A stretch of DNA of 64,000 nt. Origin: a virus. Its lineage: Duplodnaviria; Caudoviricetes. The stretch spans positions 96,001 to 160,000 of the IMG/VR virus record IMGVR_UViG_3300005611_001698; one strand, given 5' to 3'. How positions within the stretch are numbered: the stretch's first letter is position 1; every line of letters begins with the position of its first letter. The notes below the pieces were generated by a model. That model was not told where the DNA came from. It saw only the letters and a program-made list of their open reading frames with translations, and did no database searches. Both the position numbers and the translations under genes were made by a program. Shown piece by piece: positions 1 to 64,000 of the stretch.

Positions 1-1
1 C

Positions 2-361
2 TTGTGGATCAGCAGTTGGTAGTATCTCTTTTGCTGCTAAGAGAGTATTGTGACAAGTATGTCTCTTACCATATCTATGCGTATATTCGTCGCATAATGC
101 AAGACCATGAGCAAGTAACCATTGCCAGTTATTGACAAATGAGTTTGCCCATATTGTGCATGGGTGATTACGAAAAGCACCTTTTTCAGTTATGTATGCA
201 GCACCATCTGCTTTGGGAAGAGTACCAAATCCATGACCCCATTTGTCAGAGCATACGATAGCAAGCATCTGACAAGTTTCCAGGGGCATTTTAACAATGT
301 GTTTATCTGGTAATACAACTGCCGATTTATACGGACTTGGATCGGTGACAAATATATTCAC
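2..361 (-). CDS. Pyrimidine-dimer DNA glycosylase/endonuclease V family protein (3'-truncated by window edge)
   Basis: Not in ORF track. GTG start at 361 overlaps the TGA of the upstream ORF (GTGA). Manual translation MNIFVTDPSPYKSAVVLPDKHIVKMPLETCQML...NHPCTIWA...EYTHRYGKRH matches the MNIF/DKHxVKM/HPCTxW pattern of the DenV-like family. Confidence 0.75.
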   Translation of the reverse strand, partial: MNIFVTDPSPYKSAVVLPDKHIVKMPLETCQMLAIVCSDKWGHGFGTLPKADGAAYITEKGAFRNHPCTIWANSFVNNWQWLLAHGLALCDEYTHRYGKRHTCHNTLLAAKEILPTADPQ

Positions 362-2487
362 GCGATCAGCTCCACGAACTCCGATAGAATTTTACGATTG
401 AACTTGGATTTTGTCAAGGATTTTTTAAAAGCAGCACGGATCGTTGATTTCTTTGCACCCTCTTCAACCTCAAAAGATGCATCTTGATTCAGATTGTTAG
501 AACTGATGCAGAAGAACTTAGCAAATGCTGGGATGTCAATTGCAGCTGCTTTATTGTTTTTGAAATCCGTAGAATATTTTTCATATTGCTGCCAGTCAAG
601 TCTATGGAAAGTGTAATGTTTTACAAAACGATTGAACTCATTAGGTGAAGTAAGACGAATGCCAATGAAGTTTACCTGAGAAAAGTTGTCTTGAAGGTTT
701 TTCAAAATAGAAGTTGTGTGACTTACCCAACTTTCAAGTTTGTAAGTGGTGCGAAGTTTACGATCACGCAGAAACTCACTACCATCTTCACGCAAGCGAG
801 CAGGGCAAATTTCAATATCTTTGTTATAGGTGTAACGCTCAGTAGATTTAAGAAGAGGTTGTGCATCACCATCGGTCAAAATGATTGTTTGGATTTTCTG
901 AGCACCAGTTTCGTTTTTAAACTGTGGAATGATATCATGAAGAGATAGCAATGCTTCATTCAAAGGAGTTCCAGACAAACCATACTGATGAAGAATGTGA
1001 CAGTATGCTCCAACATCGTTTGAAACGGAAGAAACCAAACGCCAGAAATTAATGCATTGACGTTCAAAATCTTTATTGCTGCCTTCACTTGTCAGAAATT
1101 CAAGCATACGAAATTCTTTATCAATCCAAAAACTATTGTTTACGGGTTTACTGGGATGAATACCATTTTCGTTATTCAAGCAGCAATAAGATGAAGTAAA
1201 TCCATAAACACGGAAAGGAATATTTACTTTACGGCAGAACCAAACCAGATTCAAGAGTTGTTTTACGGTTGATCCCATAATATTACCCATCGATCCAGAC
1301 CAATCCAAAACAAAAATCAATCCATGATTCTTTCCATCAGGGACAACTGAGACTTTCTTGAATAGATCCTCATTATATTTGTAAGTGTGAAGTTTAGTGC
1401 AATCCAAAATACCAGTGCGGCTAGTTGTAGCACGTGCATAAGAATCCGCAGATTTCTTACATTCAAACTCTTTCACAATGTAGTTGACCTCTTTCTGAGC
1501 AGAGTTCTTATATTCTTTGAAAAGAGAATCACACCGACCCAAAAATTCATCTTTCAACTCTTGCTCAACATAAACAGTCGCCCAATATTTTTCTAGATCA
1601 CTATTGATTTGTTCATTAGAGATAATGGTGTCTTCAAGATCAAATACAGGACGTTCGTAGTAATAGTAATCACGACTTTGGTGATTAATAAGATCTTGAA
1701 GTTTATCTTCCAGACTATCGGCAGTGTTTACATTAGGTTCATCAAATTGATCAGAACCCATGCTGCCATCAGTATCGTCATTATTGCTATCACCTTCATC
1801 AAAATCATCATCAGAATCAGTCCCATTGGAATCAAAATCACTGCCACTGGAACTAGAAGAAGAATTAGCACTGTTGCTCTCAGAGGACTGTTGTTCTTCC
1901 AGATCCTCTTGATTTTTTTGTTCAGATTTCGGAGAGTTGTTTTGTTTCTTGCAGTAGGCATAGAGAAGTTCAGCAGCAATCAAAGCATCTTCAAAAGTTT
2001 CAGCATCAGCAATCGCATTGATGATATCCATTTCTTCACCACGTTGAATTGGAATATCACTATACTTTCCAATCTTAAACCAAAGATTGGCACGGTCAGC
2101 AAGATTCATTTTATTCAGATCTTCATCTGCAATGGAAAAGAAATCCATTTCATGAAGTTCTTTGTAACCCTTGAAAAAAGTTTTGGCAAGTCCAGGAAAA
2201 CGGCGTTTGATAAGTTTCTCAATGCGAGCATCCTCAGTCACATTGACAAACTGTTGAGGAACCTTAACATTCTCTGTCCAGTCTTCATTTGGAGTATAAA
2301 GGGCATGACCAACTTCATGTGCCACCAACATATCAAAGATGGCATCTGTTGCCTTTTCCCAAATCGGAAGCGTTAGAACTCTGGTATCGACATTGAACTG
2401 TGCCGTTTGAACTTTACGGTGTTCAACAATAAGATTTTCTTGTGCCAGCAGTTTAGCGACCGTGCCTTTGACTTCCAGGTTGATCAT
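358..2487 (-). CDS. CobT-like protein: N-terminal HEXXH metallopeptidase-like domain, acidic linker, C-terminal vWA domain
   Basis: HEVGH motif, Ser/Asp-rich linker, MIDAS elements DWSGS, GTPL and LTDGD. This is the usual partner of the CobS AAA+ gene next to g46 in T4-like cyanophages. Confidence 0.8.
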   Translation of the reverse strand: MINLEVKGTVAKLLAQENLIVEHRKVQTAQFNVDTRVLTLPIWEKATDAIFDMLVAHEVGHALYTPNEDWTENVKVPQQFVNVTEDARIEKLIKRRFPGLAKTFFKGYKELHEMDFFSIADEDLNKMNLADRANLWFKIGKYSDIPIQRGEEMDIINAIADAETFEDALIAAELLYAYCKKQNNSPKSEQKNQEDLEEQQSSESNSANSSSSSSGSDFDSNGTDSDDDFDEGDSNNDDTDGSMGSDQFDEPNVNTADSLEDKLQDLINHQSRDYYYYERPVFDLEDTIISNEQINSDLEKYWATVYVEQELKDEFLGRCDSLFKEYKNSAQKEVNYIVKEFECKKSADSYARATTSRTGILDCTKLHTYKYNEDLFKKVSVVPDGKNHGLIFVLDWSGSMGNIMGSTVKQLLNLVWFCRKVNIPFRVYGFTSSYCCLNNENGIHPSKPVNNSFWIDKEFRMLEFLTSEGSNKDFERQCINFWRLVSSVSNDVGAYCHILHQYGLSGTPLNEALLSLHDIIPQFKNETGAQKIQTIILTDGDAQPLLKSTERYTYNKDIEICPARLREDGSEFLRDRKLRTTYKLESWVSHTTSILKNLQDNFSQVNFIGIRLTSPNEFNRFVKHYTFHRLDWQQYEKYSTDFKNNKAAAIDIPAFAKFFCISSNNLNQDASFEVEEGAKKSTIRAAFKKSLTKSKFNRKILSEFVELIA

Positions 2488-2660
2488 ACTGTTTTCTCAG
2501 GTATGTACCCATAATACGACGAAGGATCGCCTTTTGGGCGATCCATGTGACGCTTCTTCAACTGTCTAAGGGACTCCCTTCGGGCTCGGAGTCTCCCTTT
2601 ACAGGTTCCTTTACCTTTCTTTTCCTTACCAGAGTTGTGTTTCCAGTTTGAGGTTGTCAT
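2484..2660 (-). CDS. Small basic hypothetical protein (58 aa)
   Basis: Manual translation MTTSNWKHNSGKEKKGKGTCKGRLRARRESLRQLKKRHMDRPKGDPSSYYGYIPEKTV. ATGA overlaps with the g46 stop and the CobT-like start. Confidence 0.6.
   Translation of the reverse strand: MTTSNWKHNSGKEKKGKGTCKGRLRARRESLRQLKKRHMDRPKGDPSSYYGYIPEKTV
2511..2568 (-). promoter_or_regulatory. Early-type promoter cassette (palindrome plus -10 TATTAT) for the CobT-like gene
   Basis: GTGACGCTT-N4-AACTGTCTA at 2547-2568, 30 nt from TATTAT (2511-2516). Same architecture as the four cassettes at 59.6-62.8 kb. Confidence 0.6.
2524..2544 (-). terminator. GC-rich hairpin, possible weak terminator after the g47-g46 operon
   Basis: Perfect 8-bp stem GGATCGCC-CAAAA-GGCGATCC followed by a poor U-tract (TTCGT). 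Confidence 0.4.
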
Positions 2661-4369
2661 TGGACTTTATGCGAAAAACCTTTCACTTTCTCAAATTTTA
2701 TCACATCATCAAATTTGTCGAATAGACTATCTTTGTGCGAAATAATGAAGATATTGGCATCGCTAATAACATATTTGATGATTTTCAAGAACTCATCTGT
2801 TCCAAGTCCATCAAGAGAACTATCAAACACTTCATCCATGATCAAAAGATTTGTGCTAACGGAGTTCTTGAATCTTGCAACTTCACGCCAAGTGAACAGC
2901 AGTGCAAGATCAATCCTCATCTTTTCACCTTCACTAAAAGAAGCATAAGAAAAGTTATCATGAATTGGAGATTGAATACTCTCGTTGAACTCTTCATCAA
3001 GATTAAAGTTGATGTAGAAATCCATCAGTTGTAAATAACGATTCACTTGTTGATTAATAAAGGGGAGATACTGTTTGATAATTTTAGTCTTGACTCCCCC
3101 ATCCTTCAATAAGGAATATGCAAAATCGTGATTCTTAACTGATTCAGTTTTAGATGCTAACTCTTCATAAACCCCCTGTAAAGTTTCATTGAAGTCTTTT
3201 AACTTCTCATGCTCAGTATTTCTGTTTGCAAGTTGATCGGCAATTCTTTGAATTTCCGATTCCAGATCTCGGCATTGCCGTTGCAGTCCAGAAATCCGAA
3301 CAGTGTTTTGAGAAACTTCATTAGTTAGGGAAACAACCTCCTGTGAGAGTTCAGTAAAGTGGGACTCTCTTGACTCCTCTTCTTGTATTTTGGATTCTAA
3401 ATCGCACAAACCCTCATGCAACTTTTCTATTGAAGCATTGAGTGTCCCAATTCTATTTAATCTGAAAGATTCTTCAATATCTTGTGTGCAGGTAGGGCAT
3501 ACCGTATTCTCACAAAAGAATACAGTTTCTTCATTAATGGATTCTTTTTTTGTCTGAATCTGTGCTTTGAGTTGAGCATATTTAAATAGAGTCTTTCCAG
3601 CACCTTGAAACTCTTGCATTGAAGAATTGATTTCCTCAATCTTTTTGGAAAGATTGTCATTGGATTTCAAAAGATCAGTTGCTGTTTTTGCATGTTCTTT
3701 GATCTTTTCTTTTCTTTCATCAATATCACTTTTTCCTTGATTCTGAATTTTATCGATAAAATCTTTTTGCATTTTGATTTTATCTTTCAGAGAATCTTTT
3801 TTAAGTTCAAGAGTTCTTGACTCATCTCTAAGAGATCTGATTTTATCTTTAATCAACATATTCATTGAAGAAAAGATCTTGATATCAAGAAGATCTTCAA
3901 TCACCTCTCTGCGATGTGCCAAAGGCAACTGCATGAAAGGAACAAAGGTGGAGCTACCCAAGATCACAATCTGAGTAAAAGACTTGAAGTTGAGTTTAAG
4001 AATATTTTGTTCCAGTTTCTTTTGCTGATCAACCGCAGATGCATCTTGATCTTGCAGTTCTCCATTCACCCAAATCTCAAACTTTGCTGGTTTAAGACCA
4101 CGAACGATTTTATATTCCTTTCCCTTGATATCGAACTCAACTTCAACCAAACAATCTTTTTCGTTTACTGAGTTAATCAGTTGTGGTTTGTTAATTTTAC
4201 GAAACGGTTTGTTGAACAATGAAAAAGTAAGGGCATCTAGAATAGTCGATTTACCAGATCCATTACTTCCAATAATAATTGTATTGCTATTTTTATTCAG
4301 TTCAACTTCTGTCCATTGATTGCCTGTGGAAAGAAAGTTCTGCCATCTAATAGTCTTAAACGTTATCAT
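2657..4369 (-). CDS. g46: Recombination endonuclease subunit, SbcC/Rad50-like (gp46)
   Basis: Walker A GSNGSGKS, coiled coil with CPTC zinc hook, FSEGE signature, Walker B LLIMDE. Confidence 0.97.
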   Translation of the reverse strand: MITFKTIRWQNFLSTGNQWTEVELNKNSNTIIIGSNGSGKSTILDALTFSLFNKPFRKINKPQLINSVNEKDCLVEVEFDIKGKEYKIVRGLKPAKFEIWVNGELQDQDASAVDQQKKLEQNILKLNFKSFTQIVILGSSTFVPFMQLPLAHRREVIEDLLDIKIFSSMNMLIKDKIRSLRDESRTLELKKDSLKDKIKMQKDFIDKIQNQGKSDIDERKEKIKEHAKTATDLLKSNDNLSKKIEEINSSMQEFQGAGKTLFKYAQLKAQIQTKKESINEETVFFCENTVCPTCTQDIEESFRLNRIGTLNASIEKLHEGLCDLESKIQEEESRESHFTELSQEVVSLTNEVSQNTVRISGLQRQCRDLESEIQRIADQLANRNTEHEKLKDFNETLQGVYEELASKTESVKNHDFAYSLLKDGGVKTKIIKQYLPFINQQVNRYLQLMDFYINFNLDEEFNESIQSPIHDNFSYASFSEGEKMRIDLALLFTWREVARFKNSVSTNLLIMDEVFDSSLDGLGTDEFLKIIKYVISDANIFIISHKDSLFDKFDDVIKFEKVKGFSHKVQ

Positions 4370-4631
4370 GAAATGGAGTTCGCGGGGGGATTACAATGTC
4401 ATTCTTGGTTATAATAGCATATCTTGTCGAAGAAAACTCACATGCCTTAACCATCATTTGAGGATCTACTTCTATGACATGCATGAGAGGACAATCATCT
4501 TCCTCTAACATCATAGCATATCTCATAGCATCATCTTCTTCTTCAAAGAGGTAAAGCACACGTTCACCATCTTCATTTGCTACGGAGTATGCACCCTCGT
4601 CTTCTTTTCCTTCGATGGTAAGAACAAACAT
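4356..4631 (-). CDS. Conserved cyanophage hypothetical protein between g47 and g46
   Basis: 91-aa acidic ORF (LFEEEDDAMRYA motif) overlapping both neighbours. Confidence 0.8.
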   Translation of the reverse strand: MFVLTIEGKEDEGAYSVANEDGERVLYLFEEEDDAMRYAMMLEEDDCPLMHVIEVDPQMMVKACEFSSTRYAIITKNDIVIPPRTPFHDNV

Positions 4632-5671
4632 CAGATTACCTCACAAGCCTCCTGATAGATGTTTTTTATAATATCTTTGACCGCATTCTTATCTATATCA
4701 GTTTCAGATTCATCAAGATATCTACTCAGGATTGAAAGAGTATCTTCCGATTGTTGAATATCAAAATCTTCATTTTCAGCAATAGCAAAGTTTTCAACAA
4801 TCTTCAAATCAGCAACACCAGAATCAAGAAGTTTATCTACAAACTTTTCAAACTTCTTTGGATCTGTTTTCTTACGGACAATAAGTTTTACAATTTTATC
4901 TTTATACTCTGCTGTATTAAATGTTTGATATGGAGTATCCTCATAATAGAGACGATAAAACATCCTGAAAGGATTATTGACAGGAGTTGTTTCAAGTGTC
5001 TCTGTATCAAAAATGTGAAACCCTCTGGTTTCTTCTAGATCACTCCAATAAATCTCATATGGATTTCCAAGATAATTGATATTATCCTCTGTACTTCTGT
5101 GATGATAATGTCCAGAGAAAACTTTTTTAAATCTTGCATAAGGAGCTCGATCAGCACCATGATCCATTAAGTGCTGGCGATTAGCATAGAATCCTTGCAG
5201 TTCCAAGTGTCCCATGACAACAGGACATTCGGTTTTTTTAAGTGAATCGTAAGTTGAACTTTCATTCTCCTGATTGATCCAGGGAACCATTGCAATGTTC
5301 AGTCCACCAATTTCACACTCTTCATACTCAGGTATAACATATACATTATCATATTCTCGCAACAAAAGATCAACTGCATTGATACTATTGGTGTTTTTAT
5401 AATAGGCAGTGTGGTTACCAACGATTGTGTAAACCTTAATGCCCATCTTTTGAAGTCTGTCATAATAGTTCTTCTTTGCCCATGAAAGTGCTGAGAAGTT
5501 AATACCAGTGCGATTATCAAAGGTATCACCCATATCTATGACTACGGTGATTTTCTCTTTCTCTAAGGTAGGGAAGAATACCTCATTATAGAACTCCAAA
5601 AAGAAGTCGTGAAACAGTTTAGAATTTTTACGAGCACCGAAGTGCTGATCTGTTATGATTGCGACTTTCAC
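4631..5671 (-). CDS. g47: Recombination endonuclease subunit, SbcD/Mre11-like (gp47)
   Basis: Metallophosphoesterase motifs DQHFG, GDTFD, GNH and GHYH. Confidence 0.97.
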   Translation of the reverse strand: MKVAIITDQHFGARKNSKLFHDFFLEFYNEVFFPTLEKEKITVVIDMGDTFDNRTGINFSALSWAKKNYYDRLQKMGIKVYTIVGNHTAYYKNTNSINAVDLLLREYDNVYVIPEYEECEIGGLNIAMVPWINQENESSTYDSLKKTECPVVMGHLELQGFYANRQHLMDHGADRAPYARFKKVFSGHYHHRSTEDNINYLGNPYEIYWSDLEETRGFHIFDTETLETTPVNNPFRMFYRLYYEDTPYQTFNTAEYKDKIVKLIVRKKTDPKKFEKFVDKLLDSGVADLKIVENFAIAENEDFDIQQSEDTLSILSRYLDESETDIDKNAVKDIIKNIYQEACEVI

Positions 5672-6228
5672 GAACGAAGTTTTGTGTGGACGTTATCTTT
5701 GATTTGATTATAGTCCGAATAGTTGCTGCTGTCAAGGGTATTGTTATCCACGAATACTTCATCGTATCCAGAGCGTTCAAGAATCTTGTTCTTGATTTCC
5801 ATTTGCTTTTTCTCTCTTTGAATCCGTCTCAGAAAAGCGTAGTGAATAATCTGAGTGAAATATGCAAAGGGATTCTGTGATTTTTCTGGATTGAAGTTAT
5901 TAATATATTGAATACAGTTCTCAATACCATCACAAACCATGTCATCTTTGAACATGTAGTTGACAAAGTTTGGTTTATATGAAAGGTGTGTTGCAATCTT
6001 CAAAAAACATTCACCAAGATAGTTTGTGATTCTTGGTTTGTTCGGACTCTTCCAGGTTTTTAAGATTTCAAACTGCTCATCAGGACTCATACTAGCAAGA
6101 TTAGGAATCTCTTTCTCAGCAGCTCTACGAACCTTGATTTTATACTCAATGATAGCAGCAAGAAAATCTTTATTGTTGACGTAATGTTCTGATCTCTTAC
6201 GTGTTTTTGGCATATTAGTTATTAACAT
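5668..6228 (-). CDS. g55: Late-transcription sigma factor (gp55)
   Basis: HYVNNK, KPRITNYLGECFLKIA, YKPNFVNY and NPFAYFTQI motifs; position upstream of g47. Confidence 0.96.
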   Translation of the reverse strand: MLITNMPKTRKRSEHYVNNKDFLAAIIEYKIKVRRAAEKEIPNLASMSPDEQFEILKTWKSPNKPRITNYLGECFLKIATHLSYKPNFVNYMFKDDMVCDGIENCIQYINNFNPEKSQNPFAYFTQIIHYAFLRRIQREKKQMEIKNKILERSGYDEVFVDNNTLDSSNYSDYNQIKDNVHTKLRS

Positions 6229-6254
6229 GTTTTATAACCATTATTATTAATAAT

Positions 6255-6282
6255 ATTATACCATATTTTAGGGGCTTGACAA
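6255..6282 (-). promoter_or_regulatory. sigma70-type promoter for g55-g47-g46
   Basis: TTGTCA-16 nt-TATAAT with extended -10 TG (TGGTATAAT). Confidence 0.75.
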
Positions 6283-6304
6283 GTCCTTAAAATACCACTA
6301 GAAT
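6276..6304 (+). promoter_or_regulatory. sigma70-type antisense promoter pointing into the 3' end of the uvsW operon
   Basis: TTGACA (6276-6281), 17-nt spacer, TAGAAT (6299-6304). Confidence 0.65.
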
Positions 6305-6328
6305 AACTCTGTGGAGGTTCAAGAGAAA

Positions 6329-6727
6329 TTATAGCTTATATAACTTCTCTAATACCTCTTTTGCTTCGATTACACTAGATATATATCCCATTTCACGATT
6401 AATTGAAGATCTGCTACTAGATGAATCGAAAGATGATTCTCTAACATATGAATTATAGACTTCAATTATTTCAATATTATCACTTTCGCTGATTGTAAGA
6501 ACACGATTCATATCAATAATGAACATGTCATCAGATGAAGTTTTTAACCATGGTTCTACTTTATAACCAATGGCTCCCCATTTTTTCATCTTGACCTCTT
6601 CAAGTGTCACTGGATTAGAAAGAAGTAAAAGTGTTCTTTCATCTTCTTCGCATACAGAAACCTTTGCAAAGATTTCCTCACCAGAGATTAATTTTATTGA
6701 TGCGTAAAAATCGTCTTCCATATTCAC
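6329..6727 (-). CDS. Conserved Sm-like-fold hypothetical protein between uvsW and g55
   Basis: IKLISGEEI...PW pattern and conserved position in T4-like cyanophages. Confidence 0.75.
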   Translation of the reverse strand: MNMEDDFYASIKLISGEEIFAKVSVCEEDERTLLLLSNPVTLEEVKMKKWGAIGYKVEPWLKTSSDDMFIIDMNRVLTISESDNIEIIEVYNSYVRESSFDSSSSRSSINREMGYISSVIEAKEVLEKLYKL

Positions 6728-8187
6728 TTTAAGTTAACTGTGATGATTTCATAATTGAAGTTCTCCTCGTTGTAGATTTTGATACGTTCAATTAAATGAT
6801 TCAATGTGTAGTTTTTTCTTTGATTATGTGTACAATCATCAGCAATGTCATAGAGAACAGCTTTTACTTTGTTGTTCCCCTTTCTAAGAATTCGTCCAAT
6901 GCTTTGAAGGTTTCTGATTCGGGATTTACTAGGTGAGGCAAAGATAACATTATGGAGATTTTTAATATTGATGCCAGTAGAGAAAGTTCCATAAGAGGCA
7001 ACGATGATAGCGTTTGATTCTCTTTCTGTGATTTCCCTAACTAGTTCACGCTCCTGAGCATCTACTCCACCATGCACGAAGAAAACCTTTCGATTTTCAT
7101 CTGCTTTTTTGTTATTTATTTCCTCGTAAAGGACCTGACCGTGAGATTCAACTCTTGAATAAAGAACAAGAGTATTTCCTTTTAGATCTAATGTCAGATT
7201 TGTGATAAACTTATTTCGTTGTTGATGTCCAATAATGTATTGAACTTCATCCTCAAAGTTCTCAAACTTTTGTGGTGGATGTTTGAGTAGGATACAGTTG
7301 ATATCTAACTTAGAAAGATATCCTTTCTGCATTAACTCCTCTGTACGGATGATCTTGTATGATGGTCCAAACAGTCCCTCTAAGACCCATTTATGCGTCT
7401 GTGTGCCGTCTAATGTCCCTGTGAACCCAAATCTATGTTTAGCAGTATGTAACTTCGTCATGATCTGTATAAGAGACTTAGATTTGAAAAGATGAGCTTC
7501 ATCTCCAATCACAACATCAAATCTCTCAAACCACTTCCTATCAAGTTTATAGATAGATTGCCACGTAGTGATCACAATTGGCCGATTATCCGTCTTTTCG
7601 CGCCCAGAGTAGATGCGGTGACAATACTCCTCTGCCTCCCAGCCATAATCCTCAAAGTCCTTATACATCTGCTCTACCAGAGATGTCGTTGGAACAACTA
7701 CCAGGGTATTTTTGTTGTGCTCTGTATAATATCTGGCGAGAGAATAAATCATCAAAGATTTGCCAGATGCAGTTGGACTTATCAATAATCTTCTATTGTG
7801 TTTTAGAGCATCGTATACTCCCTCTATTTGGTATTCACGTGGTTCGTGAACGGAAATAGATTTCATATAATCTTTTATACCCTCCTTTGAGATAGACTCA
7901 TTGATTTCAAAAGGAGTTCCAAAAAACTTGTTATCAACAAACTTATATTCGTATCCGTAGCGTTTGCAAAATGATATAAGTTTGTCTAAAAGACCAACGT
8001 AGATTTCACCTGTTGCCGTAGAGAAAAGGCGAATCTTTCCATCCCAGTATTTGTTTCGATACTGAGGCATAAATTTTGCACCAGGAACATCAAATGTAAA
8101 CTCCTCAGATAGTTCCTGGTAGACATGAGGTTCTGCTTTTATTTTAAGATATACTTCGTTCTTTTTTTCAATACTGAGTTCAACCAT
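6724..8187 (-). CDS. uvsW: UvsW SF2 DNA/RNA helicase
   Basis: PTASGKS, DEAH, TGT and QSIGRILR motifs. Confidence 0.97.
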   Translation of the reverse strand: MVELSIEKKNEVYLKIKAEPHVYQELSEEFTFDVPGAKFMPQYRNKYWDGKIRLFSTATGEIYVGLLDKLISFCKRYGYEYKFVDNKFFGTPFEINESISKEGIKDYMKSISVHEPREYQIEGVYDALKHNRRLLISPTASGKSLMIYSLARYYTEHNKNTLVVVPTTSLVEQMYKDFEDYGWEAEEYCHRIYSGREKTDNRPIVITTWQSIYKLDRKWFERFDVVIGDEAHLFKSKSLIQIMTKLHTAKHRFGFTGTLDGTQTHKWVLEGLFGPSYKIIRTEELMQKGYLSKLDINCILLKHPPQKFENFEDEVQYIIGHQQRNKFITNLTLDLKGNTLVLYSRVESHGQVLYEEINNKKADENRKVFFVHGGVDAQERELVREITERESNAIIVASYGTFSTGINIKNLHNVIFASPSKSRIRNLQSIGRILRKGNNKVKAVLYDIADDCTHNQRKNYTLNHLIERIKIYNEENFNYEIITVNLK

Positions 8188-8611
8188 AACCTGCTACGAA
8201 TTTTTGCCACTCGATAGCATTCTTGATTTGATAAGTGCGATTACTTATTTGTTTTAGAATGCTCTCAATATAATTTAGTTGAGTTTCGTAGTAGTCGATT
8301 TTGAGATTGACATTCATCAACTTTTCATCAGCATCCAGATACTTTTGCATTGTATCTTTGTCACGAATCTTCTTTGGAAATGGATTCTCAATGTAAACTT
8401 CTGGATCTGCTTTTCCAGAAAAATATTCGTATCGTTCATGACGAATATTTTTTCTCTGCTGCTCTGCTTTCTTTCTTAGCAACAAAGTATTGTTAAACAT
8501 TTCATGATATTTCGCATGAAGTGCAGGTATCTTTAATGATTCGTCGTGAAGATTATCTTTATCAATCTGTGAGTCTTTCTCCCACATACTTTGTATATCA
8601 TCAAGATTCAT
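8180..8611 (-). CDS. uvsY: UvsY recombination mediator
   Basis: LHAKY, YLDAD and RTYQIKNAIEW motifs; lies between g3 and uvsW. Confidence 0.93.
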   Translation of the reverse strand: MNLDDIQSMWEKDSQIDKDNLHDESLKIPALHAKYHEMFNNTLLLRKKAEQQRKNIRHERYEYFSGKADPEVYIENPFPKKIRDKDTMQKYLDADEKLMNVNLKIDYYETQLNYIESILKQISNRTYQIKNAIEWQKFVAGYG

Positions 8612-9174
8612 AAAGGATTGCCAGCCAAGTCAGTGATAGTATATACAGTATACTTGAAAGTACACTCTGCTGTAAAGTAATCAACGTCTGTTGGGGTAGC
8701 ATCAAAATCCAAAGTTGTCAAGGATATCGGAAACATTCCTTTGAACTTCACAAGAAACTGTGGATTCATTGTGCTATTTAAAACTTCTAACGTAGCATCG
8801 GAATATAAAAGTTCTTCCGATCTGTTAAATTTTCTATTGTATAGTTCTGCATACTCGGTGTATTCCGAATATATCTCTGCCAAACTTTCTGGGAAACCAA
8901 GACCTCTCATCCAGTTTTGAATCTGCATGTAGTTTTTAAGATCTTCATCGACCAGAAATCTTAGGTTGAAATCTGAAAACTGTAACTTTTCACCTGGTCT
9001 TGGAATATCATTCAAATAGTTTGGTTGAGTTGCAACACCAAGATCAATACCAGGAATCTGTGCTGTATTAGAAAAGAAACTTACTTTGGGGCAGCGTTGC
9101 AAAGTGAAATTAAAACCTGTTGGTGCCAGGTAATTCCTATTTTGTATTTGCTTATCGTATATTGAACGTGCCAT
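8608..9174 (-). CDS. g3: Tail completion/sheath stabiliser (gp3)
   Basis: NYLAPTGF, FLVDEDLKNY and FPISL motifs; position after g23. Confidence 0.9.
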   Translation of the reverse strand: MARSIYDKQIQNRNYLAPTGFNFTLQRCPKVSFFSNTAQIPGIDLGVATQPNYLNDIPRPGEKLQFSDFNLRFLVDEDLKNYMQIQNWMRGLGFPESLAEIYSEYTEYAELYNRKFNRSEELLYSDATLEVLNSTMNPQFLVKFKGMFPISLTTLDFDATPTDVDYFTAECTFKYTVYTITDLAGNPL

Positions 9175-9177
9175 GAG

Positions 9178-9384
9178 TTATTTTCTATGAAATGCTTCTG
9201 GTTCTGTTTCGTGTATCCAATCTTTGAGGTTTCTTACGTAATCTCTTAATTTTTCTGCCTGTTTTTCGTGGAAGGGATCATTTGTATCAAGATATAATTC
9301 TGTGTGGAGATCTACTCCATCAAGGCAACTCTTTATGATAGGGTTCCACGGTTCCCTAAAAGAGGTATTCCATTCACGTGGCAT
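9178..9384 (-). CDS. Small hypothetical protein
   Basis: 68-aa ORF directly behind late promoter TCTAAATA (9419-9426). Confidence 0.7.
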   Translation of the reverse strand: MPREWNTSFREPWNPIIKSCLDGVDLHTELYLDTNDPFHEKQAEKLRDYVRNLKDWIHETEPEAFHRK

Positions 9385-9418
9385 ACAAGGTCACGATCAC
9401 CTCATATAAGTAACACAT

Positions 9419-9426
9419 TATTTAGA
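9419..9426 (-). promoter_or_regulatory. T4-type late promoter TCTAAATA
   Basis: Immediately follows the U-tract of the g23 terminator. Confidence 0.7.
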
Positions 9427-9427
9427 T

Positions 9428-9453
9428 AAAAAAAGGGACCCTTTCGGGTCCCT
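9428..9453 (-). terminator. Rho-independent terminator after g23
   Basis: AGGGACCC-GAAA-GGGTCCCT followed by a T-run. Confidence 0.92.
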
Positions 9454-9483
9454 CGCACTTCCTTCACACAAAGGATATTTATA

Positions 9484-10899
9484 TCACATCAAGTTGGTGA
9501 CCTTGACGCGACGATAGTAGCGGTTCTGGTTGGCAAGGAGTCTGCCAAGACCCTGATCAGTGCCCTCAGCAAATGGGTTAGCAACAAGACCGTAACGGGT
9601 CTTAAAGCCAATCTTAGGCTGGAAGTTGTTCTCACCAACGGCACGAACCATTTGGAGAGGAACATATGGACAGTAGAAGATACCAGCGTCATAAGGTGAA
9701 GAACCCTTATAACCTACAACGTAGTACTGGTTAGCAGCAACGTTAGCAGCATATGGGTCAATGTAGACGCGATACTTACCATTGATAGTACCAGCAAAAG
9801 TGTTGCCAGTGTCATCAACGTTCAGGTTAGCGTTCAGGGCAGGGGTGTAATCAAGTACACCAGCCATGGTCAGAGCAGAAGCAACGTCAGCAGAGGTCAT
9901 GATGATGTTGCCCTTTCCTCTACGAGTTCTTTGTGCGATAGCGTTAGCATCGCGCTCGATTTGGAACAGCAGACCTTTGAACTTCTCAACAGACCAACGA
10001 CCGTTGGAGTCAACGTCCAGGTTGAACTCACCAGCGGTAGCGGTGTTGACGGTAGCACCTTGCTCAGCAACCTTATAGATGGTTCTGATGACTTCACGGT
10101 TGATCTCAGCCAGAATCTCAGTGGAGAGGATGTTGGCGAGTTCAGCCTCAGCATTCAGACCATGAATTGCTTTCAGGTCTTGTGCCAGTTCCAGTGAGTA
10201 CTCAGCTTTCAGAGCACGTGACTTAGCAGTAACGGTAACTTTCTCAATCGAGAATGCCATCTCGTTGAAAGCATTGGTGGTAGTACCATCCAGTGCCTCA
10301 GCATCGGCAGTACCCATGCCCTGACCAACGTTATAACCGTCAGTAGCAGCAGTTCCAACAGGGTTGAGAACAGATGGGTTGGTGCCAGTCTGTGAAGTAG
10401 TACCGAAACCAGCAGCTACGTCAGAGAAGTAGCTGGTGTTGTCGAAGCCATGATCCATACCGGAGAATGCGGTATCAGCTTCGTTATAGAATGCCTCAGC
10501 ACCGCTCATTCCAGGAGTACCAGGAGCAGCGTAGCGTGAACGCATTGCGAAGATCAGTCCAGTAGGACCGTTCATTGGTTGAACGCCAGCCAGGTCATAA
10601 GCAACCAGGTTAGGCATTGAGCGTCTGATCAGGGAGATCAGAACAGGGTCGAAACCAGCAACAGGACCAGCAGCAGTGGCATCAGCAGAGAAACCAGCAG
10701 CAGAGGTTGAGGAGTTGGTGTTGACCGTTGGGGTCTCCATCAGGTTCATGCCACTGTTAAAGGCATTTTCCTCACGGAGGAATCTTTCTTGGTTTTCCAG
10801 CAGAACAGCGGTTACAGCTCTACGATGGGAATCTTTGATTCCACCATCATGATCGAGAAGAGGCTTCCACTTTTCTACCAGATGCTCGGATTGGAACAT
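9484..10899 (-). CDS. g23: Major capsid protein (gp23)
   Basis: GVQPMNGPTGLIFAMRSRY, KSRALKAEYSLELAQDLKAIHGL, FYCPYVPL and FQPKIGFKTRYG motifs. Confidence 0.99.
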   Translation of the reverse strand: MFQSEHLVEKWKPLLDHDGGIKDSHRRAVTAVLLENQERFLREENAFNSGMNLMETPTVNTNSSTSAAGFSADATAAGPVAGFDPVLISLIRRSMPNLVAYDLAGVQPMNGPTGLIFAMRSRYAAPGTPGMSGAEAFYNEADTAFSGMDHGFDNTSYFSDVAAGFGTTSQTGTNPSVLNPVGTAATDGYNVGQGMGTADAEALDGTTTNAFNEMAFSIEKVTVTAKSRALKAEYSLELAQDLKAIHGLNAEAELANILSTEILAEINREVIRTIYKVAEQGATVNTATAGEFNLDVDSNGRWSVEKFKGLLFQIERDANAIAQRTRRGKGNIIMTSADVASALTMAGVLDYTPALNANLNVDDTGNTFAGTINGKYRVYIDPYAANVAANQYYVVGYKGSSPYDAGIFYCPYVPLQMVRAVGENNFQPKIGFKTRYGLVANPFAEGTDQGLGRLLANQNRYYRRVKVTNLM

Positions 10900-10943
10900 T
10901 GGTTTTTACCTTGGTAAACGATTGGGTTTGGTTAATGTTAAAT

Positions 10944-12020
10944 TCACTTATTCATCTTGCTGAGAATATCAAGGTATGAAGACATACCACCAGCAACAGG
11001 TGCCTCGGTATGATCTACACCCTCAGAAAGAGTATCAGCGGTTGATGATTGAGATACTGACTTAGGAGCGGAGAAATAAGATTCTCTCAGGGTAGTCAGT
11101 TTTTCTCTAAACGATTCTTCACTTTCAAACTCAACACCTTCGGCAAGTGAAGCGAGCTTCTCTCTTTGAGTCTGTGCAAGACCCTCAGATACATCGGAGA
11201 GAATTCCATCAGCAACCGACTCTGCGAGACGCTTGTTAAGGGAAATATTCTTTTCGATTTGCTCGTTGAGTTTAGTCTCCATGTCATCTAACTTGTCTGT
11301 CATTGCAGACAAGACATCATATTTTTCTTCAGGGATTGATACATAATGTTCTTCAAAAAGTGACTTCATACCTTCAAGGAAGGATTCAGTCATTTCAGTT
11401 TTAAGACCTCTTTCAACAGCGAGTTGGTTCTCAGTGATCCACTCATCTGCAACATACTCCAAGTAAGAATCAACACGCTCTTGAAGTTCGGTCTTCATTT
11501 CTTCAATCTCTTCTGCAAGAGCAGCAGTATAGTGCTCTTCAAGAGATTCTCTGATTTCAGCAACTTTTGATTTGAGAGCAGCTTCAAAGATGGTTTTTGC
11601 TTTTTCTTTGAATTCTTCGGAAAGTTCTTCACCGCCAAGGAGAGCATTAACATCTTCCTCAACGTCGATTTCTTCCTCGACAACTTCTTCTTCATCAACC
11701 TCTTCGGTCTCAGCAAGAACTTCCTCGTCTTGGAGATCTTCCTCTTCCTTCATTCCTTTCATTGCATCAGCACCTTTTGCTCCTTTGTTGACAACATCTC
11801 TAACTTGTTTCAAAGTGCCGCCTGGTTCTCTCAGTTTTGCGCTATCGTCGTCAGAGCGATAGTTCTCAGGAGTAGGACCACCAAGGTCTTCTACACTACC
11901 AAGTTGTGTTCCAGGATCTGCCATTTTGGGCATTGGATCGCCCGCTTTGGCACCTGAGTTAACGGCGGTGCGGGACTGTTGTGTCTTTACTTCCATTTCT
12001 TGTAGATTTCCACGCGACAT
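10944..12020 (-). CDS. g22: Prohead core scaffolding protein (gp22)
   Basis: Acidic coiled coil with ELSEEFKEKAKTIFEAA and YLEYVADEW; lies between g21 and g23. Confidence 0.95.
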   Translation of the reverse strand: MSRGNLQEMEVKTQQSRTAVNSGAKAGDPMPKMADPGTQLGSVEDLGGPTPENYRSDDDSAKLREPGGTLKQVRDVVNKGAKGADAMKGMKEEEDLQDEEVLAETEEVDEEEVVEEEIDVEEDVNALLGGEELSEEFKEKAKTIFEAALKSKVAEIRESLEEHYTAALAEEIEEMKTELQERVDSYLEYVADEWITENQLAVERGLKTEMTESFLEGMKSLFEEHYVSIPEEKYDVLSAMTDKLDDMETKLNEQIEKNISLNKRLAESVADGILSDVSEGLAQTQREKLASLAEGVEFESEESFREKLTTLRESYFSAPKSVSQSSTADTLSEGVDHTEAPVAGGMSSYLDILSKMNK

Positions 12021-12053
12021 TTGAAATAAACCTATTTTGGTATTATCTTTATT

Positions 12054-12061
12054 TATTTATA
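12054..12061 (-). promoter_or_regulatory. T4-type late promoter TATAAATA (g22-g23)
   Basis: Exact T4 late consensus in the g21-g22 gap. Confidence 0.85.
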
Positions 12062-12062
12062 A

Positions 12063-12713
12063 TTAGATATTTTGCAAAAAGTCGTTAAAGAGACTTAATT
12101 TCTTTTCGTCAAGTTGTTTTTGATCAACAAGAGTGTTAATCTGGGCATATGTTTTAGCAGCATACTTTTCACGGAGGATGCCACCATCCCATACCCACTC
12201 TTTTCCTTCCATGATTCCCTCAACAAATGCATCAGGTGCGGAAGGATCAGCAACGATATCAGCAGCAGTTGCTAACATGAAATCATCACCTACAACATTG
12301 ATTCCCTCTCTTGTAAGTTTGAGTGAACCAATTCCTCTGGAAGAGACACCAAGTTTGACACCTTCCTCTACCAGAGAAGCAGCAATCTTACCCATTGGGG
12401 TGTTGAGGATTTTTGCCTTACCGATAAAGTTAGAACCACTCTCTCTGAGTGATACAATCTTATGTGAAACTCTATCAAGGTTTACAGTAGGACCTTCGGG
12501 ATGACCGAGTTCTCCAAGAGCACGTCCTTTTTGAATATGATTTTCGTTGTATCTTCCAACTTCACGGCGAAGTGTTTCCATTGGATACATGCGACCGTTG
12601 CGGTTCTTGATGTTTCCTTGCAGAAAAACACCTTCGATATAAAGTTGTTTCTTACCGCCTTTGTTTTCGATAAGAAATTCAACTGATTCGATTTCTTCTG
12701 TGATGAGTTTCAT
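12063..12713 (-). CDS. g21: Prohead maturation protease (gp21)
   Basis: NRNGRMY, GELGHP, GVSSRG and DIVADPSAPDAF motifs. Confidence 0.98.
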   Translation of the reverse strand: MKLITEEIESVEFLIENKGGKKQLYIEGVFLQGNIKNRNGRMYPMETLRREVGRYNENHIQKGRALGELGHPEGPTVNLDRVSHKIVSLRESGSNFIGKAKILNTPMGKIAASLVEEGVKLGVSSRGIGSLKLTREGINVVGDDFMLATAADIVADPSAPDAFVEGIMEGKEWVWDGGILREKYAAKTYAQINTLVDQKQLDEKKLSLFNDFLQNI

Positions 12714-13285
12714 TAGGAGATACCGCTTGTTTGAACTTGAATGAGTTGGACTGTTGTTCCAGTTCCGCTAGCTTTGGCAGAAACTTTAAGTGAGTTTCTC
12801 ATCTCAGAACCATTAAAGGTTGCTGTTGATGCACCAGAAACAGTTGCACTTGAAGTGTCTTTTGTGACTACAACTCTTGTGGAATAATAACCAGTTGCAT
12901 GAGATGCTGAGGTTAGAACTCTTTCAATAGGAAGATGAGTTCCGTTTAATGAATCGGGAGTGATACCTGTGATCGTAACAGTGTCACCAACATTAAATGT
13001 AGTTCCAGTTCCCTCTGGGAAGTGATAAACAGTTGAAGCACCAGTGGTGATTCCGCTGATTGGTTGTGACTTTGGTGTCAAAGAAAGAGTCGCAGAAGTA
13101 TCAGCAACAACAACGTAATCTAAATCAGTTGCAGTTGGATTAGTTCCAATAGCAACATTAATATCTTGTGACCCTACCGCACTGATTCTAAGAGAATCTG
13201 ATCTCACCGAAAATGGTTGAGATGTAGTTACACCATTTGCACTAGCAAAATATGTGCCAGTGCCCACTATTGGATTATGAGCCAT
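12713..13285 (-). CDS. Hypothetical virion-associated protein (Thr/Ser-rich, beta-rich)
   Basis: 190-aa ORF coupled to both neighbours inside the head operon. Confidence 0.75.
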   Translation of the reverse strand: MAHNPIVGTGTYFASANGVTTSQPFSVRSDSLRISAVGSQDINVAIGTNPTATDLDYVVVADTSATLSLTPKSQPISGITTGASTVYHFPEGTGTTFNVGDTVTITGITPDSLNGTHLPIERVLTSASHATGYYSTRVVVTKDTSSATVSGASTATFNGSEMRNSLKVSAKASGTGTTVQLIQVQTSGIS

Positions 13286-13482
13286 TACTCCTCCTCGGAT
13301 TCGGTTTCGATTTCATCTTCAAAGTCATCTTCAATTTCTTCTGCACCAAACAATGACGAAGCAGCAACAGGTTTCAGAGCATCAACTCTTTCTGCTGATT
13401 TTGCATAAAGAATTTCTTTCATTTTATCCGAAACCTCCGAAGGAGATTCACCAGTCACCATAAGATCCATTAATTCTTCCAT
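13285..13482 (-). CDS. Small acidic prohead core protein (gp67-like position)
   Basis: 65 aa with an acidic tail, directly after g20 and behind a late promoter. Confidence 0.7.
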   Translation of the reverse strand: MEELMDLMVTGESPSEVSDKMKEILYAKSAERVDALKPVAASSLFGAEEIEDDFEDEIETESEEE

Positions 13483-13509
13483 TGTTTAGAAATATATTAA
13501 GACTGTATT

Positions 13510-13517
13510 TATTTATA
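13510..13517 (-). promoter_or_regulatory. T4-type late promoter TATAAATA containing the g20 stop codon
   Basis: Exact consensus; the TAA at 13513-13515 is the g20 stop. Confidence 0.8.
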
Positions 13518-15186
13518 TTTCTCCACCTTCGGGAGCCACAGTTTTCTTACCTTCACCTTCAAGATCAGGTTCCATGATTGGTTGACCTAAATCTGGACCA
13601 GTGCCAACTGCTGATTGTTGACCCATTTCTCCCATACCATCCATTGACATTGCTGTTTCAAGAGGATCAACGATGATTCCATCCTTGATTTCTTGTTCGA
13701 TTTTTGCATCCTCTTCCAAAATATCAGCATCAGTTTGACGGATAATCTTACGACGGACATAATCCTGTGAGAAGTATTTGCCAATATAAGGTTCTGCAAT
13801 AGTTGCCAGATTGATTCTGTTCTCCATGAGTTCTGCTTCTTTCAGTTCAGCAAAGTGATTGTCATAGAGGAAATCAAACTGAATGTGCTCCGACATCCTT
13901 TCCCAATCTTCGGGAGTAACGACATTTTTCAGAAGCAATTGTGTTCTCAGCATGTCAAGGAACATCTGAGAAAATCTCTTTCTCAAACGCCCAACAAACT
14001 TACTAAATTTGAGTTCGTCTCTTAGAATTTCAGAAGAACGTCCTAGATTAAATCCCCCATCACCTTCAATACGTGAGATGGGAACATTGAGAGACTTATA
14101 CAGTTTTTTCTTGAAATATTCAACGTCAGTCAGTTCGCCAAGGTTTTGTCCACCAGGAAGAGTTGTAATTTCAGTTCCACGACCACCTTCTCTACGTGGC
14201 AACCAGAAGTCTTCCATCATGGACATAAACTTCTTGTCATCACGAATCTCACCAGTCGCTGCGTTATAAACAAGTTTATTTCTGTAACGTGACATCACAT
14301 CACGTAAGTATTGTTCTGCTTTAACTTTGGGAAGATTACCAACATCGATATAAAAGATACGACGCTCAGGTGCTCTACTCAAACGGTAGATAACCAGAGA
14401 GTCCTCAATCATTCTAAGCTGATTGAGTGCCTTAATTGCTTTATGAAGATATGAAAGTGTTGATCCTTTATTTCTATCTACAAGACCTGAGGTGCAATAT
14501 GAAATAGAATCTTTTGAAAACTTAACTCCTTTTTGATCCTGTGATGCGGAAGGATTGCCAACTGGATAGTTAAGTTTTGGAGTATAAACAAAATATTCTT
14601 CAATCTCTGGAAATGCCTGATCAACAGAATTAAGATCAGTTTTTCTAGCAGTTACACCTAAGTCTTTTGTATTTTTCTTTGCATGACGCACATATTTCAT
14701 CTTTGCTGCGTCAATATAACGAAGTTCTTTAATTCCTTCCTCTGGTTTTTTTAAATCAATAACTTTATGGTAGTATAATCTCCCGTCAATATACCAGTTA
14801 CGATAAATCTCATGTGATTTTTTATCAAAGTCAAGAAGATCTTTGATGTTTTTAAACTCATCTCTAATTACTTTCTTGATTCCATCAGAGGCATTAAGGT
14901 TTGACAGTTCAATCTCAACGGGACTGTCATTAAGGTCGCTTACAATTGCCTCATTTACAATATCTTCAATGGCACTGTCCACTTCTGGATGCAGTGCCAT
15001 CTCTCTATAACGACGAATAAGTTCAACTTCGTTTTTATATGTTCCTTCTAAATCTACGTAAGATCCGAAAAATCCAGATGTAATATAGTGGTCATTCCCG
15101 TCCTCGCTTGAAGGAGGAACAGGACTGACCACTGATTTAGATTCTTCTTGGGAATCTTCAATTGAAAAACCGAATAGTTTCGCCAT
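13513..15186 (-). CDS. g20: Portal vertex protein (gp20)
   Basis: YRLSRAPERRIFYIDVGNLPK, EDFWLPRREGGRGTEITTLPGGQNLG and ILRDELKFSKF motifs. Confidence 0.99.
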   Translation of the reverse strand: MAKLFGFSIEDSQEESKSVVSPVPPSSEDGNDHYITSGFFGSYVDLEGTYKNEVELIRRYREMALHPEVDSAIEDIVNEAIVSDLNDSPVEIELSNLNASDGIKKVIRDEFKNIKDLLDFDKKSHEIYRNWYIDGRLYYHKVIDLKKPEEGIKELRYIDAAKMKYVRHAKKNTKDLGVTARKTDLNSVDQAFPEIEEYFVYTPKLNYPVGNPSASQDQKGVKFSKDSISYCTSGLVDRNKGSTLSYLHKAIKALNQLRMIEDSLVIYRLSRAPERRIFYIDVGNLPKVKAEQYLRDVMSRYRNKLVYNAATGEIRDDKKFMSMMEDFWLPRREGGRGTEITTLPGGQNLGELTDVEYFKKKLYKSLNVPISRIEGDGGFNLGRSSEILRDELKFSKFVGRLRKRFSQMFLDMLRTQLLLKNVVTPEDWERMSEHIQFDFLYDNHFAELKEAELMENRINLATIAEPYIGKYFSQDYVRRKIIRQTDADILEEDAKIEQEIKDGIIVDPLETAMSMDGMGEMGQQSAVGTGPDLGQPIMEPDLEGEGKKTVAPEGGEI

Positions 15187-15208
15187 TATGCAATTTTTTA
15201 CGATGAAC

Positions 15209-15216
15209 TATTTATC
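15209..15216 (-). promoter_or_regulatory. Late promoter GATAAATA (g20)
   Basis: One mismatch to TATAAATA, at the end of g19 and about 20 nt upstream of the g20 start. Confidence 0.7.
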
Positions 15217-15847
15217 AGTTCAGCGCACCAGGACCACCAGCGATTTCAAAGTATTGAACTTGGAACTCAACAGTAAACTCCTCAATGGTGTTCTCAGTAT
15301 CATATCCAAGAGCAATCTCGGAAACGGCAGTTGGGAAAATATCGTAGAAACGATACGATCTCAGAACGTTTGCTTTTGTTCCAGTGGTTCTGCCTTGTCC
15401 TGCATCAGGAACAGCAGTAGTGGTTTCGATCTGACCAGATGAACCTCTGCCTAACTGATAGACATAAGCGTCTTTCATGTAAGCATTGGGGTTAGATGCG
15501 CCAGTATTGTTGGAGAGTTTGCTGATACCGTTCATCCACATTTCCATTGCATGACGAATTCTGAAATCCTCATCATTGATGATGGTGAGGGTCCAAGGAT
15601 CGAAAGTTCTATCGCCAGCAACTTTCAGAGTACGACCTCTGAAAGGAACATCGATAGAAGCAACGTTGGATGCTGGGAGGTTAGCAGCCTTACACATGAA
15701 GGTAAGGTCTTTCAGCATTTCACCATCTTTGGTAACATATGCTGGGAACTCAGGAATCGTTACCTCAAATAGATTGGGGCGGGCCCCGCCCCCTTTGAGG
15801 ATAGACTTAAAGTTGGAAAGTGTTTTGATTTGTGGTGCTTCGGCCAT
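15215..15847 (-). CDS. g19: Tail tube protein (gp19)
   Basis: GGARPNLF, PFRGRTLKVAGDRTFDPW and IEEFTVEF motifs. Confidence 0.97.
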   Translation of the reverse strand: MAEAPQIKTLSNFKSILKGGGARPNLFEVTIPEFPAYVTKDGEMLKDLTFMCKAANLPASNVASIDVPFRGRTLKVAGDRTFDPWTLTIINDEDFRIRHAMEMWMNGISKLSNNTGASNPNAYMKDAYVYQLGRGSSGQIETTTAVPDAGQGRTTGTKANVLRSYRFYDIFPTAVSEIALGYDTENTIEEFTVEFQVQYFEIAGGPGALN

Positions 15848-15887
15848 TGTTTTCTATGCTCCGTGGAATCTTCGTAAGGGGAATGAA

Positions 15888-18110
15888 TCAGACTCTACCA
15901 GCAACTTCCTCAAAGCTGACACCAGTTCTGGTGGCAACGAAGGTGAGGGAGACATAGTTGATAGACTTGGCGGGCTTCAAGAAGATGTCCGCTCTGAACT
16001 CGTTGTTATCAATAACATCAGGAGTGTTATTTGTTTCGTCACAAATAACGAGGAAGTCATAAATTCCTCTCTTTGCCTGAACATCACGCAGATAAGGTTC
16101 TACGATGTTGACAAAGTTAGCTCTTGTGATTTCATCATTGAGTTCAAACAGTTGCGCTTTTGCAGCACCCTCTAAGGCTTGTTCCACAGTCAGGAAGAGA
16201 CGCCTTACGTTGATTCTATCGAACGCGGAGGCATAACCAAGGGCAGTCTTATCACCGAAGAGCAGAATACCGATACCAGGTTGGAATGAAATTGGGTTTA
16301 CACGTGCCTGATAAAGTTCGTCTCTTTGATTTTGATTTGGATTATATGCCAGTTTAACGGCATTGTTCAGTACACCACGCTGCTGACCAGCAGGTGAGAA
16401 CCATGGGAACGCTCTAATGTTAGTGCGAACCATGAGACCAGCAACGTCAGCATTCGTAGGAATGTAACGGAACTGATTGTTGAAACGGTCATAAGTGTAC
16501 TTATAACCAGAATCAATGATGCCATAGGAGGAAGACTTAACTCCGTTGGCAAACTTGACGATGTTGGAGGTCTGAGTGTCATCATCGATAACACCAACAA
16601 CACCAGATCTGTGTGGAGAAACAACAGCAACGCAATCCTGTCTCTCTTCGGCAATCGAGATCAGTCTGTTTGCCTTAGCTTGTGACTCTTCAATACCATT
16701 GATCGAAGGACCCATGATCAGGTAATCAACCTCAACCTCTTCCTTATTACGGAACAGATTGTATGAGGTGATCAGATCACCCAGAGTTGCCTTGTGACCA
16801 CCAGTGCTGCTGTAATCAACACCGCCACTGAAAGCATAACCAACGTTACCCAGAGCAGAATAAGTAACACCCTGAGCATTTTGTCCCCACAGACCCTCAG
16901 AAGTGGTATAAGGAACAAAGTTGGTTGAGAATCCAGTTGCTCTTGGAACAGTTCCCCAGAAAGAATCTTCATCGCTAGATGGGTTAACACCAGCGTAGGC
17001 ATAACCAGAGAAATCTGCCAGGAAGTCCTTGTACCAGATTTTCTGTGGAGAGTTTACAGAAGATACTGCATCAAGTGCCTTGGACAGTGAAGAGAACTTC
17101 TCAACAATATTGCCTTGAATACCAGTTACATTTCCTTCATCATCAACGATACAGATGTTCATTCCATCATTGTATCCCTGACGCTCAGTGACGTAGTTGT
17201 TAGAAACTGGTTTTGGAGAAATGGACTTCCAGAAAACATTTCCATTTACAATTGGAAGTTGCTGTTGATCATACCAGTCAACAGCAGTAACAGCAGAAAT
17301 GCCAGAACCAGTTACTGCACCAGAACTGTCTTTGAAGGTAATCGAAGTATCATCTTGATAAGTGCTTCCGATTGAAATCGAAGCAGAATCACTATTCTTT
17401 TCGTAAGAAATTCTGGTCTCAGTTGAACCTGCGCCAGAGGCATTGACACGTGAGAACCACTTAACATCAAAAGTGGAATCTCCACCATCTGAATCGGTCT
17501 TAACACCAGTAACAATACCTTTCAGATATCCAGTGGTGATAGTTGAAATCGTACCAGTTGTTGCGTTAGGAATCACCAGATTAGTGAGACCAACTGTAAC
17601 TGCATATCCAACAGTAACACCAACACCAGCAAGGCTAGTTGTGGTAACGCCAACGGTTTGATCTGCCAGATCATCGATGAAGCAGAGTTTCAGACCGTTT
17701 GCCCACTTACCAGGAGTTTTGGCGGCATAAGTCCAACCAGTGTCAGTGGTGTAGTTTTCTTTATAGTCGTCGTAGTTTTTAATTTTGAGTGCCGTATCGG
17801 CATATACATCATTACCAGCGTTAGCGTTATTCAGAGTAGAACCATTGGTTCTTACAACTTTAAGAACACCACCGTAAGTAAGGAAAGAACTTGCACTCAT
17901 CCAGTACTCATACTGGGCATCAGTGCTGATTGGTTTACCAAAGACTTCAATCAGTTCTTGCTCTGTTTCAATGGTATATGGTTCATCAACTGGACCTTGT
18001 GTAAAAGGTCCGCAGATGCCACCAATGTTATCTAAAACGTTTTCGGCTCTACCGACAGTGAGATCTACCTCTCTAATCAGTACACCAGGAGACAATAATG
18101 CTACTGCCAT
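15888..18110 (-). CDS. g18: Tail sheath protein (gp18)
   Basis: SPGVLIREVDLT N-terminus, PWFSPAG, FDRINVRRLF and IKPAKSIN-like C-terminus. Confidence 0.98.
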   Translation of the reverse strand: MAVALLSPGVLIREVDLTVGRAENVLDNIGGICGPFTQGPVDEPYTIETEQELIEVFGKPISTDAQYEYWMSASSFLTYGGVLKVVRTNGSTLNNANAGNDVYADTALKIKNYDDYKENYTTDTGWTYAAKTPGKWANGLKLCFIDDLADQTVGVTTTSLAGVGVTVGYAVTVGLTNLVIPNATTGTISTITTGYLKGIVTGVKTDSDGGDSTFDVKWFSRVNASGAGSTETRISYEKNSDSASISIGSTYQDDTSITFKDSSGAVTGSGISAVTAVDWYDQQQLPIVNGNVFWKSISPKPVSNNYVTERQGYNDGMNICIVDDEGNVTGIQGNIVEKFSSLSKALDAVSSVNSPQKIWYKDFLADFSGYAYAGVNPSSDEDSFWGTVPRATGFSTNFVPYTTSEGLWGQNAQGVTYSALGNVGYAFSGGVDYSSTGGHKATLGDLITSYNLFRNKEEVEVDYLIMGPSINGIEESQAKANRLISIAEERQDCVAVVSPHRSGVVGVIDDDTQTSNIVKFANGVKSSSYGIIDSGYKYTYDRFNNQFRYIPTNADVAGLMVRTNIRAFPWFSPAGQQRGVLNNAVKLAYNPNQNQRDELYQARVNPISFQPGIGILLFGDKTALGYASAFDRINVRRLFLTVEQALEGAAKAQLFELNDEITRANFVNIVEPYLRDVQAKRGIYDFLVICDETNNTPDVIDNNEFRADIFLKPAKSINYVSLTFVATRTGVSFEEVAGRV

Positions 18111-18147
18111 TTGTTACTCCTTTTTTAGGTCCATATTTGTCTAAGAT

Positions 18148-18172
18148 TATTTATAAAATAGTGGTATTTAGA
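18148..18172 (-). promoter_or_regulatory. Tandem late promoters upstream of g18
   Basis: TCTAAATA (18165-18172) and TATAAATA (18148-18155). Confidence 0.8.
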
Positions 18173-18196
18173 GGGGGGAAATGAGACGTGAACAGA

Positions 18197-18436
18197 CTAC
18201 CAATCTGGATATACATCTTTTATCCTAGGAACTGGGTTGTATTCTTCTTTCCTCTTCTCAGTAATTCTTTTTATTGTACAATCCTTACATTCGTAAGAAT
18301 ATGATGACGGTACAGAACCTTTGTCTTTGCGAGTTCGATAAAATTCTTCAATCAAGTTTTTTTTCTCGCCACAAACTTTACACCATCTCTCTCTGAAAAG
18401 TAAGTGTTCTAGTTGAAACTGATCTTCTAAGTCCAT
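18197..18436 (-). CDS. Small zinc-finger protein (CxxC...CxxC)
   Basis: Start revised to MDLEDQF at 18436 (TAATG overlap with the g17 stop); CKVC and CKDC motifs. Confidence 0.75.
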   Translation of the reverse strand: MDLEDQFQLEHLLFRERWCKVCGEKKNLIEEFYRTRKDKGSVPSSYSYECKDCTIKRITEKRKEEYNPVPRIKDVYPDW

Positions 18437-20082
18437 TAGAGGTAATCCCACATATAAGATCGATCTCCATATTCATCCGCAAACCATCTATCACCATCAG
18501 CATCTACGAAACTATTATCACCTAGTCCATCATCTAAGAATCCAAATGGAGCCATATCCTGCTCAATTTGATTCTTCTGCTCTTCATATAATCTCTTACG
18601 AACATCCTGATCAGTAAGTTCCTTAAAGTAATCCTGTGCTACCAACCAAGCATAAATGACAAGACACATCGCAAGGTCATCATTACATCCCTCTTCTGCT
18701 TCAAATGAGTTTCCTTTTGAAATGAAGGTAGTAAGTTCACTGATAACTTCATAATCTTTAAACAGAAGTTTGTCCGCTTCAATCATTGTTTTAAGATTGA
18801 GTGATCCAACTTTCTTAACAGTCTTGGACATTTTAATGCCAAGTTGAGTTTTCTTTCCAGAGAAACCTTGTCCAACGATTTGTCCTGCTCTTCCGCGCAT
18901 AGAGCACATCAAAAGATTTTGATATTCGAGATCATATTGAAGAATTGAAGCTACCTGATCTCCAATATCATTTACCTCGCACAATATGAATGCATTATTG
19001 TATCCCTTACAAGTTTCCCATATCACGTTTGGGAAAAGCATTGGTTTGATATCGTTCTTTCTATACTTTGCTACAAGTTTATGTGGAAATGTTGTAATGT
19101 CCACAACAACAAAAGCAGAATAATCTTCACCAACTCCTCTTGCTACGTCAACGGTACAAACATAATCATGATTTGGAATCGGATCTTCATAAACATCTAA
19201 TCCTTGATTTGATTTGATTGGTGCATCATAAATCATACTTCTTAATTTTGCTGGCGCAATCAAAGTATCAACAGATCCTAAGAACTCACACTCAAACTCA
19301 ACACGGAACTGTTGTTCACTTGTGTTCTTAATTGTCTGTTCTCGCCAAACATCATCCCTACCAGGAACTTCTGACCAGTGAACCTGAGTTGGGACATATT
19401 CATTTGCACCTCTCTCCGCATCATGCCACATGCGGTAGAAATGATTCATACCCTTAGGGGTAGATACGATAATAATCTTAGTAGACTTACCAGATGAAAT
19501 CGTAGGATAAACTGAACTGAAAAAGTCGTCAGCAATATGATTTGGCACGAACGCAAATTCGTCCAAGAACAAGATATTAAATGTCATACCACGAACGGCA
19601 GCAGCAGATGTAGATGCTGCAAGAATCTTACTGCCGTTCTCTAACTCTAAACTACCTTTGTTCCATGCCAAAATACCTTGTTGCATCCATTTAGGAAGAT
19701 TCTCATATGCTGTTTGTAATCGAGCAAGAAGATCTCTTGCGGTAGATGCTTTGTTGGCAAGAATACCAATATTCACATTGTCATTAAAAACTGCATAATG
19801 CAACAAATAAGAAACCGACGTGGTAGACTTACCAGTCTGTCGTGGCATCATGCAGATATTAAATCTATTTTCGTGGAACTTACGAATCAGTCCTTCCTGA
19901 AACGGCCACATTTTAAATGGAACAAGACCTTCATCAACGTTAACGATCTTGATATAATTCAGAGCAAAGTATACTGGATCTTCTTTACACTTGATAAACT
20001 CTTGAATCTGTTCAGCAGTAAACTCAATCTTTGTATTTGCTTTTTTTAGATTGGGATTACCTAGATATACTTCGCCTGACAT
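18436..20082 (-). CDS. g17: Terminase large subunit (gp17)
   Basis: YLGNPNLK, RQTGKS Walker A, LFLDEFAF, VDVARG and NDDL nuclease motifs. Start revised to ATG 20082. Confidence 0.98.
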   Translation of the reverse strand: MSGEVYLGNPNLKKANTKIEFTAEQIQEFIKCKEDPVYFALNYIKIVNVDEGLVPFKMWPFQEGLIRKFHENRFNICMMPRQTGKSTTSVSYLLHYAVFNDNVNIGILANKASTARDLLARLQTAYENLPKWMQQGILAWNKGSLELENGSKILAASTSAAAVRGMTFNILFLDEFAFVPNHIADDFFSSVYPTISSGKSTKIIIVSTPKGMNHFYRMWHDAERGANEYVPTQVHWSEVPGRDDVWREQTIKNTSEQQFRVEFECEFLGSVDTLIAPAKLRSMIYDAPIKSNQGLDVYEDPIPNHDYVCTVDVARGVGEDYSAFVVVDITTFPHKLVAKYRKNDIKPMLFPNVIWETCKGYNNAFILCEVNDIGDQVASILQYDLEYQNLLMCSMRGRAGQIVGQGFSGKKTQLGIKMSKTVKKVGSLNLKTMIEADKLLFKDYEVISELTTFISKGNSFEAEEGCNDDLAMCLVIYAWLVAQDYFKELTDQDVRKRLYEEQKNQIEQDMAPFGFLDDGLGDNSFVDADGDRWFADEYGDRSYMWDYL

Positions 20083-20083
20083 A

Positions 20084-20245
20084 TTAAGTCCACTTTGGAG
20101 GATTATGTGGGCACTTTGCAAAGGGGAGTTTTGTCTTTAACTCCATAAAGCAATTACAAATAGAGCACCTCTTATATTTACCCTTCAAATATTCGCACGA
20201 TTCGCAAATTTTTAATCTTTCCTCAGCAGATAATTTTTCCATCAT
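20084..20245 (-). CDS. Cys-rich microprotein (53 aa)
   Basis: Not in ORF track. MMEKLSAEERLKICESCEYLKGKYKRCSICNCFMELKTKLPFAKCPHNPPKWT has six Cys and fills the gap before g17. Confidence 0.75.
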   Translation of the reverse strand: MMEKLSAEERLKICESCEYLKGKYKRCSICNCFMELKTKLPFAKCPHNPPKWT

Positions 20246-20268
20246 GATTGTAATATAATAATTATATA

Positions 20269-20559
20269 TTAGTCTTCACTTTCTTTTTTGAACATATCAG
20301 TCATTCTTTCATGAAGAGATCCGAATCCAGTTTCTAAATCTGCCATTCTCTTTTCCCAAGTATCTCCACCATCATCACCTTTTCTTGGGTTAATGCACTG
20401 ATGATTACCTAATCTATTACAAACAAGTCCAGCAAGGTCAAGTTCGTTCCCTTTCTTACCTGTGCCCGACCAATAGTGTTGGCCGTTAATCCAAACAGCA
20501 CCGCACTTAGGACATTCTGCTCTGCTCATGGACAGATCGGACATTTCTCTGTCGTTCAT
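20269..20559 (-). CDS. Small Cys-containing hypothetical protein
   Basis: CPKCGAVWINGQHYW...LVCN...CINP, typical of cyanophage ORFs near g17. Confidence 0.75.
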   Translation of the reverse strand: MNDREMSDLSMSRAECPKCGAVWINGQHYWSGTGKKGNELDLAGLVCNRLGNHQCINPRKGDDGGDTWEKRMADLETGFGSLHERMTDMFKKESED

Positions 20560-20564
20560 TTGTC

Positions 20565-20837
20565 TTATTCCTTATAGTTGGATAAATGAAGATTGAGTTG
20601 CTTCTTCAACCTCCTCCCCATAAACCACATTCTAGTCCTGACCCAAGCGTAGCGCAACTGTAAGTCAAGAAAAACAAAAACACGCAGAGTGCCTTCGACA
20701 CCTGCATATGCAATCATTAATACTACGATTAATAATGTAAAATAAAGTCCAATGATAGATGGATCCATTAAGGCACAGAGATATTTAATAATAGTATCTA
20801 TATGATACATTATTTCTGGATTATCGTCAAGTATCAA
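20565..20837 (-). CDS. Small membrane protein
   Basis: Hydrophobic stretch IIGLYFTLLIVVLMIAYAGV. The true start may be MDPSII. Confidence 0.6.
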   Translation of the reverse strand: MILDDNPEIMYHIDTIIKYLCALMDPSIIGLYFTLLIVVLMIAYAGVEGTLRVFVFLDLQLRYAWVRTRMWFMGRRLKKQLNLHLSNYKE

Positions 20838-20844
20838 ATGTTAC

Positions 20845-22200
20845 TTACCTAGTTTCTCGCCACTGAATAGTATTCCAAACATCTGTTGTCGTATTAGTAT
20901 CTAGGTTCCGAACAATAACGGCAAAAATATTACTGTCGTTGGAATCAATATTTTGTGCGATATAAGATCTTCTAGCAGTCGTTGGGTTAAATGCAACACT
21001 AGCAGATGCTTGTTTACCTGATGGATTATTAGCAGCAATCAAAGTTGCCTGTCTCAAATCTCCACCAGTTGTTGTGAAGTTAGTCCCTACCGTGACATTA
21101 TATTCAACTGCTGAATCATTATCAGCATCTACCCAAGTTCCACCAGTAATATTACTATTTCCAGGTAATCTCCAAAGTTCAATTCTGCAATTTGTAGAAT
21201 CACTCAAAACTTCAATGTCAGTTACTCTTACAGTTGTTCTGTTTGGAATTCCCTTAAATGTGTTCTTACAACGAATTGCCATAACACACTGTCTCGCAGT
21301 CGCACCACCAGCACTGGAAAAAGATATTGGACCATCAAAAGCACCAAACTCAACACCAGTCTCAACATATCCACCTTCACTCATTACAGTGGCACAAATC
21401 TGTTCCATTGATGTAATACCAACAGCAGTGCCAGTATTGGCAACTTCACATCGAATTGGTAGTGAAGGTAAACTCCAATATGCGTGTTCTAAATTATTTG
21501 CGTGTTGGAACTCATGGAAGTAATAATTTGTTCCATCTAAAACTAACCCACACCTAAGTCTTCCAACTCCCAACCACTGGAAGTCTGTGATAAACAGTTG
21601 AGTCTTTGTCCAATCAACAGTAATGCTGGAAAGACCCGTACCATCAAGTGGATCAAGACTCCAATTGACTTGATTAACTACAACGTCACTTGCAATGCCA
21701 GTATTATATGATCTTCTTACAATAGAAACTGTTCCATCTCCTGCCTGTTGCAAAAACACTCCGTTCCTATCATCAAAGTATCCAACTTTTTTTGTTGTGT
21801 TTTCTCTATAATCAATAAAGTTAAAACTTGCCATAGCAAACTGAGATTTGCCTGGCATATAGTGATGATACATTCTTGACTGGTGTATCACCTGTGAGGT
21901 TGAACCAACACCAACTATGAGTCCAATAGATGCTGTGTTTGCATTTACTTCTGTTGTAGAACCAGCACCAATTTTCTTCGTCAGTAATTCAACTTCTTCG
22001 CCATAAATGTGAGAATAGTCTGCAAGAGTATATGGTTCAGATACCCGCATTCTACCAAATGCATCATATCCTCCTCCACCTACTCCTGTGCCAACTCCAC
22101 AGTTTCCGATATTGCCATATCTATCGGCACACATGAAAACTTCATGAAGTGTCCTTTCTTGATTCAAATAATCTTGTGTATTCTTATTCCACTGAGCCAT
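20845..22200 (-). CDS. Putative virion structural protein
   Basis: 451-aa beta-rich ORF (DAFGRMRVS, YMPGKSQ, DFQWLGVG) in the late g16-g17 insert. Confidence 0.75.
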   Translation of the reverse strand: MAQWNKNTQDYLNQERTLHEVFMCADRYGNIGNCGVGTGVGGGGYDAFGRMRVSEPYTLADYSHIYGEEVELLTKKIGAGSTTEVNANTASIGLIVGVGSTSQVIHQSRMYHHYMPGKSQFAMASFNFIDYRENTTKKVGYFDDRNGVFLQQAGDGTVSIVRRSYNTGIASDVVVNQVNWSLDPLDGTGLSSITVDWTKTQLFITDFQWLGVGRLRCGLVLDGTNYYFHEFQHANNLEHAYWSLPSLPIRCEVANTGTAVGITSMEQICATVMSEGGYVETGVEFGAFDGPISFSSAGGATARQCVMAIRCKNTFKGIPNRTTVRVTDIEVLSDSTNCRIELWRLPGNSNITGGTWVDADNDSAVEYNVTVGTNFTTTGGDLRQATLIAANNPSGKQASASVAFNPTTARRSYIAQNIDSNDSNIFAVIVRNLDTNTTTDVWNTIQWRETR

Positions 22201-22206
22201 AATTTA

Positions 22207-22533
22207 TTAAACCCAATCTAATTTGGCAGGATGATATCTTTTACTGTTTGTAATGTTAATTGATTTAGTTCTTTTTTCTTCGACAGGATAAACGTTCTGA
22301 ACGATTGCGCCTGGGTATTCATCCTGAATATCTTCTGTCAAGTCTTTGTTGGAGGGAAGATCTCCATCAATAGAAAACTCCATTCGATAGAGATTACCTT
22401 CCCATACAACGTCAGCAACAAAGTTCTCGCCAACCGATTGTTGCTCTTGCTGTTCACCACCGATGATAAGTGTTCCGTTAAAGTCTCCTGCGATATTTAC
22501 GCTTTCGGAGAGAAATTGTTTGAAGGATTTCAT
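22207..22533 (-). CDS. Putative internal head protein with capsid-targeting-like N-terminus (108 aa)
   Basis: Start revised to ATG 22533 (TGATG overlap). MKSFKQFLSE resembles the T4 IPIII capsid-targeting sequence MKTYQEFIAE. Confidence 0.65.
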   Translation of the reverse strand: MKSFKQFLSESVNIAGDFNGTLIIGGEQQEQQSVGENFVADVVWEGNLYRMEFSIDGDLPSNKDLTEDIQDEYPGAIVQNVYPVEEKRTKSINITNSKRYHPAKLDWV

Positions 22534-24356
22534 CAGCAGTTCCACGCTCTAAGGGACTTATTGATTCTGCTATCGGGATCGTTAGCAGTCTTGGCAGAAG
22601 TCAGTTTCTTCTTCATGCCTTTCATTCTTGCACAGAATGATGCACGACGAGGATTGCCAACTTTCTTTGAAGGTGCTTTGAGATCCGAACCAGGATTCTC
22701 TCGCTCATAAGACTTACGTCCTTTTTCGTTCAAACCACCTGAGGGATTCTTGCCAGACTTCTTGGTCCAAGCAGCTGCTTCACTCATATCACTTGCAGCT
22801 TCTTCTTGCTCTTTCTCACTAGCATCATCTACACTATATTTTTCCCACATCTTAGGACCATATCCACATTGACTCTTGGTTTCTTTTTTCTTACAGAGTC
22901 TACAATATTTTTTTTCGGAATCAGACTCCTCTTGCATATGCATGTCAGTATTGCCACCTTTTTGAACTGCTTTTTGTTGCAGTTGAAGTTTTTGGCGATT
23001 AAGAACTAATTGCTTTCTTTGGATTGCCTGTTTTTGCTTATCCTCTTGTTCCGTTTGCTCACTTACTCTAATCAATGGTTGAGTTGGATCAACCGTAGAC
23101 TTCATATATTGAGTCACACGGGCATCAGGATAAATCTTTTGAACAGCATCAGTGACTTCTTGCTTAGATGGAATACTTAAACTTGGGAAAAACAGTTGCA
23201 TCATATAAAACTTTCCTCTGAAAGTGAGGAAAACTCTCATCAACTGACCATTTTCACGGGGAACCGTAACAGCCTCAATGACATTTGAACTATCTGCTTG
23301 TCCAGATACATTTTCAACCTCCTCTTTCTCGCAGCGGTTGTAAGTCTTACCAAAGAGTTTCTGTGTGCCTACTTTCTTATAACCTTTCCAGCACTTTTTC
23401 CCTGCCTCGTTAATCTCAATAGCACCAATTGATTCCAGAGCAGCGATCTGTGAGGGCGTGAACCCCTCTTTCTTGGTTTTATTGCCCCAACTATCGGCAC
23501 CGACTTTACGGCACTTTACAAGGGCACCAGAGGCATATGCAGAAGGCCATACTTTATAACGTGATTTGACCTTATGGTAACAAGCGTCTTTTTCCTCTCC
23601 ATAATGAAACTTTCTATCTTTTGTTTTTGTTGGAAGTTTACCACTTCTTACTTTTGTTGAAGAAGTTTCACCATATCCCTCAGGATGTTTACCAACTTTT
23701 GTTTTTCCAATGTTATCTGATTTTGCTTTACTCCCTTTTTCGGTATAATGCAACTTTGCTGGTTTATCTTTATCCTTTGTAATCACGGATTCCTGACCAT
23801 GTTTTCTACCAAGACGACGCATCACTTTTCCAAAACGCCTCTTTGACATTCCTTTTCCAGGACTGGTATGGTATGAAACTTCTCTTCCTGTTTCTCCGCT
23901 ACCATACTTATATTCACCTACACCTTTTTTATATCCAATACCATGTTTTTTTAGATCTTTTTCTAATCCCTTCCTCTTGGCACGATTTGCCTTTTCGTCA
24001 GACCCTCTATCTGCGGAAATGTGTCCAGTAGTTTGAGTCTTGGATTTGCTCATCGCTCTTGCAAGACCACCTTCTTGTACAAATTCTTCTGTCTTCACGT
24101 TGATTGCCTTCCCTGATCTTTCTGGATTTGGATCTTGACGATTCTTTCGACGAAATGCTCTCTCCTCTTCATCCTTAGAAAGATTGCGTTTCATCTTACT
24201 TGAACCACACTTTGGTTTAGTTGTTTGTCCTGGTTGCTTAGCACATGGTTTACCAGCATATTTGCCGCCAAGTTGAACCCAACCAGGTTTGCCATCAGAA
24301 GACTTACTCTTGCCAAACCAATCATGTAAAGAGGAGTCGCCGCTCTTGTTCGCCAT
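22533..24356 (-). CDS. Modular basic late protein, putative protease-processed internal head polyprotein
   Basis: Lys/Arg-rich modules separated by short hydrophobic-X-E linkers; late promoter directly upstream. Confidence 0.7.
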   Translation of the reverse strand: MANKSGDSSLHDWFGKSKSSDGKPGWVQLGGKYAGKPCAKQPGQTTKPKCGSSKMKRNLSKDEEERAFRRKNRQDPNPERSGKAINVKTEEFVQEGGLARAMSKSKTQTTGHISADRGSDEKANRAKRKGLEKDLKKHGIGYKKGVGEYKYGSGETGREVSYHTSPGKGMSKRRFGKVMRRLGRKHGQESVITKDKDKPAKLHYTEKGSKAKSDNIGKTKVGKHPEGYGETSSTKVRSGKLPTKTKDRKFHYGEEKDACYHKVKSRYKVWPSAYASGALVKCRKVGADSWGNKTKKEGFTPSQIAALESIGAIEINEAGKKCWKGYKKVGTQKLFGKTYNRCEKEEVENVSGQADSSNVIEAVTVPRENGQLMRVFLTFRGKFYMMQLFFPSLSIPSKQEVTDAVQKIYPDARVTQYMKSTVDPTQPLIRVSEQTEQEDKQKQAIQRKQLVLNRQKLQLQQKAVQKGGNTDMHMQEESDSEKKYCRLCKKKETKSQCGYGPKMWEKYSVDDASEKEQEEAASDMSEAAAWTKKSGKNPSGGLNEKGRKSYERENPGSDLKAPSKKVGNPRRASFCARMKGMKKKLTSAKTANDPDSRINKSLRAWNC

Positions 24357-24377
24357 TCCTAGAAGAGAGTCTCTTTT

Positions 24378-24385
24378 TATTTATA
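24378..24385 (-). promoter_or_regulatory. Late promoter TATAAATA for the 607-aa gene
   Basis: Exact consensus; contains the TAA stop of the upstream ORF. Confidence 0.85.
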
Positions 24386-26120
24386 CTTCTATGGCAGTAA
24401 AGACAGTTTTGAAAGTGGTTTGAGCACCAGATGCTGGATATCCAATCAATCTCAAAGATCCACCATTAATATCTGTTGAGAAAGTTGCTACTCCTACCGG
24501 TTGATTTATAGTTCCATATTCAGACATGTATGTAGTTGTTCCGTCATGTATCACACTAATAGTGGTTGAATTATAATTTGTACCCTCAGTTACTTGAATC
24601 TGATAGTTAACAGATCTATAAGTAGAAGCACTGATCGACATTACAACTGCTGGCCCAGTTGAATTTGTTGTTAAAACACCAGACTGAATATCACCAGCAA
24701 TGAGTTCTAAATTTGTTGCAGATACTGGCGCAAAAGTAAACTCAGAAGAAGATGCATCATACCTTAAAAATCTACCATCTCCAAGGTTTGAAGAGTTTAC
24801 ATCAGTCAAACTAATCAAAGTGGATGATCCACTTAATGCAGTGCTGGCAATACCAACCCATTTAGAATTTGTCTGATCGTAAATAAGAAGTTTGTTATTG
24901 CCTGTTGCTCCGTCAAATTCAACATCATCAAGATCTTTGATAAATCCTGCTCCGCCGCCACCCATTGTTGACAGTTGAGTCTGAACTCTGTTTATGAAAA
25001 TTCTATAATGCTCTGCCAGATCTTTTAGTGTGGCAAACTTTTGATCCATTGGGGTGAGTGGATCTTGTCCTGTTCCGATGTTTTCTGGTTCATCTGGTGG
25101 TTCCGTTAGGAGATAGTTCTCCTGTAAGTCCTCAATCCTTTCCTGCTTTATTTGAATCTGTTCAACGATCTCTCTTAAACTTTCAAAGTTTTTGAGATCC
25201 TCTTTTATCTTATTGATATCTTCTTCATAATATTTTGGTTTTGGTAAACCATTGAGTTTATTTTTGAGAGAATCTACTTCAACATCAATTTTATTTCCAA
25301 CATACTCAAATTTTTTATTTAAAGATTCTTCAATCCTTTTTACAGTCTCAGCAGTTACATCTGATACATCATCTATCTTATTATTAACTTGATCTGTTAT
25401 AACGATTTCAAACTCTTTTTGATTATCTTTAAGTTTCTTTTGGAGTTTCCAAATAATTTCAGATTGTTCTTTCAGTTGATTGAAAATCTGTTCTTTAAGA
25501 GTTCCAACTCTATCATGGATATTTTTAAAGTCCGTTTTGGATTCAAAAGCAAAAACTTCTTTTTCTTCTTCAATTCTGTTTAACTCATCTTGAATACGGG
25601 AAGAAATAGTTTCTACACAATCTTCAACTATCTTAAATCGCTCATCAACTGTATTGAAAGTTTGCCCAACCCATGTAAAATCAGGAACTTCTGTGACTTT
25701 ATCGATCCAGGATGGAAGTGAAGGAATCGATTGTTTTACTAACTGTATAGATTCTTTGATTATTTCAAGTTCTTCCTCATAATATCTTACCTCTGGAACA
25801 ACTGGAATAGATGCTTTTATATCATCAATAATCTCACAAATTGCTTCAAGTTCTTTGTCATATGTTTTTATTTCAGGTATTTCTGGAATATTTTCGCGGA
25901 CATTATTGATTAGACGTAAAAGTTCTCCCCATTCTGGTGCCTTAACAACATCAGATATTTCAATGCTGGGATTGCCATCAAGATCGTCAATAACTTGAAT
26001 ATCTTCTTCTACACTCTCTTCCTGCAAATATTCTTCAACCGAAGGAAGTAACACGGTTTGCCCAACGATATCTTCAATAGATGGTAATTCGTTACTATGC
26101 TTTTGGGGCATTTTAATCAC
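24381..26120 (-). CDS. Coiled-coil protein with C-terminal virion-type beta domain
   Basis: Acidic coiled coil with repeated PxxxYY(D/E)E motifs, a GGGGAG hinge and LxDLxDV repeats. Confidence 0.75.
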   Translation of the reverse strand: MIKMPQKHSNELPSIEDIVGQTVLLPSVEEYLQEESVEEDIQVIDDLDGNPSIEISDVVKAPEWGELLRLINNVRENIPEIPEIKTYDKELEAICEIIDDIKASIPVVPEVRYYEEELEIIKESIQLVKQSIPSLPSWIDKVTEVPDFTWVGQTFNTVDERFKIVEDCVETISSRIQDELNRIEEEKEVFAFESKTDFKNIHDRVGTLKEQIFNQLKEQSEIIWKLQKKLKDNQKEFEIVITDQVNNKIDDVSDVTAETVKRIEESLNKKFEYVGNKIDVEVDSLKNKLNGLPKPKYYEEDINKIKEDLKNFESLREIVEQIQIKQERIEDLQENYLLTEPPDEPENIGTGQDPLTPMDQKFATLKDLAEHYRIFINRVQTQLSTMGGGGAGFIKDLDDVEFDGATGNNKLLIYDQTNSKWVGIASTALSGSSTLISLTDVNSSNLGDGRFLRYDASSSEFTFAPVSATNLELIAGDIQSGVLTTNSTGPAVVMSISASTYRSVNYQIQVTEGTNYNSTTISVIHDGTTTYMSEYGTINQPVGVATFSTDINGGSLRLIGYPASGAQTTFKTVFTAIEV

Positions 26121-26128
26121 AGTTTTAT

Positions 26129-26545
26129 CTATTTATTTTGTGACTTTTGTGCATCTTTTAACATCTTTGTAAGATCGGCAGTTGATCCCACAAATAAAGC
26201 ATTTGTGACATTTGTTGGACCTTTTGGAATATCTTCCTCAACATCTTTCAGTTTCTTTTGAAGATCCATCAGTTTATCTGTTGCATCAGAAACACTCTTA
26301 ATCAACTGACCAGCAACCTCATATGCTCTTGGCATTTCACTTTCTTGTGCAAGTTCAAGAATACCATTAATAGCCTCCTGTCCTTTTTCAATGATGCTAT
26401 AAAGATTACCTCTGGTGTATTCATAATCTTTTCTAACATCAGATCGATCTGAGTTAGCTTCTGGTTTTTTTATTTTAACATCCTTTGTTGCCGCTACTAT
26501 TTCAGTGGCGACATCAAATGTTTGATCTAGGTCATCAAATTTCAT
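26129..26545 (-). CDS. g16: Terminase small subunit (gp16)
   Basis: DYEYTRGNL, PRAYEVAGQLIK and NALFVGST motifs; follows g15. Confidence 0.95.
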   Translation of the reverse strand: MKFDDLDQTFDVATEIVAATKDVKIKKPEANSDRSDVRKDYEYTRGNLYSIIEKGQEAINGILELAQESEMPRAYEVAGQLIKSVSDATDKLMDLQKKLKDVEEDIPKGPTNVTNALFVGSTADLTKMLKDAQKSQNK

Positions 26546-27570
26546 TAGTCTGCACTAAAATCTTGGAAGAAAGAAACAGTTTCATTGAAACCGAAGTCAT
26601 CTCCAACTTCAATGAGAGCATCATCAGCACTGTTCAGAATATTAACACCAGATCCTTTAACATGATCCACAGCGATTGTTCCATCTTTACCTCTCTGAAC
26701 CTTGATGTTGTTACCAGTGATGGATTCAATAAACATTTCTTCATCATTGATAGTAATATAGGTCTCCTCTGTAAATGGAGATGTATCTGTAAGAGTTAGA
26801 ATAGTCTCAGTGCTTTCAATATCTTCATCAAGGAATGCAGATGCATCACCAACATAATTTTGTGTTGCTCTTGGTGTTACAGTATAACGAAGTTCTCTTC
26901 TAGGATTCTTTGTATCTAAGTTAGTCATATAATCAAGAGTAGCTCTCTTAATAATACCAGCACTTTGATCAGGAACAGGACCGAACAGATAAGTCTTGGC
27001 AGTAAATCTTAAAGTATAAATCAGTGCCCTTCTTGTGGAAAAATCTCCTTCATAATCATCAGTAAAATTTACTGAATCTAAAACGATTGGAATATCTCTT
27101 TTTTCGTTTATTTCTCCAACGAGAGTTACAGTAACGTTATATGATGGTTGAAAATATGGAAGAATTTGTTCAACAATTTGCAATGCGTCATCATTCAACT
27201 TAGTCATAATACTAAGTTGAAAATCCATATTATATGGAACTGGCATATATGCTTTTTTAACCGTTGATCCAGAATCAACTTTTTTTGATAAAAATGTTTG
27301 AGTTTGAGAAACTTTTCTTGAAGGATCGTATGTCAAACCAGTAAACTCGAATGACATCCTTGGAAGAGTTAAAGATGTTGCTTTATTGAGATCTGCTTGC
27401 TGTTCAAGACGTGCCAAAAACTTCTGAGTTGGACCATAAGCCAAAGGAACTTTCATCACGCTAACAGTATTATCGCTACCGTCAGTATGTTTGATTGTGA
27501 TGTTATTAAATAAAGTTCCAAAGGCAATAACAGTCCTTCTTAGAACCTCATTGTAAAAATATTCAAACAT
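26545..27570 (-). CDS. g15: Tail sheath terminator/neck protein (gp15)
   Basis: FGTLFN, VPLAYGP, LPRMSFE, PVPY and QIVEQILPYFQP motifs. Confidence 0.96.
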   Translation of the reverse strand: MFEYFYNEVLRRTVIAFGTLFNNITIKHTDGSDNTVSVMKVPLAYGPTQKFLARLEQQADLNKATSLTLPRMSFEFTGLTYDPSRKVSQTQTFLSKKVDSGSTVKKAYMPVPYNMDFQLSIMTKLNDDALQIVEQILPYFQPSYNVTVTLVGEINEKRDIPIVLDSVNFTDDYEGDFSTRRALIYTLRFTAKTYLFGPVPDQSAGIIKRATLDYMTNLDTKNPRRELRYTVTPRATQNYVGDASAFLDEDIESTETILTLTDTSPFTEETYITINDEEMFIESITGNNIKVQRGKDGTIAVDHVKGSGVNILNSADDALIEVGDDFGFNETVSFFQDFSAD

Positions 27571-27607
27571 TTTAACTTATTAAATCTATGTTAACTATTT
27601 AACACTT

Positions 27608-28972
27608 TTATGCTTCGCCAAATGGATTTCTTTGAGTCCAATCAACAATTTCATCTGCTTCTCTTTGAATATTGTCATTATCCGCAAATGTATCTAATAA
27701 ATCATCCGTATTGGTATTCTTCAATGTATAAACCGCACCAGAGTCTGCCCCAGTGATAGATTCGCCATAAGTAAAGGTTCCAGTTGCAATAGTAACTCTA
27801 AGTGTATTGTTCGAAGAGTTCCATTCTTTGACTCTTGCCTGAGTTCCAGATGTTCCACCAGTGACAATTTCATTGAAGATAAAGTCTCCTGAACCAATCA
27901 ATGATGGATCGCTGATTGTAATCGTTGGAGAAATTGTATATCCATAACCAGCATTTGAGATTCTGATTGCTGTCACAGTTCCAGCAGAACTTACAATTGC
28001 CTCGCCAAGAGCAGTTACACCAGTACCAGGAGAACTAAACGTAACTGTTGGAGTTGTTGAATATCCAGCACCACCACTAGTAATTGTTAAGATGCCGACA
28101 CCACCTGTGGTGGCAATGCCCACCGTTGCAGCAGCACCTGCTCCTCCGCCACCAACAAATGCCACAGATGGTGGCACTGTATATCCAGATCCAGGATTAG
28201 TGAGAACAACACTATCAAGTGAATATGCTGTTGCAAATCCAGTTCTGGATGTTGTGATAGCAACAGCAGTTGCATTAATTCCAGGAGAGGAAGAAATTGC
28301 AACTATTGGTGTTGATGTATATCCTTGACCTCTATTTGTCAGACTAATAAACTGGATGCCACCATTTACAAACGTAGCAGTTGCAGTTGCAGTTGATCCA
28401 ATTCCAAGGAGAGTAAGGGTCTCAGAGTATCCAGCATCTTTTGTGCTGTCATCGATTTCATCAACGCCAGTATCGATGACCTCATCTTCATAGCGGAAGA
28501 CTTCACATCTCAGTTCATAGGTATAAAGTTTTTGTAGTTGATAGAAAGGATCAGCACGTTCTACAAACTTGATCTCATACAATCTATCGTCAAGTGGAAA
28601 ATATATTAAATCTCCTTCTTTTGGTCGTGTTACCAACTCAACATTTGATTCATTTTTCATCAAAGGTTGAATATATGTCTCCCACCTATCTTTTGAAATG
28701 ACAAGAGTAATATCTTCCTGTGCCTGAACACCAAACCTTGACATCAAAATGCCAGCACCCTCATAAGCATCTGATTTTACATATGCCTCAATGGGATATG
28801 CATCATCAAATTTTGATTGAATAACCTCTTTGATGATTGTATTTTTCGTTAAATACTTTCTTGGAATATAATGAACATCGACTCCATACATGCGAAGTTG
28901 TTCGTTGATCAGATCTTGAACAAGACTCTGCTCACCTCTGGTTCCTTGTGAAAAGTAGGGATTTAAAGCCAT
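27608..28972 (-). CDS. g14: Neck protein/head closure (gp14)
   Basis: YGVDVHYIPR, RPKEGDLIYFP, PFYQL and C-terminal NPFG, with inserted GxGYT repeats. Confidence 0.95.
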   Translation of the reverse strand: MALNPYFSQGTRGEQSLVQDLINEQLRMYGVDVHYIPRKYLTKNTIIKEVIQSKFDDAYPIEAYVKSDAYEGAGILMSRFGVQAQEDITLVISKDRWETYIQPLMKNESNVELVTRPKEGDLIYFPLDDRLYEIKFVERADPFYQLQKLYTYELRCEVFRYEDEVIDTGVDEIDDSTKDAGYSETLTLLGIGSTATATATFVNGGIQFISLTNRGQGYTSTPIVAISSSPGINATAVAITTSRTGFATAYSLDSVVLTNPGSGYTVPPSVAFVGGGGAGAAATVGIATTGGVGILTITSGGAGYSTTPTVTFSSPGTGVTALGEAIVSSAGTVTAIRISNAGYGYTISPTITISDPSLIGSGDFIFNEIVTGGTSGTQARVKEWNSSNNTLRVTIATGTFTYGESITGADSGAVYTLKNTNTDDLLDTFADNDNIQREADEIVDWTQRNPFGEA

Positions 28973-29817
28973 TATCCGATAAGATCAAGAGGTGGGATTT
29001 CGTAAGTAGATAACATCTGATCTTGTATTTCTTTCAGTTCAAGAACAGCATCGTCATATATCTGTCTTCCATTAAGTTCAATACCACCAGGTAACTTGAC
29101 TCCTTGAAACTTAATCAAGTTTTGTCCCCATTGTTTTTTCATGGTAGTAGTCAAATATTTTTTAATAAATCTATCGTTATATACTTTGGTATTATCGTTG
29201 GGATCGAGAACACGCCAACAATCAATAATAATATAATCGCCAGCAGCAAAGTCTGACCAGTCCGCATCAATATAAAGTCTTTGTTGTCTAATATTAAATC
29301 TTATCTGTTTTAGTGGATTTAATAAGAAATCAATATCTTCTAACTTTGTCTTGACCATTGCATATGACAACAGTTCAAGAGAATCAAAGAAATACACATC
29401 ATTCAGCATCAACTGATATTTTACATTGAACATTCCAGAACTCATCGTTTGAGTTCCTGGAAATCTATAAATCTTATTGACTCCAATGATGGAATCTGGA
29501 AGTGGAATATAATTGCCGTTTTCTTGGTAAGCAAAAGAAGATGTATTACCAACTGTTTGCGTTACTGTGGTTGTTGTGATGCCAACTGCCCCACCATCTC
29601 CTGCTGGTGCTCTACCTCTATTGATATCATCCTGAGTAATTTGATATCTCAGGGGCATTTGCATGACACCATCATAGTGTCTCTCTTGAAAATATTGAAT
29701 AGCATCATCCACCAGATCATCGATCTGTTCATCTGCAATATTGATTTCTAATACTGGTGCGCCAAGTTGCCTAAGGCAATAATCGATAAGACCTTGACGA
29801 TTTGATGGTTGAGACAT
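28972..29817 (-). CDS. g13: Neck protein/head-tail adaptor (gp13)
   Basis: YCLRQLGAPVLEIN and QWGQNLIKFQGVKLPGG motifs. Confidence 0.96.
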   Translation of the reverse strand: MSQPSNRQGLIDYCLRQLGAPVLEINIADEQIDDLVDDAIQYFQERHYDGVMQMPLRYQITQDDINRGRAPAGDGGAVGITTTTVTQTVGNTSSFAYQENGNYIPLPDSIIGVNKIYRFPGTQTMSSGMFNVKYQLMLNDVYFFDSLELLSYAMVKTKLEDIDFLLNPLKQIRFNIRQQRLYIDADWSDFAAGDYIIIDCWRVLDPNDNTKVYNDRFIKKYLTTTMKKQWGQNLIKFQGVKLPGGIELNGRQIYDDAVLELKEIQDQMLSTYEIPPLDLIG

Positions 29818-29836
29818 ATTATAAGTCCTCCTGATC

Positions 29837-29844
29837 TATTTAGA
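29837..29844 (-). promoter_or_regulatory. Late promoter TCTAAATA (g13)
   Basis: Contains the TAA stop of the upstream ORF; 20 nt before the g13 start. Confidence 0.75.
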
Positions 29845-30226
29845 CAGAGGATGTAACTCCTGCCCTGACCATTACATCTCCTTCAACAATTCTGTAAACT
29901 GTTGTACCACTATTGACAAGAACATCGTATTTGTATCTACCCTCTTTTAACCCAATTGTATTAGCAGCAGAAAGTCCAAGAGTAAGATTTGGATCAGATC
30001 CTGTTGTTCCCAGGCTGACGTTAAAAGATCTCAAAGCATACAATGATGATCCGATACTTACGGACTTAGTTAAACTTGCCGCACCAGAATATCCAGTGAA
30101 ATTAAATGCTGTTCCACCAATTGTTGTTACCGAATAATTGGCAACAAAACTAGCACCAGTAGAAATAACTTGATTTACTGCTTGGGCAACCCCAGAATTG
30201 GGGTCAAAGGTAAAACTAGCGTCCAT
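29840..30226 (-). CDS. Small virion-associated beta-sandwich protein
   Basis: FNFTGYS...LKEGRYKYDV...RIVEG pattern typical of cyanophage baseplate/fibre accessory proteins. Confidence 0.7.
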   Translation of the reverse strand: MDASFTFDPNSGVAQAVNQVISTGASFVANYSVTTIGGTAFNFTGYSGAASLTKSVSIGSSLYALRSFNVSLGTTGSDPNLTLGLSAANTIGLKEGRYKYDVLVNSGTTVYRIVEGDVMVRAGVTSSV

Positions 30227-30438
30227 TATTTTTCTGCGAGTTTGAGTAAAAGTTCTTTAATCGTTGACATATCTTCCTTTAAGGAATTTATGTCATCTTT
30301 CATATCTAGTATTTCTTGTGACTCAGCTTCGTTTTTTGCCTTATTGATCAGGTAGTTGTTATAGGCGTTACCGTTTGTATTGACGATAGCGCCAGTATTC
30401 ATATCACGTCTGAGATTTGGGTGTCCTTCAACTTTCAT
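30226..30438 (-). CDS. Small coiled-coil protein following the VrlC-like gene
   Basis: KVEGHPNLRRDMNTGAIVN followed by a heptad tail. Confidence 0.8.
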   Translation of the reverse strand: MKVEGHPNLRRDMNTGAIVNTNGNAYNNYLINKAKNEAESQEILDMKDDINSLKEDMSTIKELLLKLAEK

Positions 30439-30439
30439 T

Positions 30440-33400
30440 TTATCTCACTGCAATGGCACGAAGATTTTTGATAATCGGTGGTTTAGCCTGATTTGTGCCT
30501 GTCATAATAATCTTCAATTGGAATCCAGTAAACTCTGGAAGGTCATCAACAAAGAACTCATATTCTTTATATTGTCCAGGATTACTTGGAGTTACAAATG
30601 TATTTGAAAGTCCAGTATTGTTTGCCGGATCAATCACATTTCCAAGATCATCGATGTTACTGTATCCAGGGAAAAGATTATATGGAGTTGAATCAATATC
30701 ACTATCATTAGTAAAGATTTTATAGAGAACTCTAATCTCAGCAGTTTCATCTCTATAAGCATCTAGAAGAACTTTGATTGAGTTTGCTGGATTTGCCAAA
30801 TCAACTTTCTTAGTAATATAAATCGCAGCATTAGGATCATCACCTGTGACTCTAACTCTATTATCCTGAGTAAAATCAGAAATAGGTTCATTGAGTCTAT
30901 TTGAGGTTAAGATCATGTTAACTCTATCAAGATCAACTGCTGGTGAAACAAATGAGTTATTAGAGAAAAATTCAAGATCGAGAGTAAATGATTTATTGCC
31001 AGGAAGATCATTCAAAAGAACATCTTCATTTTTCTTTGATGCAAGGAGTCTTGGAGTAGAAAGATCATTTGGAACTCCAAGAGAAATGCTCTCATAACCT
31101 TGATCAGCAAATGACTGTTCGTTGCCATTAACACTTGTTCCACTAACTGTTCTTACACTTGCATTAAGAGTTGTTCCAGTTAACTTCAAGTTTTGTACAT
31201 TTGGAGTAATAGTTTCAAACTGAATATTATTTCCACCAGTTACTTTATCGCCACCAACTTTTTTGGTTGAGTTAAATCCAAGTTTGGGGAAAGATGTATT
31301 AACTGATCTGTCAATACCATTGCTAGACATATCAACCTTAATTGCATATGAATCAAGAGTTCTTGGATTGGGAACAGTTGCATCACTAAGAGTATGATCA
31401 CGATTGATTCTTCTAAGAGAAACGCCATTTAACTCATACTTTGCAATCAAATCACCAGAGTTATGCAAGAATGATCCTTTGTTATCAATATTTCGTGAAA
31501 TTCCAGTAAGGGCATTACCACTAAGTCCAGTATAAGAAATAATCTCATTACCAATGAGAGCATATCCTGGATTTGTTGTACCAACACCAACATTTTCAAA
31601 AGTATCAAACTTGGCAGTATTTGCAAGTCCAATATTACCAGTTGATGTTGCATCAATGTCAGCACTAATGCTGGTTGGTCTCATATCTGGTTTAATGTTG
31701 GAAATTGTAACACCATTTGTTCCAGAGTACATCGCATGATTTCTATGACGAACTTTAAAGTGAAGTCCATCAAAACTAGAATTTACGGTTACCGAGTCAG
31801 CAGCGATTCCAGTCAAAGTTGTAGTAGCACCAGTTGACTGATCAATATATGCCATAGTTGCCGCAACACCAGTGTTAAAGTCACCTTGAATACCATCAAG
31901 AACGACGGCATTAATCGCAGAGATTATACCAACACTAAATCTTGCATTTCTTCCAAGAGTTGTACTTCCTAGTGTCGTGATTCCAAGTTCATCTCCAACT
32001 GCATATCCAACACCACCATTAGTGACAAAACATGATGTAATACCGCCATTAAAAACAGTTACGTTGGCAACTGCACCAGAACCAGATCCAGATAATGTGG
32101 TTAGATTAGCAGTATATGTTCCATAACCAACAGATGGTGTGTATCCAATGCCTGCATTAATAATAGTTACAGAAGCTCCAATTCCTATAGAACCAAGAGT
32201 TTCAATAACAACACCAGTTGCAGTTGGGTTGTTTACCTGAGACATATTCACGCCATTGATAATAACCGATTCTTGTGAGGCAGAAAGTGTGGATCCAAAT
32301 CCAACAACTGCTCTTCTGGAAATCGTTTCAATGGGATTAGGACCAAGTTTTGTAATACCACCATTAGCAATACCCATAGTTGGGTTATAGAAAGATGCAT
32401 TGGCAGTTGTATTTGTTGTGAACTGCGCTCTATACATCGTAAACTTGATATCTTCAAATTGACTTGCGTCCCAAGTAGAACCGTTCTGGGACTTAAATAG
32501 AGATCCAAGAAGTGGTTGCTGTGAGATAATATTTCTAGGAGCATCTGGACTTGACAAAGTTCCAGTTACATCCTCTTCTCCCATTCTAGAAATCCAAGCA
32601 CCATAGTTTGTAGTATCCGCAAGGAGAACAAATGCATATTCTGTGTTTCCTTTCAGATAAACTGGTGAATCAAAAGTAAACTTAGTGGGAACAGATGCAT
32701 CATCGGAAATATTGACTTGATCTGGCATGAGATCAATTTCACTAAAAGGAAGAACCGAAGTAGTTGGTGTTCCATCACGCATAGTTCTAATCTGCATGGT
32801 GACTGGCAGTGTATCATCCTTTGCCTGGAAATAACACTCAATCGCAGTAATAAAACATCCATCAGCAGAGTTTACAAAGAACGATTGTGCCAGAGGATCT
32901 CTTTGCGAATTACACTTACTTGTAAATGCAGTAGCAGTTGAGCTAAGTTGTGCGGTTGGGATTAGATTTCCACCACTATCAAAGTTCCAAGTTCTTCCTC
33001 CTCTGCTATTATTAGATCTTCCGCCAAATCTACTTGAACTGCGAGAAGTTGATCTACTTCTACTATAACTTCTACTATTTTGTCCACGAATATCTACCGA
33101 AGTGTAAAGTGTTCTTGTTCTACTTAGATTTGCAGTTGGAATCAATCTTCCCCGAGTATCAAAGTTCCAAATTCTTCCACCTCTTCTACGTCTTCCACCT
33201 CTTCTACGCCTTCCACGTCTTCCACTTCTACCACCAGTTCTCCTTTGAGATCCTCTATTTGACCTACCACCAGCTCCACCACAAGATGCAGGAGCTCCTG
33301 GTCTTGTTAAAAGAACCGCAGTATTGTAAATCAATCCAGCTTCATAATCTCCAACAGCACGTGCATATGCTGTATAAGAATCATATCCATTATTGACAGC

Positions 33401-36400
33401 AGTTGTATATGCAACATAACGTGCATCACAGTTTGCTGATGGAAGTTGTCTTACATTTCTCAAAACTGTATCTTCATTAACTTCACTGATTACAGAATCA
33501 GAAGATCCAAGAATTCTTTCGGAAGTTGTAGATTGTTGGAAGATTGACTGATGAATCGCATTAGATCTTACAGAGAGAATGTTTTCTTCTGTAAATTCAA
33601 GTAAACCATTTGCTTGGAAAGTTGTTTCAGCAGAAGTTTGATTGAGAGATGAAATAAAGTTTGTATTTGGAACTGATGTAAGTTTAACTACTTTAGTTCC
33701 AGTAATAAACTGTGGATTGCTTGGTTTAGATGGATCTGGAACATAAACACATCCAACAACAAATCCAACTTCATCTGTAATGAGTTTGATATCAGATACG
33801 GTAGCCTGAGCTCCACTGGTCAAACCTTTTAGGACCATCCCTATACGTGGATATCCAAAGAAGTCTCCATTTACTTTTGATGCTAGAGAAGTTGTATCAA
33901 CGTTTAAGATTGTCGATACTGATGAATAATCATCTGGAAGTGTTTCATCATCATTGTATGGATTTAAATTAAAATATGAGAGTGGAGCATCATATGGTCC
34001 AGTTTTATGATTTGCAAAAGCAACTCTAAACTGGAAAGTTGGAGTCGATTCTTCTGGTGTTGGAGATATACCAGAATCAGCTCTAGACATAGTTCCAACA
34101 ATAGTTTCTCCAACCTGGAATGTGCCAGAAAGCATGGAGATTTCTAACAACTTAGGTGCCAGATACTCCGACATATTGTAGTTATCAAGAATTGGATAGA
34201 CTCTAGTTCTAGGTCTGAGTCTGGTTCCCCTGAATTCAATATTACGTGACCTCATAAACGTAATACTGGATCTATTAACAACTTTATTGCCAACATTAAT
34301 CTTTTCAATATGAGGAGTTTTTCTAAATGCAATACCCTCTCTTGTTTTCTTATGAAGTTCAACATCAGAAGTTGTTCTTACAACTTTTGTTGTTTTAGTC
34401 TGAATATCATCCGTTGCATTAAGTTGTTTTGTTTCACTAGTTACAATAGTATTGTCAGTTGTTCTGGTCTCTCTACCAATAACATTATCTACCCATGATC
34501 CCCATTCAATCTCAGCAAAACCACTTGCCTCTTCGATACCAAGTCTTTGTGTTGATGCTATAAAATCTGGACCATCTGAATCAAATTCATTAGTTTTAAT
34601 TACTTTTTGATCAACCCAAATATCAGATGATGGATAAAGATTAAGAGTTCCAATCCAGTTAGTAACAAGAAATGGGTTTACAGATTCAACTCTTGATGCA
34701 AAAACATTTTGCATATAAATGAGATCGGCATAATTAAGAGTGAGCAAGTCACCAGTCTTTCTAAGATTTGGATCAGTCAGTTGATCGTTGAATCGAGTAT
34801 CTAAAGTATTTGGGGTAGAAACTCCAATTCCAGTTAAAGCAGCAGTTGCTAATACTAGATCAACAGAGGTTGTATAGTGAGATGGTCTCAACTCTCCGTT
34901 AAATGTGTCAATGGAACAACCAAAATCTTCATTCGTTTGATCTTGGATTTGATGAGTTTTAAAGTTATCGACAAAGAATCCACTCTTGAATCTATCAAGA
35001 CCCTTTGCATCTTGGATTGTAAGTGCTTCGGTTTCTTTTTCAAGTAAAGATAAAGCAGTATAATATTCTAAGTTGGTGATTCTATTGTCCAAATCACCAA
35101 TATCCCTCATTGTGTATCTCTTGTGTTCAGTTCTCTTTATAGAAACTCCATCAAGAGAAAAGAGATATGGAGGAAGTTTGATAATAGCAACTTCTAAGTT
35201 GTCATCAAGTCCAGCTGGAAGTTGTGGATTCTCAGATGGAGTTCCCTGAACCACATTAAATCTCCCATTAGAGTCTAAGAAAACTCTATCAATTCTTCCT
35301 AAGTAATAATCATAGTTGATGATAATATTTTCATCAGATACCAGAATATTTGGAACTGATTGTCCACTTTGAGTGAAGTTTCTTGAAGCAAAATCAAATG
35401 GAGATAACGCAGAGGAAGTGTCATAATCACCAACTCTTGGTCTGATGTCGATAATGTCAGTATTTCTTAAACCATCAAATGATGGGATGTCATTACTATA
35501 AAGTTCATTAGCATAACTTTCCGATGTAAATAGATCTCCTGTGTCCTGAGCACCAACAACAAAGTTTTGGAAAATTATTCTAAGTTTTCTTCTCGGACTT
35601 TGCCTTTCCTTTTTACGAATAATTCTTCCATAATCATAGAATGATCTTCTCTGACCATTATCTAAAGCAAAATCATTCGTTACATTTTTATCTGGTTGGC
35701 CAGTACCGACTACTACTCCATTTACATTTGAGGTTTGTCCAGTTGCGTTTTCACCATCTGTAAATGTTTTCTCATTCAAATAAACAATCTCAATAGTTGT
35801 TCCAGATATTACAGAAACAACCCTAGCAACAGATTTACTTTGATTACCGATAATCTTTTCACCGACAATAAAATCAGAAGTTGTCTGATTTGGACCACTA
35901 ATCGAAGTAAGTGTTAAGGTTGGAATATTTGGATCATTTTGATCATCGGATTCATAAACAGCAAGAACTCTAAGAACATCAGGTTTATTCAAAGAAATTT
36001 CTTTATCTTGAACTCTCGTTCCATAAACATTACTAAATGTTAAACCATCATTAAGAGTTGTTGATCCGATTCCAGATGCAGAATTACTTGATCTAGTAAT
36101 TAAGATTGAAGATACATTATTCAGAGTTTTTTGTTTTTCAACAACTTTGTTCTTGTTGAGAGTCGCAGATACTCTAATATCTGTTTCCGATTCTCTTGAT
36201 AAACCACTGATTGTAACGGTTTTGAGGTTGGATGCAAAAGCAAACATATCCTCCGTCAGAGGTTGAATCGTTCCATCTCTATAAGCAACGTGATATCTCT
36301 CTTCATCAAATGGGAGATAATACTCATTGTCTATTGCAGTTGGAAGAGTTAAAGAACTTGAGGCAGAAGAAACGTTAGTAAATGTTTTTTTAATTACTAA

Positions 36401-38488
36401 CTGTGCTGTTCCAAGATCTACATTATCAATATTTTTACTTCCGAGTCTAGTATAAAGAGTGTTGTCTTCAACGTTTATAAGATCACCAGAAACTACCTCA
36501 AGATCTGTGATTTGTTGGACATTTTGAGGTGGAGCTCCGTCAAAAAGATTAGTTACAGTTTGAATGCCAGACAATGTAAGTTGAGAACCATCATTACTGA
36601 TACTCTTAACTTTCAATAGAACTGGATCAGAGATAGTGATATCAGTAGAAATAAATCTAACGAGATCATTAGTGGTTACGATACCAACAAATGTATTTTG
36701 ACCCGCAGTGATTGTACTGAGACCAGCTGGTGATGCGTCAGCACCATTTCCACTTCTACCACTAATGGTAAACGAAGTTCCAAACTTTCTTTTAGTGGTG
36801 AGTTTTAAATCTGCATTGAAAGTTTGGATTCCAACTGTGGTTCCTTGATAGATTGACTTAATGTTTGAAATATCGTAGTTAGTTGAAATAGCAACAGTTG
36901 TGTTATAATTTACTCCATCTACGGAGATCTTTTCCCCCTTGTGGAAAACTCCTTTAACTTGTCTAAGACTAAACGTTGAGATTCCAGAAGAATCTTCCAC
37001 AACAAAACCTGATGCACCACTATATTGACCTGAAATAAAAGCGCCTGGTCTAAGTGAAGTAAATGGTTGAGTGATTTCTAATTTAGTATATGGAGAAATA
37101 TCAAAAAGTCTAAGACTATACTCAGATTCTGGACCTTCAAAAATCTGAGATTCTAAGTTGTAATCATAAATCCTACATTCACCAATGGCGTTTCCTGCTG
37201 GTGAAGTAGAAGCCAAACCAACTCTTTCATCCCTTAGACTTGCAGCAATAGTTGTACCAAATCCAACTCTTGGCGCTCCATGAACATTATTGATTCTAAT
37301 TTTTGGTCCTATTGAAATAGGAACGGCTTCTTGACTTACTTCTCTTGTGGTTCTTGGTTTCGATATATCGATTACAGTATCAGTTTGTTTTTCTACTTCA
37401 AATCCTCTAACGTATGCCTTTCCAGAAGAAATAACATATTCGATCAAGTTTTCAGATGGAGTATTTCCTTGATATGTTACTGAATCTGCATCATAGATTC
37501 CATCATTACCAAGATAGTTATTTAAAGTGTTCTTAACCGAAATGTCAAATGGTTTGATATAATAATCACCCGATTCATCATAAGTTCTTCTAGCAAACTC
37601 TGCTTTGATAAAGTTATAATCGGTATTTTTTACAAACGTCTCGATTTCACCATTTTGAATCCTCATCAATTCAACAAAACTTGGATCATCACTATCTACG
37701 ATAAGTTTTGAAGTTAAAGTTGCAGTTATTTTTAATCTATCAGCACCAGGAGCAGTGTAATTGCTAAATCCCTGAGCATTATCATTTAGAGTTGGGTCTT
37801 CATCAGCATTAATAATCTCTTCGACCACAGTCAATCCAACTTTTACAGTTGGCATTGATGCATATTGCCCTAAAAGTATTGTTTGAGGATTTACTGTTAC
37901 AAAATTTCCTCTAAGAAAATATACACCTTCTTGAATATTAGCAGCAGATCCAACAATGTTGGCATTATTTGATATTACCGAGGCAAAACCTTGATTTGTC
38001 GAAATTACAGTATTACCATATGATAAGTTATCAAGAAGAATGAGATTCTCTCCCTCTACAAAATCTCCCGTGGAAAAATTGGTTCCAGATTTTGTGATTG
38101 TAAAATATAAAGTATCTAAACTTCTTTCAGAATCTCTTGATCTGAGGACATATTCAACTCTTGCCTCAATACCAGAAGTTTCACCTCTGAACTTTTTCCC
38201 GACAAGTTGATCAATATAAAGACTTATAGGAATCCCCGCAAAATCTGGATTTACACAGATTCCTGTAAAAACGTCCTGATATGAAAGTTGCCCAGGAATT
38301 ACTTTTGCACCCTCTTTAAAAAAGTGTGTGCCAAATTTTTCAATCTGATCTTGAAGAATCGACTGTAAACCGGTTAATTCTCTAGCTTGAACAGGAGTTC
38401 CTGCCTTAAAAAGAACTCTATGAAAATTATTTGTTGGATCAAAATCGTCATAATATGGAGTGATGTTGAGGTTAGTTTCCTGGGGCAT
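30440..38488 (-). CDS. Large virion structural protein, VrlC-like/DUF4815-type
   Basis: MPQETNLNITPYYDDF, APGADR, ARRTYDESGDY, RFKSGFFVDNF and DPLAQSF motifs; 2682 aa; follows g8. Confidence 0.88.
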   Translation of the reverse strand: MPQETNLNITPYYDDFDPTNNFHRVLFKAGTPVQARELTGLQSILQDQIEKFGTHFFKEGAKVIPGQLSYQDVFTGICVNPDFAGIPISLYIDQLVGKKFRGETSGIEARVEYVLRSRDSERSLDTLYFTITKSGTNFSTGDFVEGENLILLDNLSYGNTVISTNQGFASVISNNANIVGSAANIQEGVYFLRGNFVTVNPQTILLGQYASMPTVKVGLTVVEEIINADEDPTLNDNAQGFSNYTAPGADRLKITATLTSKLIVDSDDPSFVELMRIQNGEIETFVKNTDYNFIKAEFARRTYDESGDYYIKPFDISVKNTLNNYLGNDGIYDADSVTYQGNTPSENLIEYVISSGKAYVRGFEVEKQTDTVIDISKPRTTREVSQEAVPISIGPKIRINNVHGAPRVGFGTTIAASLRDERVGLASTSPAGNAIGECRIYDYNLESQIFEGPESEYSLRLFDISPYTKLEITQPFTSLRPGAFISGQYSGASGFVVEDSSGISTFSLRQVKGVFHKGEKISVDGVNYNTTVAISTNYDISNIKSIYQGTTVGIQTFNADLKLTTKRKFGTSFTISGRSGNGADASPAGLSTITAGQNTFVGIVTTNDLVRFISTDITISDPVLLKVKSISNDGSQLTLSGIQTVTNLFDGAPPQNVQQITDLEVVSGDLINVEDNTLYTRLGSKNIDNVDLGTAQLVIKKTFTNVSSASSSLTLPTAIDNEYYLPFDEERYHVAYRDGTIQPLTEDMFAFASNLKTVTISGLSRESETDIRVSATLNKNKVVEKQKTLNNVSSILITRSSNSASGIGSTTLNDGLTFSNVYGTRVQDKEISLNKPDVLRVLAVYESDDQNDPNIPTLTLTSISGPNQTTSDFIVGEKIIGNQSKSVARVVSVISGTTIEIVYLNEKTFTDGENATGQTSNVNGVVVGTGQPDKNVTNDFALDNGQRRSFYDYGRIIRKKERQSPRRKLRIIFQNFVVGAQDTGDLFTSESYANELYSNDIPSFDGLRNTDIIDIRPRVGDYDTSSALSPFDFASRNFTQSGQSVPNILVSDENIIINYDYYLGRIDRVFLDSNGRFNVVQGTPSENPQLPAGLDDNLEVAIIKLPPYLFSLDGVSIKRTEHKRYTMRDIGDLDNRITNLEYYTALSLLEKETEALTIQDAKGLDRFKSGFFVDNFKTHQIQDQTNEDFGCSIDTFNGELRPSHYTTSVDLVLATAALTGIGVSTPNTLDTRFNDQLTDPNLRKTGDLLTLNYADLIYMQNVFASRVESVNPFLVTNWIGTLNLYPSSDIWVDQKVIKTNEFDSDGPDFIASTQRLGIEEASGFAEIEWGSWVDNVIGRETRTTDNTIVTSETKQLNATDDIQTKTTKVVRTTSDVELHKKTREGIAFRKTPHIEKINVGNKVVNRSSITFMRSRNIEFRGTRLRPRTRVYPILDNYNMSEYLAPKLLEISMLSGTFQVGETIVGTMSRADSGISPTPEESTPTFQFRVAFANHKTGPYDAPLSYFNLNPYNDDETLPDDYSSVSTILNVDTTSLASKVNGDFFGYPRIGMVLKGLTSGAQATVSDIKLITDEVGFVVGCVYVPDPSKPSNPQFITGTKVVKLTSVPNTNFISSLNQTSAETTFQANGLLEFTEENILSVRSNAIHQSIFQQSTTSERILGSSDSVISEVNEDTVLRNVRQLPSANCDARYVAYTTAVNNGYDSYTAYARAVGDYEAGLIYNTAVLLTRPGAPASCGGAGGRSNRGSQRRTGGRSGRRGRRRRGGRRRRGGRIWNFDTRGRLIPTANLSRTRTLYTSVDIRGQNSRSYSRSRSTSRSSSRFGGRSNNSRGGRTWNFDSGGNLIPTAQLSSTATAFTSKCNSQRDPLAQSFFVNSADGCFITAIECYFQAKDDTLPVTMQIRTMRDGTPTTSVLPFSEIDLMPDQVNISDDASVPTKFTFDSPVYLKGNTEYAFVLLADTTNYGAWISRMGEEDVTGTLSSPDAPRNIISQQPLLGSLFKSQNGSTWDASQFEDIKFTMYRAQFTTNTTANASFYNPTMGIANGGITKLGPNPIETISRRAVVGFGSTLSASQESVIINGVNMSQVNNPTATGVVIETLGSIGIGASVTIINAGIGYTPSVGYGTYTANLTTLSGSGSGAVANVTVFNGGITSCFVTNGGVGYAVGDELGITTLGSTTLGRNARFSVGIISAINAVVLDGIQGDFNTGVAATMAYIDQSTGATTTLTGIAADSVTVNSSFDGLHFKVRHRNHAMYSGTNGVTISNIKPDMRPTSISADIDATSTGNIGLANTAKFDTFENVGVGTTNPGYALIGNEIISYTGLSGNALTGISRNIDNKGSFLHNSGDLIAKYELNGVSLRRINRDHTLSDATVPNPRTLDSYAIKVDMSSNGIDRSVNTSFPKLGFNSTKKVGGDKVTGGNNIQFETITPNVQNLKLTGTTLNASVRTVSGTSVNGNEQSFADQGYESISLGVPNDLSTPRLLASKKNEDVLLNDLPGNKSFTLDLEFFSNNSFVSPAVDLDRVNMILTSNRLNEPISDFTQDNRVRVTGDDPNAAIYITKKVDLANPANSIKVLLDAYRDETAEIRVLYKIFTNDSDIDSTPYNLFPGYSNIDDLGNVIDPANNTGLSNTFVTPSNPGQYKEYEFFVDDLPEFTGFQLKIIMTGTNQAKPPIIKNLRAIAVR
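33173..33208. repeat. 18-bp tandem repeat (2 copies) encoding RRRGGR
   Basis: TCTTCCACCTCTTCTACG at 33173-33190 and 33191-33208, followed by a degenerate third copy. Confidence 0.9.
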
Positions 38489-38492
38489 TTTT

Positions 38493-40049
38493 TTAGAATT
38501 CTAAAACGATTTTAATATCTTCTTTTTGGTTTGACGATCTTAAAACAGATGGTCTATTATCTACATAGATTATCTGTCCACTTTGAGGTTTTACCTCTGG
38601 GTTTGCTACACCTTTGTCAAACGTCTGGCCTAGGAAGTAGGTCCTATTATTTAGAACGGTAGATATACCTGTAAAGGAAGTATCGATAGCAACTGTTGCT
38701 GTTCCTCCTGCAATATTGAAAGACGCGCTTAGATCACCATCTGGAAGAGTGTTTTGGAATCGCAAAAGTTTATATCCGTAAAGAGGAGCAGTTCCGACAG
38801 TAGAAGAAGTCGCAACACGATCATCTTGCCAATATTTTAAAACACCAGTATTTGAATCCCAAGATACAACTCTACCAATCGCAGTTGATCCAAATCCAAT
38901 TGTTTGTGTTATCACATCATCTGGTGTAAACTCTATTTGATCAAGTTGAGAACCAGTAACTCTTAATGCATAAACTGCGCTTGCTTTATCCGATGAAAGT
39001 TTTGTTGTAGATCCATAAACAAGAGGATCTTTTACAACTCCAATTCTTGCAAACTCATTTCCAGTGATAAAATCTGGATTAGTACTATCATTTTCAAGTC
39101 TGGAATAGACCATAACTTTACGAGCACCCAATTCAGAGTAAATATCGGAACCATGACCACCATTTGGAGGAATCACAACACTTGTTACTGCATCAGTGCT
39201 TGCATTTGAGTTAGTGATTCCAGCACCTTCCAAATCAAGAGTACCAAAAGAATATCCAGATCCACCAGAGGAAACATCTACGGATTCTATTTTCCCATCA
39301 GCATTAACTGTAACACTAGCTTTTGCACCATCACCATCTCCTAAAATATCTACATTGCTATAAGTTGTTGCAGTTCCATATCCAGTGCCTCTATTACTAA
39401 TAGTTACGATTTTAATCTGACCACTAGTTGCAGCATTATCTCTGACTGCTGCATTTGCACTTCCAGTTTTCCAATCTTCTGGAACTGGAATGAAGTTAGT
39501 TGATTCAAATCTCAAAATATCAGATGGAGTAAGAGTGTAGAGATATTTCCACACATAACCATCACCACTGCTTCCAGCAGCTCTTGGTTCCAAATCAGTG
39601 AATACCGGTTCATCGAGAGATGGCTTACCAGTTGGATTTTCTGGAGAAAATCCATTATCTAAACAAATATAAACTCTATAATCTCTATTGATTATGTAAT
39701 ATTTTGAACTATAAAGTGTAGTAGAGTTTGAGACCGGAGCAAGATTATTTCTACTATAATCATGTCTATACATATCATATTTTTCACCAGAAGCCCATAC
39801 ATATTTTTCAACAACCCTCCTTATATCGGAAGCGTTAATTTTTTTCAAAGCAATCATCGTATCCCAATAACGATTCTCTTGATTTAAAGAATCAATCGGT
39901 GCAGGTGGACTGGTATTCCAAGTTGGAGATAAGTCAGTTGCATTTGGTAGTCCAACCCAAACGTAGTATGAACTGCCAGTTGACGCAATTCCTGCACGAA
40001 AGTTTTCAGCACTAAGTATACGAAACTGATCAGTAATGATTGCGGACAT
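38493..40049 (-). CDS. g8: Baseplate wedge subunit (gp8)
   Basis: MSAIITDQFR, YDMYRHDY, DGYVWKYLY and QKEDIKIVLEF motifs. Confidence 0.95.
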   Translation of the reverse strand: MSAIITDQFRILSAENFRAGIASTGSSYYVWVGLPNATDLSPTWNTSPPAPIDSLNQENRYWDTMIALKKINASDIRRVVEKYVWASGEKYDMYRHDYSRNNLAPVSNSTTLYSSKYYIINRDYRVYICLDNGFSPENPTGKPSLDEPVFTDLEPRAAGSSGDGYVWKYLYTLTPSDILRFESTNFIPVPEDWKTGSANAAVRDNAATSGQIKIVTISNRGTGYGTATTYSNVDILGDGDGAKASVTVNADGKIESVDVSSGGSGYSFGTLDLEGAGITNSNASTDAVTSVVIPPNGGHGSDIYSELGARKVMVYSRLENDSTNPDFITGNEFARIGVVKDPLVYGSTTKLSSDKASAVYALRVTGSQLDQIEFTPDDVITQTIGFGSTAIGRVVSWDSNTGVLKYWQDDRVATSSTVGTAPLYGYKLLRFQNTLPDGDLSASFNIAGGTATVAIDTSFTGISTVLNNRTYFLGQTFDKGVANPEVKPQSGQIIYVDNRPSVLRSSNQKEDIKIVLEF

Positions 40050-40066
40050 TTTAAACTTTTTCTAGT

Positions 40067-40074
40067 TATTTATG
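40067..40074 (-). promoter_or_regulatory. Late promoter CATAAATA (g8)
   Basis: Contains the g7 TAA stop codon. Confidence 0.7.
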
Positions 40075-43000
40075 TTAGGTATCCAACTGATTTCAGAGGA
40101 GTTTTTCTAAGAACAACAGGACCAGTTGATATTCCGGTAAACCCATCATTTAACTCTGGTGTAAATGATTTAGCAACCCCAGCTCTAGTAAAGTTTCTAA
40201 GTTTGCCCCAACTATATCTACCAAAGAAATCGCTATAACCAAGTCCTGTTAGGGAATTATAATCTTGAACACTTACGGTTACCTTTGCAACATATGTTGC
40301 TCCAAATCCAACTGCCTCAGTTGTTGCAATGGAGACAGAAACTGCCTCATAGACATTATCCAAGAAAGTAGTTCCTATTCCAAGAACAGATCCACCAAGA
40401 TCAAGAGATGTTACTCCATTTCCAATATTTGAATCAAATACAACAAATGGATATCCAGCAGCAATATTTGTAATCGTTTGGATTCCGGAAGGACCAACAT
40501 ATGCTGAACTTCTTAACGGAGAATCATTTGGAATCAATAAATCAAATACTATTCCAGTAGATGCTAAACCAACTGAAGTAGTTGCGATCCCTGTAATAAC
40601 TCCAAAATCGCCAGAATACTCAACTCCAGTCATCTCCTCTTTATCAAATATTGGTGGAGATATGAGAACGACTGGTGGATTTGTAAATGTATATCCTGCA
40701 CCAGCATTAGTAACTGTTATTGAAGTAACGGCAGTTCCGGTGATTGATGCGGATGCTGTTGCTCTTGTATCCGATCCAAATCCAACACTATTGGCAATGG
40801 ATACCAGAGGAGTTGCTGTGTATCCAAGACCACTATTTGTAACTGATATTGAGAGAACAGTTCCAAACCCAGAAATCACAGCCGTGGCAGCTGCCGCAAT
40901 TTTACTTCCTTGTTCAAATATATCAATTATCTGCTTCGCATCTTCAAGAGATTCATTATAAGAATCAAAAAATGGAAGAACATTGTCAACCCAAATCTCA
41001 GTTGAACCAAGACCAACAGGTTTGATAATATGAGTTTCTGGGAAGATATTTGCTTCATAGAGGATTCTATCTTTGGTAACTGACTGCCCATCAAAGAAAA
41101 GATCCTCTTGTTGTTTGCACCATATCATTGGTCTTTGAATAGTAATATCTGTTGTAAGACCAACACCAGAGTATAGATTTGTATTGAATCTGTCGGAGGT
41201 ATTAATACCAGTTACAAATCTGGATTCTTGTTCAAATGCGAATGAATTTAAATCATCGCCAGAAGTAATTCTAACTGTATCTCCAACCTTTATAGTTTCA
41301 ATAATATCTTTACTGACAACATCAATATCACCAGTTCCTTTATAGAAAAGAATAGAACATGTATCGCCAACTTTTGGTGCCTCAGCGAAAGTAATATTTG
41401 ATCCACCAGAGAACTGATATGCAATACCAGGTTCTTGTAATACATTGTTAAAGAAAACGAGAATTGTTTGTTCGATGTCAATTAATGATCCTCTTGCTGC
41501 TCTGATTGAAACAGAAACCTCTTCTTTTTTGAGAGTAAATACCTTGGTTTCTCCATCAAAGAAAGGATCTAACTTATCAAGTACATCAAGATCACCAAAT
41601 CTCCATCCAGTAAACTTATCAGAATCAACTCTATCAATATTAATTCTAAATTCACTGAATCCTGCCCCAACAGTTGAATCGGTTGGGATACCAGTTATAC
41701 CACCTGATGGGATTGTGAGGATTTCTCCATCTTTATATCCATATCCACTGTTGATGATTTCAAAGTTTGTGACACTTGAACCAAGTGAAACTTGAATATC
41801 GACATAAGCATTTGTTCCAATTTGAGTTCCAGGAGAATCTGGATGATAAATCAGAGGAATGCGAGTATATGGAGTTGGGTTATCAAATACAACAATAGGT
41901 GGATTGCTAAACGTATATCCAGTTCCTGGATTAGTAATCGATACTCCAACAACATTTCCGTTAGAAATAGTTGCGGTTCCAATCGAAACTACATCAACTG
42001 TATCAAGATCAGTAGTTCTCAGACCAACATTGTAAGTAAGTTCCTGAACAATGCCGTTTAAAGTTGCGATACCAGACCTATATCCAGAACCACTATTTCC
42101 AATACTAATAGAGGTTACTGTTCCAAATCCAGAAATATTAGCCGTACCACCAGCAGCAACTAAAGGTTGGTATCCAAAACCTTGTGTTGATCCAACAGAA
42201 ACTATAACACCACCAACAGGAACTGATCCTGTATTGACATCATTACTTACAGAAGCACCAAAACCACTGAATACAATTGATGTAATTCCAGCATTCTCAG
42301 TAAACGCAAAATCATTAATTCTGGATCCTTGAGAGGGAATCTGAGCGATATCATTTATTAGAATGAAAGCATGGTTTGTGCTAAATCCAGAGACATTTGC
42401 TTCATCTTGTTTGATCGCAAATGTTTTTCCGACACCAGTTAGCTGTGGAGAAATCGAATCAAAAAGATAGTTCGTTGCATAAGTATGGGTACTTGATCCA
42501 ACAACACCATTTCTGAGGAAAGTTCTTCCTTGGAAAGTTGATGATGTTTGAATACCAGTCCAATCAATCTCATCTGGATCAGTTGCATCTTCTGGCGGTT
42601 GAATACCATTTGGTGCAGTATAGAAATTAATAGTATTATCAACAATATTATAAGAACCTTCATATTTTTCAACTAATGTCCCACTTGGATGAGTAGAAAG
42701 TCCAGTGCCCATCCACGCTCTCTTTACAAGGAGAACGTTAGTGCTGCCAAATCCAACTTGATCAACTCGCATAAACTCATCTTCAACCTTTAATAAGTCA
42801 CCACCAAAGAATGAAGAAACTCCAGAAAGTCTTATAAACTGACCACCAAAACTCATATCCTCGATAAGAGTATGTTCAATGTTTCCTGGAATTACAGGAT
42901 CTTGAATATTATTATCAAGTGCGATTATACATTTGGTATTTTGATCCTGAGCAGTAAATGTATGAGAAGTTCCAATACCAACTGTTGTTAGGTCAAGATA

Positions 43001-46000
43001 GTTTCCTGATGCAGATGCTAGAGCATCTTCAGGAGTTGCTGCGAGACGAATTGATTTATCATCTATTTTAATAGCATAGACATAATCTGGAAGTTTATCC
43101 GTAGATCCATATCCAGAAATAGTTGTAGTGGCAATTCCAATAGCAGAGGTATTACCAGTTCCAGTTGGATTATATGTCAATCTCTCTCCAGAAGTGAAGA
43201 AGTGATTTGGTAAAACAACCAAATCATTATTTGTATCGACAATCAATGAATCACTGGCATCAAATGATTTAACAAATATTGGATCACCACCATGAAAAAG
43301 ACCAAATGCTCTTCTGACATCTGCTTGAGTATTTGTATAGGTTCCCTCAATACCTTCAATTCTAGTATCCTGGATGTCAATATAATTGATTTGTTCCACA
43401 CCACCTTTAACATGAGCAGCTGAAGTTACAAATGTTTTTGCGATTACATTTGTAGATACTGGTGGTGTGTAAACAACATTATATTTTCCGCCAACGGAGT
43501 TACTGCCAATAGTTCCAATTCCTGTATTTAAATTATCACTATCATCATCGACAGAACCAAATAAAGTTTGATACGTAATGCCATCAGTGTCGGATAAGAA
43601 AATACCTTCAACTAACTCATACCGGTCATTGGTAACATCATGAAGATGAATAATAACATAAGCACCGTCCTCATCAACAGTTGTATTATTTCCAAAATTG
43701 GCGATTGTGGTAATACCAGGAGAACCAGAAGATGGCACATTAGTATATTGTGCTCGTAAATCTCCATTAGTAAGTGAGATTGTTGCAACTCCTACTGTTG
43801 AAACTCCACTTAGGAAAGATGTTTTAAGAATATTAAAAGTAACTGCTGCTCCGACATAATCAGACGAAGGAGTAAAGTTAATATAAAGAACTCCGCCACT
43901 AATGTTTGATCCGAATGTGCCAATATTTGGGGATGAGGTGATGTTTAAATCAGCATCTCCAATGTTTCCATATTCAACACCATAGACTTCATTATTATTA
44001 TGAAGAATATTTAAATCAACAACCTCATGTGTATGATTAGTGTCCATCTGAATCATGAACTTATGTGAGGCATCAAAGGACGCAGTTGGGAAACCAACAA
44101 TATTAACAGCAGTGGAACCTGCTGATATTTGACAACCCCTTGCACTTATCTCAACGATATCTCCAATAGTTGTAACTCCTACGAGAGTTGAAAGACCAAC
44201 AGCAGAGTGAGTATCTCTATCGATATTATAAACTAACCCATGAATGTCATAGTTATTTGTATCATATTTTTGTGGGTAGAATAAAAGTTGACCTTCACTT
44301 CCAAGAGCTTGGAAATCAAAATATCCATTAAGATCCGATGGTCCATTAACGATTGCATATTCTTGAATATACCCATTAATGCCATCATCAAGAAGAAGTT
44401 CAACAATTTGCATTCTTCTTTCGCCAAGGAACTGAGTATCCTCAGTCATCAAGAAGTATTTTCTATATCGAGTTCCAGCAAGAGGGAATGTATCGATTAT
44501 AGAATATCTTGTTGCTCTTGGAGTATTATTAAATTCATCTGAAAAATTATCGATACTTAATACTCTATTTCCAACTGACTCTTCGTAATCTGTCAGTGCA
44601 ATAGTACTTGTTAGGATCTCGTCAGAGAAAAATGATCCAGATATAAATTTGTTTGTTTCAGAAACTAGATCAAAATCATATCTACAATATGTTTCTACCT
44701 CTGAAATGAGATCAAGTAACAACTCTATGTTACTTGAAGAAATGCCAACGGATTTGAATGTTTCATCACGAGATTCAATTTGTAGATCTGAGAATTTTTT
44801 GAATCCAATAGTGTGATCCATAGACGACACAATATCATTCCAAGTGTCATACGCAATTTTTGATTTTAATGAGTATGAAAAATATTGATAATAATCACTG
44901 TCAATCAATCTTTGCTCATTAGTACTTGGTTTGCCAGTGTCTTTTTCCCATCCCTTTATGACAGGTGGAGCAGCTTCAATATCGTACAGAGAATCTACAT
45001 TGATCTTATCAGAAACTTTTGCAATGGTCCCAGAACCAAGACCTTTAATATCATCGCCGGTTAAAATTTCTTTATTGCAGTTGATTTTTAAGATCTTGTT
45101 CGCGTTATCCCAAGTAGAAACCTTTCCATATTTTTGCTCATTTATATTTGTTATAACAACTTCTTCACCAATAGAAAAATCATTTTTCTTGAGAACTGGA
45201 TTGAAAACTGGAAAATCCTCAAATGGAATGACCCTACCAGAAGATCTAACAGTTGAATATGTTCCTGGATTAGAAACATTTGCATCAAGTTTATAAGTAA
45301 CCGATCCAATACCACCAATATTTGCGTCAATGTTAGTAATTTCAAAGAACTTGTAGTTATAGTCTACTGAGTTATATCCAGATCCAGTAGATGCTATTCC
45401 AACACCTTCAACAAAAATTTTGTTCCCAACAGAAAATGGAAATGATCCTACTGTTGAAAATCCAACGTTCAACTGAAGTGTTACTTCTTTTGTAATAGTA
45501 TTAAAACCAACTGTATTAATTCCGACACCATTTGAGTTGTTGATCGTAATAATCGATGGATTAGTGTCAGAGAGATTTTTTGCGTTTTCTTTTATGTTTA
45601 CCTTTGATACAGATCCATTTCTTACTTCTGCTTGAAGAATGACATTTTCAATCTTTTTATTTGTTATGGTGTCAATAACTACAAGATTTGGGGCAATATT
45701 GTATCCATTACCACCAGAACTAATCCCAATACTTTCAAAAGAACTTAATTCCTCAACACGCAAAATTTCTGGTGTATTTGCAATAACTTTTAAAGTTGGA
45801 TCAAAAGAGTAGTTATAACCATTATTTTTTGTTCTAGTTCTACTGATAGAACCCATAGTTCCATTCAATCTAATCAAAGCATTGGAACCAGTGGTTGATG
45901 CAATAGAGGTAATCCCTGGAAGATTTTCGTAATTTACATTACTATTTTTTATATTGATTGAATCAATAGGTCCAGTTGCATTTTCTGATTTATGAGTGTA

Positions 46001-49000
46001 ATAAAACTCTCCATCAGAAGATGTATATGATGTTGATTCTGGTTTTTCTGTAAGATTAAATTTGAATATCGTCGTACCGATACCAGTTGGGTATTCATCC
46101 ACTTGATATGAACTGTTGATAACTCCGATATTGTTAGCAGAGTCTTGCTCAGTATCAATCAATATTTCAGTTTTTGATGTTGGTGCAATATCAACATTAA
46201 TAGGTGTAAACTTATAATACAAGTTGTTCGGAACGAGAGAATTAGTTCTCAAACTAATGACAGCTGGATCTGTAACTCCAATCGTTCCTATCCCACTTAC
46301 TTCAAAATTTCTTGATAGTCCAGTAGTTTTAAACTCATTTCTAAAATATGGGTCAGTATAGAAGTTCAACTTAAAAGCTGAAAATGTTGATCCAGAGGAA
46401 GTAACTGATAGAGATGTGTCCGTAACAGCAAAAGATACTGTATTACCTCTTACAACTTCAATTTTTGGATTTATTTTTGAGATAAAGTGTTCTCCAGATC
46501 CAGTGCCACCAATAGAGATTGGTGTTGGATTTGGTCCAAGCGAATCAACTTTGTTTGCTGCTAGTTTAATATTATTTGAATCAATTTCAATGGCATAATA
46601 CATCCTTTGATCGGTTAAACCAGTTGGAGCAGATCCTCCTGTTGTATAAACAATCTTATCACCACTTATCAAATCATGATTCTGAATATTAATCGTGTCA
46701 GTGGATGTTGTGATTGCAGATGGTTCGAACTTCTTTCTATCAAATACGATTCTTCTGTTATAATCATTAAATTGAACAAACACGGTTTGCGTGTTATTTG
46801 GAAGTGGGACAAGTCTAATATTATCTTGGAAACTTAGTCCATGAGGTTCTTCTGTGGTCAGAGTTGCTTCATATACATTTACATCAGCAGTAATTGGTCT
46901 ATTTACTTTTTTAAAGCTATGTGTTACACCAGAACCAACAGATGTAAATGAAAGTTGGATTGCTGTTGATCCTAAACCAACAAAAGAACCTGTAGATCCT
47001 AACCCAACCTTAGTTGTTGAAATACCAAGAAGATCAGTAGAGTTTTTAATTGCATATACAGTTAACTGATCAGAGAGTACAAAAGTTCCAATACCGTCAG
47101 ATACTTCAATCGAAGTTCCTCCACCATTAGAATAAATCAACTCATCACCAGTATTAAATGAGTGATTAGGAATTAAAATAGTATTGATTGGTATGATCTT
47201 ACTTGTATAAGCAGTTCCTGGTTGATAGTTAGTATTTTCTTGAAGGTGTGGAGGAGCAATATTATTAATCTTATGATATGAAATCGTAGTTCCAACACCA
47301 ACAACAGCGGTGGTTCCAAGTCCAACTACTTCTGATGGATCAAAATATCTCTGGAAAGTTGGTGGATTACCAATATACGTATTAAATCCAACTCTGAAAC
47401 TAAAGGTGCTTTGAAATTCAATGGCAATTGTTCCCGCAGAATAAGCAGTTCCGACAGTTCCGTTGTGATTTCTTTGAACTCTCATTACAGAGTTAAGAGG
47501 ATCAACATTCAAAACTTTCAATTGCTCAAGGTTTTCAGCAGAAACTCCAATACCAATGATTGTATTTTCTCTTACATAAAGAGGATCATATGGACCAGAA
47601 AGCGCGATGTTGGTTGTTAATCCAGTATTTGCTGGTGTATCCAGATACTGCTCTAAAGTCCAAATTCTTTGAGGATTGAAAATATTTTTAGTGCCATTTA
47701 AGTTGGCATATGATTGCGTGGATAATCCAGAAACAACTACTCTGTTCTTGTTTTCAAAATTGTGTGGAGAGGTGCAATATCCAATAGCAAGACCACCACC
47801 AACAAATAATTCTGCATTCTCAGATGTTATCGTCGATGAAGCTATTGAAACTATTTCTTTACCTCTAATTCTACCTACACTTATTCTAGATTGTCTTCCA
47901 TATTTTGGTTGACCATCCAAATATACAATATCACCACTCTTATAACTGGTTCCAGCAGAAACAATATCAAAATCAGTAATCTCACCTCTTCTTGTAGATT
48001 CAATTACAGAAATCTGCCTTTCATCTTTTAAAGAACTATTGATGTATTCATTAAACCCATAAACATCACTTGTTTTTGATGGCTTAGTATTTCTGATCAA
48101 CGTCGAATATTCATAATCAATTTGATTGATCTGTCTATTGTAGTTAAAAGTATCTGGTTTTGATTTAAAAGTATCTCCGATTACATATGGGAACTGTGGC
48201 CTCTTATAGTTTTTAAAACTACCATCACTATCAACTTGTCCAGGATTTACTGTGGTAAAATATGCATAAACACCATCTGGATAATCTGGGGTCTTTGTAA
48301 ATCTTCCATTGTGTTCATCAAGATCTCCATTGTCAGTAAATGAATAGTCCTCGACAAAAAATCCATTTGAAAAACCTGGTGGTCTATCTGGACTTGGATT
48401 TAACTCATATCCAGATTCCATCGCCTTAATAGGACCACCTTCAATATTGTTATAACCATATGGACCATAAATCGGATGTCCATCAAAGGACCATCCAATG
48501 ATTGGTGAGTGATTTTTTGAATCTACTTCAAGACCATTTTGTTTGATCAAATCGAAAGTGTCTACACCATAATTTGGATTTCCACTCTCATTTCTACTAT
48601 AAATGATCTCTCTAAGCGCCCTGGGAGCACTTAGAGACGAATAAGAACCCTTTGAGTATTGATTTGTGCTTCTAGACAAAATACCATCATCTACACTCAA
48701 TTTTCTTCTCTTTTTCTCAAATTCGTTTACATTCCATCTTCTAATCGAAACTCTTGCTTTTGCTCCAATTCCCGTTGGAATAACCTCGACAAAAGTTGTG
48801 CTGGTTGTAAATCCAGATCCACCATTATTTACTTTAACTGAAGTTATAGATCCATTTGTTATAACAGGAGTTAAACTTGCATCTTTACCAGATCCAGATA
48901 TTTTTAAAGTTGGGGATGAGTTGTAACCATATCCACCATTTAGAACAAAGACTTCTGATATCCTACCACCCTGAATAATAGGTTTGAGTTGTGCAGAACT

Positions 49001-52000
49001 TCCATTCTCAAATGTTATTAAAGATTGACGCTCAAAATTTAAAATATCGGAACATCCATATCCAATACCACCCTTTTCCAGATTAATCTTATAAATGCTT
49101 CCTCTAAAGTTCGGTTTAACAGTTGATTGGAAGGCAATATTGTTAGTGGTTCCAATACCAATATTGCCAGAAATATTAACTGCTATTTGTGGATAGTTAA
49201 AGATGTGAGTTCCACCAGTTCCAACACTTTGTAGATCAACAAATATTTTGTTATCAAAGTTATAATAAGATGCTGTTGTGCCAATACCGGCGGATGATAA
49301 CTTAAAGGATCCATCATCAACTTTGGTAACCAAATAGTTCTGGTCAGTTGTTAACCCACTGATTTGAGATCCTTCATATTGATATTTGATGATTTCTCCT
49401 GTGGAAAACCCATGATCAATAAAATTAATCTGATCTTTACTTGTATTAATACCAGAAGAGGACACTCTAATTTGATTATTTGAATATCCAGATCCACCAG
49501 ACTCTACTGATATTGATGAAAGTATGTTTTTCTTTTTAACCGAAGTGAAATATTGATTACCTGATCCAAATGTAGTAATATTAATCGTACCAACTCCTGC
49601 CAAAGCAGATTTTTGATCACGGTGTAAAGTAATCTCAGTAAGAGATTTAGCATTTACATAATAGATAGAGTTATTTGAAAGATATGCATCTCTTATTTGA
49701 GATCCAACTGTACTACCAATACCAATAGGTGTTTGTGAATTTGAGTTATAAACAACTCCATCGCCATCTCTAAGGCGATGATATGTGCTGAATCCAATTA
49801 CATTTGTAGATGTGGAAATATAACTTGCTCCTGCACTCACATCAGTAAAAACTACCGTGTTTTCTGATCTAAGATTTGCTTTTGCCTTTGCACCTTTTCC
49901 ATTTCCACCAGATATAGTGATTATTGGTTCAGAAATAAAATCATATCCACTATCAATAACCTCAATAGAATCCAGAGAACCACGCACAGAAGCAGTTGCT
50001 GTTGCACCAGTTCCAACAGAATCTGAGATTATAATATTCGGTGGATTAATAATATCGTAATTTGATCCACCAGATAAAACTTTTACACCAGTTAAGTTGC
50101 CATAATAACAGTAATCATTTGATTTATAACTTAAAATATCAACACCATTAATAAAAACTCCAACATTTCCAGGATTCGTTTTTACTTTATTTTCTGGAGT
50201 TTCAATGAAAACTGGAATTTTTCTAACTCCATATGAAGAATCTAGTTGATATTCATAAGAGTTGATCGGATATATTACTTGATTACTTGCAATACCACTA
50301 ACATTAACAAAGGCATTATTAAAAATATCTGCTTTGGATTCGGATAATTTAAAATTACTTGGATCAACTCTTTTCACAAAATATCTACCCTCAATCAAAT
50401 CTCCAAGATTTCTGACTGTGGTAATGGCAACCGGTTCTCCATATCCAGTTAATAACTCTACAAATTTGTCTGGCTGATAATAAACCTCATCACCAGTGTA
50501 AAGACCATGATCTGGATAGTTAATGGTATCTCCACTTACAATGTAAGGTGAGGTTGCACTATTTCCATTATCCGTAAGGACAATATTTTCACTTTTAACA
50601 TTAATTGGATTCTGATATGACGGTAAAGAGTGTGACGCAAAATAAACAGAGTCGTTCTCATCATAAAAAGATTTAATGACATTAGATGGCAAATAGTTTA
50701 CACCATCATTTTGAGAACTTACCTTTCTGATAAGTCTTCGTACATCTCCACCAAGTTGCGGATCAAATCCAGATAAACCAGAAACATCAAAAATAAAATC
50801 AGAGATAATATTATTGACCACACCACTTGTTTCTAATCCTCTTGTTGTTATAACTTGAATAGAATCTCCAATTTGAAATCCATGAGGTTCAAAACTTTCA
50901 ATCTGATAAAGGGAGATAATATTTGGGTTTTGTCCAAGTTGATTTTGATTTAAAATACGTGATGTTTTGATTTTAAATCTACATGTCTCATTATGAATCA
51001 AAGAGTCCATAACTTTGTTGGACTTTGCATAACCGAGAGATTGGTTTTTGATTACATCACCAGGCGTAAAATATGGCGTATCAATATCCGTTGCCTTTAT
51101 TTTATATCTACCAAGAGAACCTTTGATTTTAAATTCATATTCTGTATCATCATCGAGAACTACATACGAACTCGTATTTTCAAATACCTCTTGCTGATCA
51201 ATGATAATATCTGTAACACCGTCAATATCTAAAAACTGAGTTGTATTTTTAGAGGAATATGTTACAATACCAGACTCTCCAGATTGATATCTTACTAAAA
51301 GTTCCCCAGTCTTAGGAAACCCAATTGTTGACTCAACATCAAAAAATGTAGATCCAGAACCAATGTTTCCAACTATTTTGGTTTGTTTGTCTATCTTGAA
51401 ATCCCCGTAAACAGATCCAAATGTATTTGTATCTTTATTTTCGACAAAATCAATATCAATCAGATAAAAAGTTTTATCTTCTCTAAAAATTCTTTCAATA
51501 TCTACAATCGAACCATATGATGTAATATTACCATTTCCATCTCTTTGATAAAGGGTTCTTGCAATAAGACCAGACAAATATTGTTGTGATATATCAACTT
51601 GACCTGGAAGAGGTTCTGCACATAGTCTAATAACTCTTCTATAAGAAGCATCAGATGGAATGAACAGATTATCTTGTGGTTTTAAAACTTCAACCTCATC
51701 ATTATATAAAGCTCTAAAAAGAATCTCAAAAGAATCTGGTGTTCCCTTTGATTTGTAAAAATCTACTGCTTGTTTTATAAAATTAGATGGTCTTAAACCT
51801 TTATATAAATCTACTTCTTCAAGACCAGGTAAAAACTGTGCTTTGATTTTTTTGAAAAACTCTTTTAAAAATAAAGATGAAAGATTAAGTACCTGATCAT
51901 CTTCAAAATGCTCACTTGCATTTGTATCTTCAAAGATTAGTTCATCGGGACCATTGTTGCTATGATAACTTGTGATGCCACTAAAACCCCTGATACATCC

Positions 52001-52339
52001 AGTAAAAGATGTATTTGTTTTTCCAGTATATGAAATAATCTCATTATTGATCTTTAAAAGTCCATATTGATCTGGCCAACCAGAAGTATCGCCAACATTA
52101 ATTGTCGTATCACTAAAACTGACGTTAGAAGTTGCAGTTGTAGACCCAATGATTGAGGTGTAAGTTCCTACCTTAACATATTGATCAATGTTTTCCAGAA
52201 TATTTACTGGACCACCTTGATACTCTTGTGACTTATAATATGTTTTAAGAAAATCCCCTGCTCCCTGAAGTTCAGAACCAAGAAAAATAGGAAGTTGATT
52301 TTCAACAACCGACTGGATTTTAACTCTTTTTTCTAACAT
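40070..52339 (-). CDS. g7: Baseplate wedge initiator (gp7-like), 4089 aa
   Basis: FYKSKGT, DSDYYQYFSYSLKS and HTIGFKKF core motifs, many GxGY and HxFxTG(D/E) repeats, position between g6 and g8. Confidence 0.9.
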   Translation of the reverse strand: MLEKRVKIQSVVENQLPIFLGSELQGAGDFLKTYYKSQEYQGGPVNILENIDQYVKVGTYTSIIGSTTATSNVSFSDTTINVGDTSGWPDQYGLLKINNEIISYTGKTNTSFTGCIRGFSGITSYHSNNGPDELIFEDTNASEHFEDDQVLNLSSLFLKEFFKKIKAQFLPGLEEVDLYKGLRPSNFIKQAVDFYKSKGTPDSFEILFRALYNDEVEVLKPQDNLFIPSDASYRRVIRLCAEPLPGQVDISQQYLSGLIARTLYQRDGNGNITSYGSIVDIERIFREDKTFYLIDIDFVENKDTNTFGSVYGDFKIDKQTKIVGNIGSGSTFFDVESTIGFPKTGELLVRYQSGESGIVTYSSKNTTQFLDIDGVTDIIIDQQEVFENTSSYVVLDDDTEYEFKIKGSLGRYKIKATDIDTPYFTPGDVIKNQSLGYAKSNKVMDSLIHNETCRFKIKTSRILNQNQLGQNPNIISLYQIESFEPHGFQIGDSIQVITTRGLETSGVVNNIISDFIFDVSGLSGFDPQLGGDVRRLIRKVSSQNDGVNYLPSNVIKSFYDENDSVYFASHSLPSYQNPINVKSENIVLTDNGNSATSPYIVSGDTINYPDHGLYTGDEVYYQPDKFVELLTGYGEPVAITTVRNLGDLIEGRYFVKRVDPSNFKLSESKADIFNNAFVNVSGIASNQVIYPINSYEYQLDSSYGVRKIPVFIETPENKVKTNPGNVGVFINGVDILSYKSNDYCYYGNLTGVKVLSGGSNYDIINPPNIIISDSVGTGATATASVRGSLDSIEVIDSGYDFISEPIITISGGNGKGAKAKANLRSENTVVFTDVSAGASYISTSTNVIGFSTYHRLRDGDGVVYNSNSQTPIGIGSTVGSQIRDAYLSNNSIYYVNAKSLTEITLHRDQKSALAGVGTINITTFGSGNQYFTSVKKKNILSSISVESGGSGYSNNQIRVSSSGINTSKDQINFIDHGFSTGEIIKYQYEGSQISGLTTDQNYLVTKVDDGSFKLSSAGIGTTASYYNFDNKIFVDLQSVGTGGTHIFNYPQIAVNISGNIGIGTTNNIAFQSTVKPNFRGSIYKINLEKGGIGYGCSDILNFERQSLITFENGSSAQLKPIIQGGRISEVFVLNGGYGYNSSPTLKISGSGKDASLTPVITNGSITSVKVNNGGSGFTTSTTFVEVIPTGIGAKARVSIRRWNVNEFEKKRRKLSVDDGILSRSTNQYSKGSYSSLSAPRALREIIYSRNESGNPNYGVDTFDLIKQNGLEVDSKNHSPIIGWSFDGHPIYGPYGYNNIEGGPIKAMESGYELNPSPDRPPGFSNGFFVEDYSFTDNGDLDEHNGRFTKTPDYPDGVYAYFTTVNPGQVDSDGSFKNYKRPQFPYVIGDTFKSKPDTFNYNRQINQIDYEYSTLIRNTKPSKTSDVYGFNEYINSSLKDERQISVIESTRRGEITDFDIVSAGTSYKSGDIVYLDGQPKYGRQSRISVGRIRGKEIVSIASSTITSENAELFVGGGLAIGYCTSPHNFENKNRVVVSGLSTQSYANLNGTKNIFNPQRIWTLEQYLDTPANTGLTTNIALSGPYDPLYVRENTIIGIGVSAENLEQLKVLNVDPLNSVMRVQRNHNGTVGTAYSAGTIAIEFQSTFSFRVGFNTYIGNPPTFQRYFDPSEVVGLGTTAVVGVGTTISYHKINNIAPPHLQENTNYQPGTAYTSKIIPINTILIPNHSFNTGDELIYSNGGGTSIEVSDGIGTFVLSDQLTVYAIKNSTDLLGISTTKVGLGSTGSFVGLGSTAIQLSFTSVGSGVTHSFKKVNRPITADVNVYEATLTTEEPHGLSFQDNIRLVPLPNNTQTVFVQFNDYNRRIVFDRKKFEPSAITTSTDTINIQNHDLISGDKIVYTTGGSAPTGLTDQRMYYAIEIDSNNIKLAANKVDSLGPNPTPISIGGTGSGEHFISKINPKIEVVRGNTVSFAVTDTSLSVTSSGSTFSAFKLNFYTDPYFRNEFKTTGLSRNFEVSGIGTIGVTDPAVISLRTNSLVPNNLYYKFTPINVDIAPTSKTEILIDTEQDSANNIGVINSSYQVDEYPTGIGTTIFKFNLTEKPESTSYTSSDGEFYYTHKSENATGPIDSINIKNSNVNYENLPGITSIASTTGSNALIRLNGTMGSISRTRTKNNGYNYSFDPTLKVIANTPEILRVEELSSFESIGISSGGNGYNIAPNLVVIDTITNKKIENVILQAEVRNGSVSKVNIKENAKNLSDTNPSIITINNSNGVGINTVGFNTITKEVTLQLNVGFSTVGSFPFSVGNKIFVEGVGIASTGSGYNSVDYNYKFFEITNIDANIGGIGSVTYKLDANVSNPGTYSTVRSSGRVIPFEDFPVFNPVLKKNDFSIGEEVVITNINEQKYGKVSTWDNANKILKINCNKEILTGDDIKGLGSGTIAKVSDKINVDSLYDIEAAPPVIKGWEKDTGKPSTNEQRLIDSDYYQYFSYSLKSKIAYDTWNDIVSSMDHTIGFKKFSDLQIESRDETFKSVGISSSNIELLLDLISEVETYCRYDFDLVSETNKFISGSFFSDEILTSTIALTDYEESVGNRVLSIDNFSDEFNNTPRATRYSIIDTFPLAGTRYRKYFLMTEDTQFLGERRMQIVELLLDDGINGYIQEYAIVNGPSDLNGYFDFQALGSEGQLLFYPQKYDTNNYDIHGLVYNIDRDTHSAVGLSTLVGVTTIGDIVEISARGCQISAGSTAVNIVGFPTASFDASHKFMIQMDTNHTHEVVDLNILHNNNEVYGVEYGNIGDADLNITSSPNIGTFGSNISGGVLYINFTPSSDYVGAAVTFNILKTSFLSGVSTVGVATISLTNGDLRAQYTNVPSSGSPGITTIANFGNNTTVDEDGAYVIIHLHDVTNDRYELVEGIFLSDTDGITYQTLFGSVDDDSDNLNTGIGTIGSNSVGGKYNVVYTPPVSTNVIAKTFVTSAAHVKGGVEQINYIDIQDTRIEGIEGTYTNTQADVRRAFGLFHGGDPIFVKSFDASDSLIVDTNNDLVVLPNHFFTSGERLTYNPTGTGNTSAIGIATTTISGYGSTDKLPDYVYAIKIDDKSIRLAATPEDALASASGNYLDLTTVGIGTSHTFTAQDQNTKCIIALDNNIQDPVIPGNIEHTLIEDMSFGGQFIRLSGVSSFFGGDLLKVEDEFMRVDQVGFGSTNVLLVKRAWMGTGLSTHPSGTLVEKYEGSYNIVDNTINFYTAPNGIQPPEDATDPDEIDWTGIQTSSTFQGRTFLRNGVVGSSTHTYATNYLFDSISPQLTGVGKTFAIKQDEANVSGFSTNHAFILINDIAQIPSQGSRINDFAFTENAGITSIVFSGFGASVSNDVNTGSVPVGGVIVSVGSTQGFGYQPLVAAGGTANISGFGTVTSISIGNSGSGYRSGIATLNGIVQELTYNVGLRTTDLDTVDVVSIGTATISNGNVVGVSITNPGTGYTFSNPPIVVFDNPTPYTRIPLIYHPDSPGTQIGTNAYVDIQVSLGSSVTNFEIINSGYGYKDGEILTIPSGGITGIPTDSTVGAGFSEFRINIDRVDSDKFTGWRFGDLDVLDKLDPFFDGETKVFTLKKEEVSVSIRAARGSLIDIEQTILVFFNNVLQEPGIAYQFSGGSNITFAEAPKVGDTCSILFYKGTGDIDVVSKDIIETIKVGDTVRITSGDDLNSFAFEQESRFVTGINTSDRFNTNLYSGVGLTTDITIQRPMIWCKQQEDLFFDGQSVTKDRILYEANIFPETHIIKPVGLGSTEIWVDNVLPFFDSYNESLEDAKQIIDIFEQGSKIAAAATAVISGFGTVLSISVTNSGLGYTATPLVSIANSVGFGSDTRATASASITGTAVTSITVTNAGAGYTFTNPPVVLISPPIFDKEEMTGVEYSGDFGVITGIATTSVGLASTGIVFDLLIPNDSPLRSSAYVGPSGIQTITNIAAGYPFVVFDSNIGNGVTSLDLGGSVLGIGTTFLDNVYEAVSVSIATTEAVGFGATYVAKVTVSVQDYNSLTGLGYSDFFGRYSWGKLRNFTRAGVAKSFTPELNDGFTGISTGPVVLRKTPLKSVGYLT

Positions 52340-54237
52340 TATCGCGTAATTTTATTATTGGAGAAACTGGAAGAAACAGTGTATCTCGATCCAGATACGT
52401 CAGCGCCAGAGGATATGGTGTCTGAAATGACACTTATGTTACTCTTACTTATATCTAGTTGCAAAAATAAATCCTGTAATCCGATAACATCATTTGAATA
52501 TGGAACTGCCTGAACCTCAATGATTGGGAAATCAGATTCAAATTTTGATGTACCAATGATCTTAATTGGATTTAAAAGTATCTCTCCTCGCTCATAATCA
52601 ACTGTTCCGACATTTCTTCTTAAAACTTGCATTTCAGTTTCAGAAAGAGATCTTATAAGATTAATAACACCGGTTTTCATATTTGCATCTGGGACATCTG
52701 AAAAGAATACCTCTCCAGAATAACCCTCTACATAAAATCCACTAGTTTTAATATTCACACCATCACCAATGTAAAATCTATTACCAAAACAAAGTTCATA
52801 ATCTGCAAAAGAGTTAATGACTGGCCTTAAATCTCTTCTCATCACAATACTTGTAATATTTGATGTGATTGAAGAATCGCAATCATCAATAACTCTTAAA
52901 AGTTTGCTATATTTCAATCTTGCGCCATAACTATTCAGTTCAGTTGTTTTTGAATAAGTTTCAAGACACTCAGTTACCTTAGTCTTGAGTGATGATGCTG
53001 ATGGAAACTGATTTGAGTTATAATATACATTTGAAGTGAGTTCAACATAAAGATATTTCAAATCAATAATTTGAGGAACAATTCCAGCAACTGTATGTCT
53101 TTTTAATTTCGCAATAATATCAGATTTTACAAAGTTTGAAAGATATGCACCATTTTTTGGTTTGATTGCAATAAAAACTCTTCCATATTGTGGTGGATTA
53201 AGTTCTTCACCACCAAAAGCAGATACAGATTCAGATTCTGGAAAAACTTGTTTCGTCAAAACTTCATAATCCTGAGATGTAACTGCTCTATTCTGCGATG
53301 CATACTTTAATGGAGCATATTTTCTTACAGAATCAACACTTTCAATATTACCACCACCCGTAGATGGATTAGTTAACGAAATTGCTGAAACACCAGTTGT
53401 TACAACACGATCATCATTATCCACAAGTCTTCCTGCAAATGAAAAGTTTCTGACACCATTTGCATCTGGACCATTTGTGATAATATAAGTTGCTGTAACG
53501 ACATTTCCGTTTTCTAAACGATTACCAAAAACTCCATCTCCAAAAAGAAGTTCATATTTTTCATCTGCTGCTTCTTGTAACAGATAGATTTTTGAAGTTC
53601 CTGTTACATCAATGATACTTTGAGCTAATTCATACTTAACTGAGGAAAGATCAAACTCACTCTCTTTAACTTGAACAACTAATGTTGAAGTATCAGTATT
53701 TGCATTTGGAATGACAAATCTTTGATCAATATTTGACGTATCTACTGTAAATGTCTTTGATAAAAATGTTCCTTCATAAATCTCAATATCATTAAAGAAT
53801 GCTGCGTCATTTACAACAGGAACAGTGATATTTTCTGGGATGCAGAAAGTATAGTTAGATCCTCCAAAACTGTCTGAGACCGCCACCAGACCCGCTCTAA
53901 GGGTCATTGTCGTTGGGTTAGTAGTCAGAGTACTGGTGTCAACAAAAAAACTTACCGTTGCCTTTGATGCTTTTTTAGATGATGGTAAATATCCAATATT
54001 TCGTGCAAGAGATACCACATTCTCTCTTAATGTGGCACTATCAATAAACACTTCATTTGCCACCATGTTGGCATTGTATGAAGTGATATATGTGTTATAT
54101 GCTAAGATATCAATCAGAACTGATAGGTTTGATCCTTCAAAATCAAAATCCGTGAAATTAGAATTTGAACGTAGATAATCTTTTATCTGCGTCTTAATTT
54201 GATCAAAATCTAAATTGGAGAACTTTGTAAGTGGCAT
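52339..54237 (-). CDS. g6: Baseplate wedge subunit (gp6)
   Basis: LDFDQIK, FTDFDFEGS, FGDGVFG and QNRAVTSQDY motifs. Confidence 0.97.
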   Translation of the reverse strand: MPLTKFSNLDFDQIKTQIKDYLRSNSNFTDFDFEGSNLSVLIDILAYNTYITSYNANMVANEVFIDSATLRENVVSLARNIGYLPSSKKASKATVSFFVDTSTLTTNPTTMTLRAGLVAVSDSFGGSNYTFCIPENITVPVVNDAAFFNDIEIYEGTFLSKTFTVDTSNIDQRFVIPNANTDTSTLVVQVKESEFDLSSVKYELAQSIIDVTGTSKIYLLQEAADEKYELLFGDGVFGNRLENGNVVTATYIITNGPDANGVRNFSFAGRLVDNDDRVVTTGVSAISLTNPSTGGGNIESVDSVRKYAPLKYASQNRAVTSQDYEVLTKQVFPESESVSAFGGEELNPPQYGRVFIAIKPKNGAYLSNFVKSDIIAKLKRHTVAGIVPQIIDLKYLYVELTSNVYYNSNQFPSASSLKTKVTECLETYSKTTELNSYGARLKYSKLLRVIDDCDSSITSNITSIVMRRDLRPVINSFADYELCFGNRFYIGDGVNIKTSGFYVEGYSGEVFFSDVPDANMKTGVINLIRSLSETEMQVLRRNVGTVDYERGEILLNPIKIIGTSKFESDFPIIEVQAVPYSNDVIGLQDLFLQLDISKSNISVISDTISSGADVSGSRYTVSSSFSNNKITR

Positions 54238-54635
54238 TATCTTGTTGATTGAAGAACAAACTCTAATACTTTGGGAGTTCTAGGTTGACCAACAATAAAA
54301 TACGAAATTAAGACGTTATATCCATTATTATCATACTCAGGGGTTACTTCAACTGTATTAATTTCAACTCTTGGTTCAAAATTTTTAATCGTAAGTTCAA
54401 TATCTTTTCTGATAATGGTTGCAGTACCAAAATCAAGCAATTCAAAGAGGCTTCTTGATACCCTAGAACCCAAATTTGGTTGAAATGGCCTCTCTCCTAA
54501 TGATGTTAATACTAAATTTCGTATAGAACGCGAAATTGCAGTCTCATTGGACAGCGTGATCACATCATTTGTGATCGGATGCTTCTGAAAAGACAAAGAA
54601 ATGTCTTTAAATGCCCGTGAGATCGGCTGCGGCAC
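54237..54635 (-). CDS. g25: Baseplate wedge subunit (gp25)
   Basis: FKDISLSF, GERPFQPNLGS and FEPRV motifs. Confidence 0.95.
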   Translation of the reverse strand: MPQPISRAFKDISLSFQKHPITNDVITLSNETAISRSIRNLVLTSLGERPFQPNLGSRVSRSLFELLDFGTATIIRKDIELTIKNFEPRVEINTVEVTPEYDNNGYNVLISYFIVGQPRTPKVLEFVLQSTR

Positions 54636-54659
54636 TAGTTATGACTAAAACTTCTGTGT

Positions 54660-54667
54660 TATTTAGA
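54660..54667 (-). promoter_or_regulatory. Late promoter TCTAAATA (g25-g6-g7)
   Basis: 25 nt upstream of the g25 start. Confidence 0.75.
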
Positions 54668-54727
54668 CAGAATTCTGAAGGAATACCGTATGGACTGTAA
54701 CCATGACTAAAATGTGAAGGTCCACAT

Positions 54728-55405
54728 TCAAAAATCGGTGCTTCTAATGCCAGAATTTCCTCTTTCGTTGCCAGTTTCCCAAAAATATTCGTCGGTATCG
54801 CCCAATCTACCCCATCTGACTCCATTTTCAACCTGATAATACCGTGTAGAGACCTTGAAATCGGGCGTAAGAGGCGTTTCGGGAGTGAGTGATAAGTCAT
54901 AAATTCTCATTCTATTGTTTGGATACAGTGCAAATTGCCCATTTTCAAGTTCAATACAGTTATGTGACTTGTGTTCATCGGGAATTTCACTGACATTACA
55001 GTTTGTTGTATCAATATCAGGGTGAAAGTTATCCAAAGTGAACAAATATTCGCCTTTGATATTACCAAAGTTACGTGTTCGAAGTTCAAAATCCATTGAT
55101 CCAATGAATTGTTTCTTAATACATCGAACTCCATAGTCCATACAGTTCCAAAATTGTAGATTTGGTAAATCTAAATCAGGATCTGGTGTCTCTGGACGCG
55201 AGAGAAACGCGCTAATGGGTAGTTTATCATACATTGCCCCATACTTAGGCAAATAAGTCTCAAAATAAAAAGCACGTCCAGGTATGGACTTTGCCGATAC
55301 CCAGACGCCCTCTACAAATTCCCCATAGCCGTCTTGTAAATCTCTCAAATATTCTTTACGAACCCACACTTTTTGTGGTGGGAGATTGACGACTAATTGA
55401 CTCAT
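54728..55405 (-). CDS. Conserved phage hypothetical protein
   Basis: 225-aa ORF (VRKEYL, DKLPISAF, EHKSHN, YPNNR) with ATGA coupling upstream. Confidence 0.85.
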   Translation of the reverse strand: MSQLVVNLPPQKVWVRKEYLRDLQDGYGEFVEGVWVSAKSIPGRAFYFETYLPKYGAMYDKLPISAFLSRPETPDPDLDLPNLQFWNCMDYGVRCIKKQFIGSMDFELRTRNFGNIKGEYLFTLDNFHPDIDTTNCNVSEIPDEHKSHNCIELENGQFALYPNNRMRIYDLSLTPETPLTPDFKVSTRYYQVENGVRWGRLGDTDEYFWETGNERGNSGIRSTDF

Positions 55406-55551
55406 CCTTTGCCTTGTCCGCGATATTTCTTACGAGCAGAGTTACGAGAGCTCGCAGCATATTTAGTATTTTGTCCATCACCTTGACGAGTCTTTTTTGG
55501 ATGAGACTCAATCATGGCTTTACCAGTGAGTGAAGATTTAAGTTTTGCCAT
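55402..55551 (-). CDS. Small basic protein (49 aa)
   Basis: Not in ORF track. MAKLKSSLTGKAMIESHPKKTRQGDGQNTKYAASSRNSARKKYRGQGKG; ATGA overlap; KKYRGQG tail common in phage microproteins. Confidence 0.75.
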   Translation of the reverse strand: MAKLKSSLTGKAMIESHPKKTRQGDGQNTKYAASSRNSARKKYRGQGKG

Positions 55552-55553
55552 AA

Positions 55554-56330
55554 TCAGATAATACGAGTTTTTTCATGACCAACGCGAATCCGAGGATCCA
55601 CCCAAATATCAAAACCAGCAGCAATTGCATCAAGACAGAATGAAACATCCTCTCCACACATATCTTGAACCTCACCAGATTCAAACTGCTGCATCTTTGG
55701 TGCAAACCATGGATACTTCATCTCAGAATGCTCAAATACTCCATTCTTGATCATCACCCAACCAAATCCAATATAATCAACTGTGAAAGGTTTGCGACGT
55801 TTTGAGATCGATTCCAGAGTTTCATGATTCATCACACCACCGTTCTTACGGAAGTCACCTTCCTCTAACCAGTGAGCACAGGAAGTTGTCTTCCCATCTT
55901 CGGTACAATACCATCCAGATACAATCTCTTTCTCTGTACCATCCTCTGCAATCGCAAGATCACACAGTTGCCAGAACTTGTTCGTGTCAAATACAATGTC
56001 ACTATCAATCCACAACTGATAGTCATACTTCAACTTACCATCCCAGGGAATCTGATCAGGTCCACGAAGTACATTTGCACCAAGACACTTACAACGTGCA
56101 AAGTTAACCATGGATGAGTAATCTTGTGAAATCTGAATACTCATTCCATTCTGAACCATGTCGAAACAAAGTTGAACAAAGTTCTTCAAGAACACATATG
56201 AAACACCACGACCAGGTAAACAGAACACAATGCTCTTTCCACGCATCCGTTGCTTAATTGCTTCAATATCAAACTCCTCTTTCCTTTGTGCAGGAGGAGT
56301 TTTTGCTTTTACAGTAAATCCTTTTGCCAT
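55554..56330 (-). CDS. Putative glycosyltransferase (GT-A fold)
   Basis: WIDSD DxD motif, GFGWVMIK, GEDVSFC and VGHEK. Start revised to MAKGF (56330). Late promoter TCTAAATA at 56366-56373. Confidence 0.75.
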   Translation of the reverse strand: MAKGFTVKAKTPPAQRKEEFDIEAIKQRMRGKSIVFCLPGRGVSYVFLKNFVQLCFDMVQNGMSIQISQDYSSMVNFARCKCLGANVLRGPDQIPWDGKLKYDYQLWIDSDIVFDTNKFWQLCDLAIAEDGTEKEIVSGWYCTEDGKTTSCAHWLEEGDFRKNGGVMNHETLESISKRRKPFTVDYIGFGWVMIKNGVFEHSEMKYPWFAPKMQQFESGEVQDMCGEDVSFCLDAIAAGFDIWVDPRIRVGHEKTRII

Positions 56331-56378
56331 AAGTTTGAATGACCTACAAATCAATTCTAAGTGATTATTTAGAGTTTG

Positions 56379-56570
56379 TCAATATGACCCCTCTATATTG
56401 TTGAGTTCAACTTGTTCATATGAAAGATCCTCAACTTTATATTCAGTCTTCATGAGACCTACCATACCCTTTAACGTTTTCCATTTATTTGTAAAATCTT
56501 CCTGTTGAAGATTATGAAATAAACATTTATCCTTTGCGTAGATGTGAAATCTATACTCTTGAATAGTCAT
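56379..56570 (-). CDS. Small hypothetical protein
   Basis: 63-aa ORF (FHIYAKDKCL...MVGLMKT) overlapping the cupin gene. Confidence 0.7.
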   Translation of the reverse strand: MTIQEYRFHIYAKDKCLFHNLQQEDFTNKWKTLKGMVGLMKTEYKVEDLSYEQVELNNIEGSY

Positions 56571-56904
56571 CTTTTAATCGTACAATGTCATCTTCCTCGC
56601 AACGAGATCCTAATTGAACCTCTATAATAGTTATACCATTTTCACCTCCCTTTAACCTATGATGTTCCTTTACAGCAATCTTGAAATGACTATGAGGTGA
56701 TGCATGATAACAGTTATCCCCAATAGTAACATAACCATCACCCTCGACCACAGTCCAATACTCTGATCGATGATAATGGTATTGTAAACTTAATTGTTGG
56801 TCAGGATTTACAACAATCCTCTTGACCTTATACGTAGACTCCTCTAAAAGATTCTCATAATAACCCCATGGGCGCTCAAATTTCTCCGAAGATTTTTTTT
56901 CCAT
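56551..56904 (-). CDS. Mannose-6-phosphate isomerase type II cupin domain protein
   Basis: ERPWG, KVKRIVVNP, LSLQYHYHRSEYW, IEVQLG and EDDIVRLKDDY match the C-terminal cupin of ManC/AlgA. Confidence 0.9.
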   Translation of the reverse strand: MEKKSSEKFERPWGYYENLLEESTYKVKRIVVNPDQQLSLQYHYHRSEYWTVVEGDGYVTIGDNCYHASPHSHFKIAVKEHHRLKGGENGITIIEVQLGSRCEEDDIVRLKDDYSRV

Positions 56905-57090
56905 AAGTCCAACCTATGAGGCATTTTTATATACCTCAGAATTTTTTTGAGACTTCGATATTTATCTCGCTTTTTGGGTTCGTTGTAGGTTAGGGTAGTT
57001 TGCTTTTTTATATACGCCCCATCGCCGCCGCGAACGCATCAACGCCCGCCGCAATAACTGCCAATAAGTCACAGCAACTGTCCTGCACCT

Positions 57091-57120
57091 ATTCTATCAT
57101 AACCACTGTCAAACTGTCAA
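57091..57120 (-). promoter_or_regulatory. sigma70-type promoter driving a non-coding G-rich transcript
   Basis: TTGACA-18 nt-TAGAAT with extended TG. Confidence 0.7.
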
Positions 57121-57124
57121 GTGT

Positions 57125-57313
57125 TTAGTGATACGCTGCTTCCCAGAGGTTCTCTACACTTTCTGACATATCTTCCACAGTGACTGTCAAGTTCTCCCCA
57201 CCTTGAATATCAAAGACCTTGTGAAAATCAATCTGATGAACATCAAAATCCTCAAAGACTTCAAAGTCTAATGTAACACGAATCTGCTGTTTTTGTGCGT
57301 GACTGGTGTGCAT
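57125..57313 (-). CDS. Small acidic hypothetical protein
   Basis: 62-aa ORF with its own promoter (57339-57368). Confidence 0.7.
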   Translation of the reverse strand: MHTSHAQKQQIRVTLDFEVFEDFDVHQIDFHKVFDIQGGENLTVTVEDMSESVENLWEAAYH

Positions 57314-57338
57314 CAGTTCAGGAGTGATTGACCTTAGT

Positions 57339-57368
57339 ATTATATAACAACCCTCTAAGGATTGTCAA
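57339..57368 (-). promoter_or_regulatory. sigma70-type promoter
   Basis: TTGACA-18 nt-TATAAT. Confidence 0.75.
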
Positions 57369-57407
57369 GGTTTTGTGTGGGTCTGATGATGAGAATCGGG
57401 GTGGGGG

Positions 57408-57436
57408 TTGACAGAATCGTCGTGTTATGTTATGCT
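57408..57436 (+). promoter_or_regulatory. sigma70-type promoter firing into the DnaA-box repeat array
   Basis: TTGACA-17 nt-TATGCT with extended TG; no plus-strand gene downstream. Confidence 0.65.
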
Positions 57437-57474
57437 CGCTTAGATCACAAGACCTGGACACATTTCCAGAAGAA

Positions 57475-57560
57475 TAACAACAGTTTTCCACAAGTATTAG
57501 AGGGACATTAACAACAGTTTTCCACAAGTATTAGAGGGACATTAACAACAGTTTTCCACA
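57475..57560 (+). repeat. 34-bp tandem repeat (2.5 copies), each with a TTTTCCACA box
   Basis: Unit TAACAACAGTTTTCCACAAGTATTAGAGGGACAT at 57475 and 57509, partial copy at 57543. Confidence 0.95.
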
Positions 57561-57690
57561 GGATTAAACACTGCAAAGTAACTGCTTAGATACCACAAAT
57601 ACACTGCAAAGTAACTCTTTCTGTGGAATTGTGGAAAACTCTTTAACAAACTCAAATACATTTTTTAATACGTTTTTAATACATTTTTAA
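57484..57690. other. Candidate replication origin or DnaA-binding locus
   Basis: TTTTCCACA at 57484, 57518 and 57552, inverted copy at 57630-57638; ACACTGCAAAGTAACT at 57568 and 57601; AATAC(A/G)TTTTT three times at 57655-57690. Confidence 0.55.
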
Positions 57691-57691
57691 C

Positions 57692-57901
57692 TCAAAACAT
57701 GCTATTTATTGATGTTTTTGGGGTGTAATCTACGTCATTCCAATGTCTCACAGCATTAGCAACAATTGCTACATTAGTGATAAGATAGGTAGCAAAGATA
57801 ACCGTTCTGATGATTGCTACTGTATCTGCTTCCTTATCATCTTTCCCTTGTTTTTCACCCAGAGCTTTACACCATAATCTCCATACAGTTTTAATCATCA
57901 T
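57692..57901 (-). CDS. Small membrane protein
   Basis: WRLWCKALGEK, a hydrophobic segment and VRHW. Confidence 0.75.
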   Translation of the reverse strand: MMIKTVWRLWCKALGEKQGKDDKEADTVAIIRTVIFATYLITNVAIVANAVRHWNDVDYTPKTSINSMF

Positions 57902-58124
57902 GTTTCGATTCTCTTGATTTAATGTAAGTTAATTCATGCCAACAATGACGTGGGCAAACAACAAGAACATGATCTTTTTGATGTCTGATTTGATTCACAT
58001 AAACAGGACGTTTTTTGGGGTAAGTGTTAATCTCGATTGAGAGTGTATCTTGGTCAATGTAATAAACCCAACCTTGTATGTGTTTCCATGAGACAAAATC
58101 ATTGAGTTTAGGATGATACGTCAT
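57891..58124 (-). CDS. Early hypothetical protein
   Basis: 77-aa ORF overlapping both neighbours. Confidence 0.7.
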   Translation of the reverse strand: MTYHPKLNDFVSWKHIQGWVYYIDQDTLSIEINTYPKKRPVYVNQIRHQKDHVLVVCPRHCWHELTYIKSRESKHDD

Positions 58125-58407
58125 AGAGCAAACTTTCTAGGGGATTGAGTTTAATCTGCATAGAAGTGTAACATCTAGTATCAGAAATGTCAACCTTTTT
58201 TCCTACTGTTTTATGATTGATTGGGGCATGATATGTTTGAGATTTTGTATTAAAAAACCCCCAGATTGATTTGGGAGTTTTTGTTGTGTAGGAAAAGTTT
58301 TGATGATTTACGATCCAAATAGCAATGAGATTACGTTTGAATTGTGTAACCTCATAAGAATAACCTTTGGGAGGTTTGTGTGTAAAACTTGTGGGTAGTT
58401 CAATCAT
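58108..58407 (-). CDS. Early hypothetical protein
   Basis: 99-aa ORF (PPKGYSYE, SIWGF) with TGATG coupling. Confidence 0.75.
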   Translation of the reverse strand: MIELPTSFTHKPPKGYSYEVTQFKRNLIAIWIVNHQNFSYTTKTPKSIWGFFNTKSQTYHAPINHKTVGKKVDISDTRCYTSMQIKLNPLESLLYDVSS

Positions 58408-58550
58408 CAGAACTCAGTGAACTCCTCCAAATAATACTCAGCAGAGACATTGAGTTTCTGACATTCTGTCATGATAGTATCCACTTGTTCACCATTAAGT
58501 TCACAAACTTCATACAGAAAGTGAAGATCTTGTTCGATAGTTGTAATCAT
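58407..58550 (-). CDS. Acidic microprotein (47 aa)
   Basis: Manual translation MITTIEQDLHFLYEVCELNGEQVDTIMTECQKLNVSAEYYLEEFTEF; overlaps neighbours at both ends. Confidence 0.7.
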   Translation of the reverse strand: MITTIEQDLHFLYEVCELNGEQVDTIMTECQKLNVSAEYYLEEFTEF

Positions 58551-58675
58551 TTACGCAGTGGAGAATTAAAGTAACGAGAGAAAGCAGTGAACAAAATAAT
58601 GGCAGTGGAGATGATACCAATCATCCCCAAAATTGTAACACCATCACCAGTGAAGTTGTAAGTTTCAGGCATCAT
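58547..58675 (-). CDS. Single-pass membrane microprotein (42 aa)
   Basis: Manual translation MMPETYNFTGDGVTILGMIGIISTAIILFTAFSRYFNSPLRK; ATGA coupling. Confidence 0.7.
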   Translation of the reverse strand: MMPETYNFTGDGVTILGMIGIISTAIILFTAFSRYFNSPLRK

Positions 58676-58837
58676 TCAAACAGTGTAATTATCCTGGGCA
58701 AATTCATCACATTGGACATTCATTTTCTCCTCATGAATAAACTCTTCAATCGTTTCATCATTTAACCAATGGTCATGGATTTCAGCATAATCTTTCTCCA
58801 TTGAAAGTGCAATTGTGCAGGGATCAGTGTAACTCAT
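58676..58837 (-). CDS. Acidic microprotein
   Basis: Start revised to MSYTDPC (58837), since the longer annotated N-terminus overlaps a hairpin. Confidence 0.55.
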   Translation of the reverse strand: MSYTDPCTIALSMEKDYAEIHDHWLNDETIEEFIHEEKMNVQCDEFAQDNYTV

Positions 58838-58937
58838 TTGATGTGTGATTTGTTGATGATTGTAATCCATTCGGTCGGAGGTGAGAGTTTGTTGAATACT
58901 TTCACCCACCGACCTTGAAACTTAACTAACGTATATT

Positions 58938-59282
58938 TCATGCAAACAAATAACCAGAAACGAAATCATCAGTTTGATAAACATTTTGACCGTTCACACA
59001 TCCAACAAACTTACGAACATACCAAAGAAAATCTTTCTGAAATACACCTTCACCAGCAATACAAAACTCCTGGCAAAGTGCATTAAGACGAGATTTTGTA
59101 GTGACAGACTGATAACCACCATCAAAGATTGTCATGCTAGTGTCATCAATAGTAGCAATCAGATGACCATGAAGATACACATTAGAAACATCTTCACCAA
59201 TATACTTAACCTCAGTGTTTGCACATTTCCAGTTTTGATTGTTCTTGACGGCAGCAATCATTTGAGATTCGATCTTACGCAT
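58938..59282 (-). CDS. Conserved early hypothetical protein
   Basis: MRKIESQM...LHGHLIA...TTKSRLNAL pattern. Confidence 0.8.
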   Translation of the reverse strand: MRKIESQMIAAVKNNQNWKCANTEVKYIGEDVSNVYLHGHLIATIDDTSMTIFDGGYQSVTTKSRLNALCQEFCIAGEGVFQKDFLWYVRKFVGCVNGQNVYQTDDFVSGYLFA

Positions 59283-59315
59283 GAGAGACGATTTGAGAGA
59301 GGTTAGTGTAAAGAA

Positions 59316-59552
59316 TCAGGCGAAGTTGTATTCAGTTTGGTTACGATTGTCTGCTGCTTCCCAATAAGTGTAGAAGTCATTCCATGCTGCTTCGTTATCA
59401 ACAAAGGAGTCGATTCCGAGTTGCTCGCAAACAAAATCGTATGCCATATCTACATCGGCATTTGTGTCATCGACAAAGGACAACATTTGTCCCATAACAT
59501 AATCCCAGGACTGTTGCATTTCAGGAGAGAGAGTGAAGATCGGTTGTGCCAT
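59316..59552 (-). CDS. Acidic early protein (78 aa)
   Basis: Start revised to MAQPIF (59552), directly behind promoter cassette 1. Confidence 0.7.
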   Translation of the reverse strand: MAQPIFTLSPEMQQSWDYVMGQMLSFVDDTNADVDMAYDFVCEQLGIDSFVDNEAAWNDFYTYWEAADNRNQTEYNFA

Positions 59553-59563
59553 GTCGGTTGTGT

Positions 59564-59635
59564 TCCTTTGACTCTTATAGAATACACGATTCTGGGGGTC
59601 GTGCCCATTTTGTGTGACACTTATCCAACTGGCAC
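59564..59635 (-). promoter_or_regulatory. Early promoter cassette 1
   Basis: Palindrome GTGACACTT-N4-AACTGGCAC (59614-59635), 29-nt gap, -10 TATTCT, leader GAGTCAAAGGA. Confidence 0.8.
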
Positions 59636-59643
59636 ACCTCAGA

Positions 59644-60033
59644 TTAAAGATAAAGGAAAGAACCGTAAGCATCACAAATATGAGGATTATCTGCCAACTG
59701 AGTGATCAGATAGCGGACACCTTTTGCAGGTGCTTTGTAACTAGCAGGTTTGTAACATTCACCAGTATTCTTATCAACGAACATCCAGCAAGAACGTCCA
59801 CGAATCTTATCACCAGCATCAGAAAGATAAGACCAAACTTTGATATACTTTCGACCTTCCTCAATTTCCAGTTGAGTATAAACAGAATGACCAGATTCAA
59901 TAGAATTAACTTTCCACTCATTGTTCAGCACTTCGATAAGTGCTTCAGTCAGAAATTGTGGTTTGGTTTGTGTGATCGTCATGTCAAGGTTGTCAGTCAT
60001 TTTAGTGTGAAGATAAGATTTGATAAGTGACAT
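59644..60033 (-). CDS. Early hypothetical protein (paralog A)
   Basis: GRKYIKV...FVDKNTGECYKPASYKAPAKGVRY; 3' end duplicated at 63894-64000. Confidence 0.8.
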   Translation of the reverse strand: MSLIKSYLHTKMTDNLDMTITQTKPQFLTEALIEVLNNEWKVNSIESGHSVYTQLEIEEGRKYIKVWSYLSDAGDKIRGRSCWMFVDKNTGECYKPASYKAPAKGVRYLITQLADNPHICDAYGSFLYL

Positions 60034-60037
60034 AAAC

Positions 60038-60265
60038 TCAGCAAGATGCGGGCATGTATTGTTGTGGTTCAGTCAGGAAATCTGTCACCTGATAACCATG
60101 AATGTCCAGACGAGAATTGCACGTTTCAATCATCTCTTTTTTGTTGAACAATCGCATGGACTGAGTTTCACCTTTGAACTTCAAAGTGTAGACAAACTTA
60201 TCAGTCAGGATAGCATGAGGGCGAAACTCGACAACCATAGAATGACGTTTGGAAGTAAGTTGCAT
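60038..60265 (-). CDS. Early hypothetical protein
   Basis: First gene behind cassette 2. Confidence 0.75.
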   Translation of the reverse strand: MQLTSKRHSMVVEFRPHAILTDKFVYTLKFKGETQSMRLFNKKEMIETCNSRLDIHGYQVTDFLTEPQQYMPASC

Positions 60266-60275
60266 GAGGTGAAAT

Positions 60276-60347
60276 CCCTTTGACTCTTTAATAATACATG
60301 GGATCGGACCCTATGGGGAAAATAGTGGGCACCTTGCCAACTGTCAC
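60276..60347 (-). promoter_or_regulatory. Early promoter cassette 2
   Basis: TGGGCACCT-N4-AACTGTCAC (60326-60347), 29-nt gap, -10 TATTAT, leader GAGTCAAAGGG. Confidence 0.8.
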
Positions 60348-60351
60348 ACCA

Positions 60352-60693
60352 TCAATAAGTATTCTGAAACTGACGAAATAAAATGATTTCCTGTTGCTCA
60401 GCAGCAGATTCTCTCTCCTCAGTATCAGTCAACCCACAAAGATCCTGAGAGACATGCACTAACTCATGAAGTAAAGTAACAATGAAATCCCGTTTTGTAA
60501 GGTCATTATGTAACTCAATCAGAAACTCATTGTCCTCATTGTGTGAGCAGAATCCAACTGCATAATCTTCACTCAAATCAGTGCAATTTACCTCAATCTC
60601 AATATCAGGTAACTGATGCTCTTTTGCATACCACTCAACAACTTCCGCAGCAAGATTGCGACGTTGATTGTCACCAGAAAAGAAAAGTTTCAT
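60352..60693 (-). CDS. Small HEXXH zinc-metallopeptidase-like protein
   Basis: TLLHELVHVSQ followed by a distal E; ATG 60693 in a TGATG overlap. Confidence 0.7.
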   Translation of the reverse strand: MKLFFSGDNQRRNLAAEVVEWYAKEHQLPDIEIEVNCTDLSEDYAVGFCSHNEDNEFLIELHNDLTKRDFIVTLLHELVHVSQDLCGLTDTEERESAAEQQEIILFRQFQNTY

Positions 60694-60863
60694 CAATCGT
60701 TGATAGGTTCGGGATACTTGAAAGATTTTAGAATCTCTTGATAATCACGTTGCTCAACTTCATCAAACTCATATTCTTGTTGTTCGAGACAATAAGAAAT
60801 CAGATCAATTTGGTCGGGAGAAAGTGTAACTTTGAACATTGATTTTGCAAGTGTTGACTTCAT
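60693..60863 (-). CDS. Acidic microprotein (56 aa)
   Basis: Manual translation MKSTLAKSMFKVTLSPDQIDLISYCLEQQEYEFDEVEQRDYQEILKSFKYPEPIND; coupled at both ends. Confidence 0.65.
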   Translation of the reverse strand: MKSTLAKSMFKVTLSPDQIDLISYCLEQQEYEFDEVEQRDYQEILKSFKYPEPIND

Positions 60864-61063
60864 TATTTTACCATATTACGTTGCTTTTTGCATATCGTAT
60901 CAATGTAAGTTCTTGCTGTGATGCAACTACGAAACTTACGAAATTCGTTCTTTGTTCCTAACTCTGTTAGTGCAATGTAACCCTTATTCTTGAAAGGCAT
61001 TGCGACATGATTACCACATTTACATACAATCGGAGGATGAGGATCAAAGATCTGAGTGTTCAT
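60863..61063 (-). CDS. Early hypothetical protein
   Basis: 66-aa ORF with TAATG coupling. Confidence 0.65.
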   Translation of the reverse strand: MNTQIFDPHPPIVCKCGNHVAMPFKNKGYIALTELGTKNEFRKFRSCITARTYIDTICKKQRNMVK

Positions 61064-61347
61064 TAGTCCTCCGTTAATTCTTGTTGAAGCAGCATAAATT
61101 GTTCTTCCGTAAATTCATCTACGCACTCCTGAATCACCTGATAGATGTAATCATTGTTTCCTACATCATTAAAGATTCTTTCAGCAAGTTCAGGATGTTT
61201 GTCGCAGACATAATCATGCTCTCCATCATTATCAACGATAGCACAATCCTCAGCAGTGTAAATCCATGCTGCACAAGGTGCATTTTCACCCTGCAATTCG
61301 ATCATCTTGGTGATACGATCTTTGACTTGTTGAAGAGTGTAGTTCAT
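61063..61347 (-). CDS. Early acidic hypothetical protein
   Basis: 94-aa ORF (QGENAPCAAWIYT). Confidence 0.75.
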   Translation of the reverse strand: MNYTLQQVKDRITKMIELQGENAPCAAWIYTAEDCAIVDNDGEHDYVCDKHPELAERIFNDVGNNDYIYQVIQECVDEFTEEQFMLLQQELTED

Positions 61348-61350
61348 GAT

Positions 61351-61512
61351 TCAGACAGAGAGAGTAACAGAAACTTCTTTAATGTTCAGTCCACAAAGTT
61401 GATTGTAGACCCGATTATTGATGAGATCGCAGGCACGTTTTGCCTTGCTTTTTTCATGCCAGATGGTAACACATCCGTCATTAGTTTCAACCCGAACGCG
61501 ATAGTTTTTCAT
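61351..61512 (-). CDS. Microprotein (53 aa)
   Basis: Manual translation MKNYRVRVETNDGCVTIWHEKSKAKRACDLINNRVYNQLCGLNIKEVSVTLSV; TGATG coupling. Confidence 0.7.
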   Translation of the reverse strand: MKNYRVRVETNDGCVTIWHEKSKAKRACDLINNRVYNQLCGLNIKEVSVTLSV

Positions 61513-61676
61513 CAGTTTTCCTCCCGAACAGTGATAATGTGAAAGTGAGGATTGTTACGGCGACAAGTAGCAATCGCATCCTCTCTTGTAGGAGCAATGT
61601 AACCTAAAAGATCATAGTTTTGATAACCATTAGGTCGGATAAATTCTCCGTAAATTAGAAACTTAGGTTCGTTCAT
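61512..61676 (-). CDS. Microprotein (54 aa)
   Basis: Manual translation MNEPKFLIYGEFIRPNGYQNYDLLGYIAPTREDAIATCRRNNPHFHIITVREEN; first gene behind cassette 3. Confidence 0.7.
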   Translation of the reverse strand: MNEPKFLIYGEFIRPNGYQNYDLLGYIAPTREDAIATCRRNNPHFHIITVREEN

Positions 61677-61695
61677 CAGTCGAGTCGGTTGCTGT

Positions 61696-61767
61696 TCCTT
61701 TGACTCTCTTAATATACACGGAATCGGGGTCCGTGGGGAGAATAGTGGACACTTCTAAAACTGGACC
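61696..61767 (-). promoter_or_regulatory. Early promoter cassette 3
   Basis: TGGACACTT-N4-AACTGGACC (61746-61767), 29-nt gap, -10 TATATT, leader GAGTCAAAGGA. Confidence 0.8.
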
Positions 61768-61970
61768 AATTTTGTTGTGCTGATGCAGAGCAAAAATGCT
61801 AACATGATAACAACATCCCATGACTTAGTTCGGATGAAGAATGGGATTGAAATCATGTCAGCAATTAAGTGCATCATCACTCCAAATGTTACATTTACAT
61901 GCAACACAACAAAATAGGCAGAAACAACTAGAAATGATCCGATGATTCTGCCTAAAATGTCAATCTTCAT
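61755..61970 (-). CDS. Small multi-pass membrane protein
   Basis: 71 aa with three hydrophobic segments. Confidence 0.75.
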   Translation of the reverse strand: MKIDILGRIIGSFLVVSAYFVVLHVNVTFGVMMHLIADMISIPFFIRTKSWDVVIMLAFLLCISTTKLVQF

Positions 61971-62395
61971 ACGGCAAGAGCTCCATCAGGAATCGGCACT
62001 TCCATGACATTATTAACAGTGTATGGATTAGGGCGAAGATCATGACACACCCATTCACCATTTACAAAGTGATAGGCATATTCACCACCACAATTATTAT
62101 CCGAATAAATCAGAAACTCATTGAGGTCTTTATGAAGAACAGGCGGGCAATCTTCACCTCGTTGAGAATAGTATTGGGGACCATAAACACCCTTCACGCC
62201 AGTATCATCCCAGCGTTCATCTGTCCAGCAACAGGACATATCACCACCATCAATCAGTTCCTCAACAAGTGATTTAGAGTTGTAATGTGTGGTGAGAATA
62301 CGACCCAACCACTCAGGATAACCATCCCAATGATGATAAACAGACAGAATAGATCCGTCTTGAAGTTGAAGACCAATGCGTGAACGAGTTGCCAT
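61967..62395 (-). CDS. Conserved phage early hypothetical protein
   Basis: MATRSRIG...YHHWDGYP...GGDMS...EYAY pattern, widespread in phages. Confidence 0.85.
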   Translation of the reverse strand: MATRSRIGLQLQDGSILSVYHHWDGYPEWLGRILTTHYNSKSLVEELIDGGDMSCCWTDERWDDTGVKGVYGPQYYSQRGEDCPPVLHKDLNEFLIYSDNNCGGEYAYHFVNGEWVCHDLRPNPYTVNNVMEVPIPDGALAV

Positions 62396-62397
62396 AA

Positions 62398-62538
62398 TCA
62401 GAAAAGGGAGAGTTGTTGAAAGTTAATATGGTCACAGCAAGAGTCATCGTCTTGCAAATCTATCATGTCGGTATCAACATGCTTCAAGAGTTTGTCAAAG
62501 AGATCATTAACAAACTCTCGGTCTTCGTTAGTAATCAT
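62398..62538 (-). CDS. Acidic microprotein (46 aa) with C-terminal QLSLF beta-clamp-binding motif
   Basis: Manual translation MITNEDREFVNDLFDKLLKHVDTDMIDLQDDDSCCDHINFQQLSLF; ATGA-coupled to the upstream ORF and ends 2 nt before the next ATG. Confidence 0.7.
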   Translation of the reverse strand: MITNEDREFVNDLFDKLLKHVDTDMIDLQDDDSCCDHINFQQLSLF

Positions 62539-62702
62539 CCGCCGAACATTTCATCAAAGAGAGGAGTTTCCTGAAGACGTTGCTGGTCATAAGCATCACG
62601 AACAGCAAAGATTTCTTGCTCAACCATACGAACCTCAGCACGTTTCATTTCAAGTTTGTGACGCAATTCGTAGAGTTTCTGATTACGTTCGGTGATGGTC
62701 AT
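62535..62702 (-). CDS. Coiled-coil microprotein (55 aa)
   Basis: Manual translation MTITERNQKLYELRHKLEMKRAEVRMVEQEIFAVRDAYDQQRLQETPLFDEMFGG; first gene behind cassette 4. Confidence 0.7.
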   Translation of the reverse strand: MTITERNQKLYELRHKLEMKRAEVRMVEQEIFAVRDAYDQQRLQETPLFDEMFGG

Positions 62703-62713
62703 TTGAGGTCGAT

Positions 62714-62786
62714 TCCTTTGACTCTCTTAATATACACGGGATTGGACCCCGTGGGGAGAATGGTGGACACTTTGACCAACTGGCAC
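62714..62786 (-). promoter_or_regulatory. Early promoter cassette 4
   Basis: TGGACACTT-N5-AACTGGCAC (62764-62786), 29-nt gap, -10 TATATT, leader GAGTCAAAGGA. Confidence 0.8.
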
Positions 62787-62949
62787 AGGGGCAGAGTCAG
62801 GGGCAGGGTGGTGAGACTCAAACTAGACTCAAACCGCCCCAGTGATAGCAAGGGTTCTCAAATTATAAACAATGGATTTTCTTGCATTTTGGTTCGGGAC
62901 GGGTGCTAGGTCATCAGCAACGCTCCCGATGCAGGAAAAAACAAAGTTA

Positions 62950-63159
62950 TCAATCAAGGCAGTATTCTTCGTAATTTTCAATACTACCAAACTCTTCCAA
63001 AAAGTAATCCAAAGTAAGATTTTGCTCCTTACAAAATGATACTATTTCATCATAATCTTCCTTGCAATGAAATACTGCTTCGTGCCAATCTGTCTCAACT
63101 GTGAATAACTCAGAAGAGCGGTCTTCAGTGATAATGCCGAAACGGGGAAAGTCCATCAT
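62950..63159 (-). CDS. Acidic early hypothetical protein
   Basis: 69-aa ORF with C-terminal FCKEQNLTLDYFLEEF. Confidence 0.7.
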   Translation of the reverse strand: MMDFPRFGIITEDRSSELFTVETDWHEAVFHCKEDYDEIVSFCKEQNLTLDYFLEEFGSIENYEEYCLD

Positions 63160-63306
63160 TTAACCTCCAACAATAGGGTTGACACCAATCACTTTTGCCT
63201 TAGGATTGCGGACACAGGCTGTCTCTCTTGCATCCTTATAATTGCTGGCATAAACTTCTTCGGTGAAGACTTTGCCACCAACGTATAACTTAACTTCCCA
63301 TTTCAT
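63160..63306 (-). CDS. Conserved cyanophage microprotein (48 aa)
   Basis: Manual translation MKWEVKLYVGGKVFTEEVYASNYKDARETACVRNPKAKVIGVNPIVGG; ATGA coupling. Confidence 0.75.
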   Translation of the reverse strand: MKWEVKLYVGGKVFTEEVYASNYKDARETACVRNPKAKVIGVNPIVGG

Positions 63307-63533
63307 TTTTGATAATACTCCCCGATTGCTTTACTCATTGCGATAAGTTGTTCATGAATCTGATCAACTTCTAGGCGGAGATTCTCATCTTCACCCAGTA
63401 AACTCATCAGATCAACTTCACTCCAGTCCTGCGTTTCAATGCCTCCACCGATATACATTGGGGTGTAATATAGTGTGCCCTCACTATCAATGGAATAGGC
63501 ACAACCTTGCTTGTCAGATGTAAGAATGATCAT
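63303..63533 (-). CDS. Early hypothetical protein
   Basis: 76-aa ORF in a tightly packed operon. Confidence 0.7.
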   Translation of the reverse strand: MIILTSDKQGCAYSIDSEGTLYYTPMYIGGGIETQDWSEVDLMSLLGEDENLRLEVDQIHEQLIAMSKAIGEYYQK

Positions 63534-63535
63534 GA

Positions 63536-63703
63536 TTACCAGATGTTAGTCCAACGAGTGTGATTTGCTTTGGTGATTCTACCTTCTGCCAACATATTGT
63601 CGCAGACATTAACAAATACTTGAAACTTTTCCTCTCTAGTAAGAACATGTGGTGCCGCAGTAGTTGCAATCACCTTGAGCATTTGTGCTTTAGAACGAAT
63701 CAT
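63536..63703 (-). CDS. Microprotein (55 aa)
   Basis: Manual translation MIRSKAQMLKVIATTAAPHVLTREEKFQVFVNVCDNMLAEGRITKANHTRWTNIW; ATGA coupling. Confidence 0.7.
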   Translation of the reverse strand: MIRSKAQMLKVIATTAAPHVLTREEKFQVFVNVCDNMLAEGRITKANHTRWTNIW

Positions 63704-63894
63704 TTTTTGTTCAGAAAGTGTGCTTCAATAATGTCTAAAATCTCACCACATTCATCTGCGGCATCTTCATCAATCAGAAGAGCATAATCCTCAACAGCAT
63801 CAGCAATCAGTTCTAATTGTCGGTCAGTAAATGTCATCTTACGGATTGAAAGATTGTTGAGTTGGTTGATAGTGTCAGTGAAAAGATCAGTCAT
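63700..63894 (-). CDS. Acidic early hypothetical protein
   Basis: 64-aa ORF with TGATG coupling. Confidence 0.7.
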   Translation of the reverse strand: MTDLFTDTINQLNNLSIRKMTFTDRQLELIADAVEDYALLIDEDAADECGEILDIIEAHFLNKK

Positions 63895-64000
63895 CAGAGA
63901 TACAGGAAAGAACCGTAAGCATCACAAATGTGAGGATTATCTGCCAACTGAGTGATCAGATAGCGGACACCTTTTGCAGGTGCTTTGTATGATGCAGGTT
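63894..64000 (-). CDS. 3' end of paralog B of the 59644-60033 gene (partial)
   Basis: Encodes ...PASYKAPAKGVRYLITQLADNPHICDAYGSFLYL*, identical in protein sequence to paralog A; 99/107 nt identical. Confidence 0.85.
   Translation of the reverse strand, partial: PASYKAPAKGVRYLITQLADNPHICDAYGSFLYL

Follow-up and report, generated by a model that had tools for sequence, protein, structure and literature searches.

Introduction

The closest described counterpart of the protein reported here is the internal-protein system of phage T4, in which IPI, IPII, IPIII and Alt form a late, basic head cargo that is fast-changing and diverse and has anti-restriction roles. Each T4 cargo is encoded by one small gene and carries a single N-terminal leader that is cut once; this leader is 10 residues long and ends in hydrophobic-x-Glu, followed by Ala, Gly or Ser. 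The T4 capsid-targeting sequence is MKTYQEFIAE (PMC8442874), and the gp21 protease cuts after L/I-x-E, as was first shown at a Glu-Ala bond (PMC9026906). Many head cargo proteins of the giant phages phiKZ, 201phi2-1 and SPN3US, among them inner-body and ejection proteins, are also cut after Glu at short motifs by a gp21-like protease that has redundant sites (PMC9026906).

A second point of comparison is the phage SAM lyases, T3 gp0.3 SAMase and Svi3-3 (PF23780; PDB 7OCK, 8BB1, 6ZM9, 6ZNB). T3 SAMase is described as the first protein made after infection (PMC8406200). In the T4-like cyanophage S-CREM2, ORF6 was annotated as 'S-adenosyl-L-methionine hydrolase (virion protein)' and detected by mass spectrometry, and the authors had proposed that it enters with the DNA to counter restriction; they described no targeting sequence, gp21 sites or polyprotein for it. 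The literature that we searched describes no internal protein or capsid-targeting sequence of a cyanophage.

Here we describe P0001 of a T4-like cyanophage, which is probably a polyprotein carried as cargo inside the head, cut by gp21 and injected with the DNA. It is a variation on the T4 internal-protein system: where T4 uses one gene and one leader per cargo, the cyanophage proteins hold up to eight units in a frame, with leaders inside the chain.

Results

Locus and genome context

The window, which is the whole 64,000-nucleotide stretch of viral DNA that we analysed, comes from a T4-like cyanomyovirus. P0001 is a 607-aa ORF (pI 9.9) on the minus strand at 22533-24356. The frame put forward in the preliminary description is genuine and is to be read on the minus strand; the plus-strand reading of the interval has many stops and was ruled out. 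A T4-type late promoter box, TATAAATA (24378-24385, minus strand), lies 21 nt before the ATG, in agreement with the late promoter claimed earlier just ahead of the ORF, and overlaps the TAA stop of the gene upstream. The prohead protease gp21 (Peptidase_S77, 119.7 bits), which is the presumed processing enzyme, is encoded on the same strand at 12063-12713, in line with the earlier placing of g21 in the late module of the ORF. The same phage has the gp22 scaffold (T4_CASP, 283.7 bits) and gp23, whose propeptide region contains NLME55↓T (the arrow marks the Glu junction here and below).

The gene belongs to the variable region between gp16 and gp17, where it is surrounded by neck, tail and terminase genes and adjoined by a tail-fibre-like gene. 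P0001 is a member of the cyanophage cluster T4-GC119 / phrog_727 (E 1.1e-141 against phrog_727). With P0001 as the query, tblastn retrieved S-SSM5_108 and the S-P4 'structural protein, T4 GC0119' in an identical gene order; both homologs bear the GC119 label and are positioned between gp16 and gp17. Clustered at 50% identity, the metagenomic members of the family fall into more than 5,600 representative clusters.

Module anatomy of P0001

The module borders proposed earlier lie close to the edges of the homology blocks and of the predicted folds. Module 1 (M1; aa 1-92, 24081-24356, minus strand like all modules below) is the conserved N-terminal core module, has two Cys and begins MANKSGD; N-extended homologs have either [VIL]-x-E or a complete capsid-targeting-like leader ahead of it. 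An internal capsid-targeting-like leader with a predicted gp21 site, VKTEEFVQE↓G (aa 87-95, 24072-24098, minus strand, pLDDT < 50), leads into module 2 (aa 96-253, 23598-24071), which is the SAM lyase domain and terminates in HYG, the protein C-terminus of stand-alone forms. Module 3 (aa 255-300, 23457-23594) is a helical core module with a Cys pair and weak similarity to DUF5872, and module 4 (aa 318-350, 23307-23405), after INE317↓A, is a β-hairpin with a Cys pair. Module 5 (aa 362-432, 23061-23273), after VIE361↓A, is a well-folded α/β domain and a paralog of the downstream gene product; a protein atlas search with it returned only unnamed viral clusters with scores ≤ 0.80. Module 6 (aa 434-480, 22917-23057), after VSE433↓Q, is a long Gln-rich helix, and module 7 (aa 482-512, 22821-22913) is a small unit with three Cys that is N-terminal in other homologs. 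Module 8 (aa 527-607, 22536-22778), after MSE526↓A, is DUF6321 (PF19846; aa 535-605 score 82 bits, cut-off 28.5). We found no mention of DUF6321 in the literature searched, and the cryo-EM paper on P-SCSP1u says nothing on the small DUF6321 protein of that phage.

P0001 contains 131 Lys and Arg against 72 Asp and Glu. Seven of the eight proposed fragments have a pI of 9.0-10.6, so the earlier picture of small basic modules stands for these, while fragment 477-526 is acidic (pI 4.9). The Cys content ascribed to the modules is likewise partial: modules 1, 3, 4 and 8 have Cys pairs and module 7 has three Cys, but modules 2, 5 and 6 have none. We found no sequence similarity between the cargo bodies of P0001 and T4 proteins. 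The giant-phage cargo differs from P0001 in its S/A-x-E motif and in consisting of large proteins that lose propeptides, and it has no sequence relation to P0001.

Module 2 belongs to the SAM lyase family

A whole-protein Pfam scan of P0001 gave DUF6321 only, and PF23780 emerged only when aa 90-256 were searched alone (score 32.4 bits, cut-off 28; E 1e-7; match to profile positions 3-109 of 133). The 13 homologs tested against PF23780 scored 28.1-33.1 bits. With the module 2 model as the Foldseek query, the six best matches were all phage SAM lyases, and T3 SAMase was again the best structural match of the whole-protein model. In VIA-align, module 2 matched T3 SAMase with Z 11.1 (7ock_A, 8bb1_E; rmsd 3.1-3.2 over 113-119 residues) and Svi3-3 (6znb) with Z 9.2, while generic ferredoxin folds reached at most 9.2 on shorter alignments. 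The predicted fold is the GlnB-like α-β sandwich of T3 SAMase and Svi3-3. Residues G147-x-Y149, E159 and Q188-E189-S190 are invariant, and their order and strands match the substrate-binding residues G56, Y58, E69, Q104 and E105 of Svi3-3, a match at the motif level rather than a residue-by-residue superposition. Searches of PDB sequences with phmmer and with a profile of the homolog alignment yielded chance matches only, and hhalign of the module 2 alignment against T3 SAMase found nothing; the kinship rests on Pfam and the fold. By profile and modelled structure, module 2 belongs to the SAM lyase family and is a predicted enzyme.

Module 2 shares with T3 SAMase and Svi3-3 the α-β sandwich and, at the motif level, the G-x-Y, the Glu and the Q-E-S. 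Unlike T3 SAMase, it is late and presumably delivered ready-made, is placed in a polyprotein behind a capsid-targeting-like leader, and has a basic, disordered C-terminal tail of ~50 aa (aa 204-253). S-CREM2 ORF6, the virion-detected protein of another T4-like cyanophage, has a SAM lyase domain homologous to M2 (37.6% identity, E 1e-4) and a targeting-like start, MKDFDSFLEE. ORF6 differs in being a separate 414-aa gene located elsewhere in its genome, with the leader at its N-terminus.

Glu junctions in P0001 and across the family

The seven Glu sites listed in the preliminary description are all present as given. Within P0001 we counted 12 [LIVMFY]-x-E motifs, where shuffles give 8.8 ± 2.5 (P = 0.14), so that the number is not above chance; of the strict T4 form [LI]-x-E there are two, while 3.1 would be expected. 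At P3, the canonical L/I is seen in INE317 only, and the other six sites have V, M or Y. All seven sites are located in segments of the AlphaFold model with pLDDT < 50, which make up 27.5% of the protein. The motif pattern is at chance level within the single protein and becomes significant across the family only.

The chance-level count and the mostly non-canonical P3 would fit an uncleaved multi-domain virion protein, such as a neck, tail or surface accessory, in which flexible acidic linkers connect the folded modules. In that case, the conserved hydrophobic-x-Glu-Ala/Gly would be a structural domain cap or a recombination scar at the linker DNA, and the neck, tail and terminase genes around P0001, with the adjoining tail-fibre-like gene, suit such a protein too. 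A Glu motif that is merely part of the DUF6321 domain was rejected: the stand-alone DUF6321 proteins of podoviruses are without the motif. They are also without a leader, which argues against the uncleaved protein in that the leader is not part of the DUF6321 fold. To our knowledge, podoviruses have no gp21-type protease.

Among 387 homologs of P0001, the modules are gained, lost and shuffled between phages, as had been proposed. The commonest architectures are M1-M3-M4-M5-M8 (87), M1-M3-M8 (68), M1-M3-M4-M8 (53) and M1-M4-M3-M8 (22), and further forms have M7 at the start or consist of M2 alone; across 16 phages the T4-GC119 gene ranges from 276 to 2985 nt. At sites 95, 253/254, ~433-443 and 524-526, the borders of homologs coincide with the Glu linkers, as the earlier reading would have it. 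When the unassigned inter-module segments were clustered, low-complexity Lys-rich sequence merged 324 of 375 into one cluster.

The homolog junction logos show a separate leader for every module, with [VILM]-x-E↓[AGS] at its end. Before M5, P3 is V, I, M or L in 90 of 99 sequences, P1 is Glu in 93 and P1' is Ala in 83, making VIE361↓A the best-conserved site of P0001; before M8, P1 is Glu in 157/207 and P1' is Gly, Ser or Ala in 158/207. A Glu junction also precedes M1 in homologs that are extended at the N-terminus, and in those that bear DUF192 the sequence directly ahead of M3 is I-E-E↓G. The junction motif is kept whichever module stands upstream. The density of [VILM]-x-E-[AGS] per 100 aa is 3.84 near module starts (14 residues around each start), 0.05 in module cores and 0.57 elsewhere, being ~77 times higher at module starts than inside modules; these conservation counts come from mutually related homologs and are not independent, and the counting of borders began from the sites of the earlier reader.

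Strong conservation is limited to the E95, E361 and E526 junctions and the start of M1. About half of the homologs keep E317 and E433, and the homolog junctions support E254 and E476 weakly. This gradient would agree with partial processing, in which gp21 cuts only at E95, E361 and E526, the remaining sites arise by chance, and four products result: M1, the SAM lyase with M3-M4, M5-M6-M7, and DUF6321. We regard this as possible but rather unlikely, given that all seven sites are in disordered linkers, that the DUF192-bearing homologs repeat a Glu junction ahead of M3, and that redundant sites are seen with giant-phage proteases (PMC9026906). For a more fully cleaved polyprotein, cuts after E95, E361 and E526 are the best-supported, those after E317 and E433 are likely, and those after E254 and E476 are doubtful.

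Capsid-targeting-like leaders

We sought an N-terminal capsid-targeting sequence of ~10 aa in P0001 and found none; like most homologs, it starts with MANKSGD. It differs in this from T4 cargo, as it does in often having V or M at P3. The caveat raised earlier, that a targeting sequence is missing from the N-terminus, is thus true of P0001, but T4-like ones do occur within the family. A look-alike of the T4 sequence stands before all 23 M2 copies (for example TYKEFIAE↓G, KTYREFIAE↓G and SFKTFIAE↓G), TYKEFIAE being near-identical to TYQEFIAE of the T4 leader, and one N-terminal M2 leader reads MKTFSQFMAE↓G. Some homologs open with MKKFEQFVKE↓ENKSG and others with short leaders such as MLSE↓GNKSG.

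The gene downstream (phrog_1742 / T4-GC392; 22207-22533, minus strand, 108 aa from its ATG) has an ATG that overlaps the stop of the polyprotein (TGATG), and the two are translationally coupled. It starts with MKSFKQFLSE↓S, which is similar to the capsid-targeting sequence of T4, and MKSFKQF[IL]SE↓S opens nearly all of 120 homologs. The remainder of the protein is paralogous to M5 (hhalign probability 97.3%, E 2.7e-11), a relationship for which profile-profile comparison was needed, as BLASTP against P0001 was weak (E 0.003). The sole other ORF of the genome with such a start encodes a cytidylyltransferase (MKTFSAFIQE↓A), a family that has been found in the virions of S-SM1 and S-CREM2. Together with the start of the virion-detected S-CREM2 ORF6, this links the capsid-targeting-like leader to virion proteins in cyanophages.

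The absence of an N-terminal targeting sequence from P0001 itself would suit the uncleaved virion protein considered above. However, the M2 leaders are near-copies of a T4 sequence with a known role in head targeting and cleavage, short leaders like MLSE↓GNKSG are sensible only if removed, and the exterior of a virion is not an obvious place for an enzyme that breaks down a cytoplasmic metabolite. We therefore consider the uncleaved protein improbable.

Virion proteomics of relatives

The earlier claim that the protein is packaged in virions agrees with published proteomics of a relative, in which T4-GC119, entered as 'Structural protein', accounted for 13 peptide counts from S-SM1 virions (PMC3037559, Suppl. 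Table 8). The cluster is also present in Syn9, yet was undetected in Syn9 virions (PMC3037559), and the 2010 tables give no structural flag to GC392, the downstream gene, or GC110, the stand-alone M2. These virion data leave head versus tail unspecified and do not report cleavage; in saying only 'virion', they are also compatible with an uncleaved protein.

The result from Syn9, together with the late promoter and the strongly basic composition, would be expected of a late protein that acts in the producing cell as a basic DNA-binding or DNA-condensing factor with a SAM lyase. Such a protein might lower SAM late, for example keeping progeny DNA unmethylated, and its detection in virions would be carry-over with the DNA. 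This explanation seems very improbable to us: it gives the capsid-targeting-like leaders and the conserved Glu junctions no role, and two independent virion proteomes hold family members or a related SAM hydrolase.

Discussion

A cassette protein with gp21-type sites, as the preliminary description had it, is supported overall by the detection of the family in S-SM1 virions, the conserved junctions, the internal targeting-like leaders and the one module that belongs to a family of known anti-restriction enzymes. We propose that the head-internal cargo polyprotein is made late in infection and would enter the prohead core, probably with the help of capsid-targeting-like leaders, of which aa 87-95 is one. 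There, gp21 would cut after the Glu of the hydrophobic-x-Glu↓Ala/Gly/Ser leaders preceding each module, and the products would be the SAM lyase (aa 96 to ~253) together with a number of small basic peptides, mostly with Cys pairs. These fragments would stay with the packed DNA and then enter the cell with it. The SAM lyase, if active, would clear S-adenosylmethionine from the cell ahead of all phage gene expression, and the loss of SAM would disable BREX-type defence or restriction that depends on SAM. As for the basic peptides, they might neutralise the charge of the DNA or hit other early targets; they may be DNA-condensing peptides, a role that their charge by itself suggests.

A broader reading, which we advance tentatively and would place a little short of probable, is that an internal-protein system has gone unrecognised in T4-like cyanophages. 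Its cassettes, each made up of a leader and a body, would recombine freely into polyproteins, and a single gene would thereby deliver a changeable set of pre-made effectors as the DNA enters. The effectors would include the SAM lyase, DUF192, DUF6321 and small Cys peptides, and the same leader would mark the virion cytidylyltransferase and a second polyprotein. If this is true, the leader with its Glu cut would be a sequence rule for predicting injected proteins, and the injected proteome of marine phages could be read from sequence alone. It would also explain the high variability of the gp16-gp17 region. Delivery of a SAM lyase without early gene expression would bear on SAM-dependent restriction, on BREX and possibly on SAM-AMP signalling, and the system would be a natural multi-cargo counterpart of the packaging tag of T4, which engineering already employs. 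T4-like cyanophages, in which it would operate, rank with the most abundant of marine viruses.

The polyprotein gene and its surroundings

The window belongs to a T4-like cyanomyovirus (Kyanoviridae), and its nearest records are S-SSM5, S-RIM2 and metaG-MbCM1. The polyprotein ORF encodes 607 aa on the minus strand (22533–24356); a plus-strand reading of this interval was ruled out, its frame being closed. The minus-strand order is gp13, gp14, gp15, gp16, a 579-aa tail-fibre-like gene, the polyprotein ORF, a 108-aa gene, a 451-aa virion protein, two small genes and gp17, and the variability of the gp16–gp17 region has already been remarked by others (PMC3037559). Farther downstream on the same strand lie gp21 (the prohead protease), gp22 and gp23, all Pfam-confirmed, in agreement with the preliminary description, which had placed g21 in the same late module; coordinates and lengths alone suggest gp18, gp19 and gp20 between gp17 and gp21. 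The upstream late promoter claimed there is also present, as a TATAAATA box (24378–24385) ending 21 nt, rather than 22 nt, ahead of the polyprotein ATG and overlapping the stop of the upstream gene.

That upstream 579-aa gene (24381–26120, minus strand) joins an acidic coiled-coil N-terminal half to a tail-fibre-like C-terminal part (phrog_28263). At its position S-SSM5 and S-P4 have a far shorter gene of ~178 aa, labelled T4-GC403 in S-SSM5, a cluster represented by 60 peptide counts in the S-SM1 virion data, and YadA-domain structural protein (GC0402) in S-P4. On the other side, the polyprotein stop overlaps the ATG of the 108-aa gene (TGATG; 22207–22533, minus strand; phrog_1742/T4-GC392), which is translationally coupled; the GTG start placed four codons upstream by the ORF finder is probably wrong. 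The polyprotein is as Lys/Arg-rich and Cys-containing as had been described, with 131 K+R vs 72 D+E, a pI of 9.9, Cys pairs in modules 1, 3, 4 and 8, and three Cys in module 7.

Module 2 as a SAM lyase

By profile, modelled fold and motifs, module 2 is a predicted SAM lyase. Residues 90–256 alone score 32.4 bits against the SAM lyase profile PF23780 (cut-off 28), and thirteen homologs tested score 28.1–33.1 bits. The model is a beta-alpha-beta-beta-alpha-beta sandwich with a core pLDDT of 70–89 (reaching 94 when the whole protein is modelled), and its six best PDB matches in Foldseek are Svi3-3 and T3 SAMase. VIA-align gave Z 11.1 for T3 SAMase (rmsd 3.1–3.2, 113–119 residues) and 9.2 for Svi3-3, while generic ferredoxin folds reached Z ≤ 9.2 over shorter alignments. 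G147-x-Y149, E159 and Q188-E189-S190 are invariant and parallel Svi3-3 G56, Y58, E69 and Q104-E105-S106, a match at the motif level only (PMC7877911).

Modules are shuffled at Glu junctions

The family (T4-GC119) is large, with at least 8,000 candidates in each of two word-index searches and 5,663 family clusters among 50% representatives. We divided the query into eight modules (M1–M8), taking the borders of the preliminary description as a starting point, and placed each in 387 homologs. The most frequent architectures were M1-M3-M4-M5-M8 (87), M1-M3-M8 (68), M1-M3-M4-M8 (53), M1-M4-M3-M8 (22), M1-M3-M4-M5-M6-M8 (18), M7-M1-M3-M4-M5-M8 (13) and M2 alone (12). BLAST breakpoints clustered at query residues 92–95, 253/255, ~443 and 524–530, and in S-SSM5 the gene is divided into two precisely at 253/255. 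The expectation that modules are gained and lost between phages, with homolog borders at Glu linkers, is supported for the linkers near these residues. Many homologs (P0049, P0062, P0085 and others) carry DUF192 (PF02643) in the same M1–M3 slot as the window's SAM lyase, with I-E-E↓G (↓, proposed cut) ahead of M3; this slot appears to take interchangeable cargo.

All seven Glu sites listed in the preliminary description exist, but their motif is no more frequent than chance in the single sequence: [LIVMFY]-x-E occurs 12 times vs 8.8 expected from shuffles (P = 0.14), and the strict T4 motif [LI]-x-E twice vs 3.1 expected. In the AlphaFold model (70 homologs), folded units are separated by ten segments with pLDDT < 50, which make up 27.5% of the chain and contain 7/7 sites. 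At homolog junctions the residues directly ahead of each module are conserved and the linker before them is not. Before M5 (99 unique junctions), P3 is V/I/M/L in 90/99, P1 Glu in 93/99 and P1' Ala in 83/99; before M8 (n = 207), P1 is Glu in 157, P1' G/S/A in 158 and P3 V/L/I in 121, all counts being of non-independent events, since the homologs are related. Where M1 has an N-terminal extension, the junction is [VIL]-x-E followed by (G/A/E/K)NKSGD. The motif travels with the downstream module irrespective of its upstream neighbour, and [VILM]-x-E-[AGS] occurs 3.84 times per 100 aa around module starts, against 0.05 within the cores and 0.57 in the remaining sequence.

Stand-alone DUF6321 proteins (83–84 aa; the M8 domain) occur in the T7-like cyanopodovirus P-SCSP1k (4959–5213, just behind the major capsid gene) and the pelagiphage HTVC033P (4983–5234, adjoining an amidase). 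They start MAQKKN... and MAKTPAW..., without the leader, so the Glu leader is not part of the DUF6321 fold. DUF6321 is a widespread domain of marine phages with no known function.

Capsid-targeting-like leaders

T4 internal proteins carry a leader, MKTYQEFIAE, that is taken off by gp21 (PMC8442874), which cleaves after L/I-x-E, a Glu-Ala bond being the first demonstration (PMC9026906). In the window, gp23 (9484–10899, minus strand) has a Pfam Gp23 match that begins at residue 80, its propeptide is likely cut at NLME55↓TPTV, and its N-terminal region has further Glu motifs (LLE35, LRE43, LVE9). A T4-leader look-alike precedes 23/23 module 2 copies, in very different proteins: TITYKEFIAE↓G, QKTYREFIAE↓G and LSFKTFIAE↓G, MKTFSQFMAE↓G at a true N-terminus, and KTEEFVQE95↓G in the window. 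The window polyprotein itself starts MANKSGD, so leaders elsewhere in the family and in the downstream gene only partly answer the earlier caveat that it has no N-terminal capsid-targeting sequence. Some homologs begin MKKFEQFVKE↓ENKSG or MKKFAEFLYE↓NKSG, and others have the mini-leaders MLSE↓GNKSG, MALNE↓NKSG and MEIISE↓KNKSG. The downstream gene starts MKSFKQFLSE↓S, closely analogous to the T4 leader; this start recurs as MKSFKQF[IL]SE↓S in almost all of 120 homologs, and the body of the gene product is a module 5 paralog (hhalign probability 97.3%, E 2.7e-11).

Cleavage at E95, E361 and E526 is probable; E254 (P3 Tyr) and E476 are weak candidates. That the protein stays uncleaved in the virion, its conserved junction motifs being linker caps, appears unlikely to us.

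Virion association and delivery

T4-GC119 accounts for 13 peptide counts in the S-SM1 virion proteome; S-PM2 lacks the cluster, and Syn9 has it, but it went undetected in Syn9 virions. The polyprotein is very likely a virion component, and that it is a late protein of the cytoplasm reaching virions by carry-over is distinctly improbable. In the whole 194-kb genome only two ORFs start with the leader pattern, the downstream gene and a 403-aa cytidylyltransferase-like protein (genome 78637–79848, minus strand; MKTFSAFIQE↓A), whose family has members among the virion proteins of S-SM1 and S-CREM2. A 'SAM hydrolase', ORF6, likewise appears in the virion proteome of S-CREM2; it starts MKDFDSFLEE and shows homology to module 2 (37.6% identity, E 1e-4), and the authors of that study already proposed that it enters with the DNA and counters restriction.

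We lean toward a head-internal polyprotein that gp21 would cut into the SAM lyase and small basic peptides, the products being delivered together with the phage DNA; partial processing only would be a sub-case of this reading. For injection with an early anti-restriction role, we put the chances at about even. Earlier work had established targeting and cleavage in T4, SAM lyases in phages and, in a cyanophage, a SAM hydrolase of the virion. The literature searched yielded no description of T4-type leaders in cyanophages, of such leaders serving as the junctions inside a polyprotein with shuffled modules, or of a SAM lyase as a leader-borne polyprotein cassette.

Another candidate polyprotein, 531 aa long (genome 77034–78629, minus strand), lies ~17 kb ahead of the window next to the cytidylyltransferase and combines a DUF3008 domain with acidic linkers that recur along the chain (EEVENVDE, EEVENVKE, EEVEQIDE). 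Judged by eye, the MDHLASKKALDELNNLYEAS start of P0330, one of the long M2-bearing proteins, resembles its MDIHASRKAVQELNALYAEM start, and other long M2-bearing proteins have DUF3008-like KKQQRFFG sequences, so that some of these look, by eye, like its relatives. In these proteins module 2 is C-terminal, with the same capsid-targeting-like leader ahead. If this relationship is true, the SAM-lyase cassette would move between two carrier families.

Follow-up and report, generated by a model that had tools for sequence, protein, structure and literature searches.

A T3-type SAM lyase domain within a T4-GC119-type carrier protein of a marine cyanomyovirus

SAM lyases and T4 internal proteins as points of comparison

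In T3-like coliphages, SAM lyases are known as enzymes that are expressed early and counter restriction and BREX. Marine cyanomyoviruses rank among Earth's most abundant viruses; how Prochlorococcus and Synechococcus defend themselves, and how that defence is countered, is, to our knowledge, poorly understood. The SAM lyase of phage T3 (SAMase, gp0.3; structures 7OCK and 8BB1) is a free-standing, early protein and a monomeric, single-chain α/β barrel. Its N-terminal tail (M1–N9), absent in divergent SAMases, binds and inhibits host MetK, and an E68Q/Q94A double mutant was used in solution studies of the enzyme. Svi3-3 (6ZM9, 6ZMG and 6ZNB), from an environmental phage, is of the same family and forms a trimer with inter-subunit active sites. 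A close described system from a T4-like cyanophage is the “SAM hydrolase” gp6 of the cluster C cyanomyovirus S-CREM2, which was detected in CsCl-purified virions by mass spectrometry (19 peptides). Its authors suggest that gp6 enters with the DNA and counters restriction, and they caution that non-structural proteins, when abundant, can come down with purified virions; the passages of that article consulted here make no mention of a leader or protease site on gp6 (PMC10665884).

With the internal proteins of phage T4, the locus described here would share late expression, basic character, a gp21-type protease and the anti-restriction logic of IPI–IPIII, and relatives of its SAM lyase domain start with a leader of 10 residues that is nearly identical to the T4 one and ends in L/I-x-E. 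T4 internal proteins are, however, small GmrSD inhibitors and not SAM enzymes. The T4 capsid targeting sequence (CTS) is MKTYQEFIAE; an aromatic residue in its fourth position is important for T4 targeting (PMC9026906), and T4 gp21 cleaves after L/I-x-E (PMC9026906).

In the cyanomyoviruses P-SSM2, P-SSM4 and S-SSM5, this SAM lyase occurs as a separate gene encoding 169–235 aa, in the cluster of “hypothetical proteins” T4-GC 110, while the cyanomyovirus cluster T4-GC 119 is the carrier without an insert. The isolates P-TIM40 and S-SZBM1 have the domain as well. Here, in contrast, a single reading frame holds the mature part of GC110 inside GC119. This comparison suggests a function for T4-GC 110, and what is new is the placement of a SAM lyase domain in the variable slot of a T4-GC119-type carrier.

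A SAM lyase domain inside a 607-residue protein

The window, that is, the whole 64,000-nucleotide stretch of DNA that was analysed, derives from a T4-like marine cyanomyovirus whose genome encodes three SAM-dependent DNA methyltransferases. All features given below lie on the minus strand. A 607-aa open reading frame (P0001; 22533–24356) encodes a basic carrier of T4-GC119 type (phrog_727, E = 1e-141) with an inserted SAM lyase domain. Sequence inspection places an AGGA ribosome-binding motif (24357–24360) immediately 5′ of the ATG at 24356, and the carrier has a pI of 9.9. Its gene sits between the small and large terminase genes, surrounded by neck, terminase and tail genes.

Residues 96–254 (23595–24071) belong to the phage SAM lyases, a family typified here by T3 SAMase. 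A sequence-only reading had proposed this from a by-eye likeness over the same span, and open reading frame arithmetic agrees with its borders: residue 96 starts at 24071 and residue 254 ends at 23595. The six strings it quoted (ISADRG, ANRAKRKGLEKDLK, VGEYK, GREVSY, MRRLGRKHGQESVI and AKLHYTEKG) are present in the order claimed, and profile alignment pairs them with the same T3 strings that this reading had set beside them. When excised, aa 96–254 matched Pfam family PF23780 (S-AdoMet_lyase) with 32.6 bits (E = 9e-8), where the gathering score is 28, although a Pfam scan of the whole 607-aa protein did not return this family. All 53 of 53 homologues matched PF23780 as well, the best with an E value of 3e-22. 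When a profile of these 53 homologues was searched against the PDB (177,635 sequences), its sole matches were the SAMase of T3 (7OCK/8BB1, E = 5e-5) and Svi3-3 (6ZM9, E = 3e-3). A profile was needed because a single-sequence phmmer search with aa 80–270 against the PDB returned noise and nothing relevant; identity between the domain and the solved SAM lyases is low, about 12–16%.

An AlphaFold model of the domain (pLDDT 83.8, pTM 0.78) was compared with solved structures. By VIA-align it superimposed on T3 SAM lyase 7OCK_L with a Z score of 13.3 and an rmsd of 2.9 Å (138 of 152 residues aligned), while Svi3-3 (6ZM9) scored 7.1 and the first unrelated fold 5.8. Thus, the model is much nearer to the monomeric T3 barrel than to Svi3-3. 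A Foldseek search with the predicted model as query, a check suggested with the original proposal, gave 8BB1, 6ZM9 and 7OCK as the best matches, led by 8BB1_E (E = 9.5e-5). As modelled, then, the domain shares the fold of solved SAM lyases. It is about 12–15% identical to T3 SAMase and differs from it in being strongly basic (pI 10.3; 42 K+R against 17 D+E), and the MetK-binding tail of T3 (M1–N9) has no sequence counterpart, the HMM alignment beginning only at T3 residue 13. In the model, the segment before the aligned domain is a helix of sequence unrelated to the T3 tail, and the preceding KTEEFVQE (aa 88–95) has low pLDDT.

The SAM-binding site of aa 96–254 is intact. Only three columns of the 53-member alignment are invariant, G147, E159 and Q188, and these, together with Y149, are the residues that the by-eye comparison had singled out; the profile aligns the four with T3 G55, E68, Q94 and Y57. 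G147-E-Y149 (23910–23918) corresponds to T3 G55/Y57 and to Svi3-3 Gly56/Tyr58, which lie against the ribose and contact the sulfonium through a cation-π interaction (PMC7877911); the glycine is found in 53/53 members and the tyrosine in 50/53. E159-V-S161 (23874–23882; E in 53/53, S in 51/53) corresponds to T3 E68 and to Svi3-3 Glu69/Ser71, and mutation of Glu69 nearly abolishes Svi3-3 activity (PMC7877911). Q188-E189-S190 (23787–23795) corresponds to T3 Q94 and to Svi3-3 Gln104-Glu105-Ser106, which contact the homoserine moiety of the ligand (PMC7877911); position 188 is Q in 53/53 members, position 189 is E or D in 52/53 and position 190 is S in 45/53. Together with Tyr58, the Gly, Glu and Gln (Svi3-3 Gly56, Glu69 and Gln104) are the only residues both strictly conserved and ligand-binding in SAM lyases of demonstrated activity (PMC7877911). 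With Svi3-3 the domain also has Q-E-S-V identical and G-x-Y and E-x-S in common. Three independent tests, the family HMM, the predicted fold and the retained ligand-binding residues, bear out the SAM-lyase reading, and from sequence we infer that the domain would cleave S-adenosylmethionine to methylthioadenosine and homoserine lactone. The role expected of it equals that of T3 SAMase, which is the removal of SAM to disarm SAM-dependent defence (bioRxiv 2023.02.27.530186).

Carrier modules, slot borders and transcription

Alignments define the parts of the carrier on either side of the domain. The N-terminal module, aa 1–87 (SLHDWF...GWVQLGG...AINV; 24096–24356), is also present in relatives without a SAM lyase. 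Next comes KTEEFVQE (aa 88–95; 24072–24095), which borders the cargo slot on its left and ends in a protease-type motif, V-Q-E95|G. The post-slot modules, aa 255–607 with the stop codon (22533–23594), start with EKDACYHKVKSRY and contain a module resembling phrog_1742, along with a coiled segment and a motif rich in Cys; the C-terminal DUF6321 module (aa 535–605; 22542–22754; Pfam PF19846, E = 5e-23) is the best-conserved portion of the carrier. The ATG of the downstream gene (108 aa; 22207–22533) overlaps the stop codon of the carrier gene by 1 nt. Its product is a paralogue of the carrier module at aa ~362–433 (phrog_1742 matches) and starts with MKSFKQFLSE|S, by its sequence a T4-like capsid targeting leader. 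The window also encodes a gp21-type prohead serine protease (12063–12713; Pfam Peptidase_S77, E = 1.4e-34), the presumed processing enzyme for the 607-aa protein.

Comparison with relatives shows that the SAM lyase domain is a cassette: the basic T4-GC119/DUF6321 carrier has a cargo slot of variable content, and the domain occupies it. The slot is bordered by ...AINVKTEE on the left and EKDACYHKV... on the right. It is empty in the aligned relatives P0139 and P0144, holds DUF192 in P0180, P0201 and P0239, and holds a different insert in P0153 and P0155. Four relatives, P0133–P0136, of which P0133 has an NCBI source, carry the SAM lyase insertion in the same architecture at 78–88% identity. Because this architecture recurs on several independent contigs, we rejected an assembly or frameshift artefact as the origin of the fusion.

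The motif before the slot is conserved across the family. In the 53 members, P3 is L in 34, I in 13, V in 4 and M in 2, P1 is E in 52, and P1′ is G, S, A or T in 48. The resulting logo, [LIVM]-x-E|[GSAT], matches the motif cut by T4 gp21, from which cyanophage gp21 may differ, and the conserved E95 with its aliphatic P3 could instead reflect a folding constraint rather than cleavage. We considered whether VQE95 is purely a remnant of the lyase's own leader and dropped this idea, since carriers with an empty slot have [IVF]-x-E at the same place; the motif may therefore belong to carrier and lyase alike. No L/I-x-E motif follows directly after the domain (...FHYGEEKDA), and the next candidate sites downstream are A-L-E308|S and then I-N-E318|A. 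As no canonical protease motif follows the domain, the enzyme may not be freed from the module behind it, and after a cut at E95 it would remain fused at least as far as A-L-E308|S.

A T4-like capsid targeting leader opens many of the free-standing relatives; its strict pattern, M[KR][TSN][FWY]xx[FWY], stands at the start of 26 of 127 representative homologues. Two distant leader-bearing homologues lie on contigs of 1.4–4.7 kb with unannotated neighbours. The 607-aa protein begins MANKSGDSSL and has no N-terminal targeting leader. KTEEFVQE may be seen as a degenerate T4 capsid targeting sequence, though it has no aromatic residue in the fourth CTS position. Unlike the T4 leader, which is N-terminal, the motif here is internal, degenerate and inside a multi-module protein.

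A T4-type late promoter box, TATAAATA (24378–24385), lies 21 nt 5′ of the ATG and overlaps the stop codon of the upstream open reading frame. The window contains 5 exact copies of this box against 3.8 expected by chance, all on the minus (coding) strand, and copies also stand directly before gp22 and gp18. The perfect box before the ATG speaks for the earlier claim that the protein is made late; the number of boxes in the window is not above chance. From the box and the position of the gene, we infer probable transcription from a late promoter of T4 type.

Proposed delivery with the DNA and competing explanations

Set behind a protease motif in what would be a late-made virion protein, the lyase domain probably travels with the DNA and blunts host defences that depend on SAM. 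We favour, with somewhat better than even confidence, a full course of events in which the SAM lyase is made late, packaged, cut by gp21 after V-Q-E95 and injected with the DNA, where it lowers SAM against host defences. The carrier would be incorporated into the prohead, and the gp21-type protease would cleave it after V-Q-E95. The basic enzyme would remain with the DNA and accompany it into the next host, and SAM would be lowered ahead of the reading of phage genes, weakening SAM-dependent defences, type I and type III restriction and BREX among them. While the DNA replicates, sequestration in the head would keep the enzyme from starving the three SAM-dependent DNA methyltransferases that the phage itself encodes; as a counterpoint, a SAM lyase once injected would also compete with these methyltransferases.

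Homologues provide the virion evidence. S-CREM2 gp6 shares 41% identity with the domain over 125 aa (E = 7e-16), is a direct homologue reported as virion-associated (PMC10665884), and begins MKDFDSFLEE. In gp6 the domain is N-terminal behind its own leader and the gene lies among replication genes, whereas here the domain is internal to a GC119 carrier and the gene lies between terminase genes. The other non-structural virion protein of S-CREM2, gp154, likewise starts with a T4-like leader. The carrier has a homologue in S-SCSM1, gp29, with the annotation of virion protein, in a phage whose virion proteome was obtained by mass spectrometry. The sequence-only reading had the domain packaged and released by protease. 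Comparison speaks for this through the motif at the N-terminal boundary, the leaders of relatives, the gp21 gene and the proteomics of homologues, while a distal motif and a leader on the protein itself are missing.

If delivery with the DNA is correct, a pre-made SAM lyase from the virion would act ahead of all phage transcription, in parallel to T4's injected GmrSD inhibitors but as an enzyme that removes a cofactor. The comparison with relatives also offers an explanation for the occurrence of a SAM hydrolase and a cytidylyltransferase in cyanophage virion proteomes, because both have a T4-like head-targeting leader. More tentatively, and with rather less than even confidence, we suggest that GC119/DUF6321 is a modular delivery vehicle with a slot bounded by a protease motif, in which effector cassettes are swapped by recombination. 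In this view the slot holds a SAM lyase in the present phage and DUF192 or other inserts in its relatives, or it is empty, and the lineages would differ in the ready-made enzyme that their virions bring into the host alongside the DNA. Since the protease would separate the parts, fusing or splitting the genes would make next to no difference to fitness. A slot of this kind in a conserved virion protein is testable and perhaps usable for protein delivery.

It is unlikely, in our view, that the domain is instead an active SAM lyase working late in the producing cell and not a packaged, injected payload. The target of such an enzyme might be host methylation or another pathway that uses SAM, which it would shut off, or phages infecting the same cell. 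The missing N-terminal targeting leader would suit this explanation, the late promoter and gene position inform on timing only, and the detection of homologues in virions could be carry-over, following the caution voiced by the S-CREM2 authors. However, the phage's three methyltransferases require SAM during DNA synthesis, the family has T4-type head-targeting leaders and the protease motif, the homologue of the carrier belongs to the virion, and neck, terminase and tail genes surround the gene.

We regard as quite improbable a protein that has retained the fold and lost the enzyme, serving as a basic internal protein associated with DNA, or as filler in the structure of the virion, like T4 IPII/IPIII. 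High basicity is described for the internal proteins of T4, and this domain has a pI of 10.3; identity to the solved enzymes is only 12–16%. Against this stands the invariance (53/53) of the three residues strictly conserved in active lyases, together with the retained G-x-Y, E-x-S and Q-E/D-S motifs. Such invariance is as expected from purifying selection on a ligand site, which a filler protein would not need.

An active lyase acting mainly on another sulfonium or adenosyl compound of marine cells, and not on SAM, is more doubtful still. Low identity to the characterised enzymes leaves some room for it, as do the papers searched, in which we found no assay of any member of the cyanophage subfamily; but the residues that touch the ribose, amino group and carboxylate of SAM are all retained, and nothing points to a different ligand.

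Finally, a chance by-eye resemblance in a lysine-rich, low-complexity protein, for which one could cite the single-sequence phmmer search and the whole-protein Pfam scan without PF23780, is refuted by the PDB profile search, the PF23780 matches of the homologues and VIA-align, and we give it next to no weight: domain-level Pfam, the profile search and two independent structure searches all led to the same two enzymes only.

Identity and active site of the inserted domain

The sequence-only reading had proposed, by eye, that residues 96-254 of the 607-residue protein P0001 (window 23595-24071, minus strand) resemble the T3 SAM lyase. That position was exact, and every string quoted in its support was found there. 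The excised domain matched Pfam PF23780 (S-AdoMet_lyase) with an E-value of 9e-8 and 32.6 bits (cut-off 28), and phrog_2226 weakly. We searched 1.84 billion representative proteins exhaustively and obtained 128 relatives of the domain; 53 full-coverage relatives were aligned with it. All 53 matched PF23780 (best E 3e-22), and the profile of this alignment, compared with every PDB sequence, recovered only T3 SAMase (7OCK/8BB1, E 5e-5) and Svi3-3 (6ZM9, E 3e-3). We built an AlphaFold2 model of the domain on the same alignment (pLDDT 83.8, pTM 0.78). Foldseek, which had been suggested as a check on the resemblance, ranked T3 SAM lyase and Svi3-3 first with this model. In a structural search against representative structures, 7OCK_L scored Z 13.3 (rmsd 2.9 Å, 138 of 152 residues) and 6ZM9 scored 7.1, with the first unrelated fold at 5.8. 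The Pfam match above cut-off, the PDB profile search and the predicted-fold searches support the assignment of residues 96-254 to the SAM lyase family, which is already defined in Pfam. The model fits the monomeric nine-stranded barrel of T3 SAMase better than the form of Svi3-3, which is a trimer. Pfam DUF3293, a family of unknown function, was also matched by 24 of the 53 aligned homologues (best E 2e-6) and may belong to the same superfamily as the SAM lyases.

Among enzymes of demonstrated activity, strict conservation is confined to three residues, which in Svi3-3 are Gly56, Glu69 and Gln104 (Guo et al., PMC7877911). Tyr58, Ser71, Glu105 and Ser106 of Svi3-3 make further ligand contacts, and the E69Q substitution nearly abolishes activity (PMC7877911). 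The invariant columns of our alignment were G147, E159 and Q188 only, with Y149 (50/53), S161 (51/53), E189 (Glu or Asp in 52/53) and S190 (45/53) near-invariant. The HMM alignment pairs G55, Y57, E68 and Q94 of T3 SAMase with G147, Y149, E159 and Q188; therefore, from conservation and pairing together, the four residues originally singled out are exactly the functional ones.

A variable slot in the carrier protein

P-SSM2, P-SSM4 and S-SSM5 encode the domain as a separate gene (T4-GC 110) whose product has 169–235 residues. In many metagenomic relatives, and in S-SZBM1, the domain is C-terminal in a protein of several hundred residues. Alignment with S-SSM5 GC110, S-SSM5 GC119 and S-SCSM1 gp29 identified P0001 as a GC119-type carrier, with the SAM lyase inserted between ...AINVKTEE and EKDACYHKVKSRY.... 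The insert starts inside a leader-like motif (EFVQE) and stops where the free-standing protein has its own C-terminus (...FHYG). A wider alignment revealed that the insertion point is a variable slot across relatives: it is empty in P0139 and P0144, holds SAM lyase in P0001 and P0133-P0136, DUF192 (PF02643) in P0180, P0201 and P0239, and another insert in P0153 and P0155. DUF192/UPF0127 (PF02643) occupies the slot in many metagenomic relatives.

Because independent contigs carry the SAM-lyase form of the carrier at 78–88% identity, this form is real and maintained; the same recurrence led us to reject assembly error as its source. In the literature searched on SAM lyases together with cyanophages, virions or packaging, neither the leader nor the slot-inserted form, an internal cassette in a virion carrier, is described.

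Many relatives, among them S-SZBM1 gp194 (L010:1845-3968) and P0003-P0026, have the SAM lyase at the C-terminal end of a protein of ~420–760 residues, behind an internal FxxF[LI]xE motif. The cassette here takes a further fusion form.

Leader motifs and possible virion delivery

T4 loads internal proteins into its prohead via the 10-residue leader MKTYQEFIAE. In this leader, positions 4 and 7 are important for targeting and positions 8 and 10 for cleavage, and gp21 cuts after L/I-x-E (PMC9026906). An M[KR][TSN][FWY]xx[FWY] start was present in 26 of the 127 representative relatives that begin with Met (for example MKTYQEFMLE, MKTFQEFMVE and MKTFNEFISE). In the 53 aligned members, the N-terminal border of the domain showed Leu (34), Ile (13), Val (4) or Met (2) at P3, Glu at P1 in 52, and Gly, Ser, Ala or Thr at P1' in 48; T3 SAMase aligns with the profile only from residue 13 onwards, well C-terminal to this motif. 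A gp21 homologue is among the genes of the phage. In P0001 the boundary reads V-Q-E95|G, within a segment disordered in the model, and the rule is that of T4 gp21 and may not be the cyanophage's. P0001 has no N-terminal leader, and the aromatic residue of position 4 is missing from its internal leader-like copy. Behind the domain P0001 has no canonical protease motif, so the enzyme may remain attached to the following module.

The ATG of a 108-residue gene (22207-22533, minus strand) shares 1 nt with the P0001 stop codon. Its product begins MKSFKQFLSE|S, which is a T4-like capsid targeting leader, and the body of the product is similar to the P0001 module at residues ~362–433 (phrog_1742).

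In the 2023 S-CREM2 paper (PMC10665884), gp6, annotated as a SAM hydrolase, is represented by 19 peptides in CsCl-purified virions; the authors warn that proteins present in abundance may co-purify with virions, and they already propose protection of incoming DNA by a virion-borne SAM hydrolase. S-CREM2 gp6 is 41% identical to the P0001 domain (E 7e-16) and begins MKDFDSFLEE. The virion-detected cytidylyltransferase of that phage, gp154, starts MKNFSSFLTE, and the 403-residue cytidylyltransferase-like (NMNAT-like) protein of our genome (G000:C1:78637-79848 of the whole record, equal to L014:638-1849, minus strand, outside the window) starts MKTFSAFIQE|A; the leader therefore goes with the non-structural proteins that virion proteomics has detected in cyanophages. 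S-SCSM1 gp29, the carrier homologue, carries a virion-protein annotation in a phage whose virion proteome was established by mass spectrometry. On this comparative and homologue evidence, virion delivery of the SAM lyase domain with P0001 is plausible. A 2025 paper showed that T4 injects Ip1, Ip2 and Ip3, which inhibit GmrSD.

Beside the predicted SAM-destroying domain, the genome encodes two Dam-like (MethyltransfD12) and one N6_N4 DNA methyltransferase (the three at G000:C1:161985-162599, 91198-91926 and 170125-170877, the first and third beyond the window end). Free cytoplasmic SAM lyase late in infection would compete with these enzymes, and sequestration in proheads would spare them.

Gene neighbourhood and putative late promoter boxes

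The virus is a T4-like cyanomyovirus (194 kb, rated complete), and the window is its structural region. The P0001 gene (22533-24356) lies between gp16 and gp17 and is on the minus strand, as are the surrounding genes considered here: gp23, gp22, gp21 protease, gp20 portal, gp18, gp19, large terminase gp17, small terminase gp16, gp15, gp14, gp13 and a baseplate gene. A perfect TATAAATA box (24378-24385, minus strand) stands 21 nt before the P0001 ATG and is followed by AGGA. Only five such boxes occur in the window, all on the coding strand at gene borders, two of them just before gp22 and gp18; this motif placement would fit late transcription of P0001. The two boxes at 9476-9483 and 13510-13517 (minus strand) differ from those immediately preceding gp22, gp18 and P0001: they abut or overlap the gp23 and gp20 stop codons, and the nearest following long ORF is ~300 and ~225 nt away.

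Between gp16 and the P0001 gene is a 579-residue acidic ORF (24381-26120, minus strand), coiled-coil-like in appearance with a beta-rich C-terminal part and weak matches to tail-fibre PHROGs. It occupies the place of the 178-residue T4-GC 403 gene in P-SSM4 and S-SSM5.

Follow-up and report, generated by a model that had tools for sequence, protein, structure and literature searches.

Host-type DnaA boxes in an origin-like non-coding module of T4-like cyanophages

Does a T4-like virus of marine cyanobacteria carry binding sites for DnaA, the host protein that starts DNA replication, and if so, what might they serve? The question arises from a 378-bp gene-free interval (57314–57691) in a 64,000-nt stretch of DNA, referred to below as the window, which covers bases 96001–160000 of the 194,408-bp IMG/VR virus record IMGVR_UViG_3300005611_001698 (39% GC). 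An earlier note, made from the sequence alone, described this interval as an oriC-like array of cyanobacterial DnaA boxes behind a promoter opposite to every gene, and proposed either a host-DnaA-assisted phage origin or a datA-like sink that titrates DnaA. The observation is confirmed, and every listed element is present. The interpretation is only partly supported. The following features were identified at the locus:

57125–57313, minus strand: gene for a 62-aa acidic early protein (phrog_12516), transcribed divergently from the module
57339–57368, minus strand: consensus sigma-70-type promoter TTGACA-18-TATAAT for the 62-aa gene (12 of 12 match), conserved in relatives
57408–57436, plus strand: outward (antisense) promoter, TTGACA (57408–57413), 17 nt, TATGCT (57431–57436), with TG before the -10 (10 of 12 match)
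57434–57451, plus strand: conserved leader GCTCGCTTAGATCACAAG (general form GCTWAGMYNACAA)
57475–57560, plus strand: 34-bp tandem repeat, 2.5 copies, 100% identical, with three direct TTTTCCACA boxes at 57484, 57518 and 57552
57568–57616, unstranded: two 16-bp repeats ACACTGCAAAGTAACT (57568–57583 and 57601–57616), 33 bp apart, each holding the palindromic AGTWACT motif
57622–57638, minus strand: tandem double box TTTTCCACA-ATTCCACA, inverted relative to the direct boxes; the perfect box (57630–57638) shares one base with a 2-mismatch box (57622–57630, TGTGGAATT)
57655–57690, unstranded: AT-rich tract of three 11-mers AATAC(A/G)TTTTT, a candidate unwinding element
57692–57901, minus strand: 69-aa gene (phrog_1679), the right flank, not part of the conserved module

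The four perfect boxes and the 2-mismatch box lie within 155 bp. The GC-content is 18% over 57640–57699. The two promoters stand back to back, forty bases apart, and no credible ORF was found downstream of the plus-strand one. The window contains 7 perfect boxes, compared to 1.69 ± 1.45 in 100 shuffles, none of which reached 7. The whole genome contains 8 perfect boxes, and the cluster described here is its only one. However, three of the four boxes come from one recent tandem duplication, so the window alone is weak evidence, and the weight rests on relatives. The statement that the promoter opposes every gene holds for the neighbourhood, but a rough ORF-strand profile shows a few short plus-strand ORF runs elsewhere in the genome. 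The site lies inside the small-early-gene region, 3.2 kb from the gp6 baseplate gene, and not exactly at an early/late junction. No tRNA was detected in the window, and an Rfam search of 56500–58500 at E up to 10 returned only chance-level hits. To the left, at 56905–57120, a minus-strand promoter TTGACA-18-TAGAAT (57120–57091, 11 of 12 match) points into about 190 nt without an ORF, where GC reaches 58%; downstream is a 117-aa cupin gene that matches the C-terminal part of mannose-6-phosphate isomerase (PF01050).

Comparison with relatives showed that the locus is one copy of a conserved module. A blastn search of the region against isolate phages aligned only the 69-aa gene, as the module is too divergent for BLAST. 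Loci found through the 62-aa protein keep the same layout upstream of that gene: AT-rich 11-mer-like repeats, an inverted box pair, further boxes at 21 bp, a strongly conserved 15-mer, the outward promoter and the gene's own promoter. The inverted pair reads TTTTCCACA-atc-TGTGGAAAA or TTATCCACA-atcgt-TGTGGAAAA. In contrast, only 2 of 80 loci found through the 69-aa gene carry box clusters, and the right neighbour varies across the family. The 15-mer leader, GCTCGCTWAGATCAC, lies immediately after the -10, is single-copy in this genome and occurs exactly in at least 120 IMG/VR stretches. A second leader-like site (window position 38723, two mismatches) lies inside a 518-aa ORF and is attributed to chance. 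The leader was not found in 61 host genomes, where three 2-mismatch hits were obtained against one control hit. A TTGACA-type -35 and a -10 stand upstream of the leader in the related elements displayed, although the filter used to select elements itself required a -35-like word.

Selection by the leader alone gave 77 non-redundant elements. The most enriched 7-mers in the 300 bp downstream were ACATTTA (52/77), TCCACAG (42/77) and TTCCACA (44/77), against 2–3% of 1597 background windows from the same contigs (p about 1e-53 to 1e-58). The box logo is T89, T78/A21, T74/A15, T-C-C-A-C-A, G57, which equals the DnaA consensus TTWTNCACA in its cyanobacterial form (PMC4674748). The commonest arrangement is two direct boxes followed by one inverted box. 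Core-to-core spacings cluster at 9–12, 20–22, 31–34 and 42–43 bp, so the sites sit on one face of the helix. The T-to-A change at box position 3 is not matched by a change in the inverted partner (TTATCCACA opposite TGTGGAAAA), so these are DNA sites and not an RNA stem.

The boxes are nevertheless optional. Of the 77 elements, 27 (35%) lack any TCCACA core and carry either palindromic AGTWACT sites with AGATAC, often 33 bp apart, or TTCTCAAT-type inverted repeats. AGTWACT pairs at 22–33 bp are commoner in box-less elements (13/27) than in box-bearing ones (7/50); the present window has both DnaA boxes and the AGTWACT pair. The constant frame consists of the promoter, the leader, an ACATTTA unit and the AT-rich repeats, and the middle is an exchangeable cassette. 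Seawater metagenome contigs show the same pattern: depth rises over the leader (57410–57460) and over the AT tract (57650–57690), because other phages in the samples share just those islands. Near-identical contigs lack one 34-bp box unit (57474–57509), which may be a k-mer assembly collapse, or one 11-bp AT unit (57673), so repeat copy number may vary in nature. The contigs of a single metatranscriptome did not cover the element, which is uninformative on its expression.

The absence of box clusters in relatives had been named as grounds for rejecting the DnaA reading, and this objection clearly fails. The generalised leader GCTWAGMYNACAA is single-copy and antisense to the genes in Syn9, S-PM2, S-RSM4, Syn19 and Syn1, and the same architecture is present in Syn33, S-SM1, S-SM2, S-SSM5 and S-ShM2. 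Leader-pattern hits in P-SSM2, S-SSM7, P-HM1 and P-HM2 are coding, lack a promoter and were discarded as chance. Two or more perfect boxes within 60 bp occur in 9 of 11 Synechococcus-isolated myoviruses sampled (Syn9, S-PM2, Syn19, Syn1, Syn33, S-SM1, S-SM2, S-SSM5 and S-ShM2), with an estimated chance expectation of under 0.01 per genome, and in those inspected the cluster lies in this module. None of the four Prochlorococcus-isolated phages sampled (P-SSM2, P-SSM4, P-HM1 and P-HM2) has such a cluster (Fisher p about 0.01, calculated by hand on a small sample without control for phylogeny), yet low-GC, Prochlorococcus-like host origins also use TTTTCCACA boxes. S-RSM4 carries TTCTCAATAA/TTATTGAGAA inverted repeats instead. 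The double box with cores 8 bp apart recurs in Syn19, S-SM1 and S-SSM5. In the Syn9/S-PM2 subtype the AT tract follows the leader directly and the conserved motif occupies the -10 position (TTGACA-17-TAAGAC), a poor -10, while in the window subtype it lies just after a good one.

Some existing annotations overlap the module. The RefSeq record of S-PM2 (NC_006820.1) places tRNA-Asn and tRNA-Leu at 19177–19333, right over the box cluster, but ARAGORN finds no tRNA in the stretch 18300–20300, so these features look misplaced. In Syn9 (NC_008296.2, 52477–52797) the annotated ORFs gp86 and gp87 lie over the boxes, AT tract and leader and are probably not genes. Beyond its module, S-PM2 has about 300 bp of dense short tandem repeats (AAGATTTCTTAAGATTT-like and GAGATTTTG-like) with no ORF (19200–19620). 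Some cyanophage-like IMG/VR contigs carry two inverted-box clusters about 1 kb apart. Other viral contigs from a scan for inverted pairs show TTATCCACA/TGTGGATAA arrays typical of non-cyanobacterial hosts; DnaA-box arrays in viral contigs are therefore not confined to cyanophages.

The divergent neighbour of the module belongs to one family of 51–74-aa acidic proteins in 64 of 68 leader-bearing, window-type elements, and it is the same for all three repeat types. The 62-aa member has no Pfam hit, no PDB fold match for its AF2 model (mean pLDDT 80) and no informative Atlas neighbour, and does not behave like a site-specific initiator. The family is confined to the window-type leader subclass: Syn9-type elements lack it within the stretches fetched (1.5 kb on each side for Syn9, S-PM2, S-RSM4, Syn19 and Syn1, and about 350 bp for the others), yet most keep boxes.

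How close is the array to the host origin? TTTTCCACA is the published cyanobacterial DnaA-box consensus, for which binding of DnaA domain IV was shown by EMSA (PMC4674748). In 22 of 23 picocyanobacterial genomes, the region up to 700 bp upstream of dnaN has boxes within one mismatch of TTTTCCACA, usually 2–6 in both orientations, clustered about 150–420 bp upstream and followed by the same flanking G. One conserved tandem pair with cores 9 bp apart, against 8 bp in the phage, is followed by CTA-CTA-CTA trios and an AT tract. The phage module is not next to dnaN or dnaA, and shows no homology to these origins beyond 11-nt box matches, so capture of host oriC was rejected. DnaA-trios, expected as three or more within 0–16 bp of a box (PMC8287927), are absent: no ([CT]T[AT]) run of 3 or more and no (NTN) run of 4 or more follows any box on either strand. 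Under the same strict pattern, trios were found in 1/54 box-bearing relatives and 9/23 host origins. The AT tract lies 16 bp from the nearest box, which is inverted relative to the host arrangement; the three direct boxes point toward the tract but lie 95–170 bp away. No gene for DnaA or DnaA domain IV was found in the phage, so if the boxes are read by DnaA, it is the host's. The term oriC-like thus overstates the case. Cumulative GC skew is monotonic because nearly all genes are on one strand, and cannot test the origin idea. Away from dnaN, four of five complete picocyanobacterial genomes have an inverted pair of perfect boxes exactly 44 bp apart at one locus, and a second multi-box locus is seen in all five (for example, 1657268–1657578 in the genome labelled G025); these may be dnaA-promoter or datA-like sites.

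The frame is closer to T4 origins. In T4 oriF (uvsY) and oriG (gene 34), a promoter sends a transcript into a downstream unwinding element, where the transcript stays annealed and primes synthesis, and there is no phage initiator of the Rep/DnaA kind (Kreuzer and Brister 2010, PMC3016281). The present virus belongs to the same superfamily as T4. The same review of T4 initiation never mentions DnaA, in line with the earlier note's statement that T4 replication does not use it. The present module has, at the sequence level, a promoter whose predicted transcript is not needed for a downstream gene, and AT-rich repeats downstream of it, the most conserved feature of the family. However, the T4 promoters are MotA-dependent middle promoters, whereas the one described here is a host sigma-70-type early promoter, and T4 has several origins and no DnaA boxes. 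The T4 oriF element lies about 50 bp downstream of its promoter; here the tract lies about 220 nt away with repeat arrays in between, and the distance varies from 20 to 220 nt between subtypes, the tract following the leader directly in S-PM2, Syn1 and S-RSM4. T4 oriE combines an early-mode promoter needing no phage factor, evenly spaced 12-nt iterons of unknown binder and unproven role, and repEA/repEB nearby (PMC3016281). The present locus likewise has an early-mode promoter, evenly spaced repeats (34, 33 and 11 bp) and small early genes beside it, but its repeats match the host initiator's site.

We therefore read the module as a candidate replication origin of the T4 type, with host DnaA sites as an exchangeable accessory, at a probability of roughly 0.45. 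In this model, a host-type early promoter fires against the direction of the surrounding genes and produces a non-coding transcript that starts at the conserved leader, runs through a phased array of protein-binding repeats and enters the easily melted tract, where it could form an R-loop that primes DNA synthesis. In this phage and in about two thirds of relatives the repeats are host-type DnaA boxes, where host DnaA would probably dock as an accessory; it could help melting, stall or modulate the transcript, or tie phage initiation to the host's replication state. The analysis itself establishes the anatomy, its conservation and single-copy status, the box enrichment, the DnaA-like logo, the helical phasing, the lack of compensatory change and the match to host oriC boxes, while DnaA binding and DNA opening, transcription, R-loop formation and origin activity are inferred only. 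As boxes are dispensable across the family, DnaA cannot be the core of the module.

Other readings are each considered unlikely. A sink, in which multiplying phage genomes soak up DnaA or promote its inactivation and so stop host initiation or rewire DnaA-controlled host genes, fits the box count: one phage genome carries 4 perfect boxes here against 15–25 in a whole host chromosome, and replicated phage DNA would be expected soon to outnumber host sites. The optional nature of the boxes would also suit an accessory host-manipulation trait. E. coli datA, likewise a cluster of high-affinity boxes away from the chromosomal origin, acts with IHF by stimulating DnaA-ATP hydrolysis and has no promoter, leader or AT-repeat frame; of the traits of such a sink, only the box cluster itself is seen here. 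The sink does not explain why the boxes always sit inside a module with a conserved promoter, leader and AT tract, their phasing, or their replacement by other repeats at the same place; moreover, T4-like cyanophages degrade host DNA, which would make blocking host initiation of little value. A transcription switch, in which DnaA or another box-binding protein regulates the back-to-back promoters driving the antisense RNA and/or the 62-aa gene, is marginally less improbable. The boxes lie 50–230 bp downstream of the plus promoter and within 300 bp of the minus promoter, there is tight linkage to one small early gene family, and host DnaA modulates the transcription needed to activate ori-lambda without being the phage's initiator (Wegrzyn et al. 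1995, as cited in PMC8477408), although lambda has its own initiator (O protein) and iterons, which are not found here. This model gives the AT-rich repeats no role, and Syn9-type elements keep boxes without the linked gene.

About equally unlikely is that the boxes are iterons for a phage-encoded protein that happens to share the DnaA-box sequence. The alternative repeats (AGTWACT/AGATAC and TTCTCAATAA) in the same slot behave like iterons that co-vary with an initiator, but the logo matches the DnaA consensus position by position, including W at position 3 and the G after the box, no DnaA-domain-IV-like gene is in the phage, and the conserved neighbour does not co-vary with the repeats as the initiator of an iteron replicon (P1 oriR, plasmids) would. 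A functional non-coding RNA, with the boxes as RNA elements or passengers, is less likely still. It is favoured by the conserved promoter and first 15–18 transcribed bases, a strong hairpin terminator 230–280 nt downstream in many relatives and an RNA fold z-score of -2.3, but disfavoured by the uncompensated boxes, the wholesale replacement of the middle section, the absence of Rfam matches, the lack of a leader counterpart in 61 host genomes and the variable downstream gene, which means that antisense control of it is not conserved. A functionless chance 9-mer amplified by tandem duplication accounts for three of the four boxes but is refuted by the independent arrays, with different flanks and spacings, at the same place in dozens of relatives.

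The replication origins of the ocean's abundant T4-like cyanophages have never been mapped; for Syn9 only a single origin has been predicted (Weigele 2007), with no location given in the review consulted (PMC2984593). Literature searches found no paper linking cyanophages with DnaA boxes in the library searched. Origins of phages or plasmids that use host DnaA are known, as are T4-type promoter and unwinding-element origins; what is new is their combination in a T4-like lytic phage with exchangeable site cassettes. Many related viruses keep one copy of the module, which makes it the best, though unproven, candidate for their replication start, at about 52.6 kb in Syn9, 19.3 kb in S-PM2, 50.7 kb in Syn19 and 58.7 kb in Syn1. 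A bolder reading, unlikely on present evidence, is that a lytic T4-like lineage recruits the host initiator to a dedicated single origin and that replication start is licensed by different host or phage factors in different lineages, according to the cassette carried (DnaA boxes, AGTWACT or TTCTCAATAA sites); this may track host genus. If host DnaA binds, this would be, to our knowledge, the first case of a T4-like lytic phage engaging the host initiator. It would link phage DNA synthesis to the host cell cycle or nutrient state, since DnaA-ATP reports growth status, which matters for infection dynamics in light- and nutrient-limited oceans.

Follow-up and report, generated by a model that had tools for sequence, protein, structure and literature searches.

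Two elements in the early region of a marine cyanophage, a cluster of DnaA boxes and a microprotein with a clamp-type motif, would be independent devices—the former an origin or switch that binds the host DnaA, the latter a protein that docks on a sliding clamp—which reading, drawn from the sequences, we hold with about even confidence. A previous sequence-only reading had brought the two together as a possible two-part takeover of host replication; each half has stood as a candidate host-replication interface, and the functional link between the halves has not. The interval concerned (57408–62538) begins at the first base of the plus-strand promoter and ends at the microprotein's start codon; we report the anatomy, the conservation, and the distribution of both elements as observed, and infer whatever binding or function we ascribe to either.

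The window, by which we mean the whole 64,000-nucleotide stretch of DNA that was analysed, comes from a T4-like virus of marine Synechococcus (Kyanoviridae, T4-like cyanophages), whose genome measures 194,408 bp. The box module occupies the spacer 57314–57691, with the following features:

57339..57368, minus strand: sense early sigma-70 promoter (TTGACA-18-TATAAT, 12/12), which drives the 62-aa gene at 57125–57313
57408..57436, plus strand: antisense, non-coding sigma-70 promoter (TTGACA-17-TATGCT, with a TG extension), which points into the box array
57439..57457, plus strand: conserved 19-nt leader, the predicted start of the antisense transcript
57475..57576, plus strand: 34-bp tandem array with three exact DnaA-box 9-mers
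57568..57616, plus strand: a 16-nt direct repeat in two exact copies, 33 bp apart, located between the direct boxes and the inverted one
57621..57638, minus strand: inverted fourth exact box (57630–57638) and an adjoining box with two mismatches
57655..57690: AT-rich tract (an 11-mer in 3.2 copies), a candidate unwinding element

That this locus bears a cis element of the host-initiator type was borne out, in that the cyanobacterial DnaA-box 9-mer TTTTCCACA occurs in the spacer as four exact copies, three of them on the plus strand (57484, 57518, and 57552) and one on the minus strand (57630). The whole genome has eight exact copies, as opposed to some 2.4 expected from its base composition, and four of those eight are packed into 155 bp of the spacer. 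Tandem duplication—the 34-bp unit is repeated 2.5 times with 100% matches at 57475–57560—explains part of this local excess; the real support comes from the recurrence of the boxes in other phages. Over the whole window, the relaxed consensus TTWTNCACA shows no enrichment (11 sites found, 10.7 expected), so that the box signal resides in the cluster and not in the count. The antisense promoter opposes the direction of all the adjacent genes, and the ORF list of the window holds no credible plus-strand ORF downstream from it. The 19-nt leader recurs in exact copies in eight IMG/VR stretches, immediately 3′ of a promoter, whether boxes are present downstream or not. Searches of the spacer and of the microprotein against Rfam, tRNA, Pfam, PDB-sequence, and ESM Atlas gave no matches.

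In sequence the 9-mer is identical to the DnaA box published for cyanobacteria, to which domain IV of DnaA binds in vitro, and a close tandem pair of such boxes is present in the oriC of Cyanothece (PMC4674748). One gene with DnaA domain IV per genome was found in each of five picocyanobacterial genomes, and no phage-encoded counterpart was found in the present phage or in four relatives. In the picocyanobacterial genomes the exact 9-mer was no more frequent than its reversed control (five genomes), and the region upstream of dnaN held at most one exact 9-mer and no cluster (five genomes).

Among 22 isolate genomes, from as many cyanomyovirus genera, 13 carried a box cluster at one syntenic site, and the census of these genera gave 95 exact 9-mers versus 40 for the reversed control; nine isolates had no cluster, three of these being devoid of any exact box. 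The 9-mer is invariant across genera, around which constant core the loops, spacers, and flanks vary. A blastn search of the whole spacer against the isolates yielded only a 33-nt match, to phage S-SCSM2R, at the leader; the module is conserved as an architecture and not as an alignable sequence. That architecture of back-to-back promoters, boxes, and an AT-rich tract recurs in relatives; the back-to-back promoter layout is found also in two loci (L244 and L404) and in 12 isolate phages, and a T-rich motif related to the tract at 57655–57690 flanks the boxes in relatives. An equivalent of the antisense promoter is likewise conserved, which promoter has an atypical −10 in the relatives and was recognised there by eye and by alignment only; when the surroundings of 60 tandem pairs were searched strictly for promoters, no common position emerged. 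Homologous antisense-promoter modules without boxes also occur (L399, L400, and L403), and these, together with the nine isolates that lack the cluster, indicate that the boxes are dispensable for the module.

In IMG/VR a tandem pair of boxes with a fixed 3-bp gap occurred in more than 117 stretches, compared with an estimated expectation of about three, and genes of the present phage type were found in 58 of 121 loci with such a pair. Cyanophages made up 97 of the 136 isolate records that matched a 48-nt element, all within unannotated spacers. A viral search for two boxes 15–45 nt apart returned a count close to the chance estimate and is uninformative. We found no published description of a cyanophage box module in the literature.

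The 9-mer might, alternatively, not be a DnaA site in these phages at all, its identity with the DnaA box being coincidental, and might instead be the target of some other protein, of the host or of the phage, or act at the RNA level as a hairpin in either transcript. In most isolates an inverted pair of boxes 12–22 nt apart could indeed fold into a 9-bp stem, and the want of 9-mer enrichment in the host genomes also agrees with such a role; but compensatory variation is absent, the 9-mer remaining constant across genera while the loops vary, the repeats of many loci, among them those of S-CAM1 and of the present window, are all or mostly direct and hence unable to pair, and Rfam provided no match. 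Furthermore, one-mismatch 9-mers next to the clusters are enriched 3.7-fold, and 38 of the 44 single mismatches found there affect positions 1, 2, 3, and 5, the background being 33%. This degeneracy fits TTWTNCACA, with the T at position 4 and the CACA kept, as expected of a DnaA box, and its agreement with DnaA specificity argues against a coincidental resemblance, which we consider improbable.

If the 9-mers are read as DnaA boxes, as we prefer, the antisense transcript from one of the two back-to-back promoters would cross two to four perfect boxes and the AT-rich tract, and would end where the sense transcription from the upstream early genes is met. In the mechanism that we deem likely, the boxes would be occupied by the host DnaA, no other DnaA-type DNA-binding domain being available, and the bound DnaA together with the promoter-driven transcript would open or mark the AT-rich tract. 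The outcome would be either an origin similar to T4 oriE/oriF, used when phage DNA is first replicated, or else a switch or roadblock gated by DnaA; in both cases the start of the phage would be coupled to the host initiator's state. One feature of T4-type origins is present, namely a predicted plus promoter (57408–57436) leading into non-coding DNA that contains the 34-bp array and the AT-rich tract. The cumulative GC skew was monotonic in the present genome and in Syn9, with no origin signal; because nearly all the genes lie on one strand, we take this test to be uninformative and not to count against an origin. For Syn9, a "single theta origin" has been reported, as cited in PMC2984593.

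Bound by the same host DnaA, the boxes might instead act on transcription, as a roadblock or an insulator, or serve to draw off DnaA as a sink, with no origin involved. As a roadblock, DnaA bound just past the stop of the upstream early gene would halt the converging sense and antisense RNA polymerases, which arrangement would be of use in hosts without Rho; as a sink, the many phage copies would titrate DnaA. In E. coli, DnaA-box complexes are able to block a transcribing polymerase, and in at least 10 isolates the first box is located immediately past the stop of the upstream ORF, with the antisense promoter facing it at 70–100 bp; the GC skew, in showing no origin signal, is also compatible with a roadblock or a sink. 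Nevertheless, two to six boxes per genome would make a small sink, the terminator-like transcript ends remain putative, and the single-copy syntenic site, the adjoining AT-rich repeats, and the dedicated non-coding promoter suit an origin equally well. On balance, we view a roadblock or a sink as rather unlikely.

The expectation of a peptide with the clamp consensus likewise proved correct, a 46-aa ORF on the minus strand having a C-terminus that reads QQLSLF-stop. The features at this second locus are:

62398..62538, minus strand: 46-aa acidic microprotein (phrog_4032) with an N-terminal helix, a disordered acidic linker, and a C-terminal QLSLF
62713..62772, minus strand: 60-nt repeated promoter cassette just upstream of the 55/46/142-aa unit, one of four copies at 59.3–64 kb

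The microprotein belongs to phrog_4032 with an E of 7e-26, and 82 phage records and no fewer than 256 IMG/VR stretches contain relatives of it. Within the 78 clusters of the family, QLx[LMIF][FL] occurs no farther than five residues from the end in 63; the end itself reads QLx[LMI]F in 35, but only 12 have the strict QL[SD]LF terminus, and some relatives lack a clamp-type motif altogether. The mean net charge of the family is −9, and the AlphaFold2 model comprises a helix at residues 4–19, a low-confidence acidic linker, and a short terminal turn. The start codon overlaps the stop of the 55-aa ORF (ATGA) within a tight three-gene unit of 55, 46, and 142 aa, and no conservation is seen in the neighbouring genes (5 and 3 of 66 loci). 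The microprotein would be a free-standing cassette gene whose product is a helix with a flexible acidic tail, at the end of which stands a short linear motif of the kind through which bacterial proteins bind the clamp. Most likely, we infer, this product docks on a sliding clamp, with the host DnaN favoured over the phage gp45, and once docked it would compete with the clamp's usual clients.

The same tail might, on the contrary, bind the phage gp45, in the manner of the tails of T4 gp33, gp55, and gp43, or some unrelated partner. T4-type clamps bind short hydrophobic C-terminal tails, and this phage encodes both gp45 and a clamp loader; in addition, the microprotein family has a conserved internal FV[DN][FD]LF segment that resembles the T4 polymerase tail, and the terminal F is missing in part of the family. 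The phage's own gp43, however, ends in LEAFFS, which tail is of the same hydrophobic type but differs from QLSLF, the exact bacterial consensus, and a gp33-like gene is already present in these phages according to the Syn9 annotation; binding to gp45 or to another partner is a possibility that we regard as less likely than not. A complex prediction with the host DnaN, the phage gp45, and the microprotein, run without controls, scored below the mark and is evidence neither way. No canonical clamp motif was found in the host UmuC-like proteins, where it had been sought as a local reference.

The identification of the microprotein as a missing gp33 was dropped in view of the gene so annotated in Syn9, and a 239-aa protein with a similar hydrophobic tail turned out to be a baseplate hub.

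The linkage of the two elements in one takeover of DnaA and DnaN did not survive the comparison of the 22 isolate genomes: both elements were present in three, the protein alone in four, the boxes alone in 10, and neither in five, so that the cluster accompanied the protein in 3 of 7 genomes and occurred in 10 of the 15 without it. The distributions are thus independent, with no positive association, an outcome that the sequence-only reading had itself named as one that would refute it. The same holds locus by locus: of 20 microprotein loci followed by 8 kb or more of sequence, only four contain a box cluster, and of 54 independent box-pair loci only three contain the microprotein. The notion of a single programme, in which host initiation and elongation are blocked or borrowed together, could appeal to the distance between the elements, which is 4.8 kb here and 2.7–3.9 kb in S-CAM1, S-CAM3, S-RIM32, S-RIM44, and Syn1, and also to the precedent in E. 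coli of a phage protein with clamp-binding motifs that disturbs DnaA control via the clamp–Hda pathway. That proximity is, however, accounted for by the hyperplastic early region in which both elements reside, the microprotein lacks conserved neighbours, a positive association across genera is absent, the coupling is weak at single loci as well, and we know of no description of an Hda homologue in cyanobacteria; a joint programme seems to us very improbable. That cyanophages with a full replisome plug into two host replication proteins via separate, independently inherited devices—the DnaA-box module as an origin or a DnaA-sensing start switch, and a lineage-limited 46-aa peptide on the host clamp—is a broader proposition to which we assign a low likelihood; under it, the module would couple phage replication to the light- and cell-cycle-dependent state of the host's initiator.

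Cyanomyoviruses are among the most abundant viruses of the ocean, and their replication depends on the physiology of the host; to our knowledge, neither their replication origin nor the trigger of the first round has been mapped. A single syntenic module of perfect host-initiator sites offers a concrete place to look for that origin, and suggests a mechanism whereby a virulent phage, though it has its own replisome, could remain able to sense the replication state of the host. The microprotein, in turn, may represent a natural clamp-binding peptide, compact in form, of a phage that infects a phototroph. The absence of a link matters as well, in that the two should be treated separately and not as one system.

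With respect to known systems, staphylococcal phage polypeptides bind the beta clamp, and the microprotein resembles these and the C protein of phage Mu in being a phage-encoded protein with one or more bacterial clamp-binding pentapeptides. The motifs of Mu C bind the E. coli clamp, and over-expression of that protein disturbs DnaA control (PMC12867686). Mu C is, however, a transcription activator that binds DNA and belongs to the Mor/C family, whereas the microprotein is a 46-aa acidic product with neither a DNA-binding domain nor a known family, and its clamp binding is putative. Host DnaA sites are also known in temperate-phage and plasmid-prophage replicons, such as the pR/ori region of lambda and oriR of P1, and in the datA sink of E. 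coli. The box module would resemble these in the use of host DnaA sites for origin function, promoter control, or titration; those systems rely on the host replisome, whereas here the sites are borne by a virulent T4-like phage that encodes a complete replisome itself.

The oriC clusters of Synechococcus elongatus, Anabaena, and Cyanothece have the identical 9-mer in closely spaced tandem copies with an AT-rich tract nearby (PMC4674748). The phage module differs in having only two to six boxes, in their location between back-to-back early promoters, and in belonging to a lytic T4-like phage with its own replisome and helicase loader; moreover, the sampled marine host genomes have no comparable cluster upstream of dnaN. 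The origins of T4 consist of a promoter and an AT-rich unwinding element, oriF and oriG being R-loop primed, and oriE combines an early promoter with evenly spaced 12-nt iterons in direct repeat (PMC3016281). In T4 there are several origins and the repeats are phage iterons, whereas the module, as a putative origin, is a single locus per genome whose repeats are host-initiator sites, with no sequence homology between the two. With oriE, oriF, and oriG the module nonetheless shares a promoter directed into non-coding DNA, evenly spaced direct repeats, an AT-rich tract, and a T4-like genome in which gp59, gp41, gp32, and RNase-H-type functions are available.

The window corresponds to bases 96001-160000 of an IMG/VR virus record 194,408 bp long; the window's gene matches are to T4-like Synechococcus myoviruses, and nearly all its genes lie on the minus strand. 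Positions 57408-62538 cover the start of a small-ORF region with repeated promoter cassettes, located directly upstream—in the order of transcription—of the large structural genes. In that structural region two very large ORFs occupy the minus strand at 30440-38488 and 40070-52339 (2682 and 4089 aa, respectively). The features of the small-ORF region are the following:

57125-57313: 62-aa gene, flanking the spacer
57314-57691: spacer (the box locus), with two 16-nt repeats and 3.2 copies of an AT-rich 11-mer
57368..57339, minus strand: sigma-70 promoter, perfect TTGACA-18-TATAAT
57408-57436, plus strand: second sigma-70 promoter, back-to-back with the former
57484, 57518, 57552: DnaA-box 9-mers TTTTCCACA in a perfect 34-bp tandem array
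57630: fourth exact 9-mer, inverted, adjoining a degenerate copy
57692-57901: 69-aa gene, flanking the spacer
59563-59622, 60275-60334, 61695-61754, 62713-62772, read on the minus strand: four copies of a 60-nt cassette (65-100% alike), each upstream of a successive small-gene unit
59643-59750 and 63893-64000: 108-nt direct repeat, 93% identical; the first copy covers the 3' end of a 129-aa gene (59644-60033)
62398-62538, minus strand: microprotein gene (46 aa), overlapping the stop of a 55-aa ORF; a 142-aa gene starts two bases after it

On the minus strand, the 60-nt cassette combines a GC-rich dyad with a TATATT-like -10 and a ribosome-binding site; it probably corresponds to the repeated early promoter that the sequence-only reading reported. 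A single copy precedes the 55-aa, 46-aa, and 142-aa genes. The 108-nt repeats, the second of which extends past the window's end, constitute a paralogous gene pair of the early region.

Both elements from which that reading had composed a possible joint takeover of host DnaA and DnaN—a DnaA-box cis element and a clamp-motif microprotein—were borne out, the former by the four exact 9-mers at the box locus and the latter by an ORF whose near-terminal motif is kept, in relaxed form, in most of its relatives. In the whole genome the exact 9-mer occurs eight times against some 2.4 expected, half of the copies being at the box locus, where tandem duplication has raised the count, so that this within-genome statistic is suggestive and not decisive; the relaxed consensus TTWTNCACA, for its part, showed no enrichment across the window. 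Neither a tRNA nor an Rfam family was found in the spacer, and no plus-strand ORF among those of the window lies behind the plus-strand promoter.

The 9-mer is the species-type cyanobacterial DnaA box: S. elongatus, Anabaena, and Cyanothece have it in their oriC, and DnaA domain IV binds it in vitro, as it does a closely spaced tandem pair (PMC4674748). The literature that we searched yielded no link between this 9-mer and cyanophages. From locus to locus the 9-mer is invariant while the spacers, loops, and flanks vary, and many box loci contain direct repeats only, which circumstances favor recognition by a sequence-specific protein over an RNA hairpin. Beside the clusters, single-mismatch 9-mers are enriched 3.7-fold, and 38 of 44 there have the mismatch at position 1, 2, 3, or 5, compared with one third in the background; at the sequence level, this pattern is the degeneracy of TTWTNCACA. 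No DnaA-type DNA-binding domain is encoded by the window's phage or by four relatives, and every host genome sampled encodes one.

Among the matches listed, a tandem 9-mer pair with a 3-bp gap was found in more than 117 IMG/VR stretches, against an estimated three or so by chance, and genes of the window phage's cyanomyovirus type were present at 58 of 121 loci with such a pair. Of the 136 isolate records that matched a 48-nt form of the element, 97 belong to phages of Synechococcus or Prochlorococcus or to other cyanophages; in these it always lies in an unannotated spacer. Over 22 isolate genomes, representing 22 genera, the exact 9-mers numbered 95 versus 40 for a reversed-pattern control; in 13 of those genomes at least two fall within 300 bp, at a single place in each—among the small ORFs lying upstream of the genes for the baseplate wedge, at 41-59 kb in records beginning at gp59 or gp32. 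The layout common to the genera comprises, in the direction of the genes, the stop of the upstream ORF, one or two 9-mers, an inverted 9-mer after 12-22 variable bases, some 60 AT-rich bases, an antisense promoter facing the boxes, and the ordinary early promoter of the next genes. The window's locus shares the back-to-back promoters and AT-rich repeats, and differs in the number and spacing of the boxes.

Two IMG/VR relatives (L244, L404) are direct homologues of the window's locus; three others (L399, L400, L403) keep the antisense promoter and a 19-nt leader and lack the exact box, so that the promoter module is the part that varies less, the boxes being a frequent, dispensable insert. On the minus strand of L403 (1-400), three degenerate copies of the antisense leader come after it in the position of the DnaA boxes, which suggests that the leader is a recognition element in its own right. 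In the S-PM2 RefSeq record (NC_006820, 19177-19333; L429), the box cluster at 19231-19264 lies beneath annotated tRNA-Asn and tRNA-Leu genes, and several CDS overlap tRNAs; the annotation there looks shifted or unreliable. In Syn9 (NC_008296, 52477-52635; L428), both boxes are within the annotated 52-aa ORF gp86, and this ORF may have been called in error across the non-coding module.

The exact 9-mer was no commoner than a reversed control in five picocyanobacterial genomes, with at most one copy upstream of dnaN; for these hosts, "oriC mimic" therefore overstates the case. Small conserved 9-mer groups exist elsewhere in these genomes, and the phage array of perfect boxes is denser than any site seen in the sampled hosts. 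Two convergent exact 9-mers, separated by exactly 44 bp and with a conserved CTGTG after them, mark an intergenic site common to three host stretches (L378, L383, and L384, from G044, G046, and G036); apart from a nearby EVE-domain gene, Pfam gave no match for the ORFs on either side. In four picocyanobacterial genomes (G044 and G019, stretches L379 and L381; by coordinates also G036 and G046), exact DnaA boxes stand on both sides of an AT-rich spacer, about 290 bp long, that separates the recG 3' end from a D-Ala-D-Ala dipeptidase gene; this spacer might be the real oriC or a DnaA-regulated site of these hosts.

The microprotein belongs to phrog_4032, and searches for Pfam, PDB, and Atlas relatives found none. 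Common to its 78 relatives are a helix at the N-terminus, a DLQDDD core that is acidic and invariant, and an FxQLxLF tail; QLx[LMIF][FL] occurs at most five residues from the end in 63, an exact terminal QLx[LMI]F in 35, and a strict-consensus terminus in 12. The predicted model gives a helix at residues 4-19 and low confidence for the rest, a layout that, as modeled, corresponds to a short linear motif carried by a flexible tail. A precedent for a phage protein binding the host clamp through such motifs is the C protein of phage Mu, which also has secondary effects on DnaA control. The tail might alternatively be directed at the phage's own clamp, a candidate target given that the phage gp43 ends in LEAFFS.

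Seven of the 22 isolates encode the microprotein and 13 have a box cluster: three have both, four the protein alone, ten the boxes alone, and five neither. From these counts we calculated by hand a hypergeometric probability of 0.94 for at least three joint occurrences; there is thus no positive association, with which the counts by locus agree. S-RSM4, S-WAM2, and S-H9-1 possess the microprotein and zero exact boxes; exact 9-mer clusters lie 2-7.5 kb downstream of the microprotein at 6 of 80 microprotein-encoding IMG/VR loci; and the microprotein has no conserved gene neighbors. The two elements owe their closeness solely to their shared location in one plastic early region. Accordingly, though both observations of the sequence-only reading stood, their coupling is not supported; each half by itself would be a plausible point of contact with a host replication protein.

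The module would act as a DnaA-assisted origin or start switch; alternatively—and this rival is a serious one—the boxes would form a roadblock or insulator where sense and antisense transcription meet. The GC skew is not decisive with respect to an origin because transcription is one-stranded. As far as the literature that we searched shows, the module is undescribed, and it deserves experimental mapping. In phage T4, oriF and oriG consist of a promoter and an AT-rich unwinding element forming an R-loop, and oriE of an early promoter with direct repeats at even spacing (PMC3016281). All those parts have counterparts in the cyanophage module, its AT-rich tract being a candidate unwinding element, which likeness, along with the gp59, gp32, gp43, and gp45 encoded by the window's phage, leads us to favor, by analogy with the T4 origins, the DnaA-assisted origin or start switch.
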